The notes beneath the pieces are model-generated. The model saw only the letters and a program-made list of their open reading frames with translations. It did not search any database and had not been told where the DNA came from. A program made the position numbers and the translations under genes. Of a stretch of 64,000 bases of DNA, positions 1-64,000 are shown piece by piece. How positions within the stretch are numbered: the first letter of the stretch is position 1; the number at the start of each line of letters is the position of its first letter. Source of the stretch: a virus (taxonomy: Duplodnaviria; Caudoviricetes); IMG/VR virus record IMGVR_UViG_3300033555_000001, positions 224,001 through 288,000 of that record; one strand, written 5' to 3'.

Positions 1-86
1 CAAAATAACCCTAGTGAGTCAGGATCACATCTAACTTAGAATGTGATAGACGCTACATCTTATTTCTCCTACACCGCAGGTTGCTG

Positions 87-92
87 TAAATA
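87..92 (+). promoter_or_regulatory. putative late promoter (TAAATA, T4 TATAAATA-like)
   Basis: TAAATA about 15-30 nt upstream of the ORF at 107/119; the same hexamer recurs upstream of many genes. Confidence 0.5.
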
Positions 93-106
93 AGAGCAAC
101 TATATT

Positions 107-712
107 GTGGAGACAATAATGAAAATCAGCGAATTGCTGGAACAGCAAATTATCCTAGAATCTGAGCATCTAAAAATTTACACAGCACTGCTGCCTCTTT
201 ACATGCTTGAAGATGACGGTGGTGGGGATGGTGGCGATTTTGGCGGTTCAGGAGAAACTTACGGCGGAGATAGCGGCTATAGCGTGCAGAACCCTGGTAA
301 TAACACACCACCAGATCCATCACCGGTAGCGCCCTCGCCTGTTCCGACTTCAAATGACGCGCCTGTTACTCAGCCTGTTTACTACACGCCGTACGGGCCA
401 ATTATTGGAACCCGGTGGTTTAGCCAATTAGTCAATACCTTTCGAGTTGCTGCGGTGGCTAAGAACGTTGAAAAGCGGATGAAGGAACTCGGCCTCAAGG
501 GTGAGGGCGTCAAACGCGTCAAAGCTGCCGCTGCCCAGGCTTCAAAGAATCTAGACTATGTTATTAAAAATCCAGCCTCACTCTCATACAGAATTCCGGT
601 GTGGACCACGGGCGGCACCCCTAAAAAAGTAAAAATCAAAAAGTTTAATGAGGCCTTTGCCGAAGAATTTAAACGTGAGCTGTCTAAAATCGCCGGCTCT
701 GATTTGATCTAA
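107..712 (+). CDS. hypothetical protein, Gly/Pro-rich, with MKISELLE leader (alternative start 119)
   Basis: 201-aa ORF with low-complexity G/D and P/S segments and a basic C-terminal half. Confidence 0.7.
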   Translation: METIMKISELLEQQIILESEHLKIYTALLPLYMLEDDGGGDGGDFGGSGETYGGDSGYSVQNPGNNTPPDPSPVAPSPVPTSNDAPVTQPVYYTPYGPIIGTRWFSQLVNTFRVAAVAKNVEKRMKELGLKGEGVKRVKAAAAQASKNLDYVIKNPASLSYRIPVWTTGGTPKKVKIKKFNEAFAEEFKRELSKIAGSDLI

Positions 713-728
713 TACTTAATTGCACTCT

Positions 729-763
729 GCCATCGCCCCGAACCTTATATTCGGGGCGATGGC
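729..763 (+). terminator. 14-bp perfect hairpin, terminator or stabiliser
   Basis: GCCATCGCCCCGAA / TTCGGGGCGATGGC, 7-nt loop, intergenic; U-tract is weak. Confidence 0.55.
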
Positions 764-811
764 GCATTTATTCAACTTATAATCTCTTCAAGCGCTGCAG
801 TTGTAATGCGC

Positions 812-817
812 TAAATA
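812..817 (+). promoter_or_regulatory. putative late promoter (CTAAATA)
   Basis: GCGCTAAATAG upstream of the SSB gene. Confidence 0.45.
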
Positions 818-871
818 GAGAGCCCAACATTCAGTTGGCACCTCTTTTATTTTAACTTTGGAGATTTAAAA

Positions 872-1801
872 ATGACAGCACCAAAACGTTCCCTGGCCGA
901 TCTGGCCGCCGCATTTACATCAAAAGCTTCTGAAGGTGGTGGTGGTAACGCCGTCTGGAAATTATTTTTCCCCTTTTGGAAAGCAGAAGTAGACACCGTT
1001 TCCACGGTACGTTTTCTCCCCGACGCAGACGAACAAAACCCACTTGGATTCCTGGTTGAAAACCACACCCACGAGTTGGAAATTAATGGCAAGCGCGAAA
1101 AAGTTGCGTGCCTGAAAATGTTCAACGAAGCCTGCCCAATCTGCGAGCTGTCGTCAAAATACTACGACAAAAACAGCGCAGAGCACAGCGAAGAAATGGG
1201 TAAAAAGTTCTATCGCAAAAAATCGTACGTTGGTCAAGTGCTTGTTCTTGAAACTCCAATTGACCATGACGCAAATCAAATGGTTAAGTTGATTGAGTTT
1301 GGACCACAGGTATTCAAGCAAATCCAGGCTGCTTTTCAGAGTGGTGATTTGGAAGCCGCACCATACGAGCTAAAGGGTGGTTACAATTTCCGCTTCCGCA
1401 AATCAAAGACCGGATCTGGCCAGAACTCTTACACAACGTCTAACTTTGCGCCAAAGCAAACTGATGTTGCCGACAACGTGCTTGAAGAAATCACGCTGTA
1501 TGACTTGAATGACTACCGTACTGCCAGAACAGAGCGCCCTGCTCTTGAGGCAATGTTGGCAGCTGCTCAAACCGGTGCTAACTACAGTACTCCTCAAGAT
1601 GCTGCTCCAGCACCTGCGCAAAAAGCAGCACCTGCTGCTCCAGCACCCGTGGCAACTGCTACACCAGCCGCATCGGCACCAGCAACGGCAGCTGAAGCAC
1701 CCGCAGCAGACGCTCCAGCAGATGGTGCAAAGCTCAGTGTGGTTGAGCAATTACGCCAACGCGCAGCCGCAGCAAAAGCCGCAGCCGCCGCCCAAGCTTA
1801 A
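872..1801 (+). CDS. ssb: single-stranded DNA-binding protein, T4 gp32-like
   Basis: VRFLP, H...C...CPIC zinc site, KKSYVGQVLV and GYNF motifs of the gp32 family; adjacent to uvsX. Confidence 0.85.
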   Translation: MTAPKRSLADLAAAFTSKASEGGGGNAVWKLFFPFWKAEVDTVSTVRFLPDADEQNPLGFLVENHTHELEINGKREKVACLKMFNEACPICELSSKYYDKNSAEHSEEMGKKFYRKKSYVGQVLVLETPIDHDANQMVKLIEFGPQVFKQIQAAFQSGDLEAAPYELKGGYNFRFRKSKTGSGQNSYTTSNFAPKQTDVADNVLEEITLYDLNDYRTARTERPALEAMLAAAQTGANYSTPQDAAPAPAQKAAPAAPAPVATATPAASAPATAAEAPAADAPADGAKLSVVEQLRQRAAAAKAAAAAQA

Positions 1802-1813
1802 CGATACCAACGG

Positions 1814-1839
1814 GCCGCACCAATTAAACCTGGTGCGGC
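1814..1839 (+). terminator. 9-bp perfect hairpin between ssb and uvsX
   Basis: GCCGCACCA / TGGTGCGGC; no U-tract. Confidence 0.4.
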
Positions 1840-1875
1840 GTCTGGCTGAGTAACGTTTAAACTTTAGGAGTAACA

Positions 1876-2949
1876 ATGGCACTATCTTTTTTAAAAGACT
1901 TTAAAAAGTCAATGGACAAGCTGGAAACAGTAAGCGTTGGCCTCAAATCTTCGCAAGAATGGCTGTCAACCGGTAACTTTGCTCTTAATCGAGCGCTCAG
2001 TGGTGACTGGGAAAAGGGTATTCCGCTTGGTAGAATTTCACTCTGGGCCGGACCATCAGGCTCTGGTAAAAGCTTTATTTCGTCAAACATCATGGTGCAC
2101 GCACAGGCCGCAGGTTATCACTTGCTAGTGCTTGACAGTGAGAACGCGCTGGACGTAGACTACTTGCGCAAGATTGGTGTTGATACATCAGAGGAAAAAT
2201 TAACGTACATGCAGGTCACAACCATTGAGGACGTGAACAAAGTATGCGCAGAATTTTTCTCAGGATATATCAAAGCGTACGGCAAAGATAATCCAGACGC
2301 CCAGCGCACGCTGATTGTGCTGGACTCGCTGGCAATGCTCTCATCCTCTACCGAGATGGAGAACTACGGCAAAGACGGCACAATTAAAGCTGATCAGGGT
2401 ATTCTTGCAAAGCGCCGCAAGAGTATGTTGCGCATGATTACTGGTCATATTGCTAGACTGCCAATTGCGTTTGTAATGACCGATCACGTTTATCCGGCTG
2501 ACATTATGCTTGGAGACGGCGCGTGGGCAATTACTAACAGCACAAAATTCTCCTCGTCTATTATTGGAATCGTTACTAAGCTTAAGTTAAAAGACGAGGG
2601 TGAGGTGATTGGTGTGCGTATGCGGTTTGAAACGTACAAGAGTCGATTTGCAAAGCTTGGTACTAAAATTGAGCTTGAAGTACCCTACAACAAGGGAATG
2701 AGCCCGCTGTCAGGACTTGTCGAAATGTTAGAGGACCTGAAAGTAATCGCCAAGGGCACGCAGCCTGGAGAAAAGACCGCGTACATAAGTGAAGTAAACG
2801 GTGAGCGAATTGTTTTCAAAGAGAAGGATTTCACTTCTGAAATTGCTCTTAAGTTGTTTAAGCACCCAAACGCGGTCAGCACGGTATTAGACGAGAAGCC
2901 TCTTGCAGACATCTTGGATAATCAAATGCTCGATCAAGACGAAGATTAA
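1876..2949 (+). CDS. uvsX: RecA-like recombinase UvsX
   Basis: Walker A GPSGSGKS, VLDSE, IVLDSLAML Walker B, RecA-like length. Confidence 0.92.
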   Translation: MALSFLKDFKKSMDKLETVSVGLKSSQEWLSTGNFALNRALSGDWEKGIPLGRISLWAGPSGSGKSFISSNIMVHAQAAGYHLLVLDSENALDVDYLRKIGVDTSEEKLTYMQVTTIEDVNKVCAEFFSGYIKAYGKDNPDAQRTLIVLDSLAMLSSSTEMENYGKDGTIKADQGILAKRRKSMLRMITGHIARLPIAFVMTDHVYPADIMLGDGAWAITNSTKFSSSIIGIVTKLKLKDEGEVIGVRMRFETYKSRFAKLGTKIELEVPYNKGMSPLSGLVEMLEDLKVIAKGTQPGEKTAYISEVNGERIVFKEKDFTSEIALKLFKHPNAVSTVLDEKPLADILDNQMLDQDED

Positions 2950-2963
2950 TTAAAGGAAATATT

Positions 2964-3158
2964 ATGGAACAGCAAGTTCAAATTACAATTACGCCAGTAG
3001 TAGGTGGTTTTATCGTGACATACCCAGTGCGAGCCGGTGGTGTTACTACGCATGTGCAAGAAATTTCAACATCAGTTGGAAAAGCAATGCGAATTGCTCG
3101 GGCTGCAGTTGAAGCTTTTTCAAAAGTGAAAACTGCTGATAAAGAAGAAACGGTTTGA
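2964..3158 (+). CDS. hypothetical protein
   Basis: ORF with AAGGA RBS, tightly packed after uvsX. Confidence 0.7.
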   Translation: MEQQVQITITPVVGGFIVTYPVRAGGVTTHVQEISTSVGKAMRIARAAVEAFSKVKTADKEETV

Positions 3159-3230
3159 TTCTAAGTTAGACTGCTTATTTAAAACCTGCAACGCAAGAAT
3201 TTATTTGTGGTGCCGGTTTTAAATTCAACC

Positions 3231-3614
3231 ATGAAAGGAATAATTTTGAACACCGAATACTTCTTCTCTCTGCGCGGCGATTTTTCAGAAACAGAGGAAT
3301 TTGTTAATTGCGCCATTAAAATATCAAAAACAAAAGTTGCAGGAATTAGCGAATATCAAGTTTGGGATGGATCAGTAACTTCAATTGGAGATATGTTAGA
3401 TATTCACGCAACTGCACGTGATTTGCCGCTCATACCTGATTCTAAATTTTTCTCGACTGAAAAACAACCAGTCAAAGTTTTTAAAATCTGTGGAATTTTA
3501 CCTGCTACTGCTCTAGATGCTCAAGAAATTGTAGGGCCCTTTAGATTTCAGGTGTTTATGGCCAATGACCAAAAACAGAATATTGATATTTGGCTTACTC
3601 CAGTCTTTGTATAA
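3231..3614 (+). CDS. hypothetical protein
   Basis: ORF (track start 3207; ATG at 3231 preferred). Confidence 0.6.
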   Translation: MKGIILNTEYFFSLRGDFSETEEFVNCAIKISKTKVAGISEYQVWDGSVTSIGDMLDIHATARDLPLIPDSKFFSTEKQPVKVFKICGILPATALDAQEIVGPFRFQVFMANDQKQNIDIWLTPVFV

Positions 3615-3680
3615 TTAAATCTTTTGATTTAAAGAGCTAGTTCAAAAATGCTCATCCCAGTACAGCCCGTGTAATTCAGG

Positions 3681-3724
3681 AGCCGTTGTTACAATAGATC
3701 TTTATTTGTACCAACGGCTTTTTT
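3681..3724 (+). terminator. intrinsic terminator
   Basis: AGCCGTTG/CAACGGCT plus TACAA/TTGTA stem followed by TTTTTT. Confidence 0.65.
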
Positions 3725-3751
3725 GCCTGTAAATTAAAAATTCATACTACA

Positions 3752-4222
3752 ATGAAACTAAATCTATTTCTTCTTGGCCAAAAAAACGACGAACTCATGA
3801 CAGAGCTGCCAACGTTCTTTGAGAAGTGGCAGAGAGAAATAGACTCAGCCGAGCCTATCTTTAAAATTGAAGGCGAGCGGCTAGAAAAGCTAGCCAGAGA
3901 TATACCACACAATCAAGTGCACTACGCTAAGCTGGCTCAAGAGGCTCGAGCACTGGTTAAGTGGCTTGAAATTCAGCGCGCGCAAAAAGAATCAAAGTAC
4001 CTTAAAAACTACAATAATTCTCCACGCGCTCTTGGAGTTAAAGAGCAAGCCGTGTACATGGGCGGTGAAAAAGAGATTGTTGAAATTAATCAGCTCATCG
4101 TTGAAACGGCACTAAAGCAACAGCAGCTTGACGAAATCGTTGACGCCATAAAACAAATGGCTTGGCAGGTCGGCAATATTACTAAACTCCGCGTTGCGGA
4201 ATTACAGGATACCGTACTATGA
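3752..4222 (+). CDS. uvsY: recombination mediator UvsY-like
   Basis: Helical about 150 aa, YLKNY...RAL...YM.GE and W-x-V-x-N-I-x-K-L C-terminal pattern; lies between uvsX and uvsW. Confidence 0.75.
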   Translation: MKLNLFLLGQKNDELMTELPTFFEKWQREIDSAEPIFKIEGERLEKLARDIPHNQVHYAKLAQEARALVKWLEIQRAQKESKYLKNYNNSPRALGVKEQAVYMGGEKEIVEINQLIVETALKQQQLDEIVDAIKQMAWQVGNITKLRVAELQDTVL

Positions 4223-4629
4223 TGAACTTTAAATCTGAACCTTTAGCAGACGCGCTGGTTAATGCAGCAGTGCAATTAACTGCGCTCAGCGTGACACAGC
4301 CGCAGGGTAACTACCAGGCAAATCCGTACGGCACATACACAATTCCAACCATGAACGCGCTGAGTATTACTGCACCATCAGCACCCCGATCAATTGGCCA
4401 AATGGGATTTGACGCGGACGGCGATATTGCGCTGGAGTTTTATTCCGTTGAAAACGGAAACAATTTAACTTTGAAGTTCTGTCCGGAATACAACATGACA
4501 ATGCGAGAGCAGACGCAGATCATGATGCTGACCGTAATGGCCGCAGCCCACGCGTACACCAACCCAGAGCGCGCCATACTCTTTATCAGGTTGCACAACT
4601 TAGAGCGGCACTTTATAATTACAGCATGA
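4219..4629 (+). CDS. hypothetical protein
   Basis: ORF overlapping both neighbours by ATGA. Confidence 0.7.
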   Translation: MMNFKSEPLADALVNAAVQLTALSVTQPQGNYQANPYGTYTIPTMNALSITAPSAPRSIGQMGFDADGDIALEFYSVENGNNLTLKFCPEYNMTMREQTQIMMLTVMAAAHAYTNPERAILFIRLHNLERHFIITA

Positions 4630-6038
4630 GTAAAACTGCGCATATTTGGGTAAGAGACGAAGTCTGGATGACTGTGGCCGGCCTTGAGGTATCGGATCAC
4701 ACCTTTCTCTGGAACAAGTTTGGAATTGAAGTTGAGGGTTCATTTTTCATGCCGGCCCGAAAGCTTGGTCGATGGGACGGCAAGCTCAGATTCTTTGACA
4801 AAACCGGCAAAGTATATCTGCGCTTTTTAAACGACATAGTTCCCTTCCTTGAAAAATGGAACTACGAGATTGAGCTGCATGATGAGCGGCGCCCTCTAAA
4901 TCTGGTAACAGGTAGGCTTACACCAACGTGGTTTAATGATCACGGCAGAGCCCAGATACCTGTTACGTTGCGCCCCTACCAAGTAGACGCCGTGAACGCT
5001 TGTTTGCACGAGGGATCTGGCATGGTTATTGCGGCTACTGGCAGCGGTAAAACATGGATGTGCGCCGGTCTTGTTGATGTGGTAGGATCAGAAGGACTGC
5101 GATCAATTACCATTGTTCCCTCCTCTGATCTTGTTGGGCAAACCTCAAGCACCTTTAAACTAGCCGGAATCGAACATGGTCTCTATTCTGGTTCTGAAAA
5201 GAATCTCTATCAGCCACATGTAATTGCTACCTGGCAGGCGCTGCAAAATAATCCAACCGTCATGGCGGACTTTCAGACCGTGATTGTTGACGAGGCGCAC
5301 GGCGCCAAGGCCAGCACAATTGGTGAACTGATTACTGAGCACGGGAAAAATATCGGTTATCGCTTTGGATTTACTGGTACACTGCCCAAGCCACTTACCG
5401 ACCAGTACACGCTGCGTGGATCTATTGGCGAAGTTCTGTATTCAATTACTGCAGCTGATTTAATTCAAATGGGGTTCTTGGCAAGACTTGAAATTGAGCC
5501 TGTTGAGATTACTGAAAATGTCGGAGAAGAATTTCCTGATTACTCCTCGGAAAAAGCCTTTACTAGCCGATCACCCGAGCGCCTGGATTTTATGGCTGAT
5601 TTAATTATTAGCCGTGCTGCTGAGCATGGAAATACTCTGGTGTTGGTAAACACAATTAAGCAAGGACAGCAACTACATAAGCTTATTAAAGACAGCGTGT
5701 TCTTGTGCGGTGCCAGCGAAAATGACATTCGCGCTGAGTGGTACGGGACCTTTGCGCATCGTGACGACTTGATTGTAATTGCAACTGCTGGAATTGCCTC
5801 AACCGGAATTAGTATAGATAGGGTTTTTAATTTAATGCTAATTGACGCGGGTAAGTCGTTTATTCGCGCCATTCAATCAATTGGCCGTGGGTTGCGCAAG
5901 AGCGCCGACAAAGATTTTGTGCATGTGTGCGACGTTTATAGTGGTTTAAAGTGGGGTAAAAAGCATTTTAAAGAACGTGCTCGCTATTATAAAGATGCCG
6001 AATACCCAGTCCTTAAACCAACTAAGGTAAAGCTATGA
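4626..6038 (+). CDS. uvsW: SF2 DNA helicase UvsW
   Basis: ATGSGKT, IVDEAH, GFTGT and QSIGRGLR helicase motifs. Confidence 0.92.
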   Translation: MSKTAHIWVRDEVWMTVAGLEVSDHTFLWNKFGIEVEGSFFMPARKLGRWDGKLRFFDKTGKVYLRFLNDIVPFLEKWNYEIELHDERRPLNLVTGRLTPTWFNDHGRAQIPVTLRPYQVDAVNACLHEGSGMVIAATGSGKTWMCAGLVDVVGSEGLRSITIVPSSDLVGQTSSTFKLAGIEHGLYSGSEKNLYQPHVIATWQALQNNPTVMADFQTVIVDEAHGAKASTIGELITEHGKNIGYRFGFTGTLPKPLTDQYTLRGSIGEVLYSITAADLIQMGFLARLEIEPVEITENVGEEFPDYSSEKAFTSRSPERLDFMADLIISRAAEHGNTLVLVNTIKQGQQLHKLIKDSVFLCGASENDIRAEWYGTFAHRDDLIVIATAGIASTGISIDRVFNLMLIDAGKSFIRAIQSIGRGLRKSADKDFVHVCDVYSGLKWGKKHFKERARYYKDAEYPVLKPTKVKL

Positions 6039-6283
6039 AAATTCATATTCAACTAGATCAAGGCTGGCAATTTGCTATTCAATCACTAGACTGTGATCCG
6101 GACCGTTCTTCTGAAGATAAGCACATGTTAGAAGTAGATCAGGCTTTTATTGAAGAGTACTGTGAAGCTTGTGACAGATATGACAAATTAAAAGATCAAG
6201 TCGAGCAGCTCTATCGTGTACAACAAGGTTTAAAACCTTGGGCAACGCCTGCCGTGCCACCCCATGAAATAATCGAAGAGTAA
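6035..6283 (+). CDS. hypothetical protein
   Basis: ORF coupled to the uvsW stop. Confidence 0.7.
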   Translation: MKIHIQLDQGWQFAIQSLDCDPDRSSEDKHMLEVDQAFIEEYCEACDRYDKLKDQVEQLYRVQQGLKPWATPAVPPHEIIEE

Positions 6284-6310
6284 TTAAATCATTGACCCCC
6301 GGAGATTAAA

Positions 6311-6820
6311 ATGAATATCATCAACGAATTAAATAAGCCCTACATTATAGACTCGCTAACAGCGCCACTTCCGCTGCGGTATCACTGGACGTTTAGTGGC
6401 CAGCAACTGGATTTTATGATGACTGAAATTACTTATCTTGAGGAAACAGTAGGCCCAACAGTTACTCTAGTAATTGACGACAGCGAAGTAAAGGTACCGG
6501 GCGCCTGGAGTATTTTGATTGTTGATCGTGAAACGTATACTATTGACGCAGTGCCAGTAACGGCCTGTGCAGCATTTGCGCACGACGCCTTTGTGTTTTC
6601 GCCAAGCGACAGCAAATTAATTACTGCGCAAGTTCGAGTTGTTGCGTCTGAGCAAAAGGGAACGTGCATTTACCCTGCCGTTGACAAGGGAAATGCACTT
6701 GTTCACGCCATTACGCCTGGCATCTCGCACGGTAAAAGCATTGCCAGAGGAGTCATTGTTGGCCCACATGACCTGTGGCGTTGGATCTCAGGCCGCACAG
6801 TCGGAGACGTTCTCGGCTAA
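6311..6820 (+). CDS. hypothetical protein
   Basis: 169-aa ORF with GGAG RBS. Confidence 0.75.
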   Translation: MNIINELNKPYIIDSLTAPLPLRYHWTFSGQQLDFMMTEITYLEETVGPTVTLVIDDSEVKVPGAWSILIVDRETYTIDAVPVTACAAFAHDAFVFSPSDSKLITAQVRVVASEQKGTCIYPAVDKGNALVHAITPGISHGKSIARGVIVGPHDLWRWISGRTVGDVLG

Positions 6821-7167
6821 AACCTTAATCAAGATAAAAGGAATTATATGATAGACAAACAGATTGTGGCAATTAGAAAATTTACTTTTGGAATGCTTGG
6901 GGGCGGCATTAGCCAAATTAAACTCTCAGATGGCAGTATTATGGATATTAACCAGGCCGTATATAACATTGAATATTCGCAACACCAGTATTTCACTATG
7001 GATGCGTTCGGTCGCCGCACCTCAGTTAGAGTGCAACGCGGCTGGTGCACGGGGCCATATCTAATTGCTGAGTCCGACAATAGCACAAGCAATAATTTAC
7101 TATCATTGCCGAAGTTCTAAGCTAAATTTTCCTCGGTGGCCGCACAGTCGGAGACGTTCTCGGCTAA
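6791..7167 (+). repeat. 30-bp perfect direct repeat (6791-6820 and 7138-7167)
   Basis: GGCCGCACAGTCGGAGACGTTCTCGGCTAA present twice, flanking ORF 6848-7120. Confidence 0.95.
6848..7120 (+). CDS. hypothetical protein within the direct-repeat cassette
   Basis: 90-aa ORF with AAGGA RBS. Confidence 0.65.
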   Translation: MIDKQIVAIRKFTFGMLGGGISQIKLSDGSIMDINQAVYNIEYSQHQYFTMDAFGRRTSVRVQRGWCTGPYLIAESDNSTSNNLLSLPKF

Positions 7168-7207
7168 CCGCAACCGCTAAATAGACTTCTCAACACGAGG
7201 AGTCTAT

Positions 7208-7789
7208 ATGCATTTTACCCCAGCATTCGAGCGCGCAGTCGCTCATGCCATGATTTATGAAGTTGGAGCGCACTTTAACCCGGCTGACAAAGACACTATT
7301 GCCGGGTTAATTGATACCCGCGAGCGCCGCAAAAAAAGCGGCTATGTGAACGATCCAGTTGACGCCGGCGGCGAAACAAAATACGGCGTGGCAAAGAGTG
7401 GTAATCCCAAGACGGATATTACTAACTTAACCTGGGCCGAAGCCAAACAAATTTACTTTGACAAGTACTGGATTGCTGGTGGTTGCCATTTACTGGAACC
7501 GCGTACTGCAATTTTGCACTTTGACGGCTGTGTTAACCACGGTGTAGGGCGCGCCAGTAAATTTCTGCAAGAAGTAATTGGTGCTGGACAGGACGGTCAA
7601 GTAGGACCGAATACTGCTAAGCTTGCCAACGCAATGAACGAACGTGATGTTTGCCGGCTGCTTGCCAATCGGCGCGAAAAATTCTACCGTGATATCGTTG
7701 CAGCTCGTCCGTCTCAGGCCAGATTTATTAATGGCTGGATGCGTCGAATTAACGAGATGCGCGATTTCGTACAAGGCCCCCTAGCTTAA
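7208..7789 (+). CDS. glycoside hydrolase family 108 lysozyme (endolysin)
   Basis: YVNDPVDAGGETKYGV catalytic motif, FDGCVNHG, DGQVGPNT and RFINGWMRR peptidoglycan-binding end; CTAAATA at 7177-7183. Confidence 0.88.
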   Translation: MHFTPAFERAVAHAMIYEVGAHFNPADKDTIAGLIDTRERRKKSGYVNDPVDAGGETKYGVAKSGNPKTDITNLTWAEAKQIYFDKYWIAGGCHLLEPRTAILHFDGCVNHGVGRASKFLQEVIGAGQDGQVGPNTAKLANAMNERDVCRLLANRREKFYRDIVAARPSQARFINGWMRRINEMRDFVQGPLA

Positions 7790-7843
7790 TCCTGAGCCCG
7801 CTTCGCCAGTGCGTGGTGGCCTCAAAAAATGTTACAATAACTC

Positions 7844-8128
7844 ATGACTGATTTTAGCGCTCCTCAATTAGACGATACCGCACCACCCCCGCTATTCCGC
7901 AAAATTACCTCTGGCGTGGTGCAGTACAACATGGATTTTGTTGGGTACTTGATTACCCAAGAAGTCAATCGTCGAAGAGAGCAGCGCACAGCCCCTCTGT
8001 CAGAGTTTGAAGCACAAGAATTTAAACGAGAACTTATTTCTAAACTTATTATTCAGGGAAATGCAGACGCGGCTATTGCGCTTCGTCCTCGCCCTGAAAA
8101 CTCACAGAGACAGCAGCTAAACGGATGA
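7844..8128 (+). CDS. hypothetical protein
   Basis: ORF overlapping the nrdA start. Confidence 0.65.
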   Translation: MTDFSAPQLDDTAPPPLFRKITSGVVQYNMDFVGYLITQEVNRRREQRTAPLSEFEAQEFKRELISKLIIQGNADAAIALRPRPENSQRQQLNG

Positions 8129-10524
8129 ATACAATAATGCACGTAATAAAGCGTGATGGAACAAAAGAAGTTTTTGATTTGGCTAAATGGCAGAACCAAA
8201 TTGCAAAAGTTTGTGAAGGTGTGGCGGATGTCAGCCCATCAATGATTGAGATTGCCGCAAATCCGCATTTCAAAGATGGCATGACGACCAGCCAACTTGA
8301 TTCAATTGCACTCCGCGCAATGATTGACTTGATTGATGAGGAAGAAAATCCGGACATTGGCAATGTTAATTATCAGTACGTTGCCGGCAAACAGCGCATC
8401 AGTATGCTTCGCAAGGACGTGTACGGGCAGTACGAAGTCCCACGCTTATTTGGTATTGTTCAGAAAAACGTTAAGCTTGGTTTCTATACCAAAGATTTGC
8501 TGACGTGGTATACCGAAGCCGAGTGGGACGCCATGGAGCGCTTTGTTGATCACGACAAAGATGAACTATTCCCGTACGCTGCGGTAGACCAGCTGATTGA
8601 AAAATACTTAGTGCAGAATAGAGTCGCAGGCGGTGCAGTTCTTGAAACGCCGCAAGTACGGTACATTGTTGCTGCCGCTACAGCTTTTCACGCTGAGAAA
8701 AAAGATCGACTGCGCTGGGTTAAGGATTTCTATCAGTGCGCCAGCGAGGGCATGTTCACCATGGCAACGCCAGTCTTGGCCGGTCTTGGTACCCCAACAA
8801 AGCAATTCAGTTCTTGCGTGCTGATCAAATCTGATGACACGCTAAAATCTATTTTTGCCAGCGGTCAAATCATGGCGGACTACGCGTCTAAGCGCGCTGG
8901 CATTGGCCTAGATCCCGGCAAGATGCGCGCCATTGGAGCTCCAATTCGTGGGGGCGAAATCAAGCATACGGGCTGGGTTCCATTCCTGAAAAAGTGGTTT
9001 GCTGATTTGCGATCATGCTCGCAAGGCGGCATCAGAAATGCGTCCGCAACTATTACCTTTCCCTTCTGGCATCTGCAAGTTGAAGACTTGATTGTACTGA
9101 AGAATAATCAAGGCACTGAAGAAACACGAGTACGTCATCTAGACTATTGTGTTTCAGTAAGCGCATTCATGTGGAAGCGATTCCGCGAGCAGGGAACACT
9201 AACGTTCTTTGACCCTAGTGAAGTCCCGGAAATGTACGAGGCTTTTCACAGTGATCCAGTTGAATTTGAACGCTTGTACTTACAGAATGAGAAGCGCACC
9301 GACATTCGAACCAAGACACTAAGCGCTGAGTCTTTTGTAAAAGACATGTTGAATAAAGAGCGCTCCGATACTGGTCGTTACTACATTTTGAATGTTGATA
9401 ACGTTGCGCGACAAGGTCCATTCGACCCGGCAATTCACCCAGTATATCAAACAAATTTGTGCACGGAAATTATGCAGCACACCCGGCCATTTCAAACTGT
9501 TGACGATACATCTGGCCGTATTGCGCTGTGCACACTTGGGTCCATTAACATTGGTGCCGTTCGAAACCCAGAAGAGATGCGCAAACCTGCACGCGTACTC
9601 CACCGTTGCCTGCACAACTTGCTGCAGTATCAAGATTTTCTCTCTGTTCAATCTGATCTTCATAATAAAGAATTTGAACCGCTTGGTATTGGCATTACTA
9701 ATCTGGCGTACTGGCTTGCAAAGCGCAAGCTGAAATACGGTGAGCCTGAAGCACTTGCAGAAATTAAAAAATGGGTAGAGCACCTGTCATTTTATCTGAC
9801 TGATGCGTCAGTTGATCTGGCCAGAGAAAAAGGCCCATGTGAAATGTCCGCCAAGACACGCTATGGGCAGGGAATTTTTCCATGGGAAAATCGTGCAAAA
9901 GGCGTAAATGATTTAACAGACTTTACGCCTTCAGAAGATTTAGATTGGGAAGGACTCAGATCTAGATTGTTACTGTACGGTATCCGGAACGCCACGCTGA
10001 TGGCTATTGCGCCCGTTGAAAGTTCTAGCGTGGTCTTAAATTCCACTAATGGCATAAACATGGTGAAGCAATTGATCATCATCAAGGGATCTAAAGCCGG
10101 CGAATTTGCGCAAGTTGTTCCAGAGTACCGCAAGCTTAAAAAATATTATCAACTGTTGTGGGACCAAAAGGACTGCGTTGAGTACCTTAAAACTGTTGCA
10201 GTACTCCAAGTATACGTTGATCAGGGTATTTCAAGCGATACTTTTTATTCTCCAAAGCATTTCCCAGAGGGTAAAATTCCAGTAACACTAGTGCTCAAGA
10301 ATCTAATGCTAGCACATCATTGGGGTTTTAAGAGCCACTATTATTCGTTGATTGATAAGCAAGGCGCTGCTGAATTGTTGAAGGCGCAGGCAGCAGCATC
10401 AAATGCGGAAAATTCTATTAAACTTGTGGATACTTCAGGCTGGGATCTGATACCTGAAATGTATTCGTTTGATCCCACATCTGCAATTGGTGATGATGAG
10501 CACTGTGAAAGTTGCGTTTTATAA
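8125..10524 (+). CDS. nrdA: ribonucleotide reductase class Ia alpha subunit
   Basis: ATP-cone VIKRDG, FSSCVL, TNLCTEI active site, C-terminal CESC. Confidence 0.97.
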   Translation: MNTIMHVIKRDGTKEVFDLAKWQNQIAKVCEGVADVSPSMIEIAANPHFKDGMTTSQLDSIALRAMIDLIDEEENPDIGNVNYQYVAGKQRISMLRKDVYGQYEVPRLFGIVQKNVKLGFYTKDLLTWYTEAEWDAMERFVDHDKDELFPYAAVDQLIEKYLVQNRVAGGAVLETPQVRYIVAAATAFHAEKKDRLRWVKDFYQCASEGMFTMATPVLAGLGTPTKQFSSCVLIKSDDTLKSIFASGQIMADYASKRAGIGLDPGKMRAIGAPIRGGEIKHTGWVPFLKKWFADLRSCSQGGIRNASATITFPFWHLQVEDLIVLKNNQGTEETRVRHLDYCVSVSAFMWKRFREQGTLTFFDPSEVPEMYEAFHSDPVEFERLYLQNEKRTDIRTKTLSAESFVKDMLNKERSDTGRYYILNVDNVARQGPFDPAIHPVYQTNLCTEIMQHTRPFQTVDDTSGRIALCTLGSINIGAVRNPEEMRKPARVLHRCLHNLLQYQDFLSVQSDLHNKEFEPLGIGITNLAYWLAKRKLKYGEPEALAEIKKWVEHLSFYLTDASVDLAREKGPCEMSAKTRYGQGIFPWENRAKGVNDLTDFTPSEDLDWEGLRSRLLLYGIRNATLMAIAPVESSSVVLNSTNGINMVKQLIIIKGSKAGEFAQVVPEYRKLKKYYQLLWDQKDCVEYLKTVAVLQVYVDQGISSDTFYSPKHFPEGKIPVTLVLKNLMLAHHWGFKSHYYSLIDKQGAAELLKAQAAASNAENSIKLVDTSGWDLIPEMYSFDPTSAIGDDEHCESCVL

Positions 10525-10553
10525 AAGTTTGTAAAAGAATATAAAAGGTTAAA

Positions 10554-11642
10554 ATGACAAAGCACTATGATTTTTCAAGCTTGCCCGAGTACGGCAAACG
10601 CCAAATGTTTCTGGACGGGCGTGTAACTATTCAGCGTTATGACGACTATGCCTATCCAGTAATTGCAAAATACGAGGATACGCAACAGGGTTCTTTTTGG
10701 AGACCCACAGAAGTAAGTCTCACAAAAGACTCCATGGATTTTAAAGAAGCCAGTAAAGCGGTGCGCCATATTTTTACGGCGAACTTGCTGCGTCAAACCG
10801 CGCTTGATTCAATTCAGGGCCGAGCACCAGTTCAAATTTTTACTCCAGTTTGCGCCGTGCCTGAACTAGAGGCACTTGTCAACGCGTGGTCGTTTTTTGA
10901 GATTATCCACAGCCGGTCGTATTCGCATATTATTCGCAACATCTATAACGTGCCAAAAGATGAGTTCAATAAAATTCATGATACAAAACCAATCATTGAA
11001 ATGACTGCAACAATTGGCAAGTACTATGATGACCTGCACGCGCTGAACTGCAAGGTAGAACTTGGCCAGCCGGTAACCGAGTACGAGCACGTCAAGGCAA
11101 TTTACCTGGCACTTATCGCAAGCTACGGGCTAGAAGCAATCCGATTTATGGTAAGCTTTGCCACATCCCTGGGCATGGTAGAGAATAAGATTTTTATCGG
11201 CAATGGAAATATTATTGCTCTTATTCTACAGGATGAGATGCTGCATGCGGACTGGACTGCGTGGATCATTAACCGCGTGGTCAAAGACGATCCGCGTTTT
11301 GCTCAAGTTGCTCAGGACTGCAAACAAGAGGCCTATGACATGTTAATGGCCGTGATTGCTGAAGAAAAGGCATGGGCAAATCATATTTTTATTGAAGGCA
11401 CTGTGATTGGTATGAACGAAAAGATTATGTGCAATCACGTAGACTGGACAGCTCAAGATCGGTTAAAACAAATTGGCATGAAGTACGATGCTGGCATTAA
11501 GTCCGCGCCACTGCCGTGGTTCAGCAAGCACATGAATACGAACAAAAAGCAAACCGCACTGCAGGAAAATGAGAGTGTAGCGTATGTGATTGGTTCAATG
11601 ACTAATTCAGTAAATTACGACGACTTGCCGGTGCTGTCGTGA
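10554..11642 (+). CDS. nrdB: ribonucleotide reductase class Ia beta subunit
   Basis: Di-iron ligands LDSIQ, EIIHSRSY, LEAIRF, DEMLH; C-terminal QENESVAY. Confidence 0.97.
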   Translation: MTKHYDFSSLPEYGKRQMFLDGRVTIQRYDDYAYPVIAKYEDTQQGSFWRPTEVSLTKDSMDFKEASKAVRHIFTANLLRQTALDSIQGRAPVQIFTPVCAVPELEALVNAWSFFEIIHSRSYSHIIRNIYNVPKDEFNKIHDTKPIIEMTATIGKYYDDLHALNCKVELGQPVTEYEHVKAIYLALIASYGLEAIRFMVSFATSLGMVENKIFIGNGNIIALILQDEMLHADWTAWIINRVVKDDPRFAQVAQDCKQEAYDMLMAVIAEEKAWANHIFIEGTVIGMNEKIMCNHVDWTAQDRLKQIGMKYDAGIKSAPLPWFSKHMNTNKKQTALQENESVAYVIGSMTNSVNYDDLPVLS

Positions 11643-12160
11643 CCGCAAATTCAGTAAATGCAAAATCCCGCAGCCAGTTTAAAGTGCGGTTTACTGCTGT
11701 TGTTAATCGCTCTGGTGCCGAGTTAAAGCACGCACATGAGGTGTTAGGCGCCCTTGGCAATCATGTGCTGCAGTGCCACTTACCCTCAGAAGTTCTTGGG
11801 CACCCAACTCCGCCTAATACACCGATGGATGGTTTTAGACATCTTGTTACTCGCGATCCGGTGAAATTTGTCTTTCAAGATGACTTGGCAAACCTGGTGC
11901 AAGAGGCGCTGGCACTCTTGTGTGATAATTCTACAGACGCTATTTCGGCATTGGTTTACATACAAGGTCCATTTAACGCCGTGGTCGAGGCGTATTTCTT
12001 TGGTAGAATGAAGTTAGTACTACTTGAACACTCTGGCCTCTGCGTAAGTTCGCTGGCGCCAGTAACAAAAACGCTTATTGCCCAGCCATCGTACGTGCAG
12101 CACTGCGTATTCCCGGCTAACGATCAACCAACGGTTGATCAATTGTTATCTAACATTTAG
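11639..12160 (+). CDS. hypothetical protein, possible diverged tail-tube (gp19-like) paralog
   Basis: Pattern FKVRF...P...F.FQDD..N.V....VVEAY...L...PVT..L resembles myovirus tube proteins. Confidence 0.4.
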   Translation: MTANSVNAKSRSQFKVRFTAVVNRSGAELKHAHEVLGALGNHVLQCHLPSEVLGHPTPPNTPMDGFRHLVTRDPVKFVFQDDLANLVQEALALLCDNSTDAISALVYIQGPFNAVVEAYFFGRMKLVLLEHSGLCVSSLAPVTKTLIAQPSYVQHCVFPANDQPTVDQLLSNI

Positions 12161-12168
12161 GAGATTGG

Positions 12169-12432
12169 ATGTTTACTGTGTATTCAAAACCGGGCTGCCC
12201 AGCCTGTGAGCACACCAAAAGCTTGCTCGAAGAAAATGAAGCAGATTTTAATGTTATTCACCTTGACGTAGGACAGGGTCGAGTAAAATACCACACTTAT
12301 ATTTCCCGTGACGAATTGCTGGCGCAATTTCCTGGTACGCGCACACTTCCAGTGGTGGTACTTGGGAATACAAAAATTGGCGGCTACCCAGAACTAAAGG
12401 CTCACCTCAGAGAGAACAATGAAATTGTATGA
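12169..12432 (+). CDS. grx: glutaredoxin
   Basis: VYSKPGCPAC, TLPVV, IGGY. Confidence 0.92.
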   Translation: MFTVYSKPGCPACEHTKSLLEENEADFNVIHLDVGQGRVKYHTYISRDELLAQFPGTRTLPVVVLGNTKIGGYPELKAHLRENNEIV

Positions 12433-12859
12433 ATTGAAAGAAATTAGAGGCACTTACGTTGCCCTGCGACCAACCCCGGCCACTCTTGCGCTGGTGCTGG
12501 CGTGGGCACGTGAGAATAACGTTTCACTTGTCAGCGACCCGCACGTCACAGTGCTCTACTCAAGAGCGCCGTTACAGGTGTCGGCTAATCCAGCAGAGCA
12601 CTTAACAACCACCCTGCGGTTTGAAGCGTTTAACCCAAGCGCAGGCAATCAAGAAACCGCCATTGTGGTAGAACTTGTGGCACCTACTATTTCTGCTCGC
12701 CACGATGCGCTAATTAGAGCAGGTGGCACTCATGATTTTCCAGAGTACCGTCCGCACATGACACTGTTCTATGGAGATGCACCTGACTTGAGCCAGTTAT
12801 CGCCGATGAATTTTGGATTAACATTTGCGTTTGAATATTCTGAAGCATTAAGCGAGTAG
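12419..12859 (+). CDS. acb1: anti-CBASS 2H phosphodiesterase Acb1 (T4 57B-like)
   Basis: Two HxT motifs (PHVTVLYSR, THDFPEYRPHMTLFY), GTYVA start and EYSEAL end parallel T4 57B. Confidence 0.85.
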   Translation: MKLYELKEIRGTYVALRPTPATLALVLAWARENNVSLVSDPHVTVLYSRAPLQVSANPAEHLTTTLRFEAFNPSAGNQETAIVVELVAPTISARHDALIRAGGTHDFPEYRPHMTLFYGDAPDLSQLSPMNFGLTFAFEYSEALSE

Positions 12860-12966
12860 TATAGAGGCATTAGGTGACAAATAGCGGCGGGCTCTTAGAG
12901 CCCGTTTTGGTAACTGGGAACTATCACATAAATAGATATCCGAACATCTTTATATGTGAGCATAAA

Positions 12967-13470
12967 ATGGCAGTTGAACAAGCAGTTGAACCAGCAGCGT
13001 TAATAATAAACGCATTTGGATATAGTATAAATTTGGCAACTGTATTAGTTGCACTGTTAATCATTGGCGTTGTGTACGGTATCTACAAAGTGCAAAGTTC
13101 AACACGCCTTGATTTTGCTGATATGGTAACTCGAGACGGCAGCAAAGTATCGCTGTCAAAATTTTTACAACTGATTGGCGGGCTTGCTTGTACCTGGTTT
13201 ATTTTAAAGACCGGTCTTAACGGCACCTTGAGCGAGGGAATTTTTGGTATCTATCTTACCTTTATTGCTTCCATTGAAGGATTCAGTAAGTTTATGACTG
13301 CTAAGTACAACTACAGCGAAACATCAGTTCGTGATGCAAAGTCCCACGACGGCGATGATGAATCAGTGCAGGAATCTTTAAAAGAGGCCGCGACTTCTGC
13401 AGGTGAAGCAGCGCTGAACGCAAGAGAAGCTCAAACCACGGTTAAAAATATCGCCAGTGATTTGAAGTAA
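12967..13470 (+). CDS. membrane protein (holin candidate)
   Basis: ATG 12967 after TAAATA 12929-12934; three hydrophobic segments and a charged C-tail. Confidence 0.55.
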   Translation: MAVEQAVEPAALIINAFGYSINLATVLVALLIIGVVYGIYKVQSSTRLDFADMVTRDGSKVSLSKFLQLIGGLACTWFILKTGLNGTLSEGIFGIYLTFIASIEGFSKFMTAKYNYSETSVRDAKSHDGDDESVQESLKEAATSAGEAALNAREAQTTVKNIASDLK

Positions 13471-13477
13471 TTGTAAC

Positions 13478-13516
13478 CCGTGTGTATACTGTTACAACTT
13501 AGCAGTATACACGCGG
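13478..13516 (+). terminator. 17-bp hairpin with GU pairs
   Basis: CCGTGTGTATACTGTTA / TAGCAGTATACACGCGG. Confidence 0.5.
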
Positions 13517-13567
13517 TGGGATCAAGATATAATAAACATGTATTCTTTACTGATTAAGGGAGACACT

Positions 13568-13684
13568 ATGTTTCGCCATTTTTTCTGCAAGCTGCTTCGC
13601 AAAAATGAATCTGTTACTGTTGAACGGTTAACGCAATATGGGTTTCCTTATATTGCTCAAGTGTGTAAGTGCTGCGGAAAGTAA
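13568..13684 (+). CDS. small Cys-containing protein (38 aa, DUF1660-like pattern)
   Basis: Not in the ORF track; AAGGGAG RBS; MFRHFFCKLLRKN...CKCCGK. Confidence 0.55.
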   Translation: MFRHFFCKLLRKNESVTVERLTQYGFPYIAQVCKCCGK

Positions 13685-13702
13685 TATTGCTCACGTCTGG
13701 AG

Positions 13703-13909
13703 ATGACAATGAAGGGTTGGGGCGCTCAAGACGATTTTCAAGAACAAATCGAAGCAACGGTTAGTGACCGCTTATGGGCAGCCCGCGCAAATTTATCAAG
13801 ACCTGGTTCATTAGACTGTATTGACTGCGGTTATTCAATACCACGTGCTCGCAGACTTGCACTGCCCTCTGCACGGCGCTGCGTTCAATGTCAGTCTGAT
13901 TATGAATAA
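13703..13909 (+). CDS. DksA/TraR C4 zinc-finger protein
   Basis: CIDCG..IPRARR.ALP....CVQCQ. Confidence 0.88.
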   Translation: MTMKGWGAQDDFQEQIEATVSDRLWAARANLSRPGSLDCIDCGYSIPRARRLALPSARRCVQCQSDYE

Positions 13910-13910
13910 T

Positions 13911-13943
13911 TAGGTTGTAGTGCTCACTGTGTCAACCTATTTT
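13911..13943 (+). terminator. intrinsic terminator
   Basis: TAGGTTG/CAACCTA stem then TTTT. Confidence 0.55.
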
Positions 13944-14008
13944 CAAGCTTTATCTAATCTGTTATAAGATATAATCTAGCAATTAGCGTAGAGAATAAGC
14001 ACCACATA

Positions 14009-14443
14009 ATGAGACCTAAAAATAAACAACACAAGTTAGATATTCTGTTCATGGATCTTGCCGATCGAATTGGCCTGATGTCCTATGCAACACGGGCCAA
14101 GGTTGGCGCCATTGTGGTAAAAGATGATAACATTATTTCTATGGGGTGGAATGGTACCCCGTCTGGCATGGACAACTGTTGCGAAGTACTAGACGAAAAT
14201 GGAGTGCTGACAACAAAGCCAGAAGTACTTCATGCAGAGAGCAATGCGCTCATGAAGCTCTCCGCTGGCAGCTCCGTAGGAGCAAGTGGCGCCACCATGT
14301 ACTGTACTTATTCCCCATGTCCTGAGTGCGCAAAACTAATCAAGCAAGCAAAAATCCTGAGAGTTGTCTATCGTAACGTATACCGGCTGACCGATGGCAT
14401 TGACATGCTTAAAAACTTAAATGTGCAAGTTGATAAAATATAG
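14009..14443 (+). CDS. dCMP deaminase
   Basis: KVGAIVVKD, GWNGTP, HAESNAL, SPCPECAKLI. Confidence 0.93.
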   Translation: MRPKNKQHKLDILFMDLADRIGLMSYATRAKVGAIVVKDDNIISMGWNGTPSGMDNCCEVLDENGVLTTKPEVLHAESNALMKLSAGSSVGASGATMYCTYSPCPECAKLIKQAKILRVVYRNVYRLTDGIDMLKNLNVQVDKI

Positions 14444-14524
14444 TGTACAACCTGAAAAAGTTGTAGTACAATGGTTTTGTTGGTTAAATTTGATTGTCCT
14501 CTTTATAAAACTTTGGAGTTATCT

Positions 14525-14869
14525 ATGTCAAACGTTCTTCGCCGCCAGAATACAAATCGTGTTGACTTTGACCCACAAAACACTGAGCATGTGAAATCGC
14601 TGGAAAAGTTTCTTGTTACCGGTAATTGGGGTTCAGTTCAGTTCTTTCATGAAGAGCCCTACAATAACGTGCCAATGACTGTGCTGGTTAAATTTGCCCT
14701 TGCTGCCCTTGGTAACAAAAAAGCCGAAACCCCAGCAGAGCGCAGTACGCGTATACGCACGCAGTCGGCGGCCAATAAAACTGCACGTGCTGATAACGCT
14801 TCTGGCATAGGAGATTTTGGCGGACGCCGTGAAAACCGCACGACCGCCTCCCCCTTATTTCGAGCATAA
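14525..14869 (+). CDS. hypothetical protein
   Basis: ATG 14525 with GGAG RBS (track start 14471). Confidence 0.7.
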   Translation: MSNVLRRQNTNRVDFDPQNTEHVKSLEKFLVTGNWGSVQFFHEEPYNNVPMTVLVKFALAALGNKKAETPAERSTRIRTQSAANKTARADNASGIGDFGGRRENRTTASPLFRA

Positions 14870-15423
14870 TGAAAGAGCTTTTTACTGAACTTGCCGGTCG
14901 AACCTTGCGGTTTGACGGCGTCTCAATCCTCCACCCTTCACAAGTGGAGGATTTTTTGTTACGCGGTCTTGACGTTACACAAATCCGCGTATCCGAAATT
15001 TCTCCCGAAATAGAACAGTTTAATCAATGTGTTACCGAGGCCGAGCAGCTCTGCCTCTCGGCAAAAGAGCCGGTATCTTTTGATTTGTCATGGATTTTGC
15101 CGCCGGAGTTTTTAGCTCTTAATGTACAAGAACATGTGCTTAAAGTTTTTGAGGACAGAATACCAGGATTAAAATATTCAGACGAGGAGCTTGACCAAGC
15201 TGTTGAGAGAGTTGCTCTTGAATTAGAAGAGTATCAGGTCCGTGGGTTATACGATTTGCTGCGTGTCATCATTTATATACTGCACGTGTTTAAAGCTAAC
15301 AATCAAATCTATGGCGTAGGCCGAGGATCTTCCTGCGCCAGCTTTATTTTATTTTTGCTGGGGCTGCATGTCGTGGATTCAATTAAATTTGAAGTTCCAC
15401 TGGAAGAGTTCTTTCACGACTGA
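14869..15423 (+). CDS. DNA polymerase III alpha (DnaE)-like fragment 1
   Basis: YGVGRGSSCASFILFLLGLHVVD..K....EEF matches the DnaE GRGS region. Confidence 0.8.
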   Translation: MKELFTELAGRTLRFDGVSILHPSQVEDFLLRGLDVTQIRVSEISPEIEQFNQCVTEAEQLCLSAKEPVSFDLSWILPPEFLALNVQEHVLKVFEDRIPGLKYSDEELDQAVERVALELEEYQVRGLYDLLRVIIYILHVFKANNQIYGVGRGSSCASFILFLLGLHVVDSIKFEVPLEEFFHD

Positions 15424-16199
15424 TTGCCAATGCTCTTCCGCGCTTTTTGATCAAGTGACGGCCGATGAGCTGCTTTACCAATATCAAGAGAGGCTTTATA
15501 TCTAAAAATCTTGTCATTTAAATCAATATCCAAAGTGTTAGCAATTGGATCTAGAATTACAAGTTGATCTCCCCTCAACATTATATTACCTGAGTGAAGA
15601 TCCATAAAGTCAGTTTCACCGTCTATTAATTCAGAAATGTCAATATACGTTTTTACTAGATTAACAATATCTTTTGAAATGTCAGACGGGCCATGCGTGC
15701 GTCGAATGTTTGGGTATTTCTCTGGATCTAAACTGATAGCGTAACTGTATATTCTAGCCATGTAAACCTTTTCGTCAACGTTATCAGCTAGAATTTCTTG
15801 CAAATCGTTAAAATTTATTGTTATTTCCAAATCTGCAAAAATCCTAAATTTAACGTCGTGCGGGTTTTCTACTGGCGCCAACATTTCCAGCTTAATGTAC
15901 TGCACATAGTCTGGTGCATTTCTATCTCTTAGAAAAAATGCCGGCAACTTTTTAATTTTAGACTTAACGCGAGGCATTAACGGATTTGATTGATTAGCAA
16001 TCGCGTACCGTATAAACTTTTCATAAGCGCTGTCAAAATACCAAAATTTATACACGTCTGTTCCGTCAGTAAGAGCAACGGCATTGGCGCCCTTTTCTAA
16101 ATTTCTCAGAAATTTACCGGTCTGATCCATGTACCTTATTACGTCATTTGCGGTTTTGTCTGCAAACTTTTTAACGCCCAGCAATTCTTGTATTTTCAT
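15414..16199 (-). CDS. Ser/Thr protein kinase, T7 gp0.7-like
   Basis: KGANAVA glycine loop, VYKF lysine, DLHSGNIM catalytic loop, ILDPI; MKIQELL leader. Confidence 0.7.
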   Translation of the reverse strand: MKIQELLGVKKFADKTANDVIRYMDQTGKFLRNLEKGANAVALTDGTDVYKFWYFDSAYEKFIRYAIANQSNPLMPRVKSKIKKLPAFFLRDRNAPDYVQYIKLEMLAPVENPHDVKFRIFADLEITINFNDLQEILADNVDEKVYMARIYSYAISLDPEKYPNIRRTHGPSDISKDIVNLVKTYIDISELIDGETDFMDLHSGNIMLRGDQLVILDPIANTLDIDLNDKIFRYKASLDIGKAAHRPSLDQKARKSIGNQS

Positions 16200-16223
16200 A
16201 ATAGACCAATATTGTTAGTCCAA

Positions 16224-16275
16224 TATTTAGCGCTTAAAATCATCCCGGTGAACTGCCGGCCGGAAAAGATAAATA
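16224..16275. promoter_or_regulatory. divergent pair of putative late promoters
   Basis: TAAATA on minus (16224-16229) and on plus (16270-16275). Confidence 0.45.
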
Positions 16276-16316
16276 CACTACATGTCCATACCGGGCAATT
16301 CCAGGAGAATTTCTCA

Positions 16317-16550
16317 ATGCCAATCGCATCCCGTTCTGCGCGTGGTGACTTTGTAGACTTTGAACTACTTGCAATCAAAGCACAACTCGCATCAGTACCA
16401 GTTCCAAAACCAGTTGACGCCCGGCGCGTTGCCATTGAAGAGCGTGAAGGCTTAAAGCCTGCAGCAGCTCCGGCAATTGATGAGCTGCTTGCACTTGCAG
16501 CAGAATCGGCCAGTCAGTCAGCAAAAGCGGCCTCACCAAAGCGCAAGTAA
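16317..16550 (+). CDS. hypothetical protein
   Basis: ATG 16317 with AGGAG RBS (track start 16188). Confidence 0.7.
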   Translation: MPIASRSARGDFVDFELLAIKAQLASVPVPKPVDARRVAIEEREGLKPAAAPAIDELLALAAESASQSAKAASPKRK

Positions 16551-16643
16551 TACTGTCAACACGATTGTTTGTTATTTGACGCACGGTAGCAGACTATAAT
16601 CTACTGTACTCTGGCACACCACTACGGACCATACCCAAATTAT

Positions 16644-16964
16644 ATGCAAGCACTTACACCTATTGGTAACAACGTTTTATTTCAATTTCTTGACGAAACA
16701 CTTGGTGCTCAAGGCGCCTTTTCAGAGCGCACTAGATCGGGGCTTATTGTCCCAACGCTCATGAAGACGCAAAAGTGCGAGCGCTGGGGTCGTGTTACTG
16801 CCACAGGCGCAGACGTTACTGGCATTGCAGTCGGTGACCTTATTATGATTGAGCCACTCATGTGGACAAAGCACGTTGAATTCCAGGGTGAAAAAGTCTG
16901 GAAAACAAATACTGATAAGATCATGATGGTAAGCAATGATCTTGCAATGACGGTTCAATTCTAA
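16644..16964 (+). CDS. groES: GroES-like co-chaperonin 1
   Basis: LTPIGNNVL, SGLIVP, GRVTATG, VGDLIM GroES fold motifs. Confidence 0.8.
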   Translation: MQALTPIGNNVLFQFLDETLGAQGAFSERTRSGLIVPTLMKTQKCERWGRVTATGADVTGIAVGDLIMIEPLMWTKHVEFQGEKVWKTNTDKIMMVSNDLAMTVQF

Positions 16965-16972
16965 GGATAATC

Positions 16973-17257
16973 ATGGACATTCGCGCAACTCAAGACCGGG
17001 TACTTGTTGAACCACGCTTTGCTGAACAAACATCACTAGCCGGAATTTATCTGGGCGAGGGTGAAATGCTGAACGAGGGAACTGTACTCGCAGTCGGCCC
17101 AGGGCTGATGAACAAAGCAAAAACTGCTCACATTCCTGTTGGTGTTAACGTTGGCGATACTGTCGTCTTTGTAATTGGTGCGGGTGCCCAAACCACCGTT
17201 GGCCGTAACCGCGTGCTTGTATTGCGGGAGTCCGACGTTCTTGCCGTTCAAGAATGA
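16973..17257 (+). CDS. groES: GroES co-chaperonin 2
   Basis: DRVLVE, AGIYL, GTVLAVGPG, VGDTV, LRESDVLA. Confidence 0.9.
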   Translation: MDIRATQDRVLVEPRFAEQTSLAGIYLGEGEMLNEGTVLAVGPGLMNKAKTAHIPVGVNVGDTVVFVIGAGAQTTVGRNRVLVLRESDVLAVQE

Positions 17258-18582
17258 TTTTAATTGTCTTCACGTTCCTAGCCGCCTTTTTAATTGAGGC
17301 GCTGGGTACCGCAACAAGCGTAATCGGATTAAGCGCAATGTTTGGCTCTAATCCTATTATCATTTCGCTTGCCATGGCGCTTGACCTGGGAAAAATCGTA
17401 ACTGTCACGCTGCTATACACATACTGGAGCTCGCTGGGCCGGTTGATGAAGACTTACGCTCTTATTGCTGCCGCTATCACAATGATAATTACCAGTGCTG
17501 GAGCAGCTGCGTATCTGAGCGCTGAGTTCCAGGCCGCCATTCAGGGAACACAAGAGATCTCACTAAAAGTTGACGTTCTGAAAAAGCAACAGCAGAAATA
17601 TGAAGAGCGCAAAAAGCAAATTGACGATCAAATTATAAAGCTTCCAGAAAAAACAACCGTTAATCAGCGCATTAGACTGATCAACGCTTTTAAAGCTGAG
17701 CAAAAAGAGCTGCAAGAGAAAATTAACGAGATCGACAAAACACTGCCAACCATGCAGATCACTCAGATTGGCGCTGAAACAAAAGCCGGTCCTATTGTGT
17801 ACATTGCCAAGGCGTTCAACACTTCTGTTGAGGCCACCGTTAAGTACGTGATCCTCTTGATCATCATTGTATTTGACCCACTGGCTGTGTTCTTGATAGT
17901 TGCTGGTAATTCAATGTTGAGTATCCGCCGAGCAGCAAAAGCGGCGGCTGCGTTAGCCGAGCAGCTCCCTACACCGCAAGAGAGTTTACCCCCTGCACCA
18001 TCGCCCGTTGAGCCGCCGCCCGCAGTACCTGCACCGCAAAATACAGAGCCCGTTGTGCAGGATAAGATTAGTTATGAGACGCTTGATGGTGTTAACGAAG
18101 AATTACGACTGGCCAAGGAAATTAGGAATATTGACTTTGTAGCGCCTGTTGAGACGCCTGTTGAGACGCCTGTTGAGACGCCTGTTGAGACGCCTGTTGA
18201 GACGCCTGTTGAGACGCCTGTTGAGACGCCTGTTGTAAACACTGTGAAGTATCTAAAGGCTTCACGCCCACCTTTAAAAAACACTCTACATAAAATTGTT
18301 TCTAACTATTTGGCAAAGCACCCTAAAGTTAAAAAAGTTTTGCCCATTAAACTAGAAGTAGAGCCTGAAGTAGAGCTGCCAGAGCAATTGTCGCTCATTG
18401 CTGCTCCAGCAACAACAGCGCCAGAATCTGATCGCGAAGAAATCACACTTGATCAGCTTAGGCCAGCTCCTGTAGCGCAGTCATCCTTGACTGACGTGGG
18501 TCCTAATTTAAATGATCCCGTGATCTTTATTACTGACCCGCGCACCGCAGTTTCCTCTAATTACTACAGGAACCTTACTTAA
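17254..18582 (+). CDS. membrane protein with coiled coil and Pro-rich tail
   Basis: Three or four TM segments, coiled coil, IVFDPLAV, low-complexity tail. Confidence 0.75.
   Translation: MILIVFTFLAAFLIEALGTATSVIGLSAMFGSNPIIISLAMALDLGKIVTVTLLYTYWSSLGRLMKTYALIAAAITMIITSAGAAAYLSAEFQAAIQGTQEISLKVDVLKKQQQKYEERKKQIDDQIIKLPEKTTVNQRIRLINAFKAEQKELQEKINEIDKTLPTMQITQIGAETKAGPIVYIAKAFNTSVEATVKYVILLIIIVFDPLAVFLIVAGNSMLSIRRAAKAAAALAEQLPTPQESLPPAPSPVEPPPAVPAPQNTEPVVQDKISYETLDGVNEELRLAKEIRNIDFVAPVETPVETPVETPVETPVETPVETPVETPVVNTVKYLKASRPPLKNTLHKIVSNYLAKHPKVKKVLPIKLEVEPEVELPEQLSLIAAPATTAPESDREEITLDQLRPAPVAQSSLTDVGPNLNDPVIFITDPRTAVSSNYYRNLT
18145..18234 (+). repeat. 12-bp tandem repeat x7.5 encoding PVET
   Basis: CCTGTTGAGACG, seven perfect copies plus a partial. 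Confidence 0.95.
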
Positions 18583-18657
18583 ATTAACCTGACATGCTGC
18601 CGGTAGAATACAATATCTTTTATTTGTATTCTAACGGTAACTCTTGGGAGTTTAAGC

Positions 18658-19572
18658 ATGGCACTTAACAAGCTGTGGTGTGAATCATATCGCCCACGCA
18701 ATTTGGCACAGGTAATTTTTGCCAATGACCGCGAACGTTCTACTTTCCAGGCCATGGTTGATCAGGGCTCAATGCCTAACTTGTTGATTGTTGGCCATCC
18801 TGGCACAGGCAAAACTTCTATTTCCGGTGCGCTCCTCTCTGAATTTAATGTGCTGCGTGAAGACACGCTCAGAATTAACTGCTCAGACGAAAAGATTGAC
18901 GCACTGCGAGACAAAGTTAAAACATTTGCGTACACCATGCCAGCGGGTGCCTTTAAGGTTGTACAGCTTGAGGAAATGGATTACTTATCTCTTGATGCGC
19001 AAGCCTTGCTGCGTGGCCTAATCGAAGAGGTAAGCTTTAGTTGCCGCTTTATTGCCACCGCTAACTACTCCAACAAAATCTTGCCGCCAATCCGGTCGCG
19101 GTTCCAAGAATTTACTTTTAGCTCGCCTAACAGAGATGAAATTCTGATACGCATGGCTGAAATTCTGGAGCAAGAACAAATTACGTTTGAGCTTGACGAC
19201 CTAGAGAAGGTGATCAGCGCCTCCTATCCGGACGTTCGTAAGACTCTACAGCTTTTAGAGCAGGGATCAAAGAGCGGCACGCTGGTGATCACTGGTGGTG
19301 AATCAGCTGCTGATTGGAAGCTTGAACTTTTACCACTGCTTGAAAGCAGCGACTTAAAGGCTGCGCGAACTCTTGTGTGCACTAGCGCCTCAAAAGAAGA
19401 ACTGCAGGACATCTACAGATTTCTGTACGAGAACATTCATCGCGTTCCTAAACTCGCGGACAAACAAGATAGCGCAGTAATCTTAATTGCTCAGTACCAG
19501 TACCAGCACATGTTTGTGGCTGACGTTGAAATTCAAATTGCTGCCTTGTTTATCGAACTCTCGGCACTATAA
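18658..19572 (+). CDS. clamp loader AAA+ subunit (gp44/RFC-like)
   Basis: YRP, GHPGTGKT, LEEMD, FIATANY, IRSRF. Confidence 0.92.
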   Translation: MALNKLWCESYRPRNLAQVIFANDRERSTFQAMVDQGSMPNLLIVGHPGTGKTSISGALLSEFNVLREDTLRINCSDEKIDALRDKVKTFAYTMPAGAFKVVQLEEMDYLSLDAQALLRGLIEEVSFSCRFIATANYSNKILPPIRSRFQEFTFSSPNRDEILIRMAEILEQEQITFELDDLEKVISASYPDVRKTLQLLEQGSKSGTLVITGGESAADWKLELLPLLESSDLKAARTLVCTSASKEELQDIYRFLYENIHRVPKLADKQDSAVILIAQYQYQHMFVADVEIQIAALFIELSAL

Positions 19573-19814
19573 TGGATATTAAAAAAGGTACACAGTTTAG
19601 AATCCTACAACAGACTGATGGCGATCACTCGCGGTTCTTTGTACAGCAGCGGGTGGCTGGCGCATGGGTTACCGCAACAACAGTCAACGAAGAAAACAGC
19701 GTAGTAATTATGTGGTTCCGCGGAATTGACAATGCCAGAAACTACATCGACACTTTTGAAAGCGACCACAACCGCAACAAAAACTTTGTTGTTGAACAGC
19801 GAGTGGTGTTCTAA
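19572..19814 (+). CDS. hypothetical protein
   Basis: ORF coupled on both sides. Confidence 0.7.
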   Translation: MDIKKGTQFRILQQTDGDHSRFFVQQRVAGAWVTATTVNEENSVVIMWFRGIDNARNYIDTFESDHNRNKNFVVEQRVVF

Positions 19815-20332
19815 TGGCCTTTGATAAGAGCACTTTTGATTTGTTTGCGTTTCTTGGGCAGCTTAATAAGCGCAGTTCTACGGCGTACACTGAGCTCAGT
19901 GAAGAGGGCAAAAAAGCAGCCCATCCTCTGGTAGTGATGCGCTGGCTCAGCGGTACCAGCGATGCCGGACAAATTGTACGATTAAACACATTTGCTAACA
20001 GATATGTTTTTAGTCTTGGCAGTCATAAAGAACTCTTGTTTAAACTGCTGGCAGCCTCTTGCACCGGGCGTGGCAGCCGTGCGCAGTGGATTAAAGGCCC
20101 CAGCGGTACCTCAACGCGGCTGGCACTGGACGCCATTACTCAGAAATATGAGTGCTCTAACCGTGAGGCTCAGGACTATCTTGAGCTCTTGGAACCGGCC
20201 GATGTTATAGGATATGCAGAAGAGCTTGGTTGGGAAAAAGAGCAGTGCAAGAAACTATTATTAGAATTGGGCAAGGACGATGACACTCGACCGCGAAGCA
20301 CTAAGAAGGGCAGCAGCAAGCCGAAGAAGTGA
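19814..20332 (+). CDS. clamp loader A subunit (gp62-like)
   Basis: P.VVMRWLS...LN...N..VF.L..H..L pattern; next to the gp44-like gene. Confidence 0.55.
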   Translation: MAFDKSTFDLFAFLGQLNKRSSTAYTELSEEGKKAAHPLVVMRWLSGTSDAGQIVRLNTFANRYVFSLGSHKELLFKLLAASCTGRGSRAQWIKGPSGTSTRLALDAITQKYECSNREAQDYLELLEPADVIGYAEELGWEKEQCKKLLLELGKDDDTRPRSTKKGSSKPKK

Positions 20333-21026
20333 TGGGTCCGCGCCCGCGCCACAGAGCGCGGACTGGCGCTGCGAATATTGTGCGCGCTCGTTTATGACCG
20401 AGAACGGATTTATGGGACACCACTGCCCAGACCAGGAGAGACAGGAAGAAATAAAGTCTCCGCGCGGCCAAGCGGCGTATTCGTACTATGCAGAGTGGAT
20501 GCGTCTTAAGAAACGCTCTGTTCCGGCTCTTGACAGATTTGCCGCCTCAAAGCAGTACACTCCATTTATTAAATTCACGGACTGGGTAGAGCGCACCGCA
20601 ATTCCAAATCCCTTGCAGTTTATTAAAGTCATGGTGGACACTGAGGTGCAACCAGTACTGTGGTGCAGAGACAATACTTTTGCCATGTACCTGCAGTGGT
20701 ACGATACAATGTACCCGCCCACCGAGCAATTTTTAGAAACCTTTGACACGCTTACTGTGTTGGCACTGGATCATGGTGTAGCGCTTGATAAGATATATGA
20801 AACCCTGGGAGCCAAAGAAATTGCGCGTCTGGTAAAGCGCCGGAAATTATCACCGTGGTTGTTAGGTCTGTCGCGCAAATTCTTGACGTGGTTAAGCGCA
20901 CAACCATCAGCCGAAAAAACTATGGTTGGCGATGCAATTAATCTTGGCGCCTATGCTGCAAAGTTCCAGGCCCAAAGCGTGCTGTCTAATGAACTCAGTG
21001 AAGCCTGCAAGGCAATGAATGTTTAA
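20280..21026 (+). CDS. hypothetical protein with C2H2-like zinc finger
   Basis: WRCEYCARSF......HHC. Confidence 0.7.
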   Translation: MTLDREALRRAAASRRSDGSAPAPQSADWRCEYCARSFMTENGFMGHHCPDQERQEEIKSPRGQAAYSYYAEWMRLKKRSVPALDRFAASKQYTPFIKFTDWVERTAIPNPLQFIKVMVDTEVQPVLWCRDNTFAMYLQWYDTMYPPTEQFLETFDTLTVLALDHGVALDKIYETLGAKEIARLVKRRKLSPWLLGLSRKFLTWLSAQPSAEKTMVGDAINLGAYAAKFQAQSVLSNELSEACKAMNV

Positions 21027-21240
21027 TGAACCAATCTTTGCTGGATACCCAGTAAGCACCAAGGTCTTCTATCGTCGGTTGTTTTATATGCTGGCGCTTA
21101 ACATAGTTGCCGTTGAACTAAAAGTGTATGACGTGGTGTTGTGTGACACGGTTGATCCGTTAGAGTTTGACCGGTTTAGAGTTGCAATGCCAGAAATTCA
21201 AGCCAAGGTACAAATCATTAAAAGTAATCGGAGAAATTAA
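21019..21240 (+). CDS. hypothetical protein
   Basis: ORF coupled to neighbours. Confidence 0.65.
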   Translation: MFNEPIFAGYPVSTKVFYRRLFYMLALNIVAVELKVYDVVLCDTVDPLEFDRFRVAMPEIQAKVQIIKSNRRN

Positions 21241-21806
21241 TGGACGTCGATATTGATATTGCGCCCAACTTTAATCGAGCACTGTTTCCATGGGTACGAG
21301 CCAGCGTAGTACGAGATGATATGCTAACACCTCACCCGTGCGGCATGTACCCCCAACGCATACCTCAAGATCCTGTAACTCGGCTGGCTGCTGTGCCGTA
21401 TGATGCGGCCGAGGATCTTGGTTATCTTAAAATTGATTTCTTGCACTTAAATGTTTACTCGCACTTTCAAACCCGAGCGGAAATAGACGAGCTCTTGGCG
21501 CTTGAGCCAGACTGGTCACTGCTCCAGCTGCCGTCTAATCACGAAAAACTATTTCAGCTCTCTAACCACGGTGAACTGCTGCAAAAACTAAAGCCAACCT
21601 CCTTACTTGATCTTGCAGACGTGCTTGCGCTAATCAGACCAGGAAAGAAACAGCTTGTAGCACTGTACCTCAAGGATAAATCAATGGCTCGCACACTGCT
21701 GTGGGCCAGAGACGACAGTGGGTACTCGTTTAAAAAATCGCACGCCCTGGGTTACGCGTATGTTATTTTGTTGCAGTTACACTTAATCGAGCAAAACAGG
21801 TTATAA
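21240..21806 (+). CDS. DNA polymerase III alpha (DnaE)-like fragment 2
   Basis: MDVDID, HPCGMY, GYLKIDFL, ALIRPG, YSFKKSHA..Y. Confidence 0.85.
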   Translation: MDVDIDIAPNFNRALFPWVRASVVRDDMLTPHPCGMYPQRIPQDPVTRLAAVPYDAAEDLGYLKIDFLHLNVYSHFQTRAEIDELLALEPDWSLLQLPSNHEKLFQLSNHGELLQKLKPTSLLDLADVLALIRPGKKQLVALYLKDKSMARTLLWARDDSGYSFKKSHALGYAYVILLQLHLIEQNRL

Positions 21807-21833
21807 TAACTCTTCAAACCTGTAGGAGCTGAT

Positions 21834-22925
21834 ATGTTTTATTCTCACAATCATACTGATGTGCTGCTGTCGATTGTTTATGGCAGCCGGCTGTACGGTA
21901 CTTCTACACCCGTCAGTGACGTTGATTTTAAGTCTATCACGCTGCCAGATTACGAAACACTCATTCTTGGTCAGCCCTTAAAAACTGAGCGCTATCGCTT
22001 TGATTCAGAAGGCCATCAAGTAAGTACAAATATCACGTCTCCTGAGGGTGGCTATGAGAGTGAGCACACTCCAGTGCATAAATTTGTGCAAGACTATTTG
22101 GGTGGCCAGGCGTACGCGGTTGAGTTTGTGCACGCTGTCTTGGGCGGCGCGCATGAACACAATATGGGTGCAGCTGGTACCGAAAGTTATCGACGTAGCC
22201 ATAGGTTCCTAGAATTTTGCCGCACTCTTGCATGTAAATTCCCGCACAAAAATCTGGCTGGCATGACTGGGTTTGCAATGAAGCAAACATTCGATTACGT
22301 GCATCGTGGTCGGAGATTGATCGCAGCAAGAGCAATTCGCACGGCGGTCCAGGATATTCTAAATGCTGTTGGCGCGGTGGTTGCACCAGTCTATTCAAGT
22401 CAACCACAACCAGTTATGCGCCTGAACAGCATGTTTGGTGCAGAGCAAATCATTGATGTGTTAGCAGCCAAAGTTAATCTTGAAATAGGCAGCACTGAAA
22501 CTAATAACACGGTGCTGCGCACACTGAAATTAAATGGTCGGCAATATACCGAAACAACTACAATCAGGGATTTTCTAAATGCGGTTGAAAAATTAATTGA
22601 TCAGTACGGAGAGCGGTCTACTGCCGCAGCTGAAGTTGATGTGGACTGGAAATCCTTGAGTCATGCAGTGCGTGTATATGAGCAGGTAATTGAGCTTGCA
22701 GAGACAGGGTTCATTACATTTCCGCGGCCAAATGCTGATTATTTGCTCAGCATAAAAGAGGGTGCGATTCCGGTAGAGCAAGTAAAAGATCTTTTAATCT
22801 ACCTGGAAGAAGCGTCTACAGCAGCGCTTGAAGCTTCTTCCCTGCCGGAAGTAACCCCAGCGCTGAGAAAAGAAGCCAGCTTAGTCTTGTTCGACTTTCT
22901 TGAACGCGAGTACCACGGCCGCTGA
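21834..22925 (+). CDS. pol-beta-family nucleotidyltransferase (RlaP-like)
   Basis: YGSRLYGTSTPVSDVDFK; WKSLSHAVR...FPRPNADYLL.IK.G helical C-domain. Confidence 0.8.
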   Translation: MFYSHNHTDVLLSIVYGSRLYGTSTPVSDVDFKSITLPDYETLILGQPLKTERYRFDSEGHQVSTNITSPEGGYESEHTPVHKFVQDYLGGQAYAVEFVHAVLGGAHEHNMGAAGTESYRRSHRFLEFCRTLACKFPHKNLAGMTGFAMKQTFDYVHRGRRLIAARAIRTAVQDILNAVGAVVAPVYSSQPQPVMRLNSMFGAEQIIDVLAAKVNLEIGSTETNNTVLRTLKLNGRQYTETTTIRDFLNAVEKLIDQYGERSTAAAEVDVDWKSLSHAVRVYEQVIELAETGFITFPRPNADYLLSIKEGAIPVEQVKDLLIYLEEASTAALEASSLPEVTPALRKEASLVLFDFLEREYHGR

Positions 22926-23348
22926 GCTCTTGGGTTTTACTTCAACACCTGCTGGAACACGTGAAGCCCGCCGTCTGCGCACACGGATTGGGGTGGTAAG
23001 GTCGTATTCAAACGATCGCCCAACCAACCGTGTCACGTACGCTAGGTCAAAAGTCTTATAAATTTTACGGACAGTATCTGTGAGACCCAGTCTTGAGAGT
23101 TCAAACGAGAGTGGGTACTCGTTATTTGATGTTTCCAGCCATTTCTCTGCGACTAAAATAAACGCGCTTAGATCAACACCCTCTTGCTGCGCATAATCCA
23201 GCACATAAGCCGTTATTGAATCCGCGCTGATGTTATCAACAATAACAAGATACTTATCCCGTCTGTGTTCTAGCATGCTGAGCAAATGCAAGTTCCCACG
23301 ATCCGACACGTGTTCGATAATCAGTGAGGGTATTTTTTTCTTACTCAT
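22881..23348 (-). CDS. hypothetical protein
   Basis: 155-aa ORF with AAGGA RBS; TAAATA at 23381-23386 (minus). Confidence 0.75.
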   Translation of the reverse strand: MSKKKIPSLIIEHVSDRGNLHLLSMLEHRRDKYLVIVDNISADSITAYVLDYAQQEGVDLSAFILVAEKWLETSNNEYPLSFELSRLGLTDTVRKIYKTFDLAYVTRLVGRSFEYDLTTPIRVRRRRASRVPAGVEVKPKSSAAVVLAFKKVEQD

Positions 23349-23400
23349 TCTATTCCTTGCAGCTTAGACGCTAGAATTGATATTTACTCGACCCGGCTGG

Positions 23401-23475
23401 CGTTACAAATTCAAAAACACCGTTACAATTTAACTTGTACACTTTCTCAGGATGAGTATATAATTCATCTATCAG
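23401..23475 (+). promoter_or_regulatory. early-type sigma70-like promoter
   Basis: GTTACA x2 upstream, TTGTAC 23435-40, TCAGG in spacer, TATAAT 23459-64. Confidence 0.75.
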
Positions 23476-23489
23476 CTTAAGGAACTAAC

Positions 23490-23747
23490 ATGAACTTTGA
23501 AGACTACAAAAATAATCTGCCATATCCATCTGACAGCACACCTGAATCGTTCATGCATCGCGTGGCATATGATGCTGAGGATTCTAGAATCGTGGCCAAA
23601 TTTAAAGAAGATTTCTTTAACGAGCTTGACATTCAAAACAACCCTAAAAAAGAGCTCTTGTTTTTAACGTGCAATGACCGCGGGCACAGTGGCGGGTACC
23701 GCGGGATCATGAATTGCGGTTATGACTTTGTTGAGCTCATTAAGTAA
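23490..23747 (+). CDS. hypothetical protein
   Basis: AAGGA RBS after the promoter. Confidence 0.75.
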   Translation: MNFEDYKNNLPYPSDSTPESFMHRVAYDAEDSRIVAKFKEDFFNELDIQNNPKKELLFLTCNDRGHSGGYRGIMNCGYDFVELIK

Positions 23748-23768
23748 TTTTACAAGATTGGAGATAAC

Positions 23769-24056
23769 GTGGATAATATCAAACGTGCACGCGTTGAGAA
23801 TGAAAACCAAATACCACACGCTCAACTAAACATTCCGAAGTTGAAACGTGTACTTGCTGACTGGATCAACGTAAATTCAGATACGATTGAAGTTGAAAAC
23901 AAAGGTGACGACGTATATGTTTTTGGCTCTGAACTTGCTACTCTTAGACTGCTTAAGGGTTTCCGGTCAGACCTTCGATGTGGGCAGGGGTTTGGCATGG
24001 CACGCGGTAAATTCTACTTTAAACTTGAGATAGAATTGGCATTAGAACTTTGCTGA
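23769..24056 (+). CDS. hypothetical protein
   Basis: GTG start with GGAG RBS. Confidence 0.7.
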   Translation: MDNIKRARVENENQIPHAQLNIPKLKRVLADWINVNSDTIEVENKGDDVYVFGSELATLRLLKGFRSDLRCGQGFGMARGKFYFKLEIELALELC

Positions 24057-24069
24057 TTTTGAGGATACT

Positions 24070-24261
24070 ATGAACATTTTTAACTTTGGGCATCCCGCAC
24101 AACACCTGGCTTTTTGGAATACCGAACAGTCAAAGATCGACGAGATGGCAGCCAAGTACGACGCCTTGGTTGGCGCAGATCCTGTCAAAAAGCGGCTATT
24201 AGATGACTTGCTTTTCTGGGCTCGTGCTGAAGCAATTAACGATGAACTGTATTCTGATTAA
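24070..24261 (+). CDS. hypothetical protein
   Basis: GAGGA RBS. Confidence 0.7.
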   Translation: MNIFNFGHPAQHLAFWNTEQSKIDEMAAKYDALVGADPVKKRLLDDLLFWARAEAINDELYSD

Positions 24262-24267
24262 GCAGCC

Positions 24268-24334
24268 GTTACACTCTGTTACAATTTAAAATGTACATTT
24301 TCTCAGGTTCAGCATATAATTACTCATCGACTAC
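24268..24334 (+). promoter_or_regulatory. early-type sigma70-like promoter
   Basis: GTTACA x2 (10-bp period), TGTACA 24292-97, 17-bp spacer with TCAGG, TATAAT 24315-20, CATCGACT. Confidence 0.8.
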
Positions 24335-24351
24335 AGAATTGGAGAAATAAA

Positions 24352-24729
24352 ATGCTGACTAAATCAACAGTTCAAGAAATTCAAGCAGATCTTTCCGCAG
24401 CCCTGAAAGCAGTCGCAGAGAAACATAACTTGTCGATGAGCGGTACAAAAATTTCTTACACCAGCACGGACTTTAAGTTAACATGCAGCTTTGGCGACAA
24501 GACCGCCACGGGCGGAGTTGAGGTTGATCCGGTTTTATTTCGTAATTTGCAGCGCAACGGTTTTATGCACGGCCTTGATACTACCATGATTAACCGCGAA
24601 ATCAGTACTCCACAGGGTGTTGGCACAATGCAAGGCTTGCGCGGCGCAAAAGCAGTAATTAAGATCAAGAGCACCGGCAAGTCTTATTTGTTCCCAGCTG
24701 CTTGGGTAGCACGTGAGATGAACAAGTAA
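24352..24729 (+). CDS. hypothetical protein
   Basis: GGAG RBS. Confidence 0.8.
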   Translation: MLTKSTVQEIQADLSAALKAVAEKHNLSMSGTKISYTSTDFKLTCSFGDKTATGGVEVDPVLFRNLQRNGFMHGLDTTMINREISTPQGVGTMQGLRGAKAVIKIKSTGKSYLFPAAWVAREMNK

Positions 24730-24774
24730 ATTTATATCTTATAATCTGCACAACATTTTAATAAGGATTTTAAA

Positions 24775-25365
24775 ATGACTGACGCGACCGTGAAGCTGTT
24801 AACTCCAGCTCTTATTAAAAAAGTAGAGGCCAAGGTAGAGAGTGTGCTTGAGCTGGCTCGCAAAGAATATCCAACGCACACGTTTGAAATGCCGGAAATC
24901 AGGTACGACGTGAAGAACACAGATGGTGGTCTGGCTTATGGCAAGAAGTGGCTAATCAGGCTTAATCTGATCCTGTGTTATGAGAATGAGGAGCACTTCA
25001 TTAACAGCACTGTGCCACACGAGGTCGCGCACCTGGTGGCACGCCGTGTGCACGGCTTCTTCCGTAAGAATCCAGACGGCACAGATCTTACTTGCCAAAA
25101 AACAGGTAAGCTTAAAAAAGTTCGATCACATGGCCCTGAATGGGCAGAGGTTATGAAGCTGTTTAGCTTAGAGCCAGCCCGCTGCCACAGCTATGATGTC
25201 TCATCAATTCAGAAACCGGCTAGAAGCAAGCGCGGTGCCGTTGTTCAGGCAAATGATTTAGGGTTGATGCTGCGCAGATTGCAGAACGGTATCAAGCGCT
25301 TACCAGAAGTCGCCAAAGAAGATTTCCAAGGCTGGCTTGCAGAACATATTGCAACCAATCAGTAA
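24775..25365 (+). CDS. SprT-like zinc metalloprotease
   Basis: GGLAY, IRLN, TVPHEVAHL, HGPEW..VM, CHSY. Confidence 0.88.
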   Translation: MTDATVKLLTPALIKKVEAKVESVLELARKEYPTHTFEMPEIRYDVKNTDGGLAYGKKWLIRLNLILCYENEEHFINSTVPHEVAHLVARRVHGFFRKNPDGTDLTCQKTGKLKKVRSHGPEWAEVMKLFSLEPARCHSYDVSSIQKPARSKRGAVVQANDLGLMLRRLQNGIKRLPEVAKEDFQGWLAEHIATNQ

Positions 25366-25382
25366 CTAAAACAGGAGAACAT

Positions 25383-25571
25383 GTGATGGGTGGAATTGGA
25401 GCAGTAGTTTGGATACTAGTTGGAGCTGTACAAATTGCACCATCGTCGGGATCTGTTGCACCAAGCGCACTGACATTTCTATCGCGCTCGGACTGTGAGG
25501 TGGTGCTGCGAGCAACAGTTGATGTAGCACAATATTCTAAATTAAAGTGCGTTGAGACACGCACACGATAG
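25383..25571 (+). CDS. hypothetical protein
   Basis: AGGAG RBS; hydrophobic N-terminus, F...SDC....C pattern. Confidence 0.6.
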   Translation: MMGGIGAVVWILVGAVQIAPSSGSVAPSALTFLSRSDCEVVLRATVDVAQYSKLKCVETRTR

Positions 25572-25599
25572 CAGCATAGTATATAACCTGGAGATTGTA

Positions 25600-26034
25600 A
25601 TGATTAAGACAGTTATTGCTCTACTGATTTTGTCTGGCTCGGTGCTTGGCAACATCTCTCACGCGGCTCCTGCCACCCCTGTTGCGCCAACTGTAGAGTT
25701 ACTTGGTAGTGAAAAGGTAAATGCTAATCTACAAAATCAAACGCTTAAGTGCACCAGCGTGATTGTGCAAAAGCTGATCACGGTTACCAAACAACCCGTG
25801 CTAAACATTGAAGTAACTATTACTGGATTCTCTGACGTGCGAGAGTTTACAATCAGCGAAACAAAATTCACGCTTGACGGCTATCCTTCTTCAAGCGTCT
25901 GTGCCGCAACAGTTGAAGGTCCACAGCAGGCGCTCATTCAGCTGCAAGATGGTGCACACACGTGGACTGAAAAAGGTGGTTGGGTTTTCAAGCGTCAGGC
26001 ACTACAGCGCCAGCGATCTAAACTTCAGATGTAA
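25600..26034 (+). CDS. putative secreted protein
   Basis: ATG 25600, signal peptide MIKTVIALLILSGSVLGNISHA. Confidence 0.65.
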   Translation: MIKTVIALLILSGSVLGNISHAAPATPVAPTVELLGSEKVNANLQNQTLKCTSVIVQKLITVTKQPVLNIEVTITGFSDVREFTISETKFTLDGYPSSSVCAATVEGPQQALIQLQDGAHTWTEKGGWVFKRQALQRQRSKLQM

Positions 26035-26091
26035 CCGTTACGCTTTAACTTGTACACTTTTCAGGATGAGTATATAATTCATCTATCGACT
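26031..26091 (+). promoter_or_regulatory. early-type sigma70-like promoter
   Basis: GTAACCGTTAC, TTGTAC 26050-55, TCAGG, TATAAT 26073-78, ATCGACT; near copy of the 23435 promoter. Confidence 0.8.
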
Positions 26092-26104
26092 CTAGGAGAA
26101 TAAC

Positions 26105-26380
26105 ATGACTTCAAAGCAAATCAAATTGCAGCTCGAGGCACTCGAGAACAATCATGCTATTATGCAAGATTTACTAGAGCAAATAGAAGCATTAAAGAGT
26201 CGTGTCCCAACCGCGGCACAACAGCTTAAAAATGCTGAAGATGCCAGAGACGCAAAACGCTATCGGATGATCAGAACTGACCGCCCGCAACACTACGCAG
26301 CCGTGCTAACAGATCGAGGCTACAAACAAATGAGCGGAAAGGCGCTAGACGAGGAAGTTGATAAAATGGTAATTTATTAA
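26105..26380 (+). CDS. hypothetical protein
   Basis: AGGAG RBS. Confidence 0.75.
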   Translation: MTSKQIKLQLEALENNHAIMQDLLEQIEALKSRVPTAAQQLKNAEDARDAKRYRMIRTDRPQHYAAVLTDRGYKQMSGKALDEEVDKMVIY

Positions 26381-26430
26381 CCGTTACACTCTTTTCTGCA
26401 CTTTTTCAGGATTACAGGATATAATTATCT
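26381..26430 (+). promoter_or_regulatory. early-type promoter
   Basis: GTTACA, TCAGG, TATAAT 26420-25. Confidence 0.6.
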
Positions 26431-26462
26431 TGTTGATCCTGACACCGCTAAGAAAGGTTAAA

Positions 26463-26663
26463 ATGAACAAGCCCATAGTTTCTTATACTGGAAGTCTAGG
26501 AAGTTACGCACGAGTGCGGCAGCTTGCCTCGGCACCAATTCCATTGTGGGCACAGGATATTCGCCGCGAAGATCCAACGCTAGAAGAAATGCAGCTTGTT
26601 AAAAACCAAGAAGCCGCGGACCTGGCGCTCCGCTCGTCATTTGATTTGAGTGCTTACGTTTAA
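26463..26663 (+). CDS. hypothetical protein
   Basis: ATG 26463 with AAGG RBS (track start 26430). Confidence 0.65.
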   Translation: MNKPIVSYTGSLGSYARVRQLASAPIPLWAQDIRREDPTLEEMQLVKNQEAADLALRSSFDLSAYV

Positions 26664-26670
26664 GGCTAAT

Positions 26671-26919
26671 ATGAAATTCCATAACATTATGTGGATGGGT
26701 TGCCTCTACGCTGGTTATAAAATGTTCGCCGAGGGCTCGGATGGAGAGTGGCTCTTGTGCATGGGATTATTTTTCCTGTTTATGGTTATTGGCATGTTTG
26801 CTAACATGTCGTACGATGACAAAATGAATAAAGACAATCCTGACTGGATTACTTGGCCTCGTGCGCTTGGGATTTACTTTTTATTCAGAATTGTTCTCTG
26901 GCCCTTTACTCGCAAGTAA
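26671..26919 (+). CDS. membrane protein
   Basis: ATG 26671; hydrophobic segments. Confidence 0.65.
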   Translation: MKFHNIMWMGCLYAGYKMFAEGSDGEWLLCMGLFFLFMVIGMFANMSYDDKMNKDNPDWITWPRALGIYFLFRIVLWPFTRK

Positions 26920-26937
26920 CCGTTAAGAGAAAATAAA

Positions 26938-27282
26938 ATGATGAACCCAAAAATTAAAGCTCTGTGGGTAGCCGCACTCAGGAGCGGTGATTACAAGCAG
27001 GCTACTCAAGAACTTCGCCGTGGAAATGCGTTCTGTTGTCTAGGAGTGCTGTGTAATTTGCACGCCATTGCTCATCCGAAAATCGCTATATTAGAAACAA
27101 GCCGGGCACAATATCTCGGTAATAACAGTATATTACACGACTCAGTTATGGCCTGGGCTGGCTTGACCTGGGATATAGGTGATGAGGTAATCATTGATGG
27201 TTCATCTAGAGCATTAGCTGGACATAATGATATTGGTAAAACCTTCAAGCAAATTGCAGCCGCAATTGAGGAACAACTATGA
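26938..27282 (+). CDS. conserved phage protein, tandem paralog 1 of 3
   Basis: MNPxIKAxWVAALRS.DYKQ...FCCLGVLCNLH...HND...IEEQL. Confidence 0.8.
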   Translation: MMNPKIKALWVAALRSGDYKQATQELRRGNAFCCLGVLCNLHAIAHPKIAILETSRAQYLGNNSILHDSVMAWAGLTWDIGDEVIIDGSSRALAGHNDIGKTFKQIAAAIEEQL

Positions 27283-27620
27283 ACCCAGAAATTAAAGCTC
27301 AGTGGGTTGCCGCTCTTCGCAGTAAAGACTATAAGCAGACTACTCAGCAACTGCGCCGTGGAAATAAATTCTGCTGTTTAGGCGTGCTGTGTAACTTGCA
27401 CGCTATCGCTCATCCAGAAATTGCGGCAAAAGAAACTGACCCAAGATCGTACTTTCACAGTGATGACGTACTGCCAAAACAAGTTATGAAGTGGGCCGGT
27501 TTAAAGTTTGCATATGGCGGCGCAGTAACGATCAACGGTGAAGTTGACACACTTGACTCTCACAACGACAATGGTGTGTCCTTTAACGTGATAGCAACAG
27601 CAATTGAGGAACAGCTGTGA
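27279..27620 (+). CDS. conserved phage protein, tandem paralog 2 of 3
   Basis: Same motif set. Confidence 0.8.
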   Translation: MNPEIKAQWVAALRSKDYKQTTQQLRRGNKFCCLGVLCNLHAIAHPEIAAKETDPRSYFHSDDVLPKQVMKWAGLKFAYGGAVTINGEVDTLDSHNDNGVSFNVIATAIEEQL

Positions 27621-27958
27621 ATCCAGAAATTAAAGCGAAGTGGGTTGCTGCCCTTAGAAGCGGTGATTACAAGCAAGGTCATTTTCAGCTGCGAAAGAAC
27701 AATGAGTTTTGTTGCCTAGGAGTGCTGTGTAACTTGCACGCCATTGCTCATCCAGAAATTGCGGCAAAAGAAACTGACCCAAGGAGTTATATGGGGTGTG
27801 ATGGCTTTTTGCCAGCAGCGGTAACAAAGTGGGCAGGACGTGACACAGGCAGCGAAAAAATCACCATTGACGGCCACGAGGCACAGCTGGTAACTCACAA
27901 CGATACCTTTAAACACACGTTTGATCAAATTGCTGATGCAATTGAGGAACAGCTTTAA
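27617..27958 (+). CDS. conserved phage protein, tandem paralog 3 of 3
   Basis: Same motif set, GTG start. Confidence 0.8.
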   Translation: MNPEIKAKWVAALRSGDYKQGHFQLRKNNEFCCLGVLCNLHAIAHPEIAAKETDPRSYMGCDGFLPAAVTKWAGRDTGSEKITIDGHEAQLVTHNDTFKHTFDQIADAIEEQL

Positions 27959-28108
27959 TGGGCATACCTCTTGTAAAGTTTGCTCTTGAAGCTGAGCAAA
28001 TCAGCGTACTTAAGGCATAACTTTAGTCCGCCGTTAAATTGTAACGGTGGTGTACATTCCCGGCAGGGGTGTGATAAAATGTCTCTATTGAATTAACGAA
28101 AGAGAAAC

Positions 28109-29473
28109 ATGACCGCAGCCTTTGTTCGAGTTCTAAAAGAATGTGAATCTGCGGGAGGGGCCGGCTCCAAGGATGTTATTAAGCAATCTTTGATAACACT
28201 TGATGAAGATGGTCGTAAACTCTTTGAATATGCGATGGATCCTTTCCTGGTATTTGGTGTCAAGAAATTTGACGAGCCCCAGCACTTTGCGGACACAGAC
28301 GCCTGCACAGACCGGTTCTTAGAATTACTAGACTTGCTTGCGGCTCGCAAAATTACCGGCAACGCGGCCAGAGAGTGGGTAACCAACATTCTTTCGCAGT
28401 ACACAGAAGACACAGCAAAATATCTCTCTAGAGTTATTGACAAAGACCTGCAAGCTGGATTCTCGCTGGAAACTTTTAATAAAATTGCCGCAAAAGAAGG
28501 TTGGTCGCTTATTCGCGATTTTACCGTGCAACTCGCGGACAAGTGCGCCGATGCTGATGAGTTCGAGCGCTACATTACTTTTCCATGTCAAGCAGATGTA
28601 AAATATGATGGTGAGAGAAATATTGCCTTTCAGCTCCTGGAAGAATCTAACTTTGCACCGGCTGGTTCCTCATATCGTTCACGCTCTGGTAAAATTGCCG
28701 CGCACATGAATGGTTTGTTTGATGAAGAGCTTGCACGAATCAGGGAATACCTGGGCTATGATTTTGTCCTTGATGGTGAGCGTATGGCAAAGGACTATAT
28801 TGAAACCATTAACGCTAAAAAGTCCGGTGCTGAAGGAGAAGCTGGAAAAGCCAACATGCGATTCCGTGCATTCTTCCTAATGCCACTTGCCGATTGGATT
28901 GCGCAGAAAACTGAAATCACAACCCGCCAAAATCGAGAAGCACTGCAAGAAATTCTGGCCGCGTGTAAATGCGAAAAGATTATTTTATCAGAGGGCCGGG
29001 AAGTTACAGACTATGCTGATATGATTGCGCACTGCGATGAAGTCACGGCGCCTGGATTTGATAATCAACCTAAAGGACACGAGGGTTTGATCTTGAAAGA
29101 CTGGAATAGCACGTACGAGTGGGATCGCTCGCATGCCTGGACAAAAGTTAAAAAGTTTTACGACGCAGACGCTCGCATCTTAAGCTGGGAGCTTGGTAAA
29201 AAGCGTAACGCTGCACGCATGGGCCGGGTAAACGTGGGTGGCTGGCTGGAAGATGGCACGTATTTTGAGTGCGGCGTTGGCAGTGGTTGGGGTGATAAAG
29301 ATCGTGATGATTGCGCCGCTAACTTTGACGAGAAGTGGTTAGGCAAGACGGTTGTTGTAAAGTATCAAGAGGTTTCTAAGGGCAAAAATAAAGATCATGC
29401 CTCGCTGCGCTTTCCAACTGTTGATCAGGCTAAGTTGTTCCGTGACGACAAAATTGTTCCACTGAAAGATTAA
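28109..29473 (+). CDS. lig: ATP-dependent DNA ligase
   Basis: VKYDGER adenylation motif, VLDGE, EGLILK, WTKVK, SLRFP; promoter TGTACA/TAAAAT 28051-28080. Confidence 0.92.
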   Translation: MTAAFVRVLKECESAGGAGSKDVIKQSLITLDEDGRKLFEYAMDPFLVFGVKKFDEPQHFADTDACTDRFLELLDLLAARKITGNAAREWVTNILSQYTEDTAKYLSRVIDKDLQAGFSLETFNKIAAKEGWSLIRDFTVQLADKCADADEFERYITFPCQADVKYDGERNIAFQLLEESNFAPAGSSYRSRSGKIAAHMNGLFDEELARIREYLGYDFVLDGERMAKDYIETINAKKSGAEGEAGKANMRFRAFFLMPLADWIAQKTEITTRQNREALQEILAACKCEKIILSEGREVTDYADMIAHCDEVTAPGFDNQPKGHEGLILKDWNSTYEWDRSHAWTKVKKFYDADARILSWELGKKRNAARMGRVNVGGWLEDGTYFECGVGSGWGDKDRDDCAANFDEKWLGKTVVVKYQEVSKGKNKDHASLRFPTVDQAKLFRDDKIVPLKD

Positions 29474-29475
29474 CC

Positions 29476-29976
29476 GTGAATCTGTTCAAGCTCTATGCTA
29501 ATCCTGAAGAGCTTGACAGTTATGAAGAGGCGCATGAGCTTGTCCCACTTTTAATGTGGGAAAAATACTGGCACAATCCAGCCGAACTAAAAAAGAGAGA
29601 ACACGTAATCACAAAAGATGCAAATGTGTCTTATATGTACGCGCGGTTCATTATAGGCGAAAGATTTGAAGCTGCTGAAGCCATGATTGCAACGTGCGCG
29701 GCCTCGGCTTATGAATATGCTTTCTTTGTTTTAGAGTCAAGATTTGAAGCAGGTGAAGCTGCAATTGCTACCTCAACTAGCTATGCTTATGGATATGCAA
29801 AATACGTTTTAAAAGCAAGATTTGAAGCCGGTGAAGCCGCAATTGCAAAGCATTGCCCAACCTCTTATTGTTATGCAACTAAGATTATTAAAACTCGTTT
29901 CCCCGCTGGTGAAGTCGTAATCGCTAAAGATCAGCGGTTGTCGCAAAAGTATAATGATTTTATTGCACAGTTATAA
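29476..29976 (+). CDS. 26-aa repeat protein, diverged plus-strand copy of the 31.7-34.7 kb family
   Basis: MNLFKLY.NPEELD...LKKRE, four RF(E/P)AGEA.IA repeats. Confidence 0.8.
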   Translation: MNLFKLYANPEELDSYEEAHELVPLLMWEKYWHNPAELKKREHVITKDANVSYMYARFIIGERFEAAEAMIATCAASAYEYAFFVLESRFEAGEAAIATSTSYAYGYAKYVLKARFEAGEAAIAKHCPTSYCYATKIIKTRFPAGEVVIAKDQRLSQKYNDFIAQL

Positions 29977-29977
29977 T

Positions 29978-30466
29978 ATGAAAGATAGACAAATGAAAAA
30001 CAAATCGCCGTGGATCTCTACGGCAGACAGGCTGCCCGAAATTAATACACCCGTGCTCTTTGTGCACTCTGGCACAATATACGATGGTGTAGTCTGGTGG
30101 TATAAAGATAAGAATATAGTGAGTTATGTTTTTGCTGTGGGCACAGCTCAAGGTGGTGACCAACTCTTTCAAGCAGCAGAGGTCCAGCACTGGATGCCAC
30201 GCCCAGTAATTCCAGTTCAAACTGAACGCTTGCTGCACAGCGAAATGATTGTCAGTACACCTCATTTATCAAAAATACTCAAGCTGTTTAAGAAAAAGAA
30301 TCATCAGTCTGCAGGGTACTCTTTTGAGTTCGAAGACTGTGGCACAATTAAAGAGGCCTGCAAAGCAAGGCCGGACTTAGTGCCTGATGGATATGAAGAT
30401 CAGCATGAACTAAACGTTAGCGGTGGTGTGCTCCAGGTGTACCGTGACTGTCTGATTAAACCCTAA
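29978..30466 (+). CDS. DUF551-like protein
   Basis: WISTADRLPE...V.HWMP. Confidence 0.7.
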   Translation: MKDRQMKNKSPWISTADRLPEINTPVLFVHSGTIYDGVVWWYKDKNIVSYVFAVGTAQGGDQLFQAAEVQHWMPRPVIPVQTERLLHSEMIVSTPHLSKILKLFKKKNHQSAGYSFEFEDCGTIKEACKARPDLVPDGYEDQHELNVSGGVLQVYRDCLIKP

Positions 30467-30618
30467 TAGCGCCCATTAATCAAGCCTAATAAATTTAACC
30501 GGGCCACCCGAGCCCTCCCGCATCTATATAACCCGCTGGTCCCAAGAACAAAACGATTTAGAACTAAAGAATCAATCCCGGCTATTTGTAAATAAGAGGT
30601 GAACAAAAAGAGCCAATC

Positions 30619-30792
30619 ATGAAGCTGTACGATTTTTCAGTCCATGCAAAAAGACGAGACGCTAACCAGTCTGCGGAGCGTGTCTGCGCACTGCGCACTA
30701 AGTTAAACGAACCTGGAGCGGTAATTGAACTTAAAGCACGTGTGCAGTGCTGGCTTGTGCTGCACGAAGAAATACTTAAGATGGCCTCTTAA
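30619..30792 (+). CDS. small hypothetical protein (57 aa, MKLYDF leader)
   Basis: Not in the track; TAAATA at 30589-94 upstream. Confidence 0.5.
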   Translation: MKLYDFSVHAKRRDANQSAERVCALRTKLNEPGAVIELKARVQCWLVLHEEILKMAS

Positions 30793-30860
30793 CCCGAAGA
30801 ACTGCTCTGCACTATCATAAAAAGATTTAAAATATAGTAACTCTTCTTGAAAGACTTACT

Positions 30861-31676
30861 ATGCTGATGCGCATTGCCTCTGACCTGCACCTCGAACAAT
30901 GGGCCGACATGGATGTTGCCGCCCTTGAGATTAATCACCTTCCAAAAGACGACAGGGATCTGGGCTCAGTTCTTGTGCTAGCAGGCGATATCTCTTCTTC
31001 TCCTACACAGCTCGTTGCTTTCATTAAACAAGTTGAACAGCGGTTCAAGCACGTAATCTATCTCGCCGGGAATCATGAGTGGTACCGCCATGAGGTAACC
31101 GCCGTAGTTCCTTATACTGAAAGCCTGTTTAAAGAATATACGGTTAACACCTCACGGGAATTGGGCGGTGTTGGTGTCAAGATTATTGAAGGCACCAAAT
31201 TTATCTTTGGCACGCTGTGGGCCGATGGTGGCAGTACTGCTTTTGACCGCATGGCCGTTGAGCGCGGGCTGTGGGACTTTAATATCATCCGAGTAAATGG
31301 CTTGCGCTTTACTGTGGCGCGCATGCAGGCAATTCACAAGGCTCAAAAAGCACAAATTATTGCTGCTCTTAAAGAACCGTTTGACGGTGTTACTGTTGTT
31401 GCAACTCACCACATGCCATCTTATCGGTTGTGCCATCCTCGCTTTGGCACTGACATTAACGGCGGGTTTGCATCGAACTGTGAGGATATTCTGGCATATG
31501 ATATGGCACCGGACTTCTGGGTTTTTGGCCATACGCACGATGTGATTGATACTAAGATCTTTAACACACGGTGTATTTCTAACCCGTCTGGTTATCGCAA
31601 TGAAAAAGATACGTGTTACAACGATTACTGTATGGGTCCAAAGTTTTTTGAGCTAGAAACTACTTCAGTGACTTAA
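30861..31676 (+). CDS. calcineurin-like metallophosphoesterase
   Basis: SDLH, AGD, GNHE, THH, GHTH. Confidence 0.92.
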   Translation: MLMRIASDLHLEQWADMDVAALEINHLPKDDRDLGSVLVLAGDISSSPTQLVAFIKQVEQRFKHVIYLAGNHEWYRHEVTAVVPYTESLFKEYTVNTSRELGGVGVKIIEGTKFIFGTLWADGGSTAFDRMAVERGLWDFNIIRVNGLRFTVARMQAIHKAQKAQIIAALKEPFDGVTVVATHHMPSYRLCHPRFGTDINGGFASNCEDILAYDMAPDFWVFGHTHDVIDTKIFNTRCISNPSGYRNEKDTCYNDYCMGPKFFELETTSVT

Positions 31677-32241
31677 TAAAATTATTGTATTCCTCGGCAT
31701 ACTCTTGTGACTTAGCAATTGCCGCTTCACCTGCAGGAAACCTTCCCTTGAGCACGTACATTGCGTAAGATAAGGAAGAGTCCGCGTCAGCAGCTATTGC
31801 CGCCTCGCCTGCAGGAAACCTGCCTTCAATCGCGTACTCCGCGTAATTTAAGGATTCGTTCGGGTCAGCAGCTATTGCCGCTTCACCCGCTGGAAACCTG
31901 CCATCAAGTACACTCACCGCATAAAAACCGGCCCATTCTGCACTCTTAGCTATTGCTGCCTCACCAGCTGGAAATCTGCCTTTGAGCACGTTACCTGCAT
32001 AATTACATGACCGTCCTGCACTCTTAGCTATTGCCGCTTCACCAGCAGGAAACCTGCCTTCAAGCACGCGGCTTGCATAATAGTAAGCTGTATTAGCATC
32101 TTTAGCAAACAGTGCTTCTCTCTTTTTTAATTCCTCTTTATCGTCTTCATATTTCTTCCAAACAATAGAAGGAACATGATCCTGTGCATGGTCATAGTGA
32201 TCAAGAGATGTTGGCTTTGAATGTAGGTTGTACAGGTTCAT
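31660..32241 (-). CDS. 26-aa repeat protein, array member 6 (5 repeats, 193 aa)
   Basis: MNLYNLH...LKKREA + GRFPAGEAAIA x5. Confidence 0.88.
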   Translation of the reverse strand: MNLYNLHSKPTSLDHYDHAQDHVPSIVWKKYEDDKEELKKREALFAKDANTAYYYASRVLEGRFPAGEAAIAKSAGRSCNYAGNVLKGRFPAGEAAIAKSAEWAGFYAVSVLDGRFPAGEAAIAADPNESLNYAEYAIEGRFPAGEAAIAADADSSLSYAMYVLKGRFPAGEAAIAKSQEYAEEYNNFIKSLK

Positions 32242-32819
32242 TTTAGTTTCTTAACGAAATCATTGTATTTCTCGGCATACTCTTGTGACTTAGCTATTGT
32301 CTTCTCACCCGCTGGAAACCTGCCTTTCAGCACGTACATTGCGTAAGTTAAGGAAGCTTCTGCACTAGTAGCAATTGCCGCTTCGCCTGCAGGAAACCTG
32401 CCCTCAAGTATATGCGCCGCATATTGATACGACCTGTTTGCACTAGTAGCAATTGCTGCTTCACCTGCCGGAAACCTGCCTTCAAGCACGTGACTTGCAT
32501 ATTGATACGACCATTCTACATTAGTAGCAATTGCCGCTTCTCCAGCTGGGAACCTGCCTTGTGTAACATACTGTGCGTACATAAATGCGTATTCAGGGTC
32601 TTTAGCAATTGCAGCTTCGCCCGCAGGAAATCTACCTTCAAGCGCGTCGTATGCGTAATAGTAAGCAGTTTTAGCATCTTTAGCAAGAATAGCTTCTCTC
32701 TTTTTTAATTCAGCTGGCTTATTTTTATATTTCTTCCATACCAAATACGGAACATGATCAGCTGCCACATCATGGTGATCAAGGGATTCAGGTTTTGCGT
32801 GAAGTTTATAGAGGTTCAT
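32238..32819 (-). CDS. 26-aa repeat protein, array member 5 (5 repeats, 193 aa)
   Basis: GRFPAGEAAIA repeats. Confidence 0.88.
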   Translation of the reverse strand: MNLYKLHAKPESLDHHDVAADHVPYLVWKKYKNKPAELKKREAILAKDAKTAYYYAYDALEGRFPAGEAAIAKDPEYAFMYAQYVTQGRFPAGEAAIATNVEWSYQYASHVLEGRFPAGEAAIATSANRSYQYAAHILEGRFPAGEAAIATSAEASLTYAMYVLKGRFPAGEKTIAKSQEYAEKYNDFVKKLK

Positions 32820-33319
32820 TTTAACGTCGACAAAAATTTATTGTATTCACTTGAATACTCTTGCGATTTTGCAATTGTAGCTTCACCAGCGGGGAACCTG
32901 CCCTTAAGTACGTACACTGCGTAATTTAAGGATTCGTACGCATCAGTAGCAATAGCTGCCTCTCCAGCAAGAAATCTATCTTTGAGCACGTACAGTGCGT
33001 AAGTTAAGGAATCGCGCGCACTAGTAGCAATTGCCGCTTCACCTGCTGGAAATCTTCCTTTATGTACGTACCGTGCGTAATTAACTGACCAGTTTGCACT
33101 AGTAGCAATTGCTGCTTCACCAGCAGGAAACCTGCCTTTTAACACGTACCGTGCGTACTCATAGGCAAATGGCGCATCTTTCGCAAGAACAGCTTCTCTT
33201 TTCTTTAACTCAGCTGGATTATTTTTGTATTTCGCAAAAACAAGAGATGGTACAGTATCGTGTGCAAGATCATAATGGTCGAGAGACTCGGGTTTAGTGT
33301 GTAAGTTATATAGGTTCAT
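32816..33319 (-). CDS. 26-aa repeat protein, array member 4 (4 repeats, 167 aa)
   Basis: GRFPAGEAAIA repeats. Confidence 0.88.
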   Translation of the reverse strand: MNLYNLHTKPESLDHYDLAHDTVPSLVFAKYKNNPAELKKREAVLAKDAPFAYEYARYVLKGRFPAGEAAIATSANWSVNYARYVHKGRFPAGEAAIATSARDSLTYALYVLKDRFLAGEAAIATDAYESLNYAVYVLKGRFPAGEATIAKSQEYSSEYNKFLSTLK

Positions 33320-33897
33320 TTTAATTTGCTAATAAAAGTGTTGTACTCTTTTGCGTATTCAGGGTCTTTAGCAATTGCCGCCTCTCCAGCAGGAAACCTG
33401 TCTTTTAACACCCACTCCGCATAAGTTAAGGATTCGCTCGAGTCAGTAGCTATTGCCGCCTCTCCAGCTGGGAACCTGTCTTTTAACACGTGCAACGCAT
33501 AATTACACGACTGGTATGCATCAGTAGCAATTGCTGCTTCACCAGCCGGAAATCTGCCCCTTAACACGTACAACGCATATTGACACGACTTGTATGCATC
33601 AGCAGCAATTGCTGCTTCACCTGCCGGAAACCTGCTCTGTATAACATACTGCGCGTACATAAATGCATGCTCAGGGTCTTTAGCAATTGCCGCTTCGCCC
33701 ACCGGGAACCTGCCCTTTAACGCGTACCGCGCATATTGATACGCGTACTTAGCATCTTTCGCAAACAGCGCTTCCCTCTTTTTTAACTCAGCCGGGTCGT
33801 CTCTATATTTCTCCCAAACAATAGATGGAACACTATCTTGTGCGTGATCATGGTGGTCGAGAGACTCAGGCTTTGAATGGAGGTTGTACAGGTTCAT
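33316..33897 (-). CDS. 26-aa repeat protein, array member 3 (5 repeats, 193 aa)
   Basis: GRFPAGEAAIA repeats. Confidence 0.88.
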   Translation of the reverse strand: MNLYNLHSKPESLDHHDHAQDSVPSIVWEKYRDDPAELKKREALFAKDAKYAYQYARYALKGRFPVGEAAIAKDPEHAFMYAQYVIQSRFPAGEAAIAADAYKSCQYALYVLRGRFPAGEAAIATDAYQSCNYALHVLKDRFPAGEAAIATDSSESLTYAEWVLKDRFPAGEAAIAKDPEYAKEYNTFISKLK

Positions 33898-34397
33898 TTT
33901 AACATTTTCAGCAATTTATCGTAGTCAGCAGAATACTCATCGTCAGCTCTTATTGCTGCTTCGCCCGCAGGAAATCTGCCCTCAATAATATCCCTTGCGT
34001 ACAGATATGCATATTTTGCGTCCTTAGCAATTGCTGCTTCACCAGTGGGAAATCTGCCCTTTAAAATAAAGCGAGCGTACTCGTATGAGTGCTCTAAAAT
34101 TTTAGCAATTGCTGCTTCGCCGGCAGGAAACCTGCCCCTTAACACGTACGTCGCGTACATAAATGCGTTTTGAGGGCTCTTAGCAATAGCCGCTTCACCA
34201 GCCGGAAATTTTCCTTGAAGAATATCATAGGCGTATTCATACGCGTACTTTTGATCTTTCGCAAACAGCGCTTCTCTCTTTGTTAATTCCTTTGTATTGC
34301 CTTCATATTTGTCCCATGCAACTGATGGTACAGTATCATGCGCCACATCATGGTGATCAAGAGACTCGGGCTTTGAATGTAGGTTGTATAGGTTCAT
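33894..34397 (-). CDS. 26-aa repeat protein, array member 2 (4 repeats, 167 aa)
   Basis: G(K/R)FPAGEAAIA repeats. Confidence 0.88.
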   Translation of the reverse strand: MNLYNLHSKPESLDHHDVAHDTVPSVAWDKYEGNTKELTKREALFAKDQKYAYEYAYDILQGKFPAGEAAIAKSPQNAFMYATYVLRGRFPAGEAAIAKILEHSYEYARFILKGRFPTGEAAIAKDAKYAYLYARDIIEGRFPAGEAAIRADDEYSADYDKLLKMLK

Positions 34398-34741
34398 TTT
34401 AGCGCGCCAATAAAATTGTTGTATTTTTTTGCTACTTCTGGATTTCTCGCAATAGCCGCTTCACCTGCCGGAAACCTGTCTTTTAAGACGTAAAAGGCAT
34501 ATTGATACGACCAGTACTCATCTGTAGCAATCACCGCTTCTCCAGCCGGAAATTTTCCTTGAAGAATGTTCCGTGCGTACCTGTAAGCAATTTCTGAATC
34601 TTTAGCAAGAGCAGCTTCTCTTTTCTTTAACTCAGCAGCGTCGTCTCTATATTTCTCCCAAACAATAGATGGAACACTATCTTGTGCCGCGGCGTGATGG
34701 TCGAGAGACTCTGGTTTAGCGTGCAGGTTATACAGGTTCAT
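34394..34741 (-). CDS. 26-aa repeat protein, array member 1 (2 repeats, 115 aa)
   Basis: Two RFPAGEA units. Confidence 0.85.
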   Translation of the reverse strand: MNLYNLHAKPESLDHHAAAQDSVPSIVWEKYRDDAAELKKREAALAKDSEIAYRYARNILQGKFPAGEAVIATDEYWSYQYAFYVLKDRFPAGEAAIARNPEVAKKYNNFIGALK

Positions 34742-35502
34742 TATTTTGGCAAATGTTCTTTGTAGTGTTTAGCAATTAATTTGTTGATAAACGCTGTATA
34801 GGCCGGAAGTTCGCTAAGAGCCTTGATCTCTGTAGCTTTAACCTCCACATCTCGCTCGTCCATGAATGATTCAGACTCATAGTGAAATTGGAATTTTCTG
34901 TCCTTGCCGCCAAGCTTGCTCATGATGATCATGAGATCGCCATCTTTACTGTAATTGTCAAACTGGTTGTTGTCTTTTGCTGCAGTGCACCATTTTGTTC
35001 CGGAGCCGTACAAGCACGCTGCCTCTTCAGTACGCGGAATAATTACTTTAAAGCCAGGAGCCTCAAAGAATACTTCGGCATCTTTTTTGATGGCTGCAGC
35101 TTTAGCGTTGTTTGAAACTGGAATATCAGATTCATCAAACTGCTCCAGGGCGTCGTACAACTGCTCCAGCGATTTGTACTGGTTTAAATCTTTTACTTCA
35201 AGCTTTGATTTAAACTTATCAAACTTTTCAAGTTCGCCGCGAATACGACCGGCATCTTCAACTTTATAATGCCCAAGGATGTACTGTTTGGTAAGCCACA
35301 CCGTGTTTACCTTTTTACCAATATCCGCGTTAGCACTTATAAAATTAACAAGCTCTAACTCATCCTTGATTTTCTTGGCGCTGCCGTCTTTTTCCATGGC
35401 AGCAAGAATTTTGTCCTTGAACTGGGCAGCGGTGAATTCGATGCGGCCTTCAACCAACATGTTTAAATAGAGTACTGGAGCGTGCAGTTCAACTAATTTC
35501 AT
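34741..35502 (-). CDS. GTKWCT-motif protein (tentatively PcfJ-like), first gene of the repeat operon
   Basis: EEAACLYGSGTKWCTAA...F..Y...G...KFQFH...FMDERD; MKLVEL leader. Confidence 0.5.
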   Translation of the reverse strand: MKLVELHAPVLYLNMLVEGRIEFTAAQFKDKILAAMEKDGSAKKIKDELELVNFISANADIGKKVNTVWLTKQYILGHYKVEDAGRIRGELEKFDKFKSKLEVKDLNQYKSLEQLYDALEQFDESDIPVSNNAKAAAIKKDAEVFFEAPGFKVIIPRTEEAACLYGSGTKWCTAAKDNNQFDNYSKDGDLMIIMSKLGGKDRKFQFHYESESFMDERDVEVKATEIKALSELPAYTAFINKLIAKHYKEHLPK

Positions 35503-35529
35503 TTTTAATCCTAGTAAGAAAAGTCTCAG

Positions 35530-35536
35530 TATTTAG
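35530..35536 (-). promoter_or_regulatory. putative late promoter of the repeat operon
   Basis: CTAAATA on minus, 28 nt upstream of ATG 35502. Confidence 0.55.
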
Positions 35537-35642
35537 CACGGCCAGAATCGATTACCACAGGTTTAACTTGAGCGCTGTGAGTGCTTTTTAATGTTATAGT
35601 ACATGCAGAAATAAAATAACTTACACTGGACACGGCACTACA

Positions 35643-36074
35643 ATGGCTGAGATCATAGACTTTATCGCGCGACGAAATGAAAAGCTACGGGGAGCCCCAG
35701 CGGTAACAATCAGCGAGCTCTCTGCGCAGGCGACTCAATTTTTGCTGGGTGACTGGGAAAAGATGGCGCGGGCGAACCGGCTTAACGATTACTTTAGGCA
35801 ATCTATGCCCTCGTCAGTTGATCAGTTTTCAAAGATTAACTACATGAATGACTTGAACGAGATTGCTAAGCTTGAACTTAATCTTGACTTGCGCCCCATG
35901 ATTTTCTTTCCTGGCACAACTCACCGCACCCAAATTGGCTGGGTCGTGCAGTTCAAACTCGCCAATACCACCGTGCTTACCCCAGAGCTGGCCAGTGAAG
36001 CCTACGCCAGATGCTTTTCTATTCTGTTATTTTTAAGAGTAAAACGTGCAGCACTTGATGCAAGGTTAATATGA
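35643..36074 (+). CDS. hypothetical protein
   Basis: 143-aa ORF. Confidence 0.75.
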   Translation: MAEIIDFIARRNEKLRGAPAVTISELSAQATQFLLGDWEKMARANRLNDYFRQSMPSSVDQFSKINYMNDLNEIAKLELNLDLRPMIFFPGTTHRTQIGWVVQFKLANTTVLTPELASEAYARCFSILLFLRVKRAALDARLI

Positions 36075-36190
36075 ACAAGAAACTTAAAGAAAATATTGTC
36101 GCGGTAATTGGCTGGACGCTGGTCGGTTATGGTATTATTTGGGGCGGTCAAGTACTTATTTTGGTGCTCTGGGCCGCCGATATCTTGTAA
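36071..36190 (+). CDS. small membrane protein (39 aa)
   Basis: Not in the track; AAGG RBS, ATGA overlap, hydrophobic. Confidence 0.55.
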   Translation: MNKKLKENIVAVIGWTLVGYGIIWGGQVLILVLWAADIL

Positions 36191-36646
36191 CACCAGTTAC
36201 AAATTAATTATTTTCCCTCTTCATCCTGTGTTATTATGTCTCATACACCAGCGTGAGACATAATAACTCCAAAGGAAAACATGCAAACGACTATTACTGA
36301 ATACAAAAATAGAACGTGTAGCCGTTGCGCCGGAAAAGGCGTCCTGCCCTCATACCAGCACAACAAAGGCGGCGAATGCTTTCGCTGCGGCGCCACAGGC
36401 GTTGACCCAACAATGCAAGAAACCTCTCGCGAAATGACCGGCGCAGAAATCATTGCGGCTCTCGCAACCGCCGGGTTCCCTGTAATTCGTACCGCAGCGG
36501 AGCCGACCGGAGAGACGTGGCTTGATGCACTTTTCCCTTTTAAAGAATTCACGGCAGACGAAATTGCGGTCGCACGCCAGTTGCTGACGGCAATTTAATT
36601 ATTCTGACGCTCTGGGCCGGCATATCTTGTAACACTCGTTACAAAT
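36166..36646 (+). repeat. about 39-bp imperfect direct repeat (36166-36204, 36609-36646), each with TTGTAAC-N4-GTTACAA
   Basis: GCTCTGGGCCG..ATATCTTGTAACAC..GTTACAAAT twice. Confidence 0.9.
36281..36598 (+). CDS. protein with DnaJ-type zinc-finger motifs
   Basis: CSRCAGKG...CFRCGATG. Confidence 0.75.
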   Translation: MQTTITEYKNRTCSRCAGKGVLPSYQHNKGGECFRCGATGVDPTMQETSREMTGAEIIAALATAGFPVIRTAAEPTGETWLDALFPFKEFTADEIAVARQLLTAI

Positions 36647-36702
36647 ATTTTTTCTAATCCCGCAGTACTGTGTTACTATATCATTTCTAGCAATACGCAG
36701 AG

Positions 36703-36954
36703 ATGATCATGGAAGCATATACATTCAAAAAAGCAGTTGAGCAGCGTCTTCAGAAGTACAGAGACGAAGCAGAAGCCGCCGCCAAATCAGAGTTAAAAGC
36801 TACTGTTCCCGCTGACCTGCACCCGGACATTGGGGTGATTCACCGCGCAGACGGCACCTTTGGATACTATATTCATCTCAACAACCGCATGATACCGGGC
36901 GACGTCAAACATCTTACTGCTCTTTTAAAACTTGCCGGGAAAAATAATGGGTAG
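36703..36954 (+). CDS. hypothetical protein
   Basis: 83-aa ORF. Confidence 0.65.
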   Translation: MIMEAYTFKKAVEQRLQKYRDEAEAAAKSELKATVPADLHPDIGVIHRADGTFGYYIHLNNRMIPGDVKHLTALLKLAGKNNG

Positions 36955-37111
36955 AAAGACCAGATTTTTCGGTGCACTTGTTTTGCTGTTTGCGCTTGAC
37001 ATTATATTGAGACTACTACATTCAACTATAACTGTTGTTGGCACAGGCGGAGAATTCTTATTTTTGGCGTGGCTCATGACGTGGCTTACTGACCGGGACG
37101 GAAAACAATGA
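36947..37111 (+). CDS. small membrane protein (54 aa)
   Basis: Not in the track; two hydrophobic stretches. Confidence 0.5.
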   Translation: MGRKTRFFGALVLLFALDIILRLLHSTITVVGTGGEFLFLAWLMTWLTDRDGKQ

Positions 37112-37170
37112 AATTCTCGCTGACCCCTGACGCACCACCCGCGGAATACTAAACACTACTAACTCAGCCT

Positions 37171-37689
37171 ATGCTAATTTTCTACCGACAAGTTTCGCTG
37201 ATTGAAGGATTTGTGCTCTCTGATCTAGACAAAAACTCTCGAGTCGTTGGTGGCCGAGAAGTTTCACTTGCAGGTGGCATAGCTCTCTTTAACACACTGC
37301 GTAACAGGCCTATCAGCTGTTGGAAGTGCGGGTGTCAGGCGGACCGCTGGGTTGCAACACGATCACCTAAAGATCCATCACGTCCAGTTTTAAATTTATT
37401 TGCGACCAGACGTGGACGGCTAGTAATGATGACCAGAGACCACATCATTCCAAAGAGTTTAGGTGGTATTGACTCAGTACAGAATTTACGGCCGGGCTGT
37501 GAAGTGTGTAATGGCGGACGCGGCTCTAAGATGAACAAGGCTGATAAGAAATTTATGACTGATCACCCAGAGCTAATTAGCGCCGCGAGAGTAGCCAAGG
37601 GATTAGAGAACAAGGCGCGTGCCGAGGCAGCTCTTGCCGAGCAGCAACTTAAAAATTTAAAAAAGAAATTACTCGGAGAAACAAAATGA
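37171..37689 (+). CDS. HNH endonuclease
   Basis: CWKCG, MTRDHIIPKSLGG....NL...CEVCN. Confidence 0.85.
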   Translation: MLIFYRQVSLIEGFVLSDLDKNSRVVGGREVSLAGGIALFNTLRNRPISCWKCGCQADRWVATRSPKDPSRPVLNLFATRRGRLVMMTRDHIIPKSLGGIDSVQNLRPGCEVCNGGRGSKMNKADKKFMTDHPELISAARVAKGLENKARAEAALAEQQLKNLKKKLLGETK

Positions 37690-38981
37690 CTGACGCTGTT
37701 GAAGACCCCTCAAATCTGCGCAAGCTAGTAACGTTCCGAAAAATCTCGGCGCTGCTGCCTATTGACGGGGCTGATGCTATTGAGCTTGCTCAGGTAGATG
37801 GCTGGCAAGTTGTGGTAAAGCGCGGTGAATTTAAACCTGGCGACGCCTGTATCTATTTTGAAATTGATTCATTCCTTCCTGATGGAAATCCAGCCTGGCA
37901 ATTCTTGGTAGATAAACAGCCGCGCATGTTCAATGGCGTCAAGGGCCACAAGCTGCGCACGATCAAGCTGCGCGGAGCGCTGTCCCAAGGATTCCTGCTG
38001 AAGCCAGAAATGCTGCCTGAAATCACGCAACTTGTCGCAGATTCAGAAGCGCTTGGGCTTAACACGCGTGAGTGTGATTTAAGCGCTTTTGTTGGCGTAG
38101 TAAAATTCGAGGCTCCACTGCCAGCATGTCTGCAGGGCACGGCAAAGGGACTGTTCCCATCTTTCCTGCGCAAGACTGATCAGGAGCGGTGCCAGAATCT
38201 TGTAGCTAAAATCTTTGGGTATGAGTCTGTAAAATACAGCCCATGTGATTGGATCAGTGTTGAAACTGCGCTGCCCGCAATTGGACAAGTCATTTCCCTC
38301 AAGGGGCCAGTTGATTTACCTGATTTCTATTCAACTTATACTGGCGATGAGCAGCTGATGACACACTGGAAGCCAGTTGAAATCAGACCGCCGTTCTCAA
38401 GCCCAACTGATGTTTACGAGCGCTCGCTAAAACTAGACGGTTCGAGCATGACCGCCTACGTCAGAGAGGTGGACGGTGTAGTTGAAACTGGCGTGTGCTC
38501 CAGAAATCTGGAACTGAAAATTAGTGAAGAGAATAAAGACAATTCATTCATTCGTGCGTTCTTTGATCTTGGTATTCAAGCCGCGCTCTTGGAGTGCATG
38601 CGCCGCACTGGCTATGCGATTGCACTGCAGGGTGAACTAATGGGTCCTGGAATTCAGGGTAATCGTGAGGGTTTTAGCACGCACCAATTCTTTTTGTTTG
38701 ACATTTATTTGATCAATGATGGGCGGTACATGACCCCGGTGGAGCGCACCACGGTGCTTGCAGCACTACAGGAAGTATCACCGCTGATTCTGCATACTCC
38801 AATCTTGGGGGTTGGCACACTAGCCGAGATGAACATTGCAAGTGTCAGAGATTTACTGGCCGCAGCAAAGGGGAGTTCAATCGCGCATAAAATTCGCGAG
38901 GGCGATGTGTACAAACGGATGGATGGCCAGTTCTCGTTTAAGGCGATTAATAACGACTTTTTGGCAAAAGAGGCAGACTAA
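37686..38981 (+). CDS. RNA ligase (Rnl2/DRB0094-like)
   Basis: PIDGADAIE N-domain, KTDQERCQNL, KLDGSS, LQGELMGPGIQGN, REG.VYK, FKAINNDFL. Confidence 0.9.
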   Translation: MTDAVEDPSNLRKLVTFRKISALLPIDGADAIELAQVDGWQVVVKRGEFKPGDACIYFEIDSFLPDGNPAWQFLVDKQPRMFNGVKGHKLRTIKLRGALSQGFLLKPEMLPEITQLVADSEALGLNTRECDLSAFVGVVKFEAPLPACLQGTAKGLFPSFLRKTDQERCQNLVAKIFGYESVKYSPCDWISVETALPAIGQVISLKGPVDLPDFYSTYTGDEQLMTHWKPVEIRPPFSSPTDVYERSLKLDGSSMTAYVREVDGVVETGVCSRNLELKISEENKDNSFIRAFFDLGIQAALLECMRRTGYAIALQGELMGPGIQGNREGFSTHQFFLFDIYLINDGRYMTPVERTTVLAALQEVSPLILHTPILGVGTLAEMNIASVRDLLAAAKGSSIAHKIREGDVYKRMDGQFSFKAINNDFLAKEAD

Positions 38982-39220
38982 TGTACACATATACAAAATT
39001 CAATGCGCCGCCCGTCCCACCAGACACTTTCTTCACAGCTGAAGATCAACTAGCAGGTTTGGCATCACTTCCAGGATTTATATTTGGTTGTGTGGAAGAA
39101 GACAGGTGTATAGTGTTTAATAAATTTTTAAGTACTGATGTAGATCCTGATAACCTTCCACCAGGTATGAGTATCGTGAATTCAATTTTTACGCGAAATT
39201 CAGCGCGGCGTCAGTACTAG
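38981..39220 (+). CDS. hypothetical protein, paralog of 39295-39525
   Basis: AEDQLAGL..LPGFI.G.VE..RC. Confidence 0.7.
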   Translation: MYTYTKFNAPPVPPDTFFTAEDQLAGLASLPGFIFGCVEEDRCIVFNKFLSTDVDPDNLPPGMSIVNSIFTRNSARRQY

Positions 39221-39294
39221 ATACTGTTTTGATTGATACAGATCCGAACAATTTCCATCGATAAGCGTATCAGAATTATTTTAGAGGCAGACTA

Positions 39295-39525
39295 ATGATT
39301 ACCGTTAAATTTGTCAGTGCGCCATTTGAAGATCAAGGCTTTTTTGAAGATCCAAACTTTATGGCAGAGGATCAACTTGCTGGACTGGAGTGCATGCCCG
39401 GTTTTATCATGGGCTATGTTGAAGGCAACCGCTGTGTTTCTTACTTTGAACTGGAGTTCACGCAAGATACACCGCTGCCTGTTGGGATCACTCATGTAAA
39501 CTTAGTTTTTGGAGGGCGACAATGA
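39295..39525 (+). CDS. hypothetical protein, paralog of 38981-39220
   Basis: AEDQLAGL..MPGFI.G.VE..RC. Confidence 0.7.
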   Translation: MITVKFVSAPFEDQGFFEDPNFMAEDQLAGLECMPGFIMGYVEGNRCVSYFELEFTQDTPLPVGITHVNLVFGGRQ

Positions 39526-39860
39526 TTACCGCACAAGAAGCAAAAAGTATTGTTACTACTTCAAGGGGCCGCGTAGATATGTACATGGCCGAAATTGAAT
39601 ATCAAATTAGAAACGCTGCAGAGGCCGGGCAATCTTCAGTGGCGTTTCATCCAAAGATTGCAAATGAAGAGCTGTCTAAGGCCAGGGATCATGCACCAAA
39701 ACAATCAGCACTACAGAACTTACTGATAGAGAAATTAGTAGGCTGCGGATTTAACGCTAAAGTCCAAGCTAATGGTGACGAGTACGTTCCGCGGAGTCTA
39801 GCGGATGAGGATGGCAATGGTCCCCGCTATAGAAATTACAGTATCGTTATTCGTTGGTAA
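39522..39860 (+). CDS. hypothetical protein
   Basis: GGAGG RBS; MITAQEAK start. Confidence 0.75.
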   Translation: MITAQEAKSIVTTSRGRVDMYMAEIEYQIRNAAEAGQSSVAFHPKIANEELSKARDHAPKQSALQNLLIEKLVGCGFNAKVQANGDEYVPRSLADEDGNGPRYRNYSIVIRW

Positions 39861-39861
39861 C

Positions 39862-39932
39862 TGTAACGAGAAACCGTTACACTCTTTTTGAACTTGATCC
39901 CGAAGAAGGGTGTATAATCATCTCATCGACTA
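39862..39932 (+). promoter_or_regulatory. early-type promoter
   Basis: TGTAAC...GTTACA, TATAAT 39913-18, CATCGACT. Confidence 0.65.
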
Positions 39933-39950
39933 CACTTACGGGATTTAATC

Positions 39951-40232
39951 ATGCTGCATACTGCTCAACCAGGCGTCAAATTTAACTTTAGCGCCAGCGA
40001 TTGGGGTATTGATAAAGTCATTCAGCACCCCACAGCTAACTGTAAGTACCAGGAACTAGAGGCAGTACAAATAGCGCGAGCGCTTAACACAGCACTGGCC
40101 GCTGAAATTAATCTTGGCGTTAGATCGCCGGCGGCTGTTGAAGAAGTAATGACGGTTGTGTTAAAATCATTCTTTGTACACAGACCACCCGTGCTGCAGT
40201 TCCTGAAAAAAGTGTTAAGCGCCTCTTATTAA
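39951..40232 (+). CDS. hypothetical protein
   Basis: ORF after the promoter. Confidence 0.65.
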   Translation: MLHTAQPGVKFNFSASDWGIDKVIQHPTANCKYQELEAVQIARALNTALAAEINLGVRSPAAVEEVMTVVLKSFFVHRPPVLQFLKKVLSASY

Positions 40233-40247
40233 TTTACTGGTGAAACC

Positions 40248-40508
40248 ATGTCAATAGTTAAGAAAACTCCGAGCAAAATTGTTATTGATCTTGATGGGCC
40301 AATTGGTAATGCTTATGCACTGCTTGGAAATGCGGCCGAGTTTGCAAGGCAGTCAGGGTACAGCAAAGAAAAAATAGATAAGATGATTGTTGATATGCAA
40401 TCCGCGGACTACGAACATTTAGTTCAGGTTTTTGACAAGCACTTTGGTCATGTTGTTACACTGCTGTATTCTGGCAATCTAGGAGGAACAAATGATTTGG
40501 ATGCCTAA
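40248..40508 (+). CDS. hypothetical protein
   Basis: IDLDGPIGNAYALLG phage-type motif. Confidence 0.7.
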   Translation: MSIVKKTPSKIVIDLDGPIGNAYALLGNAAEFARQSGYSKEKIDKMIVDMQSADYEHLVQVFDKHFGHVVTLLYSGNLGGTNDLDA

Positions 40509-40704
40509 CAAGCCCGCAGTTGACGAGGCAAAACGCGAGAAGTTACTGACAGAGCGTGCAGCCCTTGAGGAAGACATTTTAGATCTGCGTGACCAACCAA
40601 TTGGCCGCTCTAACGCCGCAGTTGTTGGCCGCCAGGAAGATCTGATTGCACTTGCGAAAAAGATTAAAATCATTGATCGCAAACTTGGTAGGAGTACAGA
40701 GTGA
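40492..40704 (+). CDS. hypothetical protein
   Basis: GGAGG RBS, coiled-coil-like. Confidence 0.65.
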   Translation: MIWMPNKPAVDEAKREKLLTERAALEEDILDLRDQPIGRSNAAVVGRQEDLIALAKKIKIIDRKLGRSTE

Positions 40705-41081
40705 AATTATCATCACGCGGCGAAGCCACAATTTTTGAACTGTTTCCAGCGCCAGATGATATGCTGTCAGTTCATGATCGCGCAGTTGTTGAGGCCGAGG
40801 CTGCAGCACTGGCTGAAGAACTAAAGCGGTATATGTCAGCAGCAGAACTTTCGGCAATCAAAGCAAGTACTGGTAATTTTGCACCTGAACTCCGGCACTT
40901 GGCTCGTGATATTCGAACTGAGTTTGAGCTTTGGGATCCTGATCACCACGTGACTGCAATTTGGAGACGCTCGCCCGCCACGTTTTTCCTGGGTTTAATA
41001 GAAGCCGAGTGTGATAACCACCCGTGCCATCCAGATAACTTCAGCGCGTACGTGATCACAAAACTACAGGGCATGTTGTAA
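40701..41081 (+). CDS. hypothetical protein
   Basis: GTG start, AGGAG RBS. Confidence 0.7.
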   Translation: MKLSSRGEATIFELFPAPDDMLSVHDRAVVEAEAAALAEELKRYMSAAELSAIKASTGNFAPELRHLARDIRTEFELWDPDHHVTAIWRRSPATFFLGLIEAECDNHPCHPDNFSAYVITKLQGML

Positions 41082-41155
41082 CACGTGTGATCCTGTTTAT
41101 TCTACCGGCGCGCTGCAGGAGGCGTTACAATAGAAGTTATTAACGGGAGAACACA

Positions 41156-41482
41156 ATGCAAAAACAGCGTGGAATGATTCTAATTGTAGTCTGCACAGCC
41201 GCGCTGTTGGTAACACTGGTATTTGGTATTTCAATTGTCTCGTACCTGAGCGCTGCGAACTATGGTGATCGCACGGAGCAGGCAATTAAAGCCGCGGAGT
41301 TTAACAGCAATCAACCGCAATTGCTAGACCAGCAGCAGGCCTATCAGACTGCACTCAACAGTGTATGGCAAGGTTTCTGGCTCAGACTTGCTGGCTATCC
41401 TAAGATTAACACTGCAAGCACAGACACAACTATTGACACGTTTAAGGCCAAGCGTGATACTGGTATTCAACCGGCGAACTAG
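41156..41482 (+). CDS. membrane-anchored LemA-like protein, apparently internally shortened
   Basis: N-terminal TM, SAANYG.RTEQ, FWLRLAGYP. Confidence 0.45.
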   Translation: MQKQRGMILIVVCTAALLVTLVFGISIVSYLSAANYGDRTEQAIKAAEFNSNQPQLLDQQQAYQTALNSVWQGFWLRLAGYPKINTASTDTTIDTFKAKRDTGIQPAN

Positions 41483-41490
41483 GAGCTAAT

Positions 41491-41733
41491 ATGATACGCG
41501 TTAAAATTATTACCGCTGAGGAAAAATTCCACCGCACGGTGCTGGAGTTACCTCAAGTTCCTCATCGTGGGGACTATATCTCCTTGCGAACTGCAAACAC
41601 AGTAGACGAAGAAGGCAGAGACATAGAGGAGCTAACAATGTTTACCGTTGACAGCGTTACTTATAACTACTCAGGTCACTCCGGCACACGTCAGTTTTTC
41701 AGCGGTGTTGAAATGGTACTCATTAAGGTTTAA
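41491..41733 (+). CDS. hypothetical protein
   Basis: AGGAG RBS. Confidence 0.7.
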   Translation: MIRVKIITAEEKFHRTVLELPQVPHRGDYISLRTANTVDEEGRDIEELTMFTVDSVTYNYSGHSGTRQFFSGVEMVLIKV

Positions 41734-41739
41734 GGTATT

Positions 41740-41871
41740 ATGAAACAGCACCAGTATTTTGGATTACTTAGTTCAATCTATGTAGCTAATATTTTTGGGC
41801 CGACGGTATCCGTGGTGGCTGCCGGAATATTTGCTCTTATTTCCTTTTATTTTATGCACAAAGATCTATGA
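41740..41871 (+). CDS. small membrane protein (43 aa)
   Basis: Not in the track; AAGG RBS, ATGA overlap with the next gene. Confidence 0.5.
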   Translation: MKQHQYFGLLSSIYVANIFGPTVSVVAAGIFALISFYFMHKDL

Positions 41872-42650
41872 ATATTACTCGAGATAGCACCACGTATATT
41901 GACAGAATAACGGCGCACTGGTACCGAACTATTAATACAGCCCGCTGTGGCGGAGCTACTGCAATTCAACTGCAGTGTCTTGAAAGCCTGTCATCAGAGT
42001 TTGGTGCTCACTCGGGCATGATGCTGCGTGACGAATGCTTTTGGACAACAGCGGTAGACAAAGACGGTGATGTGCTGTTAACATTTCCTGAATCCTTTTT
42101 CTTACTAGATGGTTCAGTAACCAGCGGCAGCCCGACCCAGCAAATACAAATCGACTACATGGGGGTTTTAACTTCTTTAGATCTAGTAACAAAGCACATC
42201 ACCGTGTACAACCCTCGTGGCCAAAAAGAAGATGCTGAATTTAAAAACTACGAGCCACTCTGGGTGCTGTACAGCAGTGAGTTTAAACGATTCACGCAGC
42301 CCAGTATGCTCTTTCAATATTCACCAAGAATCGGTGATAAAGGAGGATACAACCTTACACTGCAAAACGGTGGCAACTCCTATGAACCATGCTTAATTGG
42401 GCCCATCACTGCAAAAGCTAAAGACTTTTCGTGTGACTTTGAAGTGCTGTCCGAGACAGTGATCAGGTACGAAGGTGAACTATATTCATATTCATTTGTT
42501 GCACGAGACCCAGTTACCGATGCGGCCGTGTACAGCCTGCAATGGCTGTCGGTGGCAAAAGTTGCTGGGCTGCGTCTTGTAAAGTATTTTACTGGCCGAC
42601 CGCTGCAGGCCAGACCGGGTAAAACACACTTTATCCATGCCGTACTGTAA
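41868..42650 (+). CDS. hypothetical protein
   Basis: 260-aa ORF. Confidence 0.7.
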   Translation: MNITRDSTTYIDRITAHWYRTINTARCGGATAIQLQCLESLSSEFGAHSGMMLRDECFWTTAVDKDGDVLLTFPESFFLLDGSVTSGSPTQQIQIDYMGVLTSLDLVTKHITVYNPRGQKEDAEFKNYEPLWVLYSSEFKRFTQPSMLFQYSPRIGDKGGYNLTLQNGGNSYEPCLIGPITAKAKDFSCDFEVLSETVIRYEGELYSYSFVARDPVTDAAVYSLQWLSVAKVAGLRLVKYFTGRPLQARPGKTHFIHAVL

Positions 42651-42720
42651 CGTTACAATTTGACCGTTACACTTTAATCTACACTTATCTCAGGTTCATG
42701 ATAGAATAACTCATCGACTA
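42646..42720 (+). promoter_or_regulatory. early-type promoter
   Basis: TGTAACGTTACA + GTTACA, TCTCAGG, TAGAAT 42702-07, CATCGACT. Confidence 0.7.
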
Positions 42721-42735
42721 AATGCTGAGGATTAT

Positions 42736-42813
42736 ATGGGATACGTTGTTGGAATGTTGATTATTCTCTTTGTTGGAATTGTTTGGTCAGTCATTTACGA
42801 TTTGAGCGAGTAA
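42736..42813 (+). CDS. small membrane peptide (25 aa)
   Basis: Not in the track; GAGGA RBS; single TM. Confidence 0.5.
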   Translation: MGYVVGMLIILFVGIVWSVIYDLSE

Positions 42814-42815
42814 CC

Positions 42816-42986
42816 ATGAACATTATTGTTAAAATTCTGATGGAGCGAGATGAGTTAACTCTTGCTGAGGCGCAAGAAGAATTTCAAGCCGCGGTAGATC
42901 GTGTCTCTGAAGGCGAAGACCCAGAAGAAGTGCTCCATGATCTGGGTCTAGAGCCAGACTATTTCTTTGACCTTATTCCACTCTAA
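42816..42986 (+). CDS. hypothetical protein
   Basis: ATG 42816; GLEPDY..DL phage motif. Confidence 0.7.
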   Translation: MNIIVKILMERDELTLAEAQEEFQAAVDRVSEGEDPEEVLHDLGLEPDYFFDLIPL

Positions 42987-43143
42987 GAAAATCATGAACA
43001 CTATCAGAACAGTTGGTGATCTAGTAAGAGCACTGTGAGTGCGAAGTAGGAATAGATCGTGAGCGAGCTAGCAACGTGTACCAGAACATTCGCATTGCGA
43101 CACGTGTCGGTTATTAAAGTTCTTCTGAACCTAGAGGCAGAAA

Positions 43144-43359
43144 ATGATTAATGAAAACCTATTAACGTTTAGCGAAATTGAAGAAGCAATTTTGCGAGGC
43201 GAATATTTTGGTCGAGTAATCCCGCTGTTCAGAGACATGAAGGCCGCCGCACACGCGTTTTTTTGTGAACAGCAATTAAGTTCTGAGGAGACAAAACAAG
43301 CAATCACCCAATGCGGTGCATGTGAAGGTTCTCCATTGGAGAAAATAATCCGTGCATAA
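43144..43359 (+). CDS. hypothetical protein
   Basis: GAGG RBS. Confidence 0.55.
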   Translation: MINENLLTFSEIEEAILRGEYFGRVIPLFRDMKAAAHAFFCEQQLSSEETKQAITQCGACEGSPLEKIIRA

Positions 43360-43517
43360 TATGCGGTGGGTTAATGAGCGCAGAAGAATATAGTCTGCAC
43401 CTTAAATCTGGTATGTAATTTCAGGTTGAAAGAACAATATGTGTACCTGATCCCTCTTTCAGGTTATAATGATTTTAGAGCACAAACTTTTTGTTTACAA
43501 ACTTTATTGGAGTATCT

Positions 43518-44141
43518 ATGTCTAAAATTCTTTATGTATCATCTTCAGTTCAAGCAGCGCTCATGACCACGGTTTTTATTCCTGAGCTGATTGATGGATT
43601 CTGGAAGAATCATCGTCCAGCCGGCCACGGTGAAGTATGGCGCGACGTTGAAGTCAAAGTATCTGAAAACGGTTTGCTCGGCCCTGTTGGCTTTGATGCA
43701 CCACGTAATTACAACTTCTTGAATCTTGATTTTGCGCTGCCAAATGAAGCGCGCTTGGTTGCTGCCGCTCAAACAGCAAAACCAAATTCTAACTTTAAGT
43801 CAGTAAAGAAAGAGCTTATTGAGCTTGGTCGAATTGTAGGCGCTCGCCTGGCCAATCGTGACTCGCTGCCAGTAAAGCTCTTTCGCGGTAATCACAAAGA
43901 GGGTACTGTTACAGTATCATCGGCAAAAGCGCGTCAGGCAACTGATGCAATGATCAAAGCCGGTTCCTCAACAGTAATTTTTACAAGCGTTGTTACTCCA
44001 ATTACAAGTGAGCGCAAAACCGCGGTAAAGAAGACGGTAAGTCGCACACCACAGGCGACTGATGTAGTTAAGCCAAAACAAGGTGAAGTCACAGTTACAA
44101 AAACTGCAGCTGGAGCCACTGTTCGGCGGGTAGCTGTATAA
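43518..44141 (+). CDS. hypothetical protein
   Basis: ATG 43518 with GGAG RBS; promoter TCAGG-TATAAT 43458-43470. Confidence 0.75.
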   Translation: MSKILYVSSSVQAALMTTVFIPELIDGFWKNHRPAGHGEVWRDVEVKVSENGLLGPVGFDAPRNYNFLNLDFALPNEARLVAAAQTAKPNSNFKSVKKELIELGRIVGARLANRDSLPVKLFRGNHKEGTVTVSSAKARQATDAMIKAGSSTVIFTSVVTPITSERKTAVKKTVSRTPQATDVVKPKQGEVTVTKTAAGATVRRVAV

Positions 44142-44177
44142 CTCAAAGCAAACCTAACGCGCAATCAAGGGAATATT

Positions 44178-44453
44178 ATGGGCTGCTATATTAATCTAGG
44201 GCTTGCGGCTAAAGAATTATTTCTGGTTGCGCGTGGTCAGCGAGTATCGGCGGATGACGCATTTATAACAACAGATTCTTTGCCCGTGTGTTTGATTAAT
44301 AACGGGCCGTTTACCTCGGCTGCAGTTGCATATAATGACAGTGAGCTGGCTGCGTTTAAGCGCGCCGATGGCCGAGAAAAAACTTGGTTTATGGTAAGCA
44401 AAGATGATTTGTATGATGTCTGTGATTTGGCTGATTACAATTATTACGAATAA
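44178..44453 (+). CDS. hypothetical protein
   Basis: AAGGG RBS. Confidence 0.7.
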   Translation: MGCYINLGLAAKELFLVARGQRVSADDAFITTDSLPVCLINNGPFTSAAVAYNDSELAAFKRADGREKTWFMVSKDDLYDVCDLADYNYYE

Positions 44454-44552
44454 TTAGTTCTGCTGTTCAGCGCCGGAAATGATAAATAATAGATAACAAC
44501 CCGCCAGAGCGATAGACGCTCTGCGCAACACCCGCCCAACGAGGAGCTCGTA

Positions 44553-45719
44553 ATGGCAACAAGTAAAAAAGACGTCACCGTCTATATCGGAAGATTTTCT
44601 CCGTTTCACCGGGGTCATGCTGAAGTTTTAAAGCGTGCGATGCTGACCAGCAAATTAGTAATTGTGCTTGTTGGATCAACAGGTCAAGCGCGGAATCTAA
44701 AAAACCCATTTACGTACGAAGAGCGCGTAAGAGTGATCACGGCCACTGCCTTTGATTTTGTTGTAGCCGGTATTGTAGAGCACGGAAACCCTTCGTCAGT
44801 TCTTGGAGAGCTGGTAATTTTACCGCTGCCGGACCAGCCGTACAATGATGGGTTGTGGATTAGGAGCGTGCAGGAAAAAGTAAAACACGCAATAGATGCC
44901 TTTGCGGTTAAAACAGGACAGCTTCTTACTGACGTATATCTCACCGGAAGCGACCGCGATGAGAGCACGTGGTATCTGAGCGCTTTTCCACAGTACAAGC
45001 AAGATTTGGTAGATGAACACCGGAATACTAACGTGCTCTTAAGCGCCACAAGTGTGCGCGAAGTTCTGTTCAGCGGTGCTGCAAGTGTTACGGACGGTGT
45101 AAAGTTAGGTGTTAAAGTTCCTGACAGCACGCGTAATTTTTTGCTAGAATTTATGAAGACGCCAGAGTGTAAGTTACTGCAACAAGAGCGGGCACACCTG
45201 GATGCCTACAAAAAATCCTGGAGTAGCGCTCCTTATCCCCCAACGTTTGTGACAACTGACGCAATCGTCGTGCAGTCCGGACACGTGCTCGTGGTAGAGC
45301 GTGGTGCATTTCCAGGTAAAGGTCTGTGGGCGCTGCCTGGTGGATTCTTAAATCAAAATGAACGGCTGGCCGATGGCTGCATTCGAGAGCTAATTGAGGA
45401 AACTGGAATCAAAGTTCCTGAAGCGCTGTTAAGAGCAGCAGTTAAAACCGCACCAAAGGAAATTTTTGACAATCCTGGTCGCTCGCTGCGGGGTCGTACA
45501 ATTACTACTGCGTTTTTAATCAGGCTAGACGATACTAAACCGCTGCCAAAAGTAAAAGGGCAGAACGCCCCTCTCAGCGAAACTGGCAATGAAGCGGTAG
45601 TAGAAACCGCAAAGGCATTTTGGCTGCCGCTGAGTACTGCACTTGACAAAACTGACATGTGGTTTGAAGATCATCACGCACTGCTCTCTTGGGCCGTGTC
45701 ACAACTTAACTCAAGGTAA
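44553..45719 (+). CDS. nadM: bifunctional NMN adenylyltransferase / ADP-ribose pyrophosphatase (NadM-Nudix)
   Basis: IGRFSPFHRGH, KNPF, SATSVR, Nudix box GG...E....G..REL.EETG, FEDH. Confidence 0.93.
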   Translation: MATSKKDVTVYIGRFSPFHRGHAEVLKRAMLTSKLVIVLVGSTGQARNLKNPFTYEERVRVITATAFDFVVAGIVEHGNPSSVLGELVILPLPDQPYNDGLWIRSVQEKVKHAIDAFAVKTGQLLTDVYLTGSDRDESTWYLSAFPQYKQDLVDEHRNTNVLLSATSVREVLFSGAASVTDGVKLGVKVPDSTRNFLLEFMKTPECKLLQQERAHLDAYKKSWSSAPYPPTFVTTDAIVVQSGHVLVVERGAFPGKGLWALPGGFLNQNERLADGCIRELIEETGIKVPEALLRAAVKTAPKEIFDNPGRSLRGRTITTAFLIRLDDTKPLPKVKGQNAPLSETGNEAVVETAKAFWLPLSTALDKTDMWFEDHHALLSWAVSQLNSR

Positions 45720-45722
45720 ATC

Positions 45723-45917
45723 ATGACGCATCAAACAGAAACATATCTTTCATTTGCCGAAATAACTTCATTAATTAGGAAGTCGGTAAAAACCCCAGTC
45801 GGAACTGTTGCCACCTATGTAGAGATTCATGTCGGTGATGGTACTTTATTTGGCATCAAAACCGTAACTGGTGCTACTGTTATATTTGAACCACTTGCAA
45901 AAGCCGCTGATGAATAA
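45723..45917 (+). CDS. hypothetical protein
   Basis: AAGG RBS. Confidence 0.6.
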   Translation: MTHQTETYLSFAEITSLIRKSVKTPVGTVATYVEIHVGDGTLFGIKTVTGATVIFEPLAKAADE

Positions 45918-46551
45918 TACAGCTGAATCCAATCCGCACGTTAACTTTATTGCTAAGTCTGAGTACTCAAACAGTCGGGTAAACAGTTCTAGCGATAATT
46001 TATATTTTTGCAAGTACTCAGTCATTAATCCGACTGAGCTCTTTACACCTGGAGAATTTCCAGTTCCTGCGATTTTTGCACACTCACTTGCGCGCATTGG
46101 GACACCGTTTGATATTGGGCTCAGTATCATAGCACCATTATGTGGAGGCCACAAGGTGACATCGGGCTCTGAGGCACGTCACCGAAATAAAACAGCTTTT
46201 GCCCTGACAGTTGCGCAGTGCAAAAAGATGAGTGTTAAAGAATTGGCTCTGGCCCTTAGAAATATCCGATTTAATTATGTGACAACTCGCGCAGTAGAGC
46301 TTGGTTATACAGAAGAACTATACGCTGCGCTATTTCCAGTTGAACAAGAAGAATTTGATTACGGTTTAAGTCTTATCAACAATCTAAACTTTGCTGCGCA
46401 GGCGCAAGCAATTTTTGATACTGTGCGGTCAATTTCTACTGCGCCGGTAATCAGCCCAACAGATTCGGTCGTGATAGAAGTAAACGAAAGTGGGCTGCAG
46501 TCCGCGCAAATCAGCGGTCGCGAGTGGACCTCTATCTATTTGGCCCGTTGA
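45910..46551 (+). CDS. hypothetical protein
   Basis: ATG 45910 preferred over track start 45871. Confidence 0.65.
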   Translation: MNNTAESNPHVNFIAKSEYSNSRVNSSSDNLYFCKYSVINPTELFTPGEFPVPAIFAHSLARIGTPFDIGLSIIAPLCGGHKVTSGSEARHRNKTAFALTVAQCKKMSVKELALALRNIRFNYVTTRAVELGYTEELYAALFPVEQEEFDYGLSLINNLNFAAQAQAIFDTVRSISTAPVISPTDSVVIEVNESGLQSAQISGREWTSIYLAR

Positions 46552-46648
46552 AATGATCAGGTTATAATTAAAATACCAAGTGATCACAAATTACTGTGAC
46601 CCCGGCGAGTGACAGACACAAACCGAAACTAATGATAAGGAGTTTATC

Positions 46649-48178
46649 ATGAATAAAGTTACTGCACCAGTTTTACACGTTCTAGAAAAATCTAAAAAAG
46701 CTCGCGTGTTATATACCGCACGCCAACAGCCCAGATTTAATTTGGTGCTTGCGGTTGACAGCTATAAACTATCTCACGCATTTGCCTATCCTAAAAATAT
46801 AGTTGGCATGGCCTCGTACATTGAAGCACGTACTGGCGGCCGAGATATTATGATTCCCTTTGGTCGCCAAGCAGTGCTGCAGCGGTATCTGTCAGTACCA
46901 ATTACGCAGGGTGATATTAACGATGCTGCTGATTTTGCAAGTACGCACGGTGAACCGTTTGCCCGCCGAGTCTGGGAACATATTTTACGTGAATACAACG
47001 GCTTTATGCCACTCACAATTCGTGGAGTTCCAGAGGGAACTCCCGTCCGCAGTGGTCACGCTATTACCACCATCATGTGCACTGATGCGTATGTTGCCGA
47101 AAATATTTTCTGGCTGTGTTCGTACTTTGAAACGCTGCTGTTACGCGGTGAATGGTACCCAACCACAATTGCCACTGACGACTACAAGATCAAGCGCCTG
47201 ATTAAAAGCTACTATGTAAAAACTGGCGCTGACATGGCCATGCTAAATTTTGCGCTGCACGACTTTGGGGCACGTGGGGTTACTTGCCATGAGCAGGCGC
47301 AGATTGGCGGTGCTGCGCATCTGGTATCGTTTAAGGGCAGTGATACAATAGAGGGTATACAGTACGCCAATTACTGGTACGGCGCAGATATGGCAGCATT
47401 CAGTGTACCTGCAACTGAGCACAGCGTGCAGTGCGCGTTTGGCGCCGGTCAATTTGCAGCCGGCAGTGCTGACGCTGACACAGAGTACATGCGGCACGTG
47501 CTTAAAAACTTGGCTCACAAGGGTGGTATTGTTTCTATGGTGATTGATGGATTTGATGTCTATCGCGCCACGGATATTTTGTGCGGGCGGCTTGTTGCAG
47601 AGATTAAAGCCACTGGAGCAAAAATAGTCTTTCGCCCAGACAGCGGCGATATGTATAAAATCATTCCGTATATTTTAGCAAAGCAAGAGGCTGCGTTTGG
47701 CGTAACAGTAAATGCGCACGGCTTTAAGAAAATTAATACGGTTGGGTTACTGCAAGGTGATGGTATTGACCATGAGGCCGTTGAAAAATTACTTGATCTG
47801 GTGACGGGGCTTGGGTACTCCGCCGATAATATCGTGTTTGGTTCGGGTGGTGCACTGCTGCAAAAACGCAATCGTGATACTTACAAATTCGCGCAAAAAG
47901 CCTCTGCCGTACTTGTTGCAGTACCAGCCTCTCAAACAGAAGTTACTTACGAGTGGGTTGGTATTGCCAAAGATCCAATTACTGATCCAGGCAAGAAATC
48001 AAAAGAGGGGGTATTGACTCTGGCGCGGTCCCTTATTACTGGTGAGCACATGACAGTACGAATAGATACCGGGTCGCTGAGTACTGAATTTGAGGATGTG
48101 ATGGTAGATGTTTATGATCACGGTAAATTTTTTAACCTGACAACACTAGATGAGGTGCGTGCTCGCTGCGCGCAATAA
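46649..48178 (+). CDS. nadV: nicotinamide phosphoribosyltransferase
   Basis: DSYKLSH, LHDFGARG, SVPATEHS, RPDSG, LQGDG, FGSGGALLQK..RDT.KFA.K. Confidence 0.95.
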   Translation: MNKVTAPVLHVLEKSKKARVLYTARQQPRFNLVLAVDSYKLSHAFAYPKNIVGMASYIEARTGGRDIMIPFGRQAVLQRYLSVPITQGDINDAADFASTHGEPFARRVWEHILREYNGFMPLTIRGVPEGTPVRSGHAITTIMCTDAYVAENIFWLCSYFETLLLRGEWYPTTIATDDYKIKRLIKSYYVKTGADMAMLNFALHDFGARGVTCHEQAQIGGAAHLVSFKGSDTIEGIQYANYWYGADMAAFSVPATEHSVQCAFGAGQFAAGSADADTEYMRHVLKNLAHKGGIVSMVIDGFDVYRATDILCGRLVAEIKATGAKIVFRPDSGDMYKIIPYILAKQEAAFGVTVNAHGFKKINTVGLLQGDGIDHEAVEKLLDLVTGLGYSADNIVFGSGGALLQKRNRDTYKFAQKASAVLVAVPASQTEVTYEWVGIAKDPITDPGKKSKEGVLTLARSLITGEHMTVRIDTGSLSTEFEDVMVDVYDHGKFFNLTTLDEVRARCAQ

Positions 48179-48179
48179 T

Positions 48180-48470
48180 ATGAGAACTTCAGTGGTTACA
48201 GTTAAGCGCAGCACTGACTGCAAAGATTTTGACAACTGGAAGTATTACTTTGACGCTAGTGTAGAGTTTACTCCCGGCAACGAAATTAAAATCAGCACGG
48301 CTGCCGGGCGCTGCACATATGCGGCGCCGGCAATTGAAGGAATTCATGAAGGTGAACTTGTTATACGCGCCATAGAAAAAGGCGCCAGCGGTACCGGCAA
48401 TGGCCTACAACCGGTTTACATTACGATTTCGCCTACACTAGATTTGTATTATCCAGGAGAGAATAAATGA
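48180..48470 (+). CDS. hypothetical protein
   Basis: ATG 48180 directly after the nadV stop. Confidence 0.65.
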   Translation: MRTSVVTVKRSTDCKDFDNWKYYFDASVEFTPGNEIKISTAAGRCTYAAPAIEGIHEGELVIRAIEKGASGTGNGLQPVYITISPTLDLYYPGENK

Positions 48471-48703
48471 GTGAAACACTATACCTGAGCAGAAGAAATT
48501 TGCTCACGCTCTTAAACAAACTTGATCGTGCTAAATTAGGTGAGCCTTCAAACTGCGCAATTGTGAAATACCGGCAGGGCTCGGCTGAACTTCAACAAAC
48601 AATGGACGCAGTAGTTGTTATTGCGGCTGAAAATGAAGATTTTTACGGTGCACAGAAAAGATTGGCTGGTGAAGTACACCCAGCCGATGATCCAGGACTT
48701 TAA
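48467..48703 (+). CDS. hypothetical protein
   Basis: LYLSRRNLLTLL.KLD phage motif, AGGAG RBS. Confidence 0.7.
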   Translation: MSETLYLSRRNLLTLLNKLDRAKLGEPSNCAIVKYRQGSAELQQTMDAVVVIAAENEDFYGAQKRLAGEVHPADDPGL

Positions 48704-49389
48704 TTACTGGGTGGGCGACCAGCCCAGATTTCTGTGTTGAGGTAATCTCTGTTGTAGATGTTGAGCTGAAGTTCAAGTAGTTCACGGCGGATTCGCACAA
48801 CGTCAGGGCTGGTAAGATCATTCATGTCAATATCAGTTACTACTACAATTGCCAGATTAATGTCCTTGTCAAAGGGCGGTAAGCTAGCGCGACAGACACT
48901 TTTTGCAATTGATTTTATTTTTGGTTCCCACTTTGGGATGTTTGTTTGTTCAATTTTGCCGCAAACAACTTGACCGCTTTTGGCTCTGCTTGAATTTCTA
49001 AGTGATTGTGCTGCATCTTTGTCGCGATTAGCTGATGAAAAACCACGCCCACTGGCTTGGATTTCCGCGAAGTTTTCAAGCGCAGTATCAATTATTTTTA
49101 CATTTGCCAGGGACCAAATCACCGGATATTCGCGCTGCGTGTAGTTTAATTTTACCACCCACGCGCCAAGTACGTGATGTGCGTTTTTTAAACGCGCGTT
49201 TAATTCAAACTCTGACATTTTGCTCAGCTGGTTTTTAGGGCCCGGTAACACTTCAAGCGCGTACGAATTACTCTCGCCTTTAAATTTTGTTTTGAGGTAC
49301 TCAGCACCCCATATTGCTGGGAAAATCGCTGCCGCAATAATCACTACCGTTACCAAAATTAGTACCACAGTGCTCTTTTCGATACGCAT
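48700..49389 (-). CDS. membrane-anchored protein with a soluble periplasmic-type domain
   Basis: Single N-terminal TM, two Cys, AGGAGG RBS. Confidence 0.7.
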   Translation of the reverse strand: MRIEKSTVVLILVTVVIIAAAIFPAIWGAEYLKTKFKGESNSYALEVLPGPKNQLSKMSEFELNARLKNAHHVLGAWVVKLNYTQREYPVIWSLANVKIIDTALENFAEIQASGRGFSSANRDKDAAQSLRNSSRAKSGQVVCGKIEQTNIPKWEPKIKSIAKSVCRASLPPFDKDINLAIVVVTDIDMNDLTSPDVVRIRRELLELQLNIYNRDYLNTEIWAGRPPSN

Positions 49390-49477
49390 TATTTTCCTCC
49401 TAGTCAGATCTTATTTACACAAGTACAATTTAACGGTGTATAATAGGCTAAATAATCGAAATTACCGTGGAGCGCAC

Positions 49478-49864
49478 ATGAAACTATTAGACATCAAGGG
49501 ATTTAAACCAGCCACCATCGCCGAGGCCAAAATGGACGTGCGAGAATTCACCGTTGAAAAATGGGATTCCAATGGTCTAAATGATATTTATGTTGGACAA
49601 TTTGACGTGCTTGTGCAGTACGAGTACATTGCAGGCGGCAGCAATAGTCATGATTATGGCGACACTACTGCTGATGAGCCGTATGACGCCAGTGCCGAGG
49701 TTATTAAACTTACGGCGGCTGAAGAAGTGCAAATTGTAGACCTTGAGACTCAGGAAACTGAATACACATACCCAGCAGGAACAGAGCTACATCAGATCTT
49801 TGGTACTAGCCTTGAGATGGACAAGTACTTTAAAGAACTTGCGATTGACGACGCACAGAGCTAA
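49478..49864 (+). CDS. acidic hypothetical protein with MKLLDI...IAEA leader
   Basis: ATG 49478 with GGAG RBS and CTAAATA 49448-54 (track start 49220 is spurious). Confidence 0.7.
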   Translation: MKLLDIKGFKPATIAEAKMDVREFTVEKWDSNGLNDIYVGQFDVLVQYEYIAGGSNSHDYGDTTADEPYDASAEVIKLTAAEEVQIVDLETQETEYTYPAGTELHQIFGTSLEMDKYFKELAIDDAQS

Positions 49865-49874
49865 AATTTAAACC

Positions 49875-49982
49875 GGCTCTTGAGGAAAGAATTCTAGACC
49901 CTGTGGCCACAGGGCGTAACCCAGTGATGGACTCCCTCTTGGGCTTGGACTGAGAGACTCTAGAATTCTTTCCTCAAGAGCC
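49875..49982. repeat. 24-bp perfect inverted repeat enclosing a 16-bp palindrome
   Basis: GGCTCTTGAGGAAAGAATTCTAGA / TCTAGAATTCTTTCCTCAAGAGCC; CCCTGTGGCCACAGGG at 49899-49914. Confidence 0.95.
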
Positions 49983-50001
49983 CTATCTATTGGGTACAGC
50001 A

Positions 50002-50406
50002 ATGTTAAAGCAATGGGCTCGCCACAGTGGTAACGGTTATGAGTGCTCGTCCCATGGCGACCATAGATTTTCAGCTCTTCACGCTAAATTGTCAGATGGG
50101 CGCAGCATTGAAGAAGCATATCAGTTAGACGTCAAGGGCTATCGAGCAGTTTCTGATAGTTGGCGGACTGGAAAAGGCAAGCCTTCGCTCTCATCATTAA
50201 CACGACAAGAACAGTGGATTAGCTATTTGGGCCTATGGGAACAGTGGGTTCAAGAAAATCCTGAGCTGCTAGCTGATTTAATGTTAAAATCAGAAGGTAA
50301 AGTGCTTACTGATAAGTTTGCTACTTCAGATATCAATCAGGCCAAGGCTCTTGCCACTATTATTTCTGAGAGGCTGAGCTTAAAAGCACTGCCATTTACC
50401 TTTTAG
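50002..50406 (+). CDS. conserved phage protein, possibly NADAR-like
   Basis: YECSS.GD.RFSA..A.L.DGRSIEEAYQ..KG; QENPELL.DL...SEGKVLTD. Confidence 0.45.
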   Translation: MLKQWARHSGNGYECSSHGDHRFSALHAKLSDGRSIEEAYQLDVKGYRAVSDSWRTGKGKPSLSSLTRQEQWISYLGLWEQWVQENPELLADLMLKSEGKVLTDKFATSDINQAKALATIISERLSLKALPFTF

Positions 50407-50454
50407 GAAAGAGCATAACCGTACAGGGTAATAACGAGTTTCATCATTGGAATA

Positions 50455-50840
50455 GTAAAACAGCGTAAACTCAGTTTTTGAAAAGTTGAACAGGACGGGA
50501 GAGTCGGAGCTCCCCACCTCCACCAAAAGCGCTCTAGTAAGTCTGCAACGCGATCAGACTTTGAAGGCGGGAAACTTGGACTAAGCGTGACGCCTCTAAC
50601 AATTCTCTTAAGGGATTGATTTTGGGAGAGCCAAGTACTAGAGTGTTTTTGATGGGGGTGAATTGGAATCGACTGGCAAAATAGTAAACTACAGAGCGCT
50701 CGAGAGATGACCGACGTAATCGGCATAAAAACCTTAAATGCAAATGATAGCGCATTTTACGGAGACACACGCCTAGCAGCGTGATGCCCGCGAGGCTAAC
50801 CACCTTGTCACCGAACGGTAGGTAAGAAGTTTTACCGCTT
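50455..50840 (+). ncRNA. ssrA: circularly permuted (two-piece) tmRNA; tag ANDSAFYGDTRLAA
   Basis: Acceptor 3' end GGAC-GGGAG/CTCCC-CACCTCC-ACCA at 50493-50525 precedes the 5' end GGGGGTG-AATTGGAATCGAC at 50654; G3-U70 pair; tag 50740-50784; outer boundaries approximate. Confidence 0.88.
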
Positions 50841-50870
50841 CAAAGGGCCTTAGGGTCCTTTGTTGTTTTC
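50841..50870 (+). terminator. intrinsic terminator after tmRNA
   Basis: CAAAGGGCC/GGTCCTTTG then TTGTTTT. Confidence 0.7.
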
Positions 50871-50937
50871 TGGTCCCAGAAATACAACCCTCCGCGCACC
50901 CGTAAATATCTTACTATAAATTAATACTGGAGAAATC

Positions 50938-51375
50938 ATGATCATAGATAATAGAGTTACCGCAAGCGTGCTGGATGACGCAGCACGGTGCGCGGCTGAT
51001 GGTAAAAAAGTAGTTGTGCTAACGCAGCGCTTTTCGCAGACTTTCTGGATACTCGCCGAACTGCAGAGCAGAATGCATTATTTGGCTAGCACAGACATAA
51101 CAATAATAGGTTTTTACAATATTGCGAAGCGTAGAATTATGGTAAGCACGGGTGGGTCCATTATGGTACGCGCAATGGATCAATCGCCAGATCAGTTACG
51201 TGGGCATACGATCGATAAGCTGTTTATTAATGCTTCATCAGATTTTAAGCTGCCACCAGAAGTACTTGAGCTGCAACACAGAATTATGAGCACGGCCAGT
51301 GTGACCGCGGAAGCTGAAGCGCTGGCCGTATCTGTTGATGCGGTCAAGCCAAGACGCAAATTTTCTTCACGCTGA
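50938..51375 (+). CDS. hypothetical protein, degenerate terminase-ATPase-like fragment
   Basis: GGSI.V......DQLRG..ID.LFIN; no Walker A. Confidence 0.4.
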   Translation: MIIDNRVTASVLDDAARCAADGKKVVVLTQRFSQTFWILAELQSRMHYLASTDITIIGFYNIAKRRIMVSTGGSIMVRAMDQSPDQLRGHTIDKLFINASSDFKLPPEVLELQHRIMSTASVTAEAEALAVSVDAVKPRRKFSSR

Positions 51376-51406
51376 TTAACCTAGTAAATTAGAGAAGGTA
51401 AAACTG

Positions 51407-51889
51407 ATGAAGTCAACGAATCACGGTGTGCAGCAAAGCGATCGAGCCACTTTCATGCAGCTTATAGCTGGCACAGTTATTAATTGTATTGAAAACGGCA
51501 AAGACGCAGTTGTACTCTGTGGTACCGAGATCGGCGCGCCTACTCCACATGAATTGGCTGAAGAGACGTTTAATATGTACACTACCGCCAACGGTTATCA
51601 GCCAGTCAAAGATCTTACGGGTCTAGCGCTGTGGGACATAAGAACGTGTAACATAGGTCAATTTGTTTCAACAGCTGATGTGAACTTTGATCAGTTCAAT
51701 TCTCAAACCAGATTGTTGCACCATAAAGTTCGGCTTGCCATTATTACCACCACGGAAAATGATGATCAGCAAAAAATCTCTGAATTTTTATCAGTTATGG
51801 GAAAGCATTGCGCGAGTATTTCTTATCTCAGCTACAGTCCTGTAATAAAGCAATTTGAGAAAAAGCGCCGAATTTTTTCCTCACGCTAA
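51407..51889 (+). CDS. hypothetical protein
   Basis: AAGG RBS; C-terminus KRRIFSSR resembles the previous gene. Confidence 0.65.
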   Translation: MKSTNHGVQQSDRATFMQLIAGTVINCIENGKDAVVLCGTEIGAPTPHELAEETFNMYTTANGYQPVKDLTGLALWDIRTCNIGQFVSTADVNFDQFNSQTRLLHHKVRLAIITTTENDDQQKISEFLSVMGKHCASISYLSYSPVIKQFEKKRRIFSSR

Positions 51890-52031
51890 TAGCGAATTTA
51901 TAATGAAATATTCATTAAAGACCAGACCGGAATGAGACCGTTAAACACAGCGGGTCTTAAAACCGATGATGAAATAACTGCGGCGTTGTTTGGTACTTCG
52001 CAGGCTTAACCAACTCAAAAGGAAAAGACAA

Positions 52032-52490
52032 ATGGGCGCCGCATCCTATCTTCTAGTTAGCACCCTGCTCACAGCAGGAGTCATTGCAGGTGTTCACGCC
52101 GTGCAGCAAGAACCACCAAAAGAAGAGGCGTGGGTGCTTATTGGCAGTACCCAATTTGTCAGATTTGACGTTCACCGTGCAACCATTGAGACGAATGCAG
52201 AGACGCAGTCCGTGCAATTTGTACTTCGCTCGCAGTTTAAAGTCGCAGAAGACGGCGTAAAGACTGTGCTGGAACCAACTGTAATTTTGTGCAAATCTCG
52301 CACTATGATTACCACTGGGCGCTCGCACTATTCTGAGGCTCACAAAGAACTGCCCGCAAAACAGGGTGCTACCGTGTACGAAGACCCGGGGGTCAAAGGC
52401 CACGTTGTAACAGTGTTGATACAAATGGCGTGCGATCCAACTGATACCGTTACAGAAAAAAGAACTAAAAAATCAAACGTTAGTATATAA
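52032..52490 (+). CDS. secreted protein, surface-adhesin E-like
   Basis: ATG 52032, signal peptide, WVLIGS...D....., ILC..R, terminal C. Confidence 0.5.
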   Translation: MGAASYLLVSTLLTAGVIAGVHAVQQEPPKEEAWVLIGSTQFVRFDVHRATIETNAETQSVQFVLRSQFKVAEDGVKTVLEPTVILCKSRTMITTGRSHYSEAHKELPAKQGATVYEDPGVKGHVVTVLIQMACDPTDTVTEKRTKKSNVSI

Positions 52491-52499
52491 TTACTTATT

Positions 52500-52575
52500 G
52501 CCGATGTAGCTGAGCGGTTACAGCAGAGGATTCTAAATCCTAAGATCCCCGGTTCGAATCCGGGCATCGGCACCA
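52500..52575 (+). tRNA. amber suppressor tRNA (anticodon CUA)
   Basis: GCCGATG/CATCGGC acceptor, GCTG/CAGC D-stem, loop TT-CTA-AA, TTCGAAT, ACCA; 76 nt. Confidence 0.9.
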
Positions 52576-52600
52576 TAGTTTAATTATAGCGAGGTCTATT

Positions 52601-52795
52601 ATGCTTACCACCACAGCAATTGCCTTAGTTTATTTTGTATTCGTCACTGCGGTTTATTTCTGTATTATTGCCGTGATAGTAAAAGATGGTCGAACTAACA
52701 CCACGCCCACAAAACGAAAATATAACTCAATCATCTTTTTCGCTGTTACCGTGTTCTATATTGTGTCAATGATTAGCAGCACGCTAACTTTCTGA
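52601..52795 (+). CDS. small membrane protein
   Basis: GAGG RBS, two TM. Confidence 0.65.
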   Translation: MLTTTAIALVYFVFVTAVYFCIIAVIVKDGRTNTTPTKRKYNSIIFFAVTVFYIVSMISSTLTF

Positions 52796-52839
52796 GCAAT
52801 TTAAACTTTAATTACGTTATAAGATATCTAAGAGACTCC

Positions 52840-53058
52840 ATGTTAGAAGATCCTAAACACGACATACCAGCTGTAAAGACACGGGCAACTTTAGTAACAG
52901 TAAGCAAAATTAAAAGTGCTGCTCTCAGACGCACTGTTATTGTTTTAACCTTTGTGCCAATGCTGACTGCTAATATAGTGTGTGTTGGTATTGCTGCGGT
53001 GAAGGGGCTGTTCAGAAATATAACTGTGGTATTTTCTACTGCGGTAAAACACTGGTAA
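52840..53058 (+). CDS. small membrane protein
   Basis: Hydrophobic central segment. Confidence 0.55.
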   Translation: MLEDPKHDIPAVKTRATLVTVSKIKSAALRRTVIVLTFVPMLTANIVCVGIAAVKGLFRNITVVFSTAVKHW

Positions 53059-53105
53059 TTTTACTACTTTAAAATATAAGACGCTATTTTATACACGGGA
53101 AATCA

Positions 53106-53519
53106 ATGAGCGTTATAGCTAACTTTGTGAATCGTTTATTTCCGTCTTTGGCGCATCATTTTGCTTCATCGTGCACGCTGCAGGTTTCAAAAGCAAATGC
53201 TCAGCAGCTTGAGGCTCTTGATATTGACAAGATACACATTGAATACCGGCCAATCATTGGCGCTCTAGTTCCACGCTTTTATTGGGGTGAAGGTGAAGGT
53301 GATCACTTTCTACCCGACGGTTATTTGCATTTGCCGACGGTTCCAATGATCATAACGCGGAAGGGGCAAAACAGCTATTCAGTCCGCGCTTTTAAAGAAC
53401 ATCAATCGATGAGCGCTGTGGAGTTTAATGGTTTTATCGCTCAGCTGATTATAGATGCAATTACCACGATCAATTATAAAAATTACCTGTTCGACAAACA
53501 CGCGACAAAAACCTGGTAA
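53106..53519 (+). CDS. hypothetical protein
   Basis: GGGA RBS. Confidence 0.65.
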   Translation: MSVIANFVNRLFPSLAHHFASSCTLQVSKANAQQLEALDIDKIHIEYRPIIGALVPRFYWGEGEGDHFLPDGYLHLPTVPMIITRKGQNSYSVRAFKEHQSMSAVEFNGFIAQLIIDAITTINYKNYLFDKHATKTW

Positions 53520-53689
53520 TTTTCCCGGACGGCTCTAAACTTACCGGCGCAACTGAACAAAAAATGGATACGGTGTTTGCGGTTACAAAATAACCAGTAC
53601 CTGTTAGTAACCTGAACTAATTTTATTTGATTCTGAAAACTGTATTAATATACAAGAGTACTAAAGATTAACCAACCACTGGAGTTAAC

Positions 53690-54040
53690 ATGAAGCACTA
53701 GATTGAAAATCAGAAAACATATTTGTACGCAATCTCTCGCCGAGATATTCCTCTCGCGCAACAGGGAATTCAAGCAGCTCATGCTGGAATTGAATTTGCC
53801 TATCAGTACGGTCGCCCTGCCGATCACCATTCCTCGTATATTCATTTAACTGTTCGCAACAAAGAACACCTTGAGCATCTCTGTGCGCAGCTTTTGGCGT
53901 GCGGCCAGCGTACGGCTGAATTCCACGAGCCATATCAAGATTGGGGCTTAACCGCAATTGCAACAATTTTAACAGAAGAAAATCGCCATTTACTTAAAGG
54001 CCTACAACTGTGGCGCCTACCAACTCAGGAGCAATCATGA
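53690..54040 (+). CDS. peptidyl-tRNA hydrolase 2 (Pth2)-like protein with in-frame TAG at codon 4
   Basis: GGAG-N5-ATG AAG CAC TAG ATT GAA... in frame with Y.ISRRDI...Q.IQAAHA...L.V....F.EP...GLTAIA. Confidence 0.75.
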
Positions 54041-54477
54041 ACTATACAATTGTAGCACACAGGGAAACTGATTCAGGTACTGACCGACGCGGTGATTACT
54101 ATCGTAACCCTGGCGATTTTTATTTTAGAGCATTTCAAGAAGATCAAAAAGGCGAGTTCATCAGCAAGTGGGCTGAGTTTAGTCTTGAAAATAATCACGA
54201 TGATTTACACGTTATGATTAACGGGCTGACAGAGGATGAATTCGCCGGCAGCACTGATCCGCTGGATGTTGCCAAATATTCTGAATTTGCAGCCATTACA
54301 GAATTAATGTATCTGAAGCGAGCGGTGCTTCATCATGAGCGTGCAGCAAAAGAAGCCGGTCGGCTGGGCCGTGAGACTGCTCAAAAAGCGGTGAATGAAA
54401 TTAAAAACAAGCTTGTTGCTCGCCAACAGGCTGAAGCTGAAATAATCAGATTACAAAACTCGCTGAGGAACCTATGA
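54037..54477 (+). CDS. hypothetical protein
   Basis: ATG 54037 with AGGAG RBS. Confidence 0.7.
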   Translation: MNYTIVAHRETDSGTDRRGDYYRNPGDFYFRAFQEDQKGEFISKWAEFSLENNHDDLHVMINGLTEDEFAGSTDPLDVAKYSEFAAITELMYLKRAVLHHERAAKEAGRLGRETAQKAVNEIKNKLVARQQAEAEIIRLQNSLRNL

Positions 54478-55025
54478 AAATTACACTGAACCAAAATCCG
54501 CTGCACGCAGTTGTAGAACTAGATGAGCGTGAAATTGCAGCACTTAGACAAAAGCTGATCATTGCTGATCTCGAAGACAGATTGGCTGAAGCCAGCTTTA
54601 GATTAACGGACGGAAAATATTTTAACCTCGAACTAGCTCGCAAATCTACCAAGCTTAGCTTTCTAGATGAAGACGGTGCTACCGGTGAACACGCTCAGGA
54701 GATTGATAGGCGCCTCAAGTACTATGTTGAGGCACTCACTGAGGTGCACGGTGGTGACTGCACGTGTATTCCGGCCTCATGTATGAAGTGCCATGCTGAA
54801 GAGATGCTTGGAATTGACACCGCACCGTACAGCAAGCACACTGGTAATTCTATTCAGTCTGCGTTTAGTAAACCTGGCACTACACTTGATGAAGCAATTG
54901 AGGTACTCCGCACGCCCATTGAGCCACAGAAAGGTTATGAACAGCACTTGGCGCGGTGGAATGTTCAAAGGGCACAGGCACTAATTGCCTTACTTGAACA
55001 CCAGAAAATGCTATCTGTCACCTAA
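54474..55025 (+). CDS. hypothetical protein
   Basis: H.GDCTC.P.SC.KC.AE Cys cluster. Confidence 0.75.
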   Translation: MKITLNQNPLHAVVELDEREIAALRQKLIIADLEDRLAEASFRLTDGKYFNLELARKSTKLSFLDEDGATGEHAQEIDRRLKYYVEALTEVHGGDCTCIPASCMKCHAEEMLGIDTAPYSKHTGNSIQSAFSKPGTTLDEAIEVLRTPIEPQKGYEQHLARWNVQRAQALIALLEHQKMLSVT

Positions 55026-55124
55026 TGCCTCTATAACGCGCTGTTTAGAAAAAGGACTATAATGTTATCTACAACAATATACCACGTATCACACATCACA
55101 AAAAATACCACAGGGAGAAATAGC

Positions 55125-55406
55125 ATGCAATTTACCACAAGAGAAGAATACCTGGCAGCAGTTGCGGCATGGAAACTAGAATACGCCAGTCTCGGCGCTG
55201 AAATACGTGCTCACCGAGAAGAGTTTAAAATGACCCAGCGTATCTTGTCAAGAGATGGAAGTAATTTTGGGCGCAACTTTGTGGCTATGTGGGAAGCCAC
55301 CCTAAAAATGGGCGGGCTGCGGCAAAGAGCGACCGAGCTTCTTGAAGACCGGGCTGCCAGTAAAAAGGCCTCTTATTCAGCGTACCTACAAAGTCTGCTG
55401 CCGTGA
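55125..55406 (+). CDS. hypothetical protein
   Basis: ATG 55125 with GGGAG RBS. Confidence 0.7.
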   Translation: MQFTTREEYLAAVAAWKLEYASLGAEIRAHREEFKMTQRILSRDGSNFGRNFVAMWEATLKMGGLRQRATELLEDRAASKKASYSAYLQSLLP

Positions 55407-55480
55407 TCCCGAAATCTTGACGAGTGCTCCGCGGGATAGGCGTATAATCAATCATGCCTTATTTCTAACGGGCAATAAAA

Positions 55481-55786
55481 ATGAATCAGCAAAACGAACG
55501 AGTTTGGTATACCGCAAAGCTGCTCCCGGCAGCGCAGGCAATTTTTACTGAGGGTTTTTACCCTGAACCCAAGGCTCGTACGGGTAATCAATATGTGTAC
55601 TTTACCCAAATCGATCCCACGCCGCTGAACGCCAAAGTGCTTGTTGCCTCGCGCCTGGCAGAGAATTCATTTCGCATGCTGACTGCTGACTTGGCAAAAT
55701 TTTGTCTTGAGCCCGGCGAAAAAGCAACTCGCGCCGAAATGAAGCAGTTAAACGAACTCAGCGCGCACCTAGAAAGAAATGTCTAA
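55481..55786 (+). CDS. hypothetical protein
   Basis: 101-aa ORF. Confidence 0.65.
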   Translation: MNQQNERVWYTAKLLPAAQAIFTEGFYPEPKARTGNQYVYFTQIDPTPLNAKVLVASRLAENSFRMLTADLAKFCLEPGEKATRAEMKQLNELSAHLERNV

Positions 55787-56297
55787 TACCGGGCGCCATC
55801 TTTTTATAGATTTAGAGGATACCGTCATTGAGCCGGTACTCAACGGCTGGGGGCGCACAGCTCTCTTGAACATCGAAAAAGTAAAGCGCTTTATCAAAGA
55901 ATTTAAACCAAATACCGTTAACATCTTTTCGTTTGCTATTTGGAATACAGCAGAACTTGATAAGTTTAATACACTGTGCCGCCCTGGATTAGAACAGGCA
56001 CTTGGCATTAAATTTAACGCAATTCCTACAGTAGATGACGACATTATTCCGATGTGCTGTAACGTGCTGGGCATTGGCCAGGGCGCTGTTGACTTTGACG
56101 ACTGCAGCACTTTCTGGGGAAAGCACGAGGCGTTCAGATTGAATATGCGTCACCTGGCCAAGGCTTCACAGAGACCACTTGAGGTTGCATTTCTGGATGA
56201 TGCAGTTTTTAACGAGAACTTTGAGTGGCCTGATCTGAAAATTTCCGGTCGTATAATCAATATTGATCTGATGCCTGATTGCGAGAGCGCTGCATGA
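55779..56297 (+). CDS. HAD-superfamily-like protein
   Basis: LFIDLEDTVI motif I, AFLDD motif IV. Confidence 0.55.
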   Translation: MSNTGRHLFIDLEDTVIEPVLNGWGRTALLNIEKVKRFIKEFKPNTVNIFSFAIWNTAELDKFNTLCRPGLEQALGIKFNAIPTVDDDIIPMCCNVLGIGQGAVDFDDCSTFWGKHEAFRLNMRHLAKASQRPLEVAFLDDAVFNENFEWPDLKISGRIINIDLMPDCESAA

Positions 56298-56851
56298 AAA
56301 CCTTTATTTTTGCTGCCTGTGTGCTGGCTGCTCCTGTTGCGCAGGCACAGCTGAGTGCTATCGCCCAGTATGATTTTAACAGGCAAGGTTCGCGGTCATG
56401 GACTGAAACCGCGCTTGGTATTGCGTTTGATACTGAGGTGGGCCGGGTGGACGCATCATTTATTAAAAACAGCGGCTTGCCCAATCAATCAACTGACGCG
56501 CACGGCTTTGAGCTTGGCTACAGCACGCAGCTTGACACAGCACTTGGTGCAGTAACCGGCCGGGTAGGATTTGGCCGCCGAAATTTAATTGACGGTAACC
56601 TTGGCTCTTTTACCGCAGTGCACCGGTATTACACGCTGAGTCTGGAACACAGCGCCGCGTTGTCCTCTAACATTAACACGTTTATTAATTTCAGACATCG
56701 TAATGGGCTTAACTCCGCGCCAGTAGATAACAGGCTCTCTGCAGGCTTTGATTTCTCTGTTGCCAGTATTACTGCCAGATTAGGCTATGGGGTAACCCGA
56801 TCAAGCAGCACCTCGCACGGCATACACACCTCAATCTCTTATAACTTTTAA
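56294..56851 (+). CDS. outer-membrane beta-barrel protein
   Basis: Signal peptide MKTFIFAACVLAAPVAQA, alternating amphipathic strands, terminal ISYNF. Confidence 0.7.
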   Translation: MKTFIFAACVLAAPVAQAQLSAIAQYDFNRQGSRSWTETALGIAFDTEVGRVDASFIKNSGLPNQSTDAHGFELGYSTQLDTALGAVTGRVGFGRRNLIDGNLGSFTAVHRYYTLSLEHSAALSSNINTFINFRHRNGLNSAPVDNRLSAGFDFSVASITARLGYGVTRSSSTSHGIHTSISYNF

Positions 56852-56860
56852 GGACTCAAC

Positions 56861-57169
56861 ATGGACATCAGATCTTTTAAACTTACTACTGGCGAAGAGC
56901 TTGTTGCGCAATTACTTCAAGAAACAAGCCGCGGATTCCTGGTAAAGAGCCCGCTGATTGTGCACATGATGCGCACTCCAGAGGGTCCTACTTTGGCGTT
57001 TGCACAGTGGTCACTGGTTCAAAAGCAGGGTGTAGAAGTCGAGTTACTTACTAGCGCGCTGGTGTCAGCTCCAGTCCAGTTACTGGATGAAGTATCAGAC
57101 AGCTATCTCCAGCAGACTACTGGAATTGCCCTGCCTCCAAAAGGCGGCAGCCAGATTTTGCTGAGCTAA
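56861..57169 (+). CDS. Sm-like fold protein
   Basis: FKLTTGEELVA....L.VK.PL...LAFAQW pattern of phage Sm-like proteins. Confidence 0.55.
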   Translation: MDIRSFKLTTGEELVAQLLQETSRGFLVKSPLIVHMMRTPEGPTLAFAQWSLVQKQGVEVELLTSALVSAPVQLLDEVSDSYLQQTTGIALPPKGGSQILLS

Positions 57170-57170
57170 C

Positions 57171-57509
57171 ATGGCTGATATTAAAATGCTGGTTGCTGAG
57201 ACCATTAAGCACTTGACAATTTTAGACGATGCGCACGGTACTGATGTGACGGATTTTCTGGAGAGTAGTATTAATGAGGCCAAAGACACCGGCCTGATGG
57301 ACGATCCTGTAGAAGCTGCAGAGTTTTTAGGTGAAGCTGTTGAATACACACCTGCGCAGCAGCGACAAAATCTGGCGAATTTTTTTGACGAGCAATTAAT
57401 AACTTTGGAGGCGGAGAGCCTGTGCAGAACTAGTGAACAACTAGAGCTGTGTCAAAAGCTCTTTTCATACCTGGTTGACCTCCTCAGCCCACCGCAGAAA
57501 TCAGGTTAA
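57171..57509 (+). CDS. acidic hypothetical protein
   Basis: 112-aa ORF. Confidence 0.65.
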   Translation: MADIKMLVAETIKHLTILDDAHGTDVTDFLESSINEAKDTGLMDDPVEAAEFLGEAVEYTPAQQRQNLANFFDEQLITLEAESLCRTSEQLELCQKLFSYLVDLLSPPQKSG

Positions 57510-57586
57510 CATTAAAGCAAATAGTATAAATAGAAATATAGTACGCGAGCGGCATCCTGCCACCCGCACATTTAAAAGGGCTTATC

Positions 57587-57766
57587 ATGGTCTCTATTGT
57601 CTTTACTCTTATTGTTATTGGCGTCTTGCTGTACTTGGTTGAGCGGTTTATTCCAATGGACGCTTCCATCAAAAACATCATTCGCATCGTTGTAGTTGTT
57701 GGTGTTGTCATTTGGCTGTTGCAAGTACTTGGTATCATCAGCGGCATGCCGCGCTTTGGCGGGTAA
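57587..57766 (+). CDS. small two-TM membrane protein (Thivi_2564-like, 59 aa)
   Basis: Not in the track; IVIGVLLYLVERFIPMDASIKNIIRIVVVV; TATAAATA at 57525-32. Confidence 0.65.
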   Translation: MVSIVFTLIVIGVLLYLVERFIPMDASIKNIIRIVVVVGVVIWLLQVLGIISGMPRFGG

Positions 57767-57792
57767 CAACCCGAATTAAACTTTGAAAGAAG

Positions 57793-57822
57793 TTTACACG
57801 TTTGCTAAATAAGTGCTATAAT
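57793..57822 (+). promoter_or_regulatory. sigma70-like promoter for the tRNA cluster
   Basis: TTTACA-N18-TATAAT. Confidence 0.55.
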
Positions 57823-58198
57823 GCTCTTGTAGCAGATTAATTGATTTACCCGCGGATCTCCGGTCCGCTCTCTTAACTAGGATTATGAATACACTTAGCA
57901 CATTACTAGCCGCGATATCAGGGACGAGTTTACTCGCCTCAATGTCACCCAGCGCGAGCACATATCCGCGAGTAAGGACTCTCAGCTAAAAATCATAATT
58001 TGATTACAGCCTCGAGGGTCCTGATGAAAGTCACGACCCTCGAGTTGCATCCGAAAGAAATTGCTGGACCTGGCGAAATAAATTGTACATGTAATAGAAG
58101 TAGAGTTATAATGAATCTCTGAACGCTGCGAACAACATCCAGCGAGTAACAAGATCTTTAACAACTTAGAACACTATTTGAGACTTAGAGATAGGTCT

Positions 58199-58327
58199 CA
58201 TTTCAAAGCAGTTTTACACTGTGGTGCGAGTACGGCTGATAGCCAAATGTCTGCACCATGTTGAATCTTCTGCCAAAGATGATCCGCTGCCTGGCAGGGC
58301 TATGGTTAGTTTAACTGCTTTGAAATG
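58199..58327 (+). ncRNA. unassigned structured RNA with pseudoknot
   Basis: 15-bp closing stem, internal stems, CTGCCA/TGGCAG loop pairing. Confidence 0.5.
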
Positions 58328-58334
58328 AAAATAT

Positions 58335-58421
58335 GTTGTATCGTCAGAGTTGGAGAGCTGAAGCGGTCTGTAAAATCGTTCGCGCACGCGTGAGTAGGTT
58401 CGAATCCTACATACAACACCA
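58335..58421 (+). tRNA. tRNA-Tyr(GTA)
   Basis: GTTGTAT/ATACAAC, CT-GTA-AA, long variable arm, ACCA. Confidence 0.88.
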
Positions 58422-58479
58422 GATTATTTGGTAGATGCGAAAATGCAAAAACCGCGGAGTAAAAATTAAAGGAAAATAA

Positions 58480-58713
58480 ATGAATATCTTAAGTCTACAA
58501 GAACAAATCTTAAGTCTACAAGAACACAGAGATGGTTTCTACGTGGTGAGTAACGTGGTGAGTGATGACGTTGGCGACACGATTTGCGTTACTGTTTTCA
58601 GACACAACGGTGAAAAATGGGTACGAAAAATTGGTTACCCAGGTGTTTTACCAACTCTTCCATTTGTTGATATAATGATGAATGAAGATCCACAACTTAA
58701 GACTTACGACTAG
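58480..58713 (+). CDS. hypothetical protein with internal 21-bp duplication (58486-58526)
   Basis: AAGGA RBS; ILSLQEQ ILSLQEH. Confidence 0.55.
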   Translation: MNILSLQEQILSLQEHRDGFYVVSNVVSDDVGDTICVTVFRHNGEKWVRKIGYPGVLPTLPFVDIMMNEDPQLKTYD

Positions 58714-58770
58714 AATTTTGCCAAGCGAGTAGCTCTCACTTGACGAATGTCGGGAGTAATTACCCTGACG

Positions 58771-58866
58771 AACTCTAAAGCTGATGAAATGGTAAACGTG
58801 GCTCCGATCAGGAGCCGAGCACACCGCAAGGTCCTCTTACAGGTTCGAGTCCTGTCCACCAGAGTT
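58771..58866 (+). pseudogene. degenerate Leu/Ser-type tRNA-like element
   Basis: Class-II D-loop and perfect T-arm, but 5-nt anticodon loop and mismatched acceptor. Confidence 0.5.
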
Positions 58867-58880
58867 CAATGAGATTTTAA

Positions 58881-58976
58881 CCGTACTGATGAGCTCTGTA
58901 GAGAGCGAAACGAACAGTGAACAGCCGATCGAGCGCTTGGTGGCAGCTCTCGACGCAGTAGCTGTCTCGTATACGG
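58881..58976 (+). ncRNA. type I hammerhead ribozyme
   Basis: CCGTA-CTGATGA-GCTCT/AGAGC-GAAA-CGA...TCG-TA-TACGG; cleavage predicted after 58971 (GUA). Confidence 0.85.
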
Positions 58977-59046
58977 GCTTGCCTAATGGGTAGGGAAACG
59001 CACTTGCAATGCGATGCTAGGAGATCGTTACTCCTCAGGTCCACCA
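58975..59046 (+). tRNA. tRNA-Ala(TGC), atypical
   Basis: GGGCTTG/CAGGTCC with G3-U70, CT-TGC-AA, ACCA; D region about 3 nt short. Confidence 0.65.
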
Positions 59047-59055
59047 GAATTTATT

Positions 59056-59141
59056 GTTGTTTTAGCTTAAGAAGAGCGTCGGGTCTGCCAATATTATTGG
59101 TGGACCGGGAGGAGTAGGTTCAAGTCCTACAGACAGCACCA
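59056..59141 (+). tRNA. tRNA-Gly(GCC)-like with 12-nt insertion in the anticodon loop
   Basis: GTTGTTT/AGACAGC, T-arm GTAGG/CCTAC, CT-GCC-A then insert. Confidence 0.45.
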
Positions 59142-59154
59142 GTTTTACAATTAA

Positions 59155-59228
59155 CAGAGATTATGATAGTGGTAGTCGTCCTCGTCTGGACCGAGGAAGC
59201 GGAAATTCGATTTTTCCATCTCTGACCA
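59155..59228 (+). tRNA. tRNA-Pro(TGG)
   Basis: CAGAGAT/ATCTCTG (C1-G72, A73), TC-TGG-AC. Confidence 0.78.
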
Positions 59229-59494
59229 ATTTTTACTACAGCACCTATTGTTCTGCACTCGCAAGAGTGGTCAGTAGCATCTGCCGAGGGTAATAATGTC
59301 AGTGAGAGTTGGTACTCTCTAGGGGTGAAAGAAGATGGTGGAACCAACTGCGACATGTGGAATGAGGCATGCGAGCGTTTCAAATCTCCTCAAAGTTAAG
59401 TCACTCACCAAGTGACAAATCTTTCTAGGGTGAAAAATCGCGCGTATCTAACGGATTTAGTAACCTCGGTCTGGTGTAATGCCAGTCAGAATAT

Positions 59495-59567
59495 GCAGGA
59501 TTTCTCCTGAGAGAGAACTCACCCTTCCAAGGTGATGGACCTGGTTTGAATCCAGGATCCTGCTCCA
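59495..59567 (+). tRNA. tRNA-Gly(TCC)
   Basis: GCAGGAT/ATCCTGC, CT-TCC-AA, U73-CCA; D-loop atypical. Confidence 0.78.
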
Positions 59568-59772
59568 CTATTAGAAGGATGGTGAGGTCGCACCTCACAA
59601 AGTCTCGGCTACTATAACTGCGCCGTCGGTTATTTTAAGGCGGCAAATAGAGACACCGGATCAAATCTTCGACCTAGTTGATCTACACAATCACACAAGT
59701 TAGTTCACTCTAAAGAACTGATTTGCTTAGCAGGTTTCGGTTCCCTGAGCTTGATAAAACCGTCAGATCAAC

Positions 59773-59849
59773 AGCGGGTTAGAGAAGAAGTCATCTCGCC
59801 GGCCTCATAAGCCGGAAATCACGTGGAGCATTTCCCGTACCCGCTACCA
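59773..59849 (+). tRNA. tRNA-Met(CAT)
   Basis: AGCGGGT/ACCCGCT, CCGGC-CTCATAA-GCCGG; atypical T-loop. Confidence 0.8.
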
Positions 59850-59936
59850 ATATGTTAACCTGCAATACTAGTAATAGTTTACGCGTTTTATTGTATAATT
59901 ACTCATCTTACTGCAGCGCTAACTAGGAGAAATACC

Positions 59937-60122
59937 ATGGCCGAAGGACAAGCAACAAAGGAAGCAACGCCGCCGCGTCTCAAGCTTCCAAAGAACTACA
60001 AGTGTTCCAAAGAGCTCAAGACTATTTTTGCCCTTTGTAATTTGTCAGGCGGTGAGAAGCGCGCCATGATGGTGGCACACGCTGCTTCGCTGGTCAAGCA
60101 AGTAACACGCGTTAAGTCGTAA
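59937..60122 (+). CDS. small basic protein
   Basis: AGGAG RBS; promoter TATAATTACTCATC at 59894. Confidence 0.7.
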   Translation: MAEGQATKEATPPRLKLPKNYKCSKELKTIFALCNLSGGEKRAMMVAHAASLVKQVTRVKS

Positions 60123-60134
60123 TACGGGGAAATT

Positions 60135-60443
60135 ATGAAGCACTTACTTTTAGCACTGTGTTTACTCCCAGGTATCTCTAGTGCTTCAACCTTTAGTAAT
60201 GAGGCAGTACCAGTACATGTGTCATGTGTTAGCAATTTAAAATCCGCGCATTGCGTGCTTGAGAATAAATTAGCTAAGCAAATTACCTGTGAAATACTTG
60301 TCAGCGCTGTTACCACTCATGTGGTACTCCGTAAAAGGGTATTTCAGAACATTCAACCAGGATACTTTGCTACCGTTCAAGTTCTTGCCACACCTGGCAC
60401 AGCGCTTAAACACTCTACTGGAACTGCACTCTGTATTTTGTAA
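60135..60443 (+). CDS. putative secreted Cys-containing protein
   Basis: Signal peptide MKHLLLALCLLPGISSA. Confidence 0.7.
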   Translation: MKHLLLALCLLPGISSASTFSNEAVPVHVSCVSNLKSAHCVLENKLAKQITCEILVSAVTTHVVLRKRVFQNIQPGYFATVQVLATPGTALKHSTGTALCIL

Positions 60444-60461
60444 AAGTTAAAACCGAATAAA

Positions 60462-60538
60462 GCCGGGCTGGCGCAATTGGCAGACGCGTATGCCTTAGGA
60501 GCATAATGTTCTCGGTTCGAGTCCGAGGTCCGGCACCA
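60462..60538 (+). tRNA. tRNA-Leu(TAG) with short variable loop
   Basis: GCCGGGC/GTCCGGC, CT-TAG-GA, 5-nt variable region. Confidence 0.82.
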
Positions 60539-60542
60539 ATAT

Positions 60543-60681
60543 GGATATCCCGGGATGGGGAATAATTAAGCAAGTAATTTAACCGGCGTTATTTCCGAGA
60601 GAATTACTTGGTGCGCACGTGACGACGTGTTAGCGACAAGTCTTAATTTTTCTAGCGGTTCAAGTCCGCTAATATCCGCCA
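60543..60681 (+). ncRNA. tRNA-like RNA with a branched insert replacing the anticodon loop
   Basis: GGATAT/ATATCC-GCCA acceptor, AGCGG-TTCAAGT-CCGCT T-arm, AATTAAG/CTTAATT stem. Confidence 0.55.
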
Positions 60682-60801
60682 AATTCGCCGAATGTGGTAG
60701 GCGTTTTCAGCGGAGTAACGTTCGAAGCTGATAGCTAAGTCAAAAACAACTCTTCGGGATTATCAGACTAAATCTCAATAAATTCTAGTACCAGAATAAA
60801 T

Positions 60802-60877
60802 GCCGGTTTAGCTCAGTTGTTAGAGCGTCTGATTTGTAATCAGGATGTCGTGGGTTCGAATCCTGCAACCGGCACCA
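60802..60877 (+). tRNA. tRNA-Thr(TGT)
   Basis: Canonical cloverleaf, TT-TGT-AA. Confidence 0.92.
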
Positions 60878-61056
60878 AGTCTTAACTCAAGCAGTTCGAG
60901 CCCGCTAATATTTGCCATTCAATATTAATATAATAACAACATAATAGCGCTAAATAGTAGCGTGCTGGTTCAAGTCCAGCACAAGAACATAGCGCAGCCC
61001 CCGGAACTGCGTCTGTATAAGTTAAATCCGGGCTAATTTAACTTACGAGGTTAAAA

Positions 61057-61983
61057 ATGAAAGTTCTACTCTTGGCGCTCCTGTTCAGTGCTTCGGTGGC
61101 AGCCGCACCAAAAAATACCACCGCAAAAATTCCAGTACAAGACCGACCAGAGTTTCAGGAAACGCTGAACTTGCAAATCCTCCTGGATCGGGCTCATTTT
61201 TCAACGGGTGAAATTGACGGTGTTCCAAGCGTTAAAATTACGCGAGCACTCAAAGCATTTCAGGAACAAAATAATTTAGAAATTACCGGAGTGCCTGACG
61301 CTGGAACTACGCAAGCGCTAAACGCGACGGCCGAGAATATGCTGATCGACTATACGTTAACTGCAGCTGATTTAGATGTCAAGTTAGTAAAGAGTATACC
61401 TCGCACCATGCTGGCAAAGAGTAAACTACAACGCCTGCGCTATACTTCACTCTCTGAAGCACTGAGTGAACGTTTTCAGGTAAGCCCTAATGTTTTTAAA
61501 TTTCTGAATCCAACTGCAACATTCTCTGTTGGCAGCACCGTTAAAATTCCGGCAGTGGGAGGACCTCTCGCGGCTCAAGTAAGCTCAATAGTGGTCAGTA
61601 AAGCAAACAGCTCACTCACTCTGCGAGATGCGCAGAATAAAATTGTCGGGTATTACCCAGTAACACTTGGTGCTCAAGTATCTCCATCGCCGAGTGGAAC
61701 TTTAAAAGTTAAGTCAATCACAAAGAATCCGTATTACAATTACGATCCAGAGCGCTTTGAGAGTAAAGGCACAACAATTAAAGTAACGCTTCCACCAGGT
61801 CCAAACAACCCAGTAGGTTTAGTCTGGATTGCGCTGTCAAAGCGGCACTATGGAATTCATGGAACGCCCGATCCGTCTAAGATTTCAAAGACGAATTCAC
61901 ACGGCTGTATTAGATTAGTAAACTGGGATGCACTTGAAGTTGCAGATGCTGTTGCAGCGGGCGTGCCAGTTTTGATAGAATAA
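61057..61983 (+). CDS. L,D-transpeptidase (YkuD) with peptidoglycan-binding domain
   Basis: Signal peptide, GEIDG...ALKAFQ...TG PG-binding, YGIHGT...SHGCIRL. Confidence 0.9.
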   Translation: MKVLLLALLFSASVAAAPKNTTAKIPVQDRPEFQETLNLQILLDRAHFSTGEIDGVPSVKITRALKAFQEQNNLEITGVPDAGTTQALNATAENMLIDYTLTAADLDVKLVKSIPRTMLAKSKLQRLRYTSLSEALSERFQVSPNVFKFLNPTATFSVGSTVKIPAVGGPLAAQVSSIVVSKANSSLTLRDAQNKIVGYYPVTLGAQVSPSPSGTLKVKSITKNPYYNYDPERFESKGTTIKVTLPPGPNNPVGLVWIALSKRHYGIHGTPDPSKISKTNSHGCIRLVNWDALEVADAVAAGVPVLIE

Positions 61984-61987
61984 AAAC

Positions 61988-62061
61988 GCCCCGTTAGCCG
62001 AGTGATAAGGCCCTTACTTGTAGTAAGGAGATCGTCTGTTTGATTCAGACACGGGGCACCA
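61988..62061 (+). tRNA. tRNA-Thr(TGT), second copy, divergent
   Basis: GCCCCGT/ACGGGGC, CCTTA-CTTGTAG-TAAGG. Confidence 0.82.
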
Positions 62062-62065
62062 AGTT

Positions 62066-62183
62066 CTAGTGTTAGCATAGTGGAAGTGCAACCCTCTAGG
62101 GTAGGATTCCGTTCGATTCGGATGCGAGTATGGTAACCGTAAATCCGCAAGGGGAGGCGTCAGTTCGAATCTGGCACACTGGA
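62066..62183 (+). ncRNA. double-elbow tRNA-like RNA without anticodon
   Basis: CTAGTGT/ACACTGG acceptor enclosing two D-like and two T-loop arms. Confidence 0.45.
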
Positions 62184-62191
62184 AATAATAT

Positions 62192-62286
62192 GGTAAACGG
62201 CGCTGGTGCGCGGCGAATTCTTATAAAATTCGGAGATCGGGCAGATCGCCTGGAACGGCTGGGTTCGAATCCCAGGTTTACTACCA
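62192..62286 (+). tRNA. tRNA(TAT), Ile-like, atypical with large variable region
   Basis: GGTAAAC/GTTTACT, GAATT-CTTATAA-AATTC, CTGGG-TTCGAAT-CCCAG, ACCA. Confidence 0.55.
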
Positions 62287-62294
62287 AAACATAT

Positions 62295-62379
62295 GCGCCG
62301 TTGGTGGAACGGTAGACACACCGGGTTTAAGCCCCGACGAGCATGTCTCATGAGAGTTCGAATCTCTCACGGCGCACCA
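62295..62379 (+). tRNA. tRNA-Leu(TAA)
   Basis: GCGCCGT/ACGGCGC, TT-TAA-GC, long variable arm. Confidence 0.9.
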
Positions 62380-62440
62380 TCTTCAGGATCACTAAAAATT
62401 ACGCAGTGTTATAATGATTTCCTAACCTGGGAGGTTTATC

Positions 62441-63118
62441 ATGGCTGAAACTGTTTTTACTGATATGAGCGCAACGCAAAATCGCGTACTGCGAAATACA
62501 TACTGGTTGTTAGCGCTCTCGTTACTGCCAACAATTGCTGGTGCTTGGGCAGGTGTTGCATTTGGTTTTAGCGCACTGTTAATCGGCAGCCCAATTCTAT
62601 CTTTTGTATTATTTCTGGCGGTCGCGTTTGGATTCATCTTTGCGATTAACGCAACAAAAGATTCGGCGCTTGGAGTACCAATCCTGTTAGCCTTTACATT
62701 CTTCATGGGGCTGATCATGTCACCGCTGATTGGCACTGTGCTAGGCATGAAAAACGGCGTTAGCTTGGTATCGCTTGCCGCTGGCGGAACAGCTCTTATC
62801 TTTGCAGTAATGGCGATTGTGTCTTCAACGCTGAAACGTGATATTTCGGGCTGGGGAAAATATCTAACCATTGGTGTAGTCTGTTTGATTGTAGCAATGT
62901 TAGCAAATATGTGGTTCAAGCTGCCGCTCTTTGCACTGATAATTTCGGTTATTGCGGTGGTAATTTTTTCAGCCTTTTTGCTGTACGATTTGAAGCGAAT
63001 CGTTGATGGAGGCGAAACAAACTACGTCATGGCTACGCTTGCAATTTATCTTGATTTAGTTAATATCTTTCAGAATCTGCTCGCTGTTCTTGGGCTGACC
63101 GCCGGAAACGACGATTAG
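62441..63118 (+). CDS. yccA: Bax inhibitor-1 / YccA family membrane protein
   Basis: NRVLRNTYWLLALS, seven TM, GGETNYVMATL.IYLDLVNIF. Confidence 0.92.
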   Translation: MAETVFTDMSATQNRVLRNTYWLLALSLLPTIAGAWAGVAFGFSALLIGSPILSFVLFLAVAFGFIFAINATKDSALGVPILLAFTFFMGLIMSPLIGTVLGMKNGVSLVSLAAGGTALIFAVMAIVSSTLKRDISGWGKYLTIGVVCLIVAMLANMWFKLPLFALIISVIAVVIFSAFLLYDLKRIVDGGETNYVMATLAIYLDLVNIFQNLLAVLGLTAGNDD

Positions 63119-63124
63119 AAATTT

Positions 63125-63212
63125 GGAGACGTGGTAGAGTGGCCTAATGCACTCGGTTGCTAACCGAGAGGGTGTAACAGCCCCGTGAGTTCGAATCTCA
63201 CCGTCTCCGCCA
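63125..63212 (+). tRNA. tRNA-Ser(GCT)
   Basis: GGAGACG/CGTCTCC, TT-GCT-AA, long arm, G73. Confidence 0.93.
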
Positions 63213-63244
63213 GAATTAAAATTCTATAATATTAGAAAACTAAA

Positions 63245-63592
63245 ATGAAAAATATCTTTTTAGGACTTGGCTTATATCTTTTGTCTATAAGCATAAATGC
63301 ACAAACGCTTTATACTGTAGATAATGCTTACTCTGATCTGCACAGTACCCCCGTTAAATACCAAGGAGCTGTCGGTTATATTATGGGCGTAATACATACT
63401 GAATTTTTATCGGATCCACTGGTGTGTACCCCGCATAAATACACACTTGATGAATATAGAGATGCAAGTTATAAAACTGCATCACTGATGGTTGCGGTTT
63501 TAAAAACGCCAGCACCAATGATTCAGAGAAAAGAACCAGTCATAATTTTTATTTCTAACAACATGCAAAAATTGTTTCCTTGCACAAAATAG
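63245..63592 (+). CDS. secreted Rap1a/Tai-like immunity-family protein
   Basis: Signal peptide, GYIMGV...C.P, terminal LFPC. Confidence 0.55.
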   Translation: MKNIFLGLGLYLLSISINAQTLYTVDNAYSDLHSTPVKYQGAVGYIMGVIHTEFLSDPLVCTPHKYTLDEYRDASYKTASLMVAVLKTPAPMIQRKEPVIIFISNNMQKLFPCTK

Positions 63593-63678
63593 AAAGTTTT
63601 CCCTGATGGTGATGGGGTCCGTTTCGAAAGCGGTTCTATCGGCTAATACCGATAAGGGTTCGATTCCCTAACTTTCTG
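63591..63678 (+). tRNA. tRNA-Ser(CGA), no encoded CCA
   Basis: AGAAAGT/ACTTTCT, TT-CGA-AA, TATCGG/CCGATA long arm, G73. Confidence 0.75.
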
Positions 63679-63739
63679 GGCTGAATTTATAAACCCTGAT
63701 TTAACCAAATTGTTGATACAGAATGGAGTACTATTAAGT

Positions 63740-63814
63740 ATGTTTCTTATCACACTTTTAGTGTTTTATGCAGGTGTAGTTACCGGATTGTTTATCTCCA
63801 GTTGGAGAAAGTAG
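63740..63814 (+). CDS. small membrane peptide (24 aa)
   Basis: GGAG RBS; single TM. Confidence 0.35.
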   Translation: MFLITLLVFYAGVVTGLFISSWRK

Positions 63815-63824
63815 TACAGAATAT

Positions 63825-63916
63825 GGAAACTAAACCTTGATGGTGATAGGTCCCGCTTGGAAAGCGGGTAGAGCGGTTAATAGCCGCTTTCGGTTCGATT
63901 CCGATGGTTTCCGCCA
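63825..63916 (+). tRNA. tRNA-Ser(GGA)
   Basis: GGAAACT/GGTTTCC, TT-GGA-AA, long arm, GCCA. Confidence 0.9.
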
Positions 63917-64000
63917 AGTTGAGTGGTTCTCTGGTTAGCGCCGGAGACGTGGTAGACTGCGCAGTCATGTCTGATCCGTTGCAACGGTGAGGATTTCTAA

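What the first reader, a model, noticed from the sequence alone, without database searches (positions are those of the whole stretch)
31660..35536. Late-promoter operon: GTKWCT protein followed by six coupled paralogs with a variable 26-aa repeat
Seen: minus-strand operon behind CTAAATA, with a 253-aa lead gene and then six genes joined by TAATG/ATGA overlaps. Each has the same roughly 45-aa cap (MNLYNLH.KPESLDH...LKKREA) and 2, 4, 5, 4, 5, 5 units of [G/D]RFPAGEAAIA-x15. Lengths 115/167/193 differ by exact multiples of 26. The scaffold is invariant while the helix positions vary (AGFYAVSVL, SLNYAEYAI, SYQYASHVL, SCQYALYVL, SLTYAEWVL). A seventh diverged copy is at 29476 on the plus strand. 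Inference: a recombination-shuffled library of solenoid binders (antibody/DARPin-like) with a shared cap, possibly docking on the lead protein and packaged in the head to neutralise diverse host targets. I know of no assigned function for this family.
Basis: partly seen in the sequence, partly recalled or inferred. Interest (0 to 1): 0.82.

Follow-up and report, generated by a model that had tools for sequence, protein, structure and literature searches.

The report
Phage hub plus variable repeat adaptors
A 310-kb phage from an ice metagenome has an operon behind a late-type promoter motif in which one conserved "hub" protein is followed by six sister genes for small helical-repeat proteins that share a docking peptide but differ on one surface; this module is undescribed yet widespread in phages, and probably directs one common activity at several different targets.

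Summary
A 253-aa lead gene with a WCT motif is followed by six overlapping paralogs of 115/167/193/167/193/193 aa. Each has a roughly 46-aa cap and 2/4/5/4/5/5 units of an exact 26-aa repeat. A seventh copy lies at 29476.

The paralogs model confidently as two-helix solenoids. Helix A is invariant. The exposed positions of helix B are hypervariable, here and in an unrelated phage array.

The lead belongs to a very large uncharacterised phage family (11,506 clusters, no Pfam model). In other phages the same domain is fused to these repeats, or to LRR, ankyrin, LRV, DUF4116 or WG repeats.

Complex prediction docks the paralogs' conserved N-terminal peptide on the lead's C-terminal helices (0.82 against 0.01 for controls). 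I therefore read the locus as a constant hub with exchangeable recognition subunits.

Relatives carry 0 to at least 10 paralogs. CTAAATA is a real promoter-like motif that precedes tail-fibre and virion genes. A PA5oct homolog of the lead is annotated as found in virions by mass spectrometry.

The paralogs are old (synonymous sites saturated) and mosaic, with no sign of positive selection and no DGR. The biochemical activity, the targets and any packaging into the head remain unknown. The scan had noted this same stretch once before.

The parts
35530..35536 (-). CTAAATA promoter-like motif (a variant of the T4 late TATAAATA), 27 nt upstream of the lead ATG
   Evidence: Genome-wide, 27/48 copies lie 10-60 nt upstream of ORF starts against a 7.7% background, P = 4e-18. 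The downstream genes that have a PHROG function are tail fibre or virion structural.
35509..35512 (-). AGGA ribosome-binding site of the lead gene
   Evidence: read directly from the sequence
34741..35502 (-). Lead or 'hub' gene, 253 aa: an N-terminal helical domain (about 1-130) and a C-terminal alpha/beta domain (about 140-253) with the invariant W171-C172-T173. The predicted docking surface is residues 208-252.
34394..34741 (-). Paralog p1, 115 aa: cap plus 2 units
   Evidence: used as the partner in the complex prediction
33894..34397 (-). Paralog p2, 167 aa: cap plus 4 units
33316..33897 (-). Paralog p3, 193 aa: cap plus 5 units. This is the paralog that was modelled (pLDDT 94.7).
32816..33319 (-). 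Paralog p4, 167 aa: cap plus 4 units
32238..32819 (-). Paralog p5, 193 aa: cap plus 5 units. It is mosaic relative to p3 and p6.
31660..32241 (-). Paralog p6, 193 aa: cap plus 5 units. Its 3' end overlaps the convergent metallophosphoesterase-like ORF (30861-31676) by 17 nt.
29476..29976 (+). Diverged seventh paralog p7, 166 aa, GTG start, 3 nt after the DNA-ligase-like ORF. Its cap is 41-54% identical to the others.

Best explanation
The locus encodes a split 'constant hub plus exchangeable recognition subunit' module.

The 253-aa lead protein is the hub. Each paralog is an adaptor with three parts: a conserved N-terminal docking peptide (M-N-L-Y-x-L-H-x-K-P-E-S-L-D-H...), a degenerate capping repeat, and 2-5 copies of a 26-aa helix-A/helix-B hairpin.

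Helix A (P-A-G-E-A-A-I-A) and the buried positions of helix B (S/A16, Y19, A20, V23, L24) form an invariant scaffold. The A-B loop and the exposed positions of helix B (13-15, 17, 18, 21, 22, 25) differ from unit to unit and form the recognition surface.

The docking peptide is predicted to bind the hub's last strand and two C-terminal helices (residues 208-252). This gives six or seven different heterodimers. They reproduce in trans the single-chain architecture (hub domain followed by a repeat array) found in many other phages.

The operon sits behind a T4-late-like CTAAATA motif and is translationally coupled.

Shown: the anatomy, the family size, the fusions, the conserved synteny, the variable copy number, the variability pattern, the mosaicism and the behaviour of the promoter motif.

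Predicted: the fold and the docking.

Inferred: the variable face binds different targets, most likely host proteins, and the hub supplies a common function. That function could be an enzymatic activity using the invariant Cys172 with the near-invariant K203, Q205, H207 and D218, or a virion-targeting or anchoring role.
For: Anatomy.

Folds: the AF2 model of p3 has pLDDT 94.7 and is an all-helical hairpin solenoid. The lead model has pLDDT 92.3.

Variability:
- Scaffold positions have entropy near 0 and dN/dS 0.02 although pS is 0.60.
- Variable positions have entropy 1.8-3.3.
- The same positions are hypervariable in 49 units of an unrelated array, L070.

Docking: ipSAE is 0.82 against 0.01 for the best of three controls. 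The mark was reached by 58 of 80 solved complexes and 2 of 110 mismatched pairs. Because my own alignments were used, those counts hold only roughly. The interface joins lead residues 208-252 to cap residues 1-24, 44 and 47. It includes the cap's invariant or near-invariant L3, H7, L13, D14, H15, A19, V23 and P24.

Fusions:
- P0041 and P0182 are lead plus paralog in one chain.
- 21 of 145 top family representatives carry the repeat C-terminal to the lead domain.
- phrog_28193 covers both parts.
- AFDB entry A0A5C7J2L6 matches both models.
- Other relatives fuse the domain to WG, DUF4116, LRR, LRV or ankyrin repeats.

Synteny: in IMG/VR loci the lead is followed by 1, 3, 2, 6 or at least 10 paralogs, or occurs as tandem fused copies. 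See also L001 and L004. Every stand-alone paralog keeps the N-terminal peptide.

Promoter.
Against: - No experiment bears on binding, expression or targets. The docking is a model's confidence obtained with my own alignments.
- dN/dS at the variable sites is below 1, so relaxed constraint on exposed residues would give the same pattern.
- Surface exposure was inferred from helical periodicity, not computed on coordinates.
- Some stand-alone lead homologs have no paralog nearby (L002/L006, L033, L045, L055), so the hub can work without these adaptors.
- Total adaptor output may exceed hub output, because seven genes face one.
Confidence: 0.55

Rival explanations
1. Packaged cargo. The hub is a capsid-targeted internal protein, in the way T4 IPI-III and Alt are. 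It would carry a short N-terminal targeting peptide cut after L-x-E by the prohead protease. The adaptors would ride into the head on the hub and be ejected with the DNA to meet host defences early. This extends the hub-adaptor reading rather than excluding it.
For: - The operon lies behind the CTAAATA motif that also precedes tail-fibre and virion genes.
- The PA5oct homolog is 34% identical over 234 aa, lies next to the large terminase and is annotated 'structural protein, ESI-MS/MS'. PMC7318152 reports 93 virion-linked gene products.
- The genome encodes a T4-type prohead protease, Peptidase_S77, E = 9e-24.
- 52 of 84 family members have L/I-x-E at lead residues 16-18. The T4 cleavage rule itself is from my own knowledge.
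Against: - L-x-E is a common tripeptide in helices and is absent from 32 of 84 members.
- The PA5oct protein has a different C-terminal half, and no paralogs of the repeat family were found in cultured phages.
- There are no virion data for this phage.
- The paralogs have no L/I-x-E near their N-terminus.
Confidence: 0.25
2. Morphogenetic or structural role for the phage's own parts. Hub-adaptor pairs would be virion components or assembly chaperones, for example connectors for several different fibres. The variable faces would then match phage proteins rather than host proteins.
For: - The promoter motif is the late type.
- The PA5oct homolog is virion-associated.
- L001 places the lead and two paralogs between baseplate and sheath genes.
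Against: - In this window the operon sits among nucleotide-metabolism and replication genes.
- Copy number swings from 0 to at least 10 between relatives, which is unusual for structural parts.
- The same domain is fused to LRR and ankyrin repeats, typical of host-directed binders.
Confidence: 0.15
3. Independent paralogs with no hub. The repeat proteins act alone, and adjacency to the lead reflects only shared regulation. The variability is neutral drift of exposed residues.
For: - dN/dS at the variable sites is below 1.
- Some lead homologs lack neighbouring paralogs.
- p7 lies apart from the lead.
Against: - There are recurrent fusions in one polypeptide.
- The N-terminal peptide is conserved in all stand-alone copies across distant phages.
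- The complex score is 0.82 against 0.01 for controls.
Confidence: 0.1
4. DNA-binding regulators, as suggested by the sub-threshold HTH_35 (PF13693) matches and the JGI label 'lambda repressor-like' on some homologs.
For: There are sub-threshold HTH_35 hits on six paralogs, the best at 23.3 bits against a cut-off of 25. Some homologs carry the precomputed label.
Against: - The hits cover only 31 of 75 profile positions and coincide with a single repeat unit.
- The family profile finds no solved HTH protein at E <= 1.
- The model is a solenoid, not a winged helix.
Confidence: 0.03

Closest known systems
Viral and cellular 'constant domain plus variable repeat' adaptor families (F-box/SKP1 proteins; poxvirus ankyrin-PRANC host-range proteins)
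   Same: One constant module is joined to many paralogous repeat arrays with variable recognition surfaces. These occur as lineage-specific tandem expansions whose copy number differs between relatives.
   Different: No sequence or fold relation to F-box or PRANC was found; the only hit is a Cedratvirus F-box protein at E 0.08. Here the constant module is often a separate polypeptide that docks a conserved N-terminal peptide. No link to a degradation machine is known. The analogy comes from my own knowledge.
PcfJ-like proteins (Pfam PF14284)
   Same: There are weak fold-level and embedding-level resemblances. About a dozen PcfJ-like viral proteins appear at Foldseek E 8e-4 to 0.1, and one Atlas cluster at 0.91 has 26% PF14284 members. 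A PcfJ-like motif has been reported upstream of the variable region of some DGR target genes (PMC5758913).
   Different: The PF14284 model does not match the lead at E <= 10. Profile comparison with two PcfJ-bearing proteins is negative. PcfJ itself has no known function.
Short alpha-solenoid repeats: LRV (PF01816), PBS-lyase-type HEAT repeats, DUF4116, and designed helical repeat binders (DARPins, DHRs)
   Same: Both are short two-helix hairpin repeats that stack into a solenoid, with variability confined to a few exposed positions per unit.
T4 internal proteins and Alt (capsid targeting sequence, gp21 cleavage)
   Same: The promoter is the late type, a T4-type prohead protease is present, the hub family has an N-terminal M-K-L-x-E-L...L-x-E motif, and a homolog is annotated as virion-associated in PA5oct.
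   Different: There is no sequence relation, and neither cleavage nor packaging is shown. Only the hub, not the paralogs, has the motif.

Membership tests
Pfam PF14284 PcfJ | Match to the family HMM at or above the gathering score | tested here: not met
   No hit for the lead at E <= 1, none for any of 41 homologs at E <= 0.01, and none in the six-frame search of the genome at E <= 10.
Pfam PF14284 PcfJ | Remote homology by profile comparison with bona fide members | tested here: not met
   hhalign of the 84-sequence lead profile against two PcfJ-bearing ORFs (L096, L097) gives probability about 0.1. These were single-sequence templates, so sensitivity was limited.
Pfam PF14284 PcfJ | Shared fold | tested here: inconclusive
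   Foldseek E is 4e-3 to 0.1 with TM 0.25-0.29 to PcfJ-like entries in AFDB and BFVD.
Pfam PF13693 HTH_35 | HMM match above 25 bits that covers the domain | tested here: not met
   The best score is 23.3 bits, covering profile positions 19-49 of 75, which is one repeat unit. There is no solved HTH relative at E <= 1.
Pfam PF13475 DUF4116 | HMM match in the paralogs | tested here: not met
   No hit in any of the seven paralogs. DUF4116 occurs only in other proteins that carry the lead-like domain.
Alpha-solenoid (helical hairpin repeat) proteins | Tandem two-helix units that stack into a continuous superhelix | tested here: met
   The AF2 model has pLDDT 94.7 and pTM 0.87, with alternating 8- and 12-residue helices every 26 aa. 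This is a prediction only.
T4-type late promoter | A -10-like TATAAATA-type element at a fixed short distance before late (structural) genes | tested here: met
   CTAAATA lies 21-28 nt before the ATG in most of 27 cases, P = 4e-18. It precedes tail-fibre and virion-structural genes.
T4-type late promoter | A gp55-type late sigma factor and late timing of the transcripts | not tested
   No gp55 search was run, and no RNA run holds this phage.
T4-type packaged internal proteins | A prohead protease of the gp21 type in the genome | tested here: met
   Peptidase_S77 at G000:178565-178972, E = 9e-24.
T4-type packaged internal proteins | An N-terminal targeting peptide that ends in L/I-x-E and is cleaved | tested here: inconclusive
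   L-V-E at lead residues 16-18; L/I-x-E at that column in 52 of 84 homologs. Cleavage cannot be tested here.
T4-type packaged internal proteins | Presence in the virion | not testable with these tools
   The only evidence is the distant PA5oct homolog annotated 'ESI-MS/MS' (PMC7318152).
Diversity-generating retroelement targets | A reverse transcriptase and a template repeat near the variable region | tested here: not met
   There is no RVT_1 match in the 310-kb record. No paralog pair shares more than 48 nt exactly.

The most novel reading that the evidence does not exclude
Phages carry a natural, modular targeting system. A constant hub domain would be a thiol enzyme using the invariant Cys172 with His207 and Asp218, loaded into the capsid through a T4-like N-terminal signal. 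A genome-encoded panel of small solenoid adaptors, each docking through one shared peptide, would direct it to different host proteins. In other phages the same system would occur as a single chain with LRR, ankyrin or WG arrays. This would be a phage counterpart of F-box-type substrate receptors, and a major undescribed class of host-takeover or counter-defence effectors.
Probability: 0.2. Interest if true: 0.85.

Novelty: new variant of a known kind. Interest (0 to 1): 0.66.

Why it matters
The lead domain defines one of the larger uncharacterised phage protein families: 11,506 clusters at 50% identity, 2,444 of them at E <= 1e-30. It has no Pfam model, and the literature held here contains no paper on it.

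The domain is repeatedly joined to every common class of protein-binding repeat. Here it is joined in trans to a panel of adaptors through a shared docking peptide. This turns an anonymous family into a testable hypothesis: a constant module plus interchangeable recognition modules.

If the hypothesis holds, it offers three things:
- a handle on how large phages address many host targets with one activity;
- a candidate explanation for part of the "dark matter" of jumbo-phage virion proteomes;
- a compact natural 26-aa repeat scaffold with defined variable positions, of interest for binder engineering.

Tried and rejected
- **Cultured phages, paralog operon:** megablast of the operon and tblastn of a paralog against 50,697 phage records found nothing. 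The BLAST low-complexity filter may contribute to this.
- **Family libraries:** Pfam, NCBIfam and PADLOC gave no hit above threshold for any of the eight proteins. A PADLOC 'Cyclase' hit (E 0.0018, no stretch) and PHROG 'terminase' hits on single repeat units were judged to be repeat-composition noise.
- **PDB by sequence:** the paralog profile found nothing. The lead profile hit designer PPR proteins at E 3e-9 only by summing eight stretches, each with i-Evalue above 50, so this was rejected as an artefact.
- **PcfJ membership:** rejected.
- **DGR-driven diversification:** rejected.
- **Recent duplication or gene conversion as the cause of scaffold identity:** rejected, because synonymous sites are saturated.
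- **The search for related loci:** the 84-sequence alignment and the single protein both failed. A small 8-sequence alignment worked.
- **Literature:** a 'PcfJ' search is swamped by C. elegans pCFJ plasmids. 'PcfJ-like', 'PF14284' and 'DUF4116' return nothing functional. Two jumbo-phage reviews do not mention the family.
- **Expression:** only the source DNA run (ice metagenome) holds the stretch, with no RNA.

Full report
**1. Observation**

The ORF list shows a minus-strand block in an otherwise plus-strand region.
- The lead ORF is at 34741-35502 (253 aa, containing GSGTKWCTAA).
- Six ORFs follow, of 115, 167, 193, 167, 193 and 193 aa.
- The lead stop and the p1 start share one base (TAATG). 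All later junctions share four bases (ATGA).
- Tandem Repeats Finder reports a 78-bp period in every paralog.
- Parsing on F..[GA]E gives 2, 4, 5, 4, 5, 5 units at exactly 26-residue spacing.
- The seventh copy (29476-29976, plus strand, GTG start) begins 3 nt after a ligase-like ORF.
- The window is positions 224001-288000 of a 310,728-bp IMG/VR virus record, estimated 87% complete. That record holds exactly these seven copies and one lead.
- The only public run that holds the stretch is an ice metagenome.

**2. Promoter**

CTAAATA lies 27 nt upstream of the lead ATG. By count the motif is not enriched: 7 in the window against 9 expected. Its position is what stands out.
- In the whole genome, 27 of 48 copies lie 10-60 nt upstream of a same-strand ATG ORF of at least 60 aa. 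Most of these are 21-28 nt upstream.
- For the 104 permuted 7-mers the figure is 7.7% (binomial P = 4e-18).
- I scanned ten downstream genes. The three that carry a PHROG function are a long-tail-fibre distal subunit, a tail fibre and a virion structural protein.

I read the motif as a T4-late-type promoter element; that it is a variant of TATAAATA is my own knowledge. Late timing itself is not shown.

**3. The paralogs**

AlphaFold2 on a 36-sequence alignment gives pLDDT 94.7 and pTM 0.87. After a less confident N-terminal 20 residues, the model alternates 8-residue and 12-residue helices every 26 residues.

Across the 19 internal units:
- Positions 1-10 (R-F-P-A-G-E-A-A-I-A, which includes helix A) and positions Y19 and A20 are essentially invariant.
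- S/A16, V23 and L24 are conservative.
- Positions 13, 14, 15, 17, 18, 21, 22 and 25 have entropies of 1.8-3.3 bits.

On helix B the conserved residues fall at i, i+3, i+4, i+7 and i+8, which is a buried stripe. The variable ones therefore occupy the exposed faces and the A-B loop. This is inferred from periodicity, not from coordinates.

The same positions (12, 14, 15, 17, 18, 21, 22) are the hypervariable ones in 49 units of an independent array, L070. The pattern is thus a property of the family.

**4. Age and evolutionary mode**

- Between units, synonymous differences are saturated even in scaffold codons (pS 0.60). Scaffold dN/dS is 0.02.
- Scaffold identity is therefore maintained at the protein level. 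It is not a product of recent duplication or gene conversion.
- Variable positions give dN/dS of about 0.6. This fits relaxed constraint and does not demonstrate positive selection. With saturated dS the ratio is crude.
- Terminal units are related by position across genes, which points to whole-gene duplication. Some internal neighbours are each other's closest relatives, which points to unit duplication.
- The three 193-aa genes are mosaic. In unit 1, p5 sides with p3 (25 informative sites against 7). In units 4-5, p5 sides with p6 (35 against 9). Fisher P = 6e-7, with segments chosen after inspection.
- No reverse transcriptase is present, so a DGR is excluded for this record.

**5. The lead protein**

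- It has no Pfam, NCBIfam or PADLOC match. It does hit two PHROGs of unknown function, and one of them (phrog_28193) also matches the repeats.
- A profile search of 1.84 billion representatives returns 11,506 clusters at E <= 1e-3 and 2,444 at E <= 1e-30. Many hits are long, with up to five copies of the domain.
- The model (pLDDT 92.3) has a helical N-domain and an alpha/beta C-domain.
- Over 84 homologs the invariant residues are Y74, W171, C172 and T173. Residues K203, Q205, H207 and D218 are at least 90% conserved.
- The Cys, His, Asp order and spacing suggest a thiol active site to me. No structural match supports any particular enzyme class.
- PcfJ-like proteins appear only as weak fold-level neighbours. 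The PF14284 model and profile comparisons are negative.

**6. The link between lead and paralogs**

*Fusions*
- P0041 and P0182 are single chains of lead plus repeats. P0182 even retains the cap.
- 21 of the 145 best family representatives carry the repeat family C-terminal to the lead domain.
- AFDB entry A0A5C7J2L6 matches the lead model at residues 10-281 and the paralog model at residues 350-533 (TM 0.74).
- Other relatives join the same domain to WG, DUF4116, LRR, LRV or ankyrin repeats, almost all in Uroviricota.

*Synteny*
- In L001 and L004 the lead is followed by two paralogs and one paralog.
- Among 79 IMG/VR loci, stand-alone leads are followed directly by 1, 3, 2, 6 or at least 10 paralogs. 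Elsewhere there are tandem fused copies.
- A few leads have no paralog nearby.

*Shared peptide*
- Every stand-alone paralog in these distant phages keeps the N-terminal peptide M-[ND]-L-Y-x-[LFY]-H-x-x-P-x-x-L.

*Complex prediction*
- The lead with the 115-aa paralog scored 0.82, median of three runs, against 0.01 for the best of three controls.
- In the tool's calibration that mark was reached by 58 of 80 solved complexes and 2 of 110 mismatched pairs. Because my own alignments were used, the counts hold only roughly.
- The interface joins lead residues 208-252 to cap residues 1-24, 44 and 47. It includes most of the cap's invariant residues.

**7. Interpretation**

The simplest reading is a hub with exchangeable recognition subunits. 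One constant protein docks any of six or seven adaptors through a common peptide. Each adaptor presents a different helix-B surface. This is the split form of an architecture that many phages encode as one chain.

What the hub does and what the adaptors bind are not known.

Hints that the system is virion-associated are indirect.
- The promoter is the late type.
- The PA5oct homolog (34% identity over 234 residues) lies next to the large terminase and is annotated 'structural protein, ESI-MS/MS'. PMC7318152 reports 93 virion-linked gene products.
- The genome has a T4-type prohead protease.
- An L/I-x-E tripeptide stands at lead residues 16-18 in 52 of 84 homologs. From my own knowledge this resembles the T4 gp21 cleavage rule.

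I give packaging about one chance in four.

**8. Comparison and novelty**

No paper in the held library describes the family. This includes two jumbo-phage overviews. The only mention of PcfJ-like is as a motif upstream of the variable region in some DGR targets.

The logic resembles F-box or poxvirus ankyrin-PRANC adaptor families, and the repeat resembles LRV or HEAT-type solenoids. Membership in any named family was tested and not met.

I class the locus as a new variant of a known kind: viral constant-domain plus variable-repeat adaptor families. Its unusual feature is that the two parts are separate, translationally coupled polypeptides.

The scan had noted this same stretch once before, in an overlapping window (e1-5321652). 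No look-alike on other DNA was on record.

Noticed in passing
whole genome G000; in the window at 811-817, 7177-7183, 16224-16230, 35530-35536, 49448-49454, 57805-57811, 60950-60956: CTAAATA is usually preceded by G. It lies 21-28 nt before start codons in 27 of 48 genomic copies, including tail-fibre and virion genes, so it is a candidate late-promoter consensus for this phage group. Several downstream proteins start M-K-L-x-[ED]-[LI].
   Followed up: partly
L070:359-7931 (IMG/VR contig of 84,887 bp): This is an array of ten or eleven tandem, overlapping paralogs of the same repeat family (171-362 aa, 3-10 units each), directly after a lead-type gene that is cut by the contig end. It is the largest expansion seen. 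L016/L017 have seven copies.
   Followed up: partly
L038:7393-11413 and L040:5208-9306: There are three tandem genes, each a fused lead-domain-plus-repeat protein (432, 408/434 and 504 aa). In these phages the expansion happened to the fused form rather than to the adaptor alone.
   Followed up: no
P0168 (1844 aa), P0169, P0170 (metagenomic proteins): These giant proteins carry three to five copies of the lead-like domain. P0168 and P0188 also carry WG beta-repeats.
   Followed up: no
BFVD hits A0A481YZT2, A0A481Z016, A0A481YW50: Proteins with the lead-like fold are labelled Marseillevirus LCMAC201/202, and one is an ankyrin-repeat protein. Either the domain also occurs in giant-virus bins or phage contigs were binned there.
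   Followed up: no
G000:C1:178565-178972 (-), outside the window: A T4-type prohead protease (Peptidase_S77, E = 9e-24) lies next to a 972-aa gene that is preceded by CTAAATA. This is probably the head module.
   Followed up: no
window 31660-31676: The last paralog and the convergent metallophosphoesterase-like ORF (30861-31676, +) overlap by 17 nt at their 3' ends. No terminator-like hairpin was reported between them.
   Followed up: no
window 32412-32708 (+) and similar: Open antisense frames of 40-98 aa run through the repeat genes. They are most likely by-products of the Ala/Gly-rich periodic coding sequence, not genes.
   Followed up: no

What the first reader, a model, noticed from the sequence alone, without database searches (positions are those of the whole stretch)
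50455..50870. Phage-encoded circularly permuted two-piece tmRNA
Seen: the T-arm, acceptor strand and CCA (50497-50525) lie upstream of the GGGGGTG 5' end (50654). The two strands give a 7-bp acceptor with G3-U70. The tag reads ANDSAFYGDTRLAA, followed by a terminator, and the T-loop is an atypical 8-nt AGTCGGAG. Known: permuted tmRNAs occur in Alphaproteobacteria, some cyanobacteria and some Betaproteobacteria; phage tmRNAs are usually one-piece. No smpB is in the window. Inference: an independent permutation or capture; standard annotation may miss it.
Basis: partly seen in the sequence, partly recalled or inferred. Interest (0 to 1): 0.8.

Follow-up and report, generated by a model that had tools for sequence, protein, structure and literature searches.

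The report
Phage two-piece tmRNA gene, odd T-loop
A 311-kb T4-related phage carries a real, rearranged ("two-piece") gene for tmRNA, the RNA that rescues stalled ribosomes; such phage genes are already described, so this is an ordinary new member, unusual only for an 8-base T-loop that makes ARAGORN miss it.

Summary
Window 50462-50870 (+) is a circularly permuted tmRNA gene. Rfam tmRNA_permuted scores 104.9 bits against a cut-off of 47. The acceptor stem has 7 bp with G3:U70, CCA is encoded, the tag is ANDSAFYGDTRLAA, and a terminator follows. ARAGORN misses it because of the 8-nt T-loop.

It is not a private invention of this phage. Eight of 12 related IMG/VR loci have a homologous permuted tmRNA beside the same NAD-salvage gene (NAMPT) or tRNA array. 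So does the cultured Stenotrophomonas phage DLP6, where it is unannotated. Across 13 relatives the acceptor stem, T stem, inner P2 helix and a stem closing the excised spacer all covary (90% paired against 70% in shuffles, 0 of 500 shuffles as high).

Trees put the gene with betaproteobacterial two-piece and beta/gamma one-piece tmRNAs, not with the alpha type. An independent permutation is not needed.

The 8-nt T-loop recurs in a wastewater metagenome. A biofilm variant changes the tag mostly synonymously.

The phage has no smpB, so it must use the host's. Phage two-piece tmRNAs are published (PMC9004378), and this scan has noted them before on other DNA. Here the spacer holds no gene. I rate it a new member of a known kind, of modest interest.

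The parts
50462..50525 (+). Acceptor piece. It holds the 3'-side strands of helix P2 (outer AGCGU 50462-50466; inner CAG 50491-50493), the conserved GGAC, the T stem (50497-50501 with 50510-50514), the 8-nt T-loop AGUCGGAG (50502-50509), the acceptor 3' strand CACCUCC (50515-50521), the discriminator A and the encoded CCA (50522-50525).
   Evidence: RF04321 alignment; parse; covariation of the T stem, acceptor stem and inner P2.
50526..50653 (+). Intervening segment of 128 nt, removed on maturation. A basal closing helix pairs 50526-50539 with 50636-50649. An inner hairpin spans 50540-50560. The conserved single-stranded leader UUGAU lies just before G1. There is no credible ORF.
   Evidence: Fold of -39 kcal/mol, z -2.26. 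The closing helix is 95.9% paired, with changes on both sides in 9 of 10 pairs across 13 relatives. The longest + strand ORF is 12 codons. No other Rfam family matches.
50654..50870 (+). Coding piece. It holds the acceptor 5' strand GGGGGUG (50654-50660), the D-loop analogue AAUUGGAAUCGA (50661-50672), the 5'-side P2 strands (50673-50700), a hairpin at the PK1 position (50707-50726), the tag frame, the 3' hairpins and the terminator.
   Evidence: The beta_tmRNA model aligns through 50834.
50740..50784 (+). Tag reading frame. The resume codon is GCA. The frame encodes ANDSAFYGDTRLAA and ends with stop TGA.
   Evidence: A biofilm-metagenome variant differs in 7 codons, 5 of them synonymous, giving ANDDAFFGDTRLAA.
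50841..50869 (+). Intrinsic terminator: a 9-bp hairpin followed by UUGUUUU.
44553..48178 (+). Upstream NAD-salvage genes: NMN adenylyltransferase/Nudix (44553-45719) and nicotinamide phosphoribosyltransferase (46649-48178). They are syntenic with the tmRNA in related phages.
   Evidence: Pfam and PHROG hits; synteny.
49990..50406 (+). Conserved phage gene of unknown function (phrog_9995) directly upstream of the tmRNA. The same order occurs in a 342-kb relative (L003).
52500..63916 (+). Downstream tRNA array, including a CUA (amber-reading) tRNA at 52500-52575. With the tmRNA it forms a translation-support block.
   Evidence: ARAGORN and Rfam.

Best explanation
This is a working ssrA gene of the two-piece type carried by a lytic T4-related jumbo phage.

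Inferred pathway. The gene is transcribed as one precursor that ends at the terminator at 50841-50869. The precursor folds so that the acceptor 3' strand plus CCA and the acceptor 5' strand pair, with the 128-nt spacer closed by its own stem. Host tRNA-processing enzymes then act: RNase P cuts 5' of G1, and nucleases trim 3' of the encoded CCA. This removes the spacer and leaves an acceptor RNA of about 64 nt and a coding RNA of about 217 nt, held together by the acceptor stem and helix P2. Host AlaRS charges the RNA through G3:U70. Host SmpB and EF-Tu deliver it to ribosomes stalled on broken mRNAs. Translation resumes at GCA and appends ANDSAFYGDTRLAA, a ClpXP-type degradation tag.

Likely benefit to the phage. 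The gene keeps ribosomes free and recycles truncated proteins while host transcription is off and mRNAs are being cut. It sits with a tRNA array, a suppressor tRNA and an RNA ligase.

Shown here: gene anatomy, structural covariation, conservation across a phage family, and coding-type selection on the tag.
Inferred: transcription, processing, charging, use of host SmpB, tagging, and the benefit to the phage.
For: - RF04321 scores 104.9 bits against a cut-off of 47.
- The anatomy is intact.
- Ten NAMPT- or phrog_9995-linked phage homologues all keep G3:U70, show compensatory acceptor-stem changes, and carry AND/ANN...(L/M/V/I)AA tags.
- On 13 relatives, 90.4% of cells are paired against 70.2% in shuffles (0 of 500 as high) and 47-60% when the partners are slid. 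The acceptor stem is 98.9% paired, the T stem 96.9% and the spacer-closing stem 95.9%. The inner P2 pairs covary.
- An unconstrained cofold of the two pieces forms the acceptor stem, the T arm and intermolecular helices.
- The 8-nt T-loop sequence recurs in independent metagenomes. A variant tag differs by 5 synonymous and 2 conservative codon changes.
- The genome has no integrase and no second tmRNA.
- The context includes tRNA genes and an RNA ligase.
- Established knowledge, from memory: a free 3' CCA is needed for charging, so the spacer must be cut off. Two-piece tmRNA is functional in Caulobacter (Keiler et al. 2000, as cited in PMC9004378).
Against: - The T-loop has 8 nt (AGUCGGAG) instead of the usual 7-nt UUCGAUU-like loop. 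It is the only such case among about 50 viral permuted tmRNAs parsed. Its effect on SmpB binding or charging is unknown.
- Two of the four pairs of the Rfam hairpin at the PK1 position are mismatched. A different hairpin forms there instead.
- The outer P2 helices are poorly paired in a fixed register.
- The scan for sigma-70-type promoters found none.
- The phage encodes no smpB, and the host is unknown.
Confidence: 0.8

Rival explanations
1. The RNA is a modulator or decoy rather than a rescuer. With its aberrant T-loop it may titrate host SmpB or compete with host tmRNA and so dampen host trans-translation. This is what was proposed for the TLD-only RNA of mycobacteriophage DS6A.
For: The 8-nt T-loop is unique among the viral homologues parsed. 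Phage TLD-only tmRNA-like genes exist: L135, and DS6A, whose analogue inhibits tmRNA (PMC4131195, PMC11915505).
Against: The tag frame, resume context and stop codon are intact and evolve like coding sequence. G3:U70, CCA and the acceptor covariation are all kept. A decoy would not need a tag frame or a terminator-bounded coding piece.
Confidence: 0.08
2. The gene is decaying. It was inherited from the phage family, but in this lineage the T-loop insertion has disabled it.
For: The T-loop is atypical. The subtype models score low: beta_tmRNA 27.7-58.4 bits against a cut-off of 84. There are mismatches in P2 and at the PK1 position.
Against: The same acceptor piece, 8-nt loop included, is kept nearly unchanged in wastewater and glacier metagenomes, while the spacer loop and synonymous tag positions vary. 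No other lesion is visible. The closing stem, leader, tag and terminator are all intact.
Confidence: 0.06
3. The sequence is a host ssrA fragment or an attachment-site relic picked up by imprecise excision, as seen in temperate phages that integrate into ssrA.
For: tmRNA genes are common integration sites, and fragments of them occur in prophages (PMC9004378, PMC4383910).
Against: The gene is complete at both ends. There is no integrase in the 311-kb record. The phage is T4-related. The gene sits in conserved synteny with NAMPT and tRNA genes across many phages.
Confidence: 0.01

Closest known systems
Phage-encoded two-piece tmRNAs of aquatic T4-like myophages (Methylophilales phage Melnitz, pelagimyophages; Buchholz et al. 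2022, PMC9004378)
   Same: A permuted ssrA in a large lytic myophage, with no phage smpB. It is a common but not universal feature of the phage group.
   Different: The Melnitz type is alpha-like and carries a glutamine riboswitch in its 3' part. The window's gene lies on the beta/gamma side of the tree, has no riboswitch, has a 128-nt structured spacer and has an 8-nt T-loop.
Unannotated permuted tmRNA of Stenotrophomonas phage vB_SmaS-DLP_6 (KU682439.2, 102838-103059)
   Same: The same module order, NAMPT then small ORFs then permuted tmRNA then tRNA array. The stretch CGAGAGAUGACCGACGUAAUCGGCAU at the PK1 position is identical. It was the only blastn hit among 50,697 phage records.
   Different: DLP6 has a canonical UUCGAUU T-loop, a 31-nt spacer and the tag ANDDSFAPMAIAA. 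It passes the beta_tmRNA cut-off (103.7 bits), and ARAGORN finds it.
Betaproteobacterial two-piece tmRNA (Rfam RF01850; Sharkady & Williams 2004, as cited in PMC9004378)
   Same: The same architecture: a short acceptor piece, a stem-closed spacer, and a coding piece that ends soon after the tag in a terminator. It clusters with the phage family, and one clade of all of them is not rejected.
   Different: The bacterial genes score 160-305 bits on RF01850 against 27.7-58.4 for the window. Their spacers are 3-43 nt. In most of them the final A of CCA is not encoded (CCACCU or CCACCC), and the spacer stem continues the acceptor stem directly.
Alphaproteobacterial two-piece tmRNA (Caulobacter; Keiler et al. 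2000; Rfam RF01849)
   Same: The gene order is permuted. The window marginally passes RF01849 (55.4 bits against 50, model positions 40-241 only). The T-loop may share G at positions 54 and 58 (inference).
   Different: Alpha-type T-loops are GGCRGUA or UGCGAUU. The alpha sequences are separated from the window's group by a 100/99 branch.
One-piece phage tmRNAs (mycobacteriophage Bxz1 group, Bacillus phage G) and the TLD-only RNA of DS6A (PMC4131195)
   Same: A phage-borne ssrA without smpB.
   Different: Their gene order is standard, or they have no tag frame at all.

Membership tests
tmRNA (SsrA) | tRNA-like domain: 7-bp acceptor stem with G3:U70, discriminator A and 3' CCA | tested here: met
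   GGGGGUG pairs with CACCUCC, followed by ACCA. U:G is invariant and three pairs covary in 13 relatives.
tmRNA (SsrA) | T arm stacked on the acceptor stem (5-bp stem plus T-loop) | tested here: met
   The 5-bp stem GGGAG/CUCCC lies directly 5' of the acceptor strand. The stem is 96.9% paired across relatives. The loop is an atypical 8 nt, against 7 nt in nearly all homologues.
tmRNA (SsrA) | Tag reading frame with an Ala resume codon, a hydrophobic-Ala-Ala end and a stop codon | tested here: met
   ANDSAFYGDTRLAA followed by TGA. Relatives all have AND/ANN...xAA tags. A metagenomic variant changes mostly synonymous positions.
tmRNA (SsrA) | Pseudoknot PK1 between P2 and the resume codon | tested here: inconclusive
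   The Rfam hairpin has 2 of 4 pairs mismatched. A different 7-bp hairpin (50707-50726), shared with DLP6, forms there instead. No pseudoknot search was run.
tmRNA (SsrA) | SmpB cofactor available | not testable with these tools
   No SmpB is found in the 311-kb phage record. The host is unknown and would have to supply it.
Permuted / two-piece tmRNA (Rfam RF04321) | The acceptor piece lies upstream of the coding piece, and the score is over the curated cut-off | tested here: met
   104.9 bits against 47, full model 1-213.
Permuted / two-piece tmRNA (Rfam RF04321) | The two pieces are joined by intermolecular helices (acceptor stem and P2) | tested here: met
   The acceptor stem and the inner three P2 pairs covary. 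The cofold forms them unprompted. The outer P2 pairs are not supported in a fixed register.
Permuted / two-piece tmRNA (Rfam RF04321) | The intervening segment is excised, giving two mature RNAs | not testable with these tools
   Only indirect evidence exists: a covarying closing stem, the conserved UUGAU leader, and the requirement for a free CCA end.
Betaproteobacterial type (Rfam RF01850) | Score over the 84-bit cut-off | tested here: not met
   27.7 bits and 58.4 bits with lax filters. Relatives DLP6, L003, L007 and L011 pass at 90-135 bits.
Betaproteobacterial type (Rfam RF01850) | Phylogenetic grouping with beta-type genes | tested here: inconclusive
   The window lies on the same side of a 100/99 branch as the beta-type and the beta/gamma one-piece tmRNAs. 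Holding all permuted ones together is not rejected (p 0.605), but the inner branches are unresolved.
Alphaproteobacterial type (Rfam RF01849) | Score over the 50-bit cut-off | tested here: met
   55.4 bits, but only model positions 40-241 of 355 are matched.
Alphaproteobacterial type (Rfam RF01849) | Alpha-type T-loop and grouping with alpha sequences | tested here: not met
   Alpha T-loops are GGCRGUA or UGCGAUU. The alpha clade is separated from the window's group by 100/99 support.

The most novel reading that the evidence does not exclude
The NAMPT-linked tmRNAs of large T4-like phages form a phage-resident branch of the 'beta-type' two-piece lineage. They have a stem-closed, hypervariable spacer of 27-172 nt. 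The beta type is patchy in Betaproteobacteria: 2 of 81 genomes sampled across one order, and 12 of 31 in one family. That patchiness could reflect replacement of the host ssrA by a phage gene rather than the reverse. Within the phage branch, the window's 8-nt T-loop, kept in three metagenomes, would be a functional variant that widens what a tmRNA T-loop can be.
Probability: 0.12. Interest if true: 0.55.

Novelty: new member of a known kind. Interest (0 to 1): 0.3.

Why it matters
The main value is for annotation and for choosing an experimental system.
- A whole family of permuted tmRNAs in large T4-like phages is easy to miss. ARAGORN fails on this one, and the gene is unannotated in the cultured phage DLP6.
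- DLP6 probably infects a host with a one-piece tmRNA. A sampled genome of the related genus Pseudoxanthomonas has one; that Stenotrophomonas itself does rests on memory and was not tested here. DLP6 therefore offers a tractable system to ask what a phage gains from its own ribosome-rescue RNA.
- The 8-nt T-loop and the covarying spacer stem are small additions to what is known of tmRNA structure and processing.
- None of this overturns current understanding.

Tried and rejected
- Megablast of 20 kb around the gene against 50,697 phage records found no match. Sensitive blastn of the gene found only DLP6.
- Sequencing runs: no RNA holder was listed, and all four holders are DNA contigs, so nothing can be said about expression or ends.
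- The sigma-70 promoter scan of 50200-51000 found none. A weak TTGATT-17-TAGAGT inside the spacer was seen by eye only and is not counted.
- The genome contigs pattern scan returned mostly chance matches in high-GC coding DNA. Only 8 true alpha tmRNAs were usable. The Rhodocyclaceae MAG used as an entry point had no permuted gene itself.
- Exact 20-mer search in IMG/VR: no other contig carries the 8-nt T-loop. The hits were one-piece tmRNAs, a TLD-only RNA and one permuted relative.
- Independent permutation: considered, but not supported. The free tree is unresolved, and the constrained single-clade tree is slightly better.
- A gene in the spacer, as other notes of this scan report elsewhere: rejected for this window. 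The longest + strand ORF is 12 codons.
- Riboswitch or other RNA family in the spacer or 3' tail: none at E <= 1.
- Outer P2 helices and PK1 could not be confirmed in a fixed alignment register.
- Sharkady & Williams 2004 (PMC516066) is not held. The supplement of PMC11915505 has no phage table in text form.

Full report
**Observation.**
- Rfam's permuted-tmRNA model RF04321 matches 50462-50784 (+) over its full length at 104.9 bits (cut-off 47, E 2.1e-19).
- The T stem GGGAG/CUCCC (50497-50501 with 50510-50514) encloses an 8-nt loop, AGUCGGAG.
- The acceptor 3' strand CACCUCC plus ACCA ends at 50525.
- After a 128-nt gap, GGGGGUG (50654-50660) completes a 7-bp acceptor stem with G3:U70.
- The tag frame starts at GCA 50740 and reads ANDSAFYGDTRLAA, followed by TGA.
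- A 9-bp hairpin with a U-tract (50841-50869) closes the unit.
- ARAGORN lists eleven tRNAs in the window but no tmRNA.

**Where it sits.** The window is positions 224001-288000 of a 310,728-bp IMG/VR virus record estimated to be 87% complete.
- The record has no SmpB, no tyrosine integrase and no one-piece tmRNA.
- Upstream lie an NMN adenylyltransferase/Nudix gene, a nicotinamide phosphoribosyltransferase (NAMPT) and a phrog_9995 gene. An RNA ligase lies at 37686-38981.
- Downstream is a tRNA array that includes a CUA-anticodon tRNA.
- Other notes of this scan describe the region as a translation-rescue island. I verified only the items cited here.

**Is the odd T-loop real?** A Logan re-assembly of the probable source run (an ice metagenome) is identical at depth 23.
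- A wastewater contig covers 50453-50608. Its only listed changes are at 50547, 50548 and 50554, all in the loop of a spacer hairpin.
- A glacier contig is identical over 50456-50507. So the 8-nt loop exists in independent samples.
- A biofilm contig covering 50684-50960 changes seven tag codons. Five changes are synonymous and two are conservative (S to D, Y to F). That pattern is expected of a translated frame.
- A second wastewater contig keeps the CCA end and the GGGGG start but has a shorter, different spacer.

**Relatives.**
- The only blastn hit among 50,697 phage records is Stenotrophomonas phage DLP6. There an unannotated permuted tmRNA (RF04321 136.8 bits, beta_tmRNA 103.7 bits) lies between its NAMPT gene and its tRNA array.
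- I fetched IMG/VR loci through the neighbouring proteins, not through the RNA. Eight of 12 loci carry a permuted tmRNA on the same strand close by.
- All ten family members first parsed keep G3:U70. They show compensatory acceptor changes (GGGGGUG/CACCUCC, GGGGAUG/CAUCUCC, GGGGCUG/CAGCUCC, GGGCCUG/CAGGUCC, GGGGUCG/CGACUCC). Their tags begin AND or ANN and end (L/M/V/I)AA.

**Structure.** I aligned 13 family members and scored a structure that I named from the window row.
- 90.4% of cells pair, against 70.2% in shuffles (0 of 500 as high) and 47-60% when the partners are slid.
- The acceptor stem is 98.9% paired, with three covarying pairs and an invariant U:G. The T stem is 96.9% paired.
- A helix formed by the first ten spacer bases after CCA and the ten bases preceding the conserved UUGAU leader is 95.9% paired, with double-sided changes in nine of its ten pairs. 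The spacer is therefore a stem-closed hairpin whose apex varies freely.
- This fits the spacer lengths: 27-172 nt in the phage family, against 3-43 nt in the beta-type bacteria and 20-41 nt in the alpha-type bacteria sampled.
- The inner three P2 pairs covary. The outer ones do not hold in a fixed register.
- The window's spacer folds at -39 kcal/mol (z -2.26).
- An unconstrained cofold of the two pieces forms the acceptor stem, the T arm and intermolecular helices.
- The hairpin that Rfam expects at the PK1 position is mismatched. A different hairpin, identical in DLP6, stands there instead.

**Why ARAGORN fails.** I ran ARAGORN on the extracted genes. It finds family members with spacers up to 172 nt. 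It misses the window (8-nt T-loop), L008 (6-nt T-loop) and L137 (a U-U mismatch in the acceptor stem). The T-loop is therefore the cause, not the long spacer.

**Lineage.** The subtype models disagree for the window.
- alpha_tmRNA scores 55.4 bits (cut-off 50, partial model).
- beta_tmRNA scores 27.7 or 58.4 bits depending on the filters (cut-off 84).
- True beta-type bacterial genes score 160-305 bits. They are patchy: 2 of 81 genomes sampled in one order and 12 of 31 in one family.
- I built trees from the acceptor piece plus the coding piece up to the stop codon. They put alpha bacteria and 23 viral contigs on one side. The window, its phage family, the beta-type bacterial genes and the beta/gamma one-piece tmRNAs fall on the other side (100/90 and 100/99 support).
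- The one-piece genes form one starred clade.
- A tree holding all beta-like permuted genes (phage and bacterial) together is 3.7 log-likelihood units better than the free tree and is not rejected (AU p 0.605). Phage-family monophyly is likewise not rejected (p 0.587).
- Nothing therefore calls for a separate permutation event in this phage. The direction of transfer between phages and Betaproteobacteria is open. With about 190 columns and several long branches the inner topology is weak.

**Mechanism.** My best reading is given under Best explanation. The shown parts are the anatomy, the covariation, the family conservation and the coding-type variation of the tag. Transcription, cleavage by host RNase P and 3' nucleases, charging by AlaRS, use of host SmpB and proteolysis of tagged proteins are inferred from established tmRNA biology. 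That biology is cited in PMC9004378 and PMC11915505 and otherwise recalled from memory. A free CCA end is required for charging, so removal of the spacer on at least the 3' side is obligatory if the RNA works at all.

The window's T-loop, read without its first A, is GUCGGAG. It has G where T54 and A58 normally stand, as do the alpha-type loops GGCRGUA. This suggests, but does not show, that the loop is workable.

**Novelty.**
- In 2014 only one-piece phage tmRNAs were listed (PMC4131195).
- In 2022 Buchholz et al. reported 53 two-piece forms among 133 unique phage tmRNAs, mostly aquatic (PMC9004378).
- The 2025 database holds 79 phage sequences and produced the model that finds this gene (PMC11915505).
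- This scan has also reported phage two-piece tmRNAs on other genomes, several with small protein genes in the spacer. The window's spacer has no credible ORF. One relative, L007, has a 63-codon ORF with an AGGA upstream that starts in the spacer and ends inside the tmRNA 5' part.
- What is new here is modest: the NAMPT-linked family and its unannotated member in DLP6, the covarying spacer-closing stem with a hypervariable apex, and the 8-nt T-loop.

**Verdict.** This is a new member of a known kind. Interest 0.3.

Noticed in passing
L002 2922-3143 (KU682439.2 102838-103059); L002 5858-6106: The cultured Stenotrophomonas phage DLP6 has an unannotated permuted tmRNA (RF04321 136.8 bits, beta_tmRNA 103.7 bits). 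About 2.7 kb downstream there is a sub-threshold full-length match to bacterial RNase P RNA (54.7 bits against a cut-off of 100).
   Followed up: partly
L007 4587-4778: In one relative, the 166-nt tmRNA spacer starts a 63-codon ATG ORF with an AGGA upstream. The ORF ends 35 nt inside the tmRNA coding piece. This matches the 'gene in the spacer' layout that other notes of this scan report.
   Followed up: partly
L135 234-300: A viral contig carries a TLD-only mini-tmRNA. It has GGGGGTGAATTGGAATCGAC, a short helix, a T arm and CCACCA, with no tag frame, like mycobacteriophage DS6A.
   Followed up: no
L291 427-704 (G112): One bacterial beta-type tmRNA gene lacks the T arm and the acceptor 3' strand, while the rest of the gene is intact. 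It is either a pseudogene or an assembly gap.
   Followed up: no
L267, L282-L288: In most bacterial beta-type genes sampled the final A of CCA is not encoded (CCACCT or CCACCC), and the spacer stem continues the acceptor stem directly. The phage family encodes the full CCA, with ACCA facing the UUGAU leader as an internal loop.
   Followed up: partly
window 52500-52575: The tRNA that ARAGORN labels 'tRNA-Pyl' has a CUA anticodon and scores 70.3 bits as an ordinary tRNA. It is an amber-reading tRNA, already followed up elsewhere in this scan.
   Followed up: no
window 59056-59138, 59773-59846: Rfam calls two tRNAs that ARAGORN does not list. ARAGORN in turn lists several that do not reach Rfam's table. 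The tRNA array therefore holds non-standard tRNA-like genes.
   Followed up: no
window 61057-61983: A gene with a peptidoglycan-binding domain plus a YkuD L,D-transpeptidase domain sits inside the tRNA array.
   Followed up: no
window 50512-50674 (run X2, record 3): A wastewater contig keeps the CCA end and the tmRNA 5' end of this gene but has a different spacer about 36 nt shorter. The spacer is exchanged or remodelled between close relatives.
   Followed up: no

Follow-up and report, generated by a model that had tools for sequence, protein, structure and literature searches.

A candidate amber-suppressor tRNA and a Pth2-like gene with an early in-frame stop codon in the tRNA region of a T4-like jumbo phage

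Organization of the locus

The 64,000-nucleotide stretch of DNA analyzed here (the window) belongs to a 311-kb contig of a T4-like phage, whose genome is 87% complete. Between positions 50455 and 64000 the original prediction had recognized a tmRNA, a tRNA with the anticodon CUA, a Pth2 gene, an Sm-like protein, a hammerhead ribozyme, about 12 tRNAs and at least four aberrant tRNA-like RNAs, and had read the whole as a coordinated counter to host defenses. All the named parts are present, the Pth2 in the form of a Pth2-fold gene, and they all lie on the forward strand. At the level of organization, this 13.5-kb interval takes in the leftmost part of a larger jumbo-phage tRNA region, which is ordinary, together with one conserved module comprising the suppressor-type tRNA and the Pth2-fold gene. 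The tRNA array resumes elsewhere in the same genome, with 14–17 further tRNAs at 1.8–11.6 kb (G000), and a canonical-type Pth2 gene lies about 1 kb past the end of the window. The genome uses the standard code: its core genes are intact under code 11, 37 ORFs of at least 150 aa terminate at TAG, and TAG accounts for 23 of its 202 ordinary stops.

Unrelated ORFs are interleaved in the interval, including those for YkuD, Bax1-I and about 15 hypothetical proteins. The predicted Sm-like protein corresponds to the ORF at 56861–57169 (phrog_527). For this probable Sm-like-fold phage protein the fold is plausible only, with an Atlas feature score of 0.89 and a TM of 0.78 to an Atlas cluster having 11% Sm_like, while a Pfam match (PF16243) was not obtained; no sign of a role in rescue was found.

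The tRNA array and its hammerhead ribozyme

ARAGORN identified 11 tRNAs including the CUA tRNA, to which Rfam added an initiator tRNA at 59773 and a relaxed score two tRNAs with short D arms, giving about 14 in all. The array comprises a tRNA-Tyr(GUA) (58335–58421), a short-D tRNA-Ala(UGC) with a G3:U70 pair that is diverged in this genome (58975–59046), a tRNA-Pro(UGG) with C33 (within 59155–59850), a short-D tRNA-Gly(UCC) (59495–59567), the initiator tRNA(CAU) with a degenerate T loop (59773–59849), a tRNA-Leu(UAG) with a short variable loop (60462–60538), two tRNA-Thr(UGU) (60802–62061) flanking the gene for a YkuD/PG-binding L,D-transpeptidase (61057–61983), an irregular long-arm tRNA(UAU) followed by a tRNA-Leu(UAA) (62192–62379), and a tRNA-Ser(GCU) together with two (8/4) tRNA-Ser (63125–63916). 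The short-D Ala and Gly tRNAs, the long-arm UAU tRNA and the 8/4 Ser tRNAs are conserved in relatives. Irregular UAU tRNAs are known from tRNA clusters, as are tRNA-like RNAs such as the T4 rnaC/rnaD-type stable RNAs. The two (8/4) tRNA-Ser (CGA, 63591–63678; GGA, 63825–63916) have an 8-bp acceptor, a 4-bp T stem, a long V arm, G73 and a serine anticodon, and in their G73 and long V arm resemble the (8/4) tRNA-Ser that were described from phages along with allo-tRNAs (Mukai et al., PMC5389517). The array, the tmRNA and the 8/4 Ser tRNAs are ordinary for jumbo phages, where such gene sets are already known. The best sigma-70-like promoter match (11/12, extended -10; 57793–57822) stands in front of the RNA array, the total number of such matches being not above chance.

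The hammerhead of the prediction (58881–58976), which lies directly upstream of the tRNA-Ala, is of type I, with a complete core (CUGANGA and GAAA, an NUH site, stems I–III and an open stem I) and an extended stem III bearing a conserved GAA/AGUA internal loop. The minimum-energy fold of the segment is the hammerhead itself. The predicted cut falls after GUA (58971), 3 nt ahead of the tRNA-Ala, with whose G1-G2 stem I overlaps. Its stems covary across five phages, with 93/93 cells paired and double changes in 8 of 19 pairs, a level reached by 0/500 shuffles. An independent search turned up a sixth copy, placed 6 nt ahead of the same short-D tRNA-Ala, and in the six phages the predicted cut is positioned 3–19 nt ahead of a tRNA or tRNA-like gene. 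The Rfam hammerhead models returned no match to the segment up to an E-value of 10, probably due to the stem III extension. We consider it likely that the ribozyme cuts the polycistronic transcript immediately upstream of a tRNA. Phage hammerheads have been described before (Perreault 2011, PMC3088659), and theta ribozymes occur at the 3′ ends of phage tRNAs (PMC10879173). Like the latter, the present element is a self-cleaving-type RNA, here predicted from sequence, that abuts a phage tRNA; unlike them, it is a hammerhead rather than HDV-like and would cut on the 5′ side, which would make it the 5′ counterpart of the theta ribozymes. It is further set apart by its extended stem III with the conserved internal loop and by not adjoining the suppressor.

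tRNA-shaped RNAs without a decodable anticodon

Four RNAs in the array are tRNA-shaped and have no decodable anticodon, in line with the number predicted. The first (58748–58868) is of the Leu type, with a 5′ hairpin and no CCA end; an internal loop breaks its acceptor stem, a short non-conserved loop replaces the anticodon, and an RNA of the same architecture is found in a relative (L001, 18204–18330; 81% identity over 127 nt). The second (59056–59141; Rfam tRNA 37.4 bits, z -3.7) ends in CCA, and its anticodon arm is a hairpin of 11 bp capped by a 3-nt loop. In the third (60543–60681), which ends in G-CCA, a two-hairpin insert replaces the anticodon loop, and a partial decayed copy lies near 60880–60920. 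In the fourth (62066–62183) the anticodon loop gives way to an insert that carries a second T-loop hairpin together with a motif resembling a D loop; in the G010 homologue the motifs of the insert are retained but an anticodon is not. An intron can be envisaged here, since a Pro(AGG) loop is drawable, but the sole homologue lacks that anticodon and no RtcB was found. A Y RNA (YrlA) acting with Ro60 was also considered and rejected: the 87%-complete genome gave no PF05731 match, there is no Rfam YrlA match and the arms are in the normal tRNA order. Apart from weak tRNA matches, none of the four belongs to an Rfam family. They are non-decoding RNAs, some of them conserved and some probably decaying. 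Two further RNAs are not tRNA-shaped: a strong fold with a 15-bp closing stem (58199–58327; z -4.4), for which no homologue was found, and a motif at 60684–60790 that is conserved in three relatives (E 2e-7 to 1e-4) and has no Rfam match.

These RNAs bear directly on the proposal that the whole 13.5 kb is a counter-defense island of replacement tRNAs, anticodon-less decoys and a tmRNA and Pth2 for rescue. Roles of this kind for phage tRNAs and Pth2 against RNA-cutting defenses are published hypotheses (PMC7824862, PMC11273794), among them the proposal that phage Pth2 rescues ribosomes once tRNAs have been cleaved (Iyer et al. 2021, PMC7824862). The single-strand arrangement of the parts, the oversized tRNA-shaped RNAs in most relatives' arrays and the retention in relatives of the tmRNA–CUA–Pth2-like order and of the array's position all speak for it. 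Conservation, on which the prediction had in part staked itself, extends to several elements of the region, the hammerhead among them; of the four anticodon-less RNAs, two have a counterpart in another phage that shares the defect, whereas the second and third have no homologue in 16 arrays. RNAs without an anticodon loop would, moreover, make poor decoys for anticodon nucleases. Against coordination, the CUA tRNA and the array stand about 5.8 kb apart, with mostly unrelated ORFs between them, array content and order vary freely among relatives (in some the array is upstream of the gene), and RtcB, RF-1, SmpB and Ro60 were all sought without success in the 87%-complete genome. We therefore regard the island as improbable; the conserved elements and their recurring order stand, while defensive coordination and a decoy role find no support in these sequences.

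The tmRNA, the candidate suppressor and the Pth2-like protein

The tmRNA (50462–50784; Rfam RF04321, 104.9 bits) is of the permuted, two-piece form: the 3′ acceptor half lies upstream of the 5′ half, and CCA, a resume codon and a tag frame (ANDSAFYGDTRLAA) are present. Its intervening segment is long (about 125 nt), the G3:U70 pair is intact, and a terminator-like hairpin follows (50841–50862). In many relatives a permuted tmRNA precedes the Pth2-like gene by 1.5–5 kb, and the order tmRNA, tRNA(CUA), Pth2-like gene is likewise repeated in many; many other relatives have no tmRNA close to that gene.

The tRNA(CUA) (52500–52575) forms a canonical cloverleaf (70.3 bits) with A73 and an encoded CCA. 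Its homologues have the anticodon loop in common and mostly A73, and differ in the acceptor stem. Cloverleaf and anticodon make it a candidate amber suppressor, for which the conserved stop codon described below, and a parallel switch to TGA and UCA, provide indirect support. Given U35 and A73, the charging enzyme would be LysRS or GlnRS.

The Pth2-fold gene (53690–54040, likely start 53690) has 116 codons if its TAG is read through. The AF2 model of its product (pLDDT 88) matches archaeal and human Pth2 in Foldseek searches (E 2e-5 to 4e-4), which establishes the protein, at the level of the modeled structure, as a divergent Pth2-like member of the fold. The Pth2 of the prediction was right as to fold. 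Canonical Pth2 has the catalytic residues Lys, Asp and Thr (K18/D86/T90 numbering); at these positions the family has Q (21/23), E (21/23) and a gap, and the window protein carries the motifs RxD, QQxxQxxH and FxEP in their stead. With an E-value limit of 0.1, PF01981 matches 19 of 23 members of the family, the window protein itself being unmatched. Set beside archaeal, eukaryotic and jumbo-phage Pth2 (PF01981), the protein shares the fold (TM about 0.7) and a weak sequence match, and differs in the replaced K/D/T, in its QQxxQxxH and EP motifs and in coexisting with a separate canonical-type Pth2. Judged by these replacements, it may hydrolyze nothing, and its job has to be inferred because the canonical catalytic residues are absent.

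An early in-frame stop codon in the Pth2-like family

The original prediction missed an in-frame amber codon in this gene, and with it the actual link between the suppressor and the Pth2-like protein. Behind a GGAG Shine-Dalgarno sequence, the gene opens ATG-AAG-CAC-TAG (ATG at 53690, Lys and His codons, TAG at 53699–53701 as codon 4), followed by A (53681–53701 as a whole) and then by the intact Pth2-fold frame. Among 65 distinct homologues, 39 have an in-frame stop at codons 2–9 (38 TAG, 1 TGA, as against a TAG share of 23/202 among the ordinary stops of this genome), counts that are not independent trials as the homologues are mutually related; many of the stop-carrying ones are just 30–45% identical to the window protein, and the gate, as we call this stop, is found on either side of the deepest split in the tree of the family. 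The Shine-Dalgarno sequence is at normal spacing in 33 of the 39, and an alternative ATG, GTG or TTG beyond the stop exists in only three, each within the first strand. The base after the gate stop is A or G in 38/39, as against 11/23 for the ordinary TAG stops of this genome; A or G at this place is a context favoring amber suppression.

The stop and the tRNA also go together. Of 36 genes gated by TAG, 28 have a CUA tRNA within the fetched locus; among the rest, three cultured phages show a CUA tRNA-like match 3–13 kb off, and four other cases are fragments covering 2–10%. In the complete phage G001 (L044), codon 4 is TGA, two tRNA(UCA) are located 1.2 kb upstream, and a pattern search for CUA gave no match. 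Ungated homologues (26/65) often adjoin a CUA or UCA tRNA too, and the link between protein and tRNA is therefore deeper than the gate. On this comparative evidence the gate is very probably real, and the Pth2-like protein is probably made solely when the phage tRNA overrides the stop. Our literature search found no paper describing such a gate.

Decay of the gene into a pseudogene, or a sequencing error, with the suppressor and odd RNAs as remnants, could be suspected from one relative with a disrupted copy and from the Ala, Pro and iMet tRNAs, which are more degenerate here than their orthologues. For the gene this reading is largely refuted and scarcely credible, as the same type of stop recurs at shifting positions before an intact conserved frame in 39 diverged phages. 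Another possibility is a functional minigene terminated by the TAG, with ribosomes reinitiating at a nearby, perhaps near-cognate start to translate the Pth2-like frame, the suppressor being linked otherwise. ATT, a rare start codon, directly follows the stop in 13/39 gated homologues, L048 carries TAG-ATG, and in Bxz1/Myrna, counted among the ungated, the Shine-Dalgarno sequence fits the GTG after the TAG. The remaining 26/39, however, have AAC, AAT, GTT, ATC, ACA and others there, the leader codons are not conserved, and reinitiation would need neither TAG over TAA nor the joint switch to TGA and UCA, all of which makes it very unlikely.

Functional interpretation

The explanation that we favor, with reasonable rather than full confidence, is that the phage encodes an amber-suppressor tRNA and a Pth2-fold gene translatable only by reading the UAG at codon 4, UAG elsewhere ending genes normally. 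A host synthetase would charge the tRNA(CUA), which would compete with RF1, and protein output would follow suppression, a set of steps that we infer strongly. The protein would then act on the suppressor, either by stripping off its amino acid or short peptide or by binding the tRNA, so that negative feedback caps readthrough. Such feedback control is the most likely single job for the protein, and a tentative one; slightly more doubtful still is the generalization to a two-part self-regulating circuit in standard-code phages of many host groups, in which the suppressor overrides one stop and the gated protein acts back to set readthrough. The neighboring tmRNA might clear non-stop complexes arising from readthrough, which we offer as a tentative suggestion. 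A search for a second amber-gated gene in this genome found none, and the feedback loop leaves the retention of the suppressor unexplained.

A purpose for the suppressor would be supplied if the gate were instead a sensor of weak termination: with RF1 lowered by host defense, a toxin or phage take-over, the suppressor would win at UAG, free amber-stalled ribosomes and turn on a Pth2-like recycler of peptidyl-tRNA. This reading draws on the same gate sequences, fits the nearby tmRNA, and accords with the position of the stop, which is mostly at codons 2–5, a stretch in which peptidyl-tRNA often drops off, as in the lambda bar minigenes (PMC8012679). Set against it are the replaced catalytic residues, the ungated canonical-type Pth2 already encoded, and the expectation that a shortage of Pth would close the gate by trapping the suppressor, the opposite of what a sensor of accumulating peptidyl-tRNA should do. 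We hold it to be unlikely, if slightly less so than the island, and prefer the explanation given first.

An early in-frame stop in the gene of a translation factor has a parallel in prfB (RF2), which limits itself through an early in-frame UGA bypassed by +1 frameshift. In both, the bypass depends on competition at the stop; unlike prfB, the bypass here would use a dedicated suppressor tRNA, and feedback by the product is putative. Code 15 phages likewise encode suppressor tRNAs, and their in-frame stops were proposed to regulate translation (Borges et al., bioRxiv 10.1101/2021.08.26.457843). The present phage differs in its standard code, with TAG ending many genes and no release factor found, and in having only one gated gene, stopped at codon 4 and encoding a tRNA-acting fold rather than a lysis or structural protein. 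A further comparison is with XacN1, a standard-code jumbo phage with orphan CUA tRNAs for which no target gene could be identified (PMC5852040). Here a conserved candidate target exists; the XacN1 homologue is apparently not gated likewise, its domain being part of a 283-codon frame that is well away from the Sup tRNAs.

The conserved gated gene is a concrete candidate client for the orphan amber-suppressor tRNAs of standard-code phages, and brings suppressor function within reach of direct tests in cultured phages and E. coli reporters. If the protein does control the suppressor, the pair would amount to a natural device that regulates stop-codon readthrough by feedback, of relevance to the evolution of phage recoding and to genetic-code expansion. 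Gated homologues occur in the cultured phages ME3, RsoM2USA, BF, fHe-Yen9-04, GAP32, Arash and XbC2, which have the gene annotated in truncated form or not at all; the same holds for most GenBank records checked, which points to a blind spot of annotation.

A stop codon near the start of the Pth2-like gene

The Pth2-like gene at 53690-54040 (plus strand) opens with ATG-AAG-CAC-TAG, so that an in-frame TAG at 53699-53701 stands as a probable gate to the rest of the frame. A Shine-Dalgarno sequence (SD) at 53681 suits the ATG at 53690, and the alternative TTG start at 53723 is without an SD and would truncate the first strand of the fold. Genome-wide recoding of TAG is ruled out: code 11 leaves the core genes intact and TAG serves as an ordinary stop, albeit at just 23 of 202 ordinary stops in the contig.

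Homologues were gathered from IMG/VR, from GenBank phages and from genome contigs, giving 65 distinct sequences. In 39 of them an in-frame stop falls within codons 2-9 (38 TAG and one TGA), amid varying surrounding codons. An SD lies ahead of the gate in 33 of the 39, and a standard alternative start is found downstream of the stop in only three. A purine after the stop, a context favouring amber suppression, is seen in 38 of the 39 gates versus 11 of the 23 ordinary TAG stops (Fisher p 6e-6, with relatedness ignored). Both halves of the tree contain gated genes, and the state changes at least 5 to 8 times; the cultured carriers are ME3, RsoM2USA, BF, fHe-Yen9-04, GAP32, Arash and XbC2, in which the gated gene is either unannotated or has its start placed internally. 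The other 26 homologues are ungated. In Bxz1 and Myrna the SD matches a GTG located after the TAG, in RaK2 the start is likewise located after the TAG, and in XacN1 the Pth2-like domain lies inside a longer frame, far from the Sup tRNAs; XacN1 ORF088, which adjoins those tRNAs, was rejected as a Pth2-like gene. A scan of the whole contig, requiring an SD of at least 4 nt and 70 codons past the stop, yielded no convincing second amber-gated gene.

Two loci depart from the simple arrangement. The Pth2-like gene of a 735-kb phage (LR756501) has two in-frame TAG codons, one at codon 3, a candidate gate, and another within the body of the gene; two CUA tRNAs lie 2.4 kb downstream. Another locus (L012, 9290-10290) contains two Pth2-like copies, the gated one disrupted after about 40 codons and the ungated one intact.

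Suppressor tRNAs and tmRNA near the gate

Upstream of the gated gene lies a canonical tRNA(CUA), identified with Rfam at 52500-52575. Among relatives, 28 of 36 TAG-gated genes have a CUA tRNA within the fetched locus; the remaining eight comprise three cultured phages with a CUA tRNA-like match 3-13 kb off, one with a candidate CUA tRNA elsewhere in the contig, and four small fragments. The best natural control is a complete phage genome (locus L044) in which codon 4 is TGA and two UCA tRNAs are located 1.2 kb upstream; this genome has no match to the CUA pattern. A CUA or UCA tRNA also neighbours many ungated Pth2-like genes. The suppressors across relatives have a common anticodon loop and mostly A73, with no common acceptor sequence, a pattern compatible with LysRS or GlnRS as the charging enzyme and with no single required residue.

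A permuted tmRNA is found at 50462-50784 (Rfam, 104.9 bits), and in relatives a tmRNA frequently, though not universally, lies 1.5-5 kb upstream of the Pth2-like gene. This position may reflect a role of tmRNA in dealing with suppressor-caused readthrough, which it handles in E. coli (Ueda 2002, as cited in PMC8012679). The intervening segment of the two-piece molecule (50527-50653) is unusually long, at about 125 nt, and is without a homologue among the sequences searched.

A proposed regulatory circuit

The predicted model of the Pth2-like protein (pLDDT 88) matches Pth2 structures at a TM-score of about 0.7. When aligned with MJ0051 and the phage's own canonical-type Pth2, it has Q, E and a gap in place of K, D and T, which we take to be the catalytic residues of Pth2; its invariant residues are R10, D12, Q18, Q21, H24 and F71. 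As modelled, the protein keeps the Pth2 fold and does not keep the Pth2 catalytic residues.

We infer with high confidence that at the gate RF1 faces competition from the charged suppressor, and that the Pth2-like protein would therefore report readthrough. The main rival interpretation is that the gate senses low RF1 activity, upon which a back-up hydrolase is switched on. From the sequences, we favour a different output, namely negative feedback, wherein the Pth2-like protein would act back on the suppressor, because the tie to the tRNA goes deeper than the gate, tRNA esters are what this fold acts on, the phage already encodes a canonical-type Pth2, and the regulatory logic resembles that of prfB.

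The gated gene is a candidate target for suppressor tRNAs of this kind, for which PMC5852040 identified none. The arrangement differs from phage recoding (bioRxiv 10.1101/2021.08.26.457843) in that a single gene is gated in a genome using the standard code. Our search of the literature on phage Pth2 and amber suppressors, which covered few subscription journals, returned no description of the gate. The original prediction interpreted the region as a coordinated counter to host defences; this reading is only partly supported, and is largely known already, since tRNA arrays and Pth2 have been described in jumbo phages and a rescue and anti-nuclease role has been proposed for them (PMC7824862, PMC11273794).

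The tRNA array and its predicted hammerhead ribozyme

Combining ARAGORN, Rfam and relaxed scoring, we recovered about 14 tRNAs with an anticodon in the window. Among them are the short-D tRNAs for Gly and Ala (58975-59046), a UAU tRNA with a long arm, and two Ser tRNAs of the (8/4) class already known from phages (PMC5389517). Three loci of relatives (L172 in the G003 array, on the reverse strand at 9169-9276; L181; L187) include tRNAs in which an insert, either after position 33 or within the D loop, looks removable (e.g., Asn GUU) and is possibly a small intron.

A complete hammerhead core at 58886-58910 has its predicted cut after 58971, 3 nt ahead of G1 of the tRNA-Ala, whose G1-G2 are overlapped by stem I. 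Four relatives carry this variant too, likewise with stem III extended and the GAA/AGUA loop conserved. Across these five related sequences, with the structure preset by hand, 93 of 93 cells are paired and double changes occur at 8 of the 19 pairs, a covariation that no shuffle equalled. A covariance model recovered a sixth copy (L192), with an intact core and a stem II insert of about 120 nt, located 6 nt ahead of the corresponding short-D tRNA-Ala. In all six copies, a tRNA or tRNA-like gene begins 3-19 nt past the predicted cut. The variant was not found in the other complete relatives and is therefore optional. Short hammerheads before ORFs, picked up by DNA pattern search in four unrelated contigs (L014, L016, L018, L019), are not of this variant. 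Phage hammerheads (PMC3088659) and 3' theta ribozymes (PMC10879173) are already known; in the literature, we found no paper on hammerhead processing of tRNA 5' ends.

Anticodon-less and other structured RNAs

Four tRNA-shaped RNAs, at 58748, 59056, 60543 and 62066, are unable to decode. Conservation of these aberrant RNAs is divided: for 58748 and 62066, one homologue apiece shares the non-decoding design, whereas a search of 16 arrays found no counterpart of 59056 or 60543, nor of a folded RNA at 58199. Oversized tRNA-shaped RNAs are present in most relatives, making the type a trait of this phage group. As putative decoys, the non-decoding RNAs have no anticodon loop and would be better matched to proteins that bind the acceptor or elbow than to anticodon nucleases. 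Their identification as YrlA was rejected, there being neither an Rfam YrlA match nor a TROVE match in the contig; up to E 10, the structured RNAs had no Rfam match to GOLLD, ROOL, YrlA, RNase P, SRP or 6S.

Several further elements accompany the array. Right behind the 60543 RNA, a conserved non-tRNA motif (60684-60790) without an Rfam match is shared with three relatives (G001, G004, G010). The head of the array (57896-58045) combines a 34-codon ORF and a GAAA-capped hairpin that is kept in three relatives. The stretches at 59235-59490 and 59570-59770 are non-coding with several hairpins, and have no Rfam match or detected homologue. The arrays of G005, G004 and G013 (L175, L176, L181) have tRNA-shaped RNAs of a second Leu-type class, 110-124 nt long, with an A-CCA end and an additional T-loop hairpin in the variable region.

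Genome setting

The contig is linear, 310,728 bases long and 87% complete, with the window at its positions 224001-288000. Among the window ORFs are, by eye, genes for T4-like replication, NrdA/B, NAD salvage and an RNA ligase. The identity of NrdA to that of cultured phages reaches 55% at most, so the source is an uncultured jumbo phage. The components originally listed for 50455-64000 are present, but they do not form a self-contained island. A further 14-17 tRNAs lie at 1.8-11.6 kb of the contig, one more Ser tRNA just past the window end, and the canonical-type Pth2, ungated and with the K/D/T residues, about 1 kb past it (contig 288965-289366; L021, 1965-2366). Unrelated genes for a YkuD L,D-transpeptidase (61057-61983) and a Bax1-I/YccA-like protein (62441-63118) are inside the array; both are envelope-related, as is a probable outer-membrane beta-barrel protein, recognized by eye, elsewhere in the RNA region (56294-56851). 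A Sm-like identity of the ORF at 56861 is probable, though weakly supported, and no relative of it was confirmed. RtcB, RF-1, SmpB and TROVE had no match in the contig, which, at 87% of the genome, does not prove their absence.

Elsewhere, the window encodes a helical-repeat protein as five tandem paralogues on the minus strand (31660-34397) with a sixth at 29476, an Rnl5-type RNA ligase (37686-38981) and a NAD-salvage pair, NadM-Nudix-like and NadV-like (44553-48178), the last two features being assigned by eye. A CCA-adding-enzyme-like ORF is located at 301268 of the contig.
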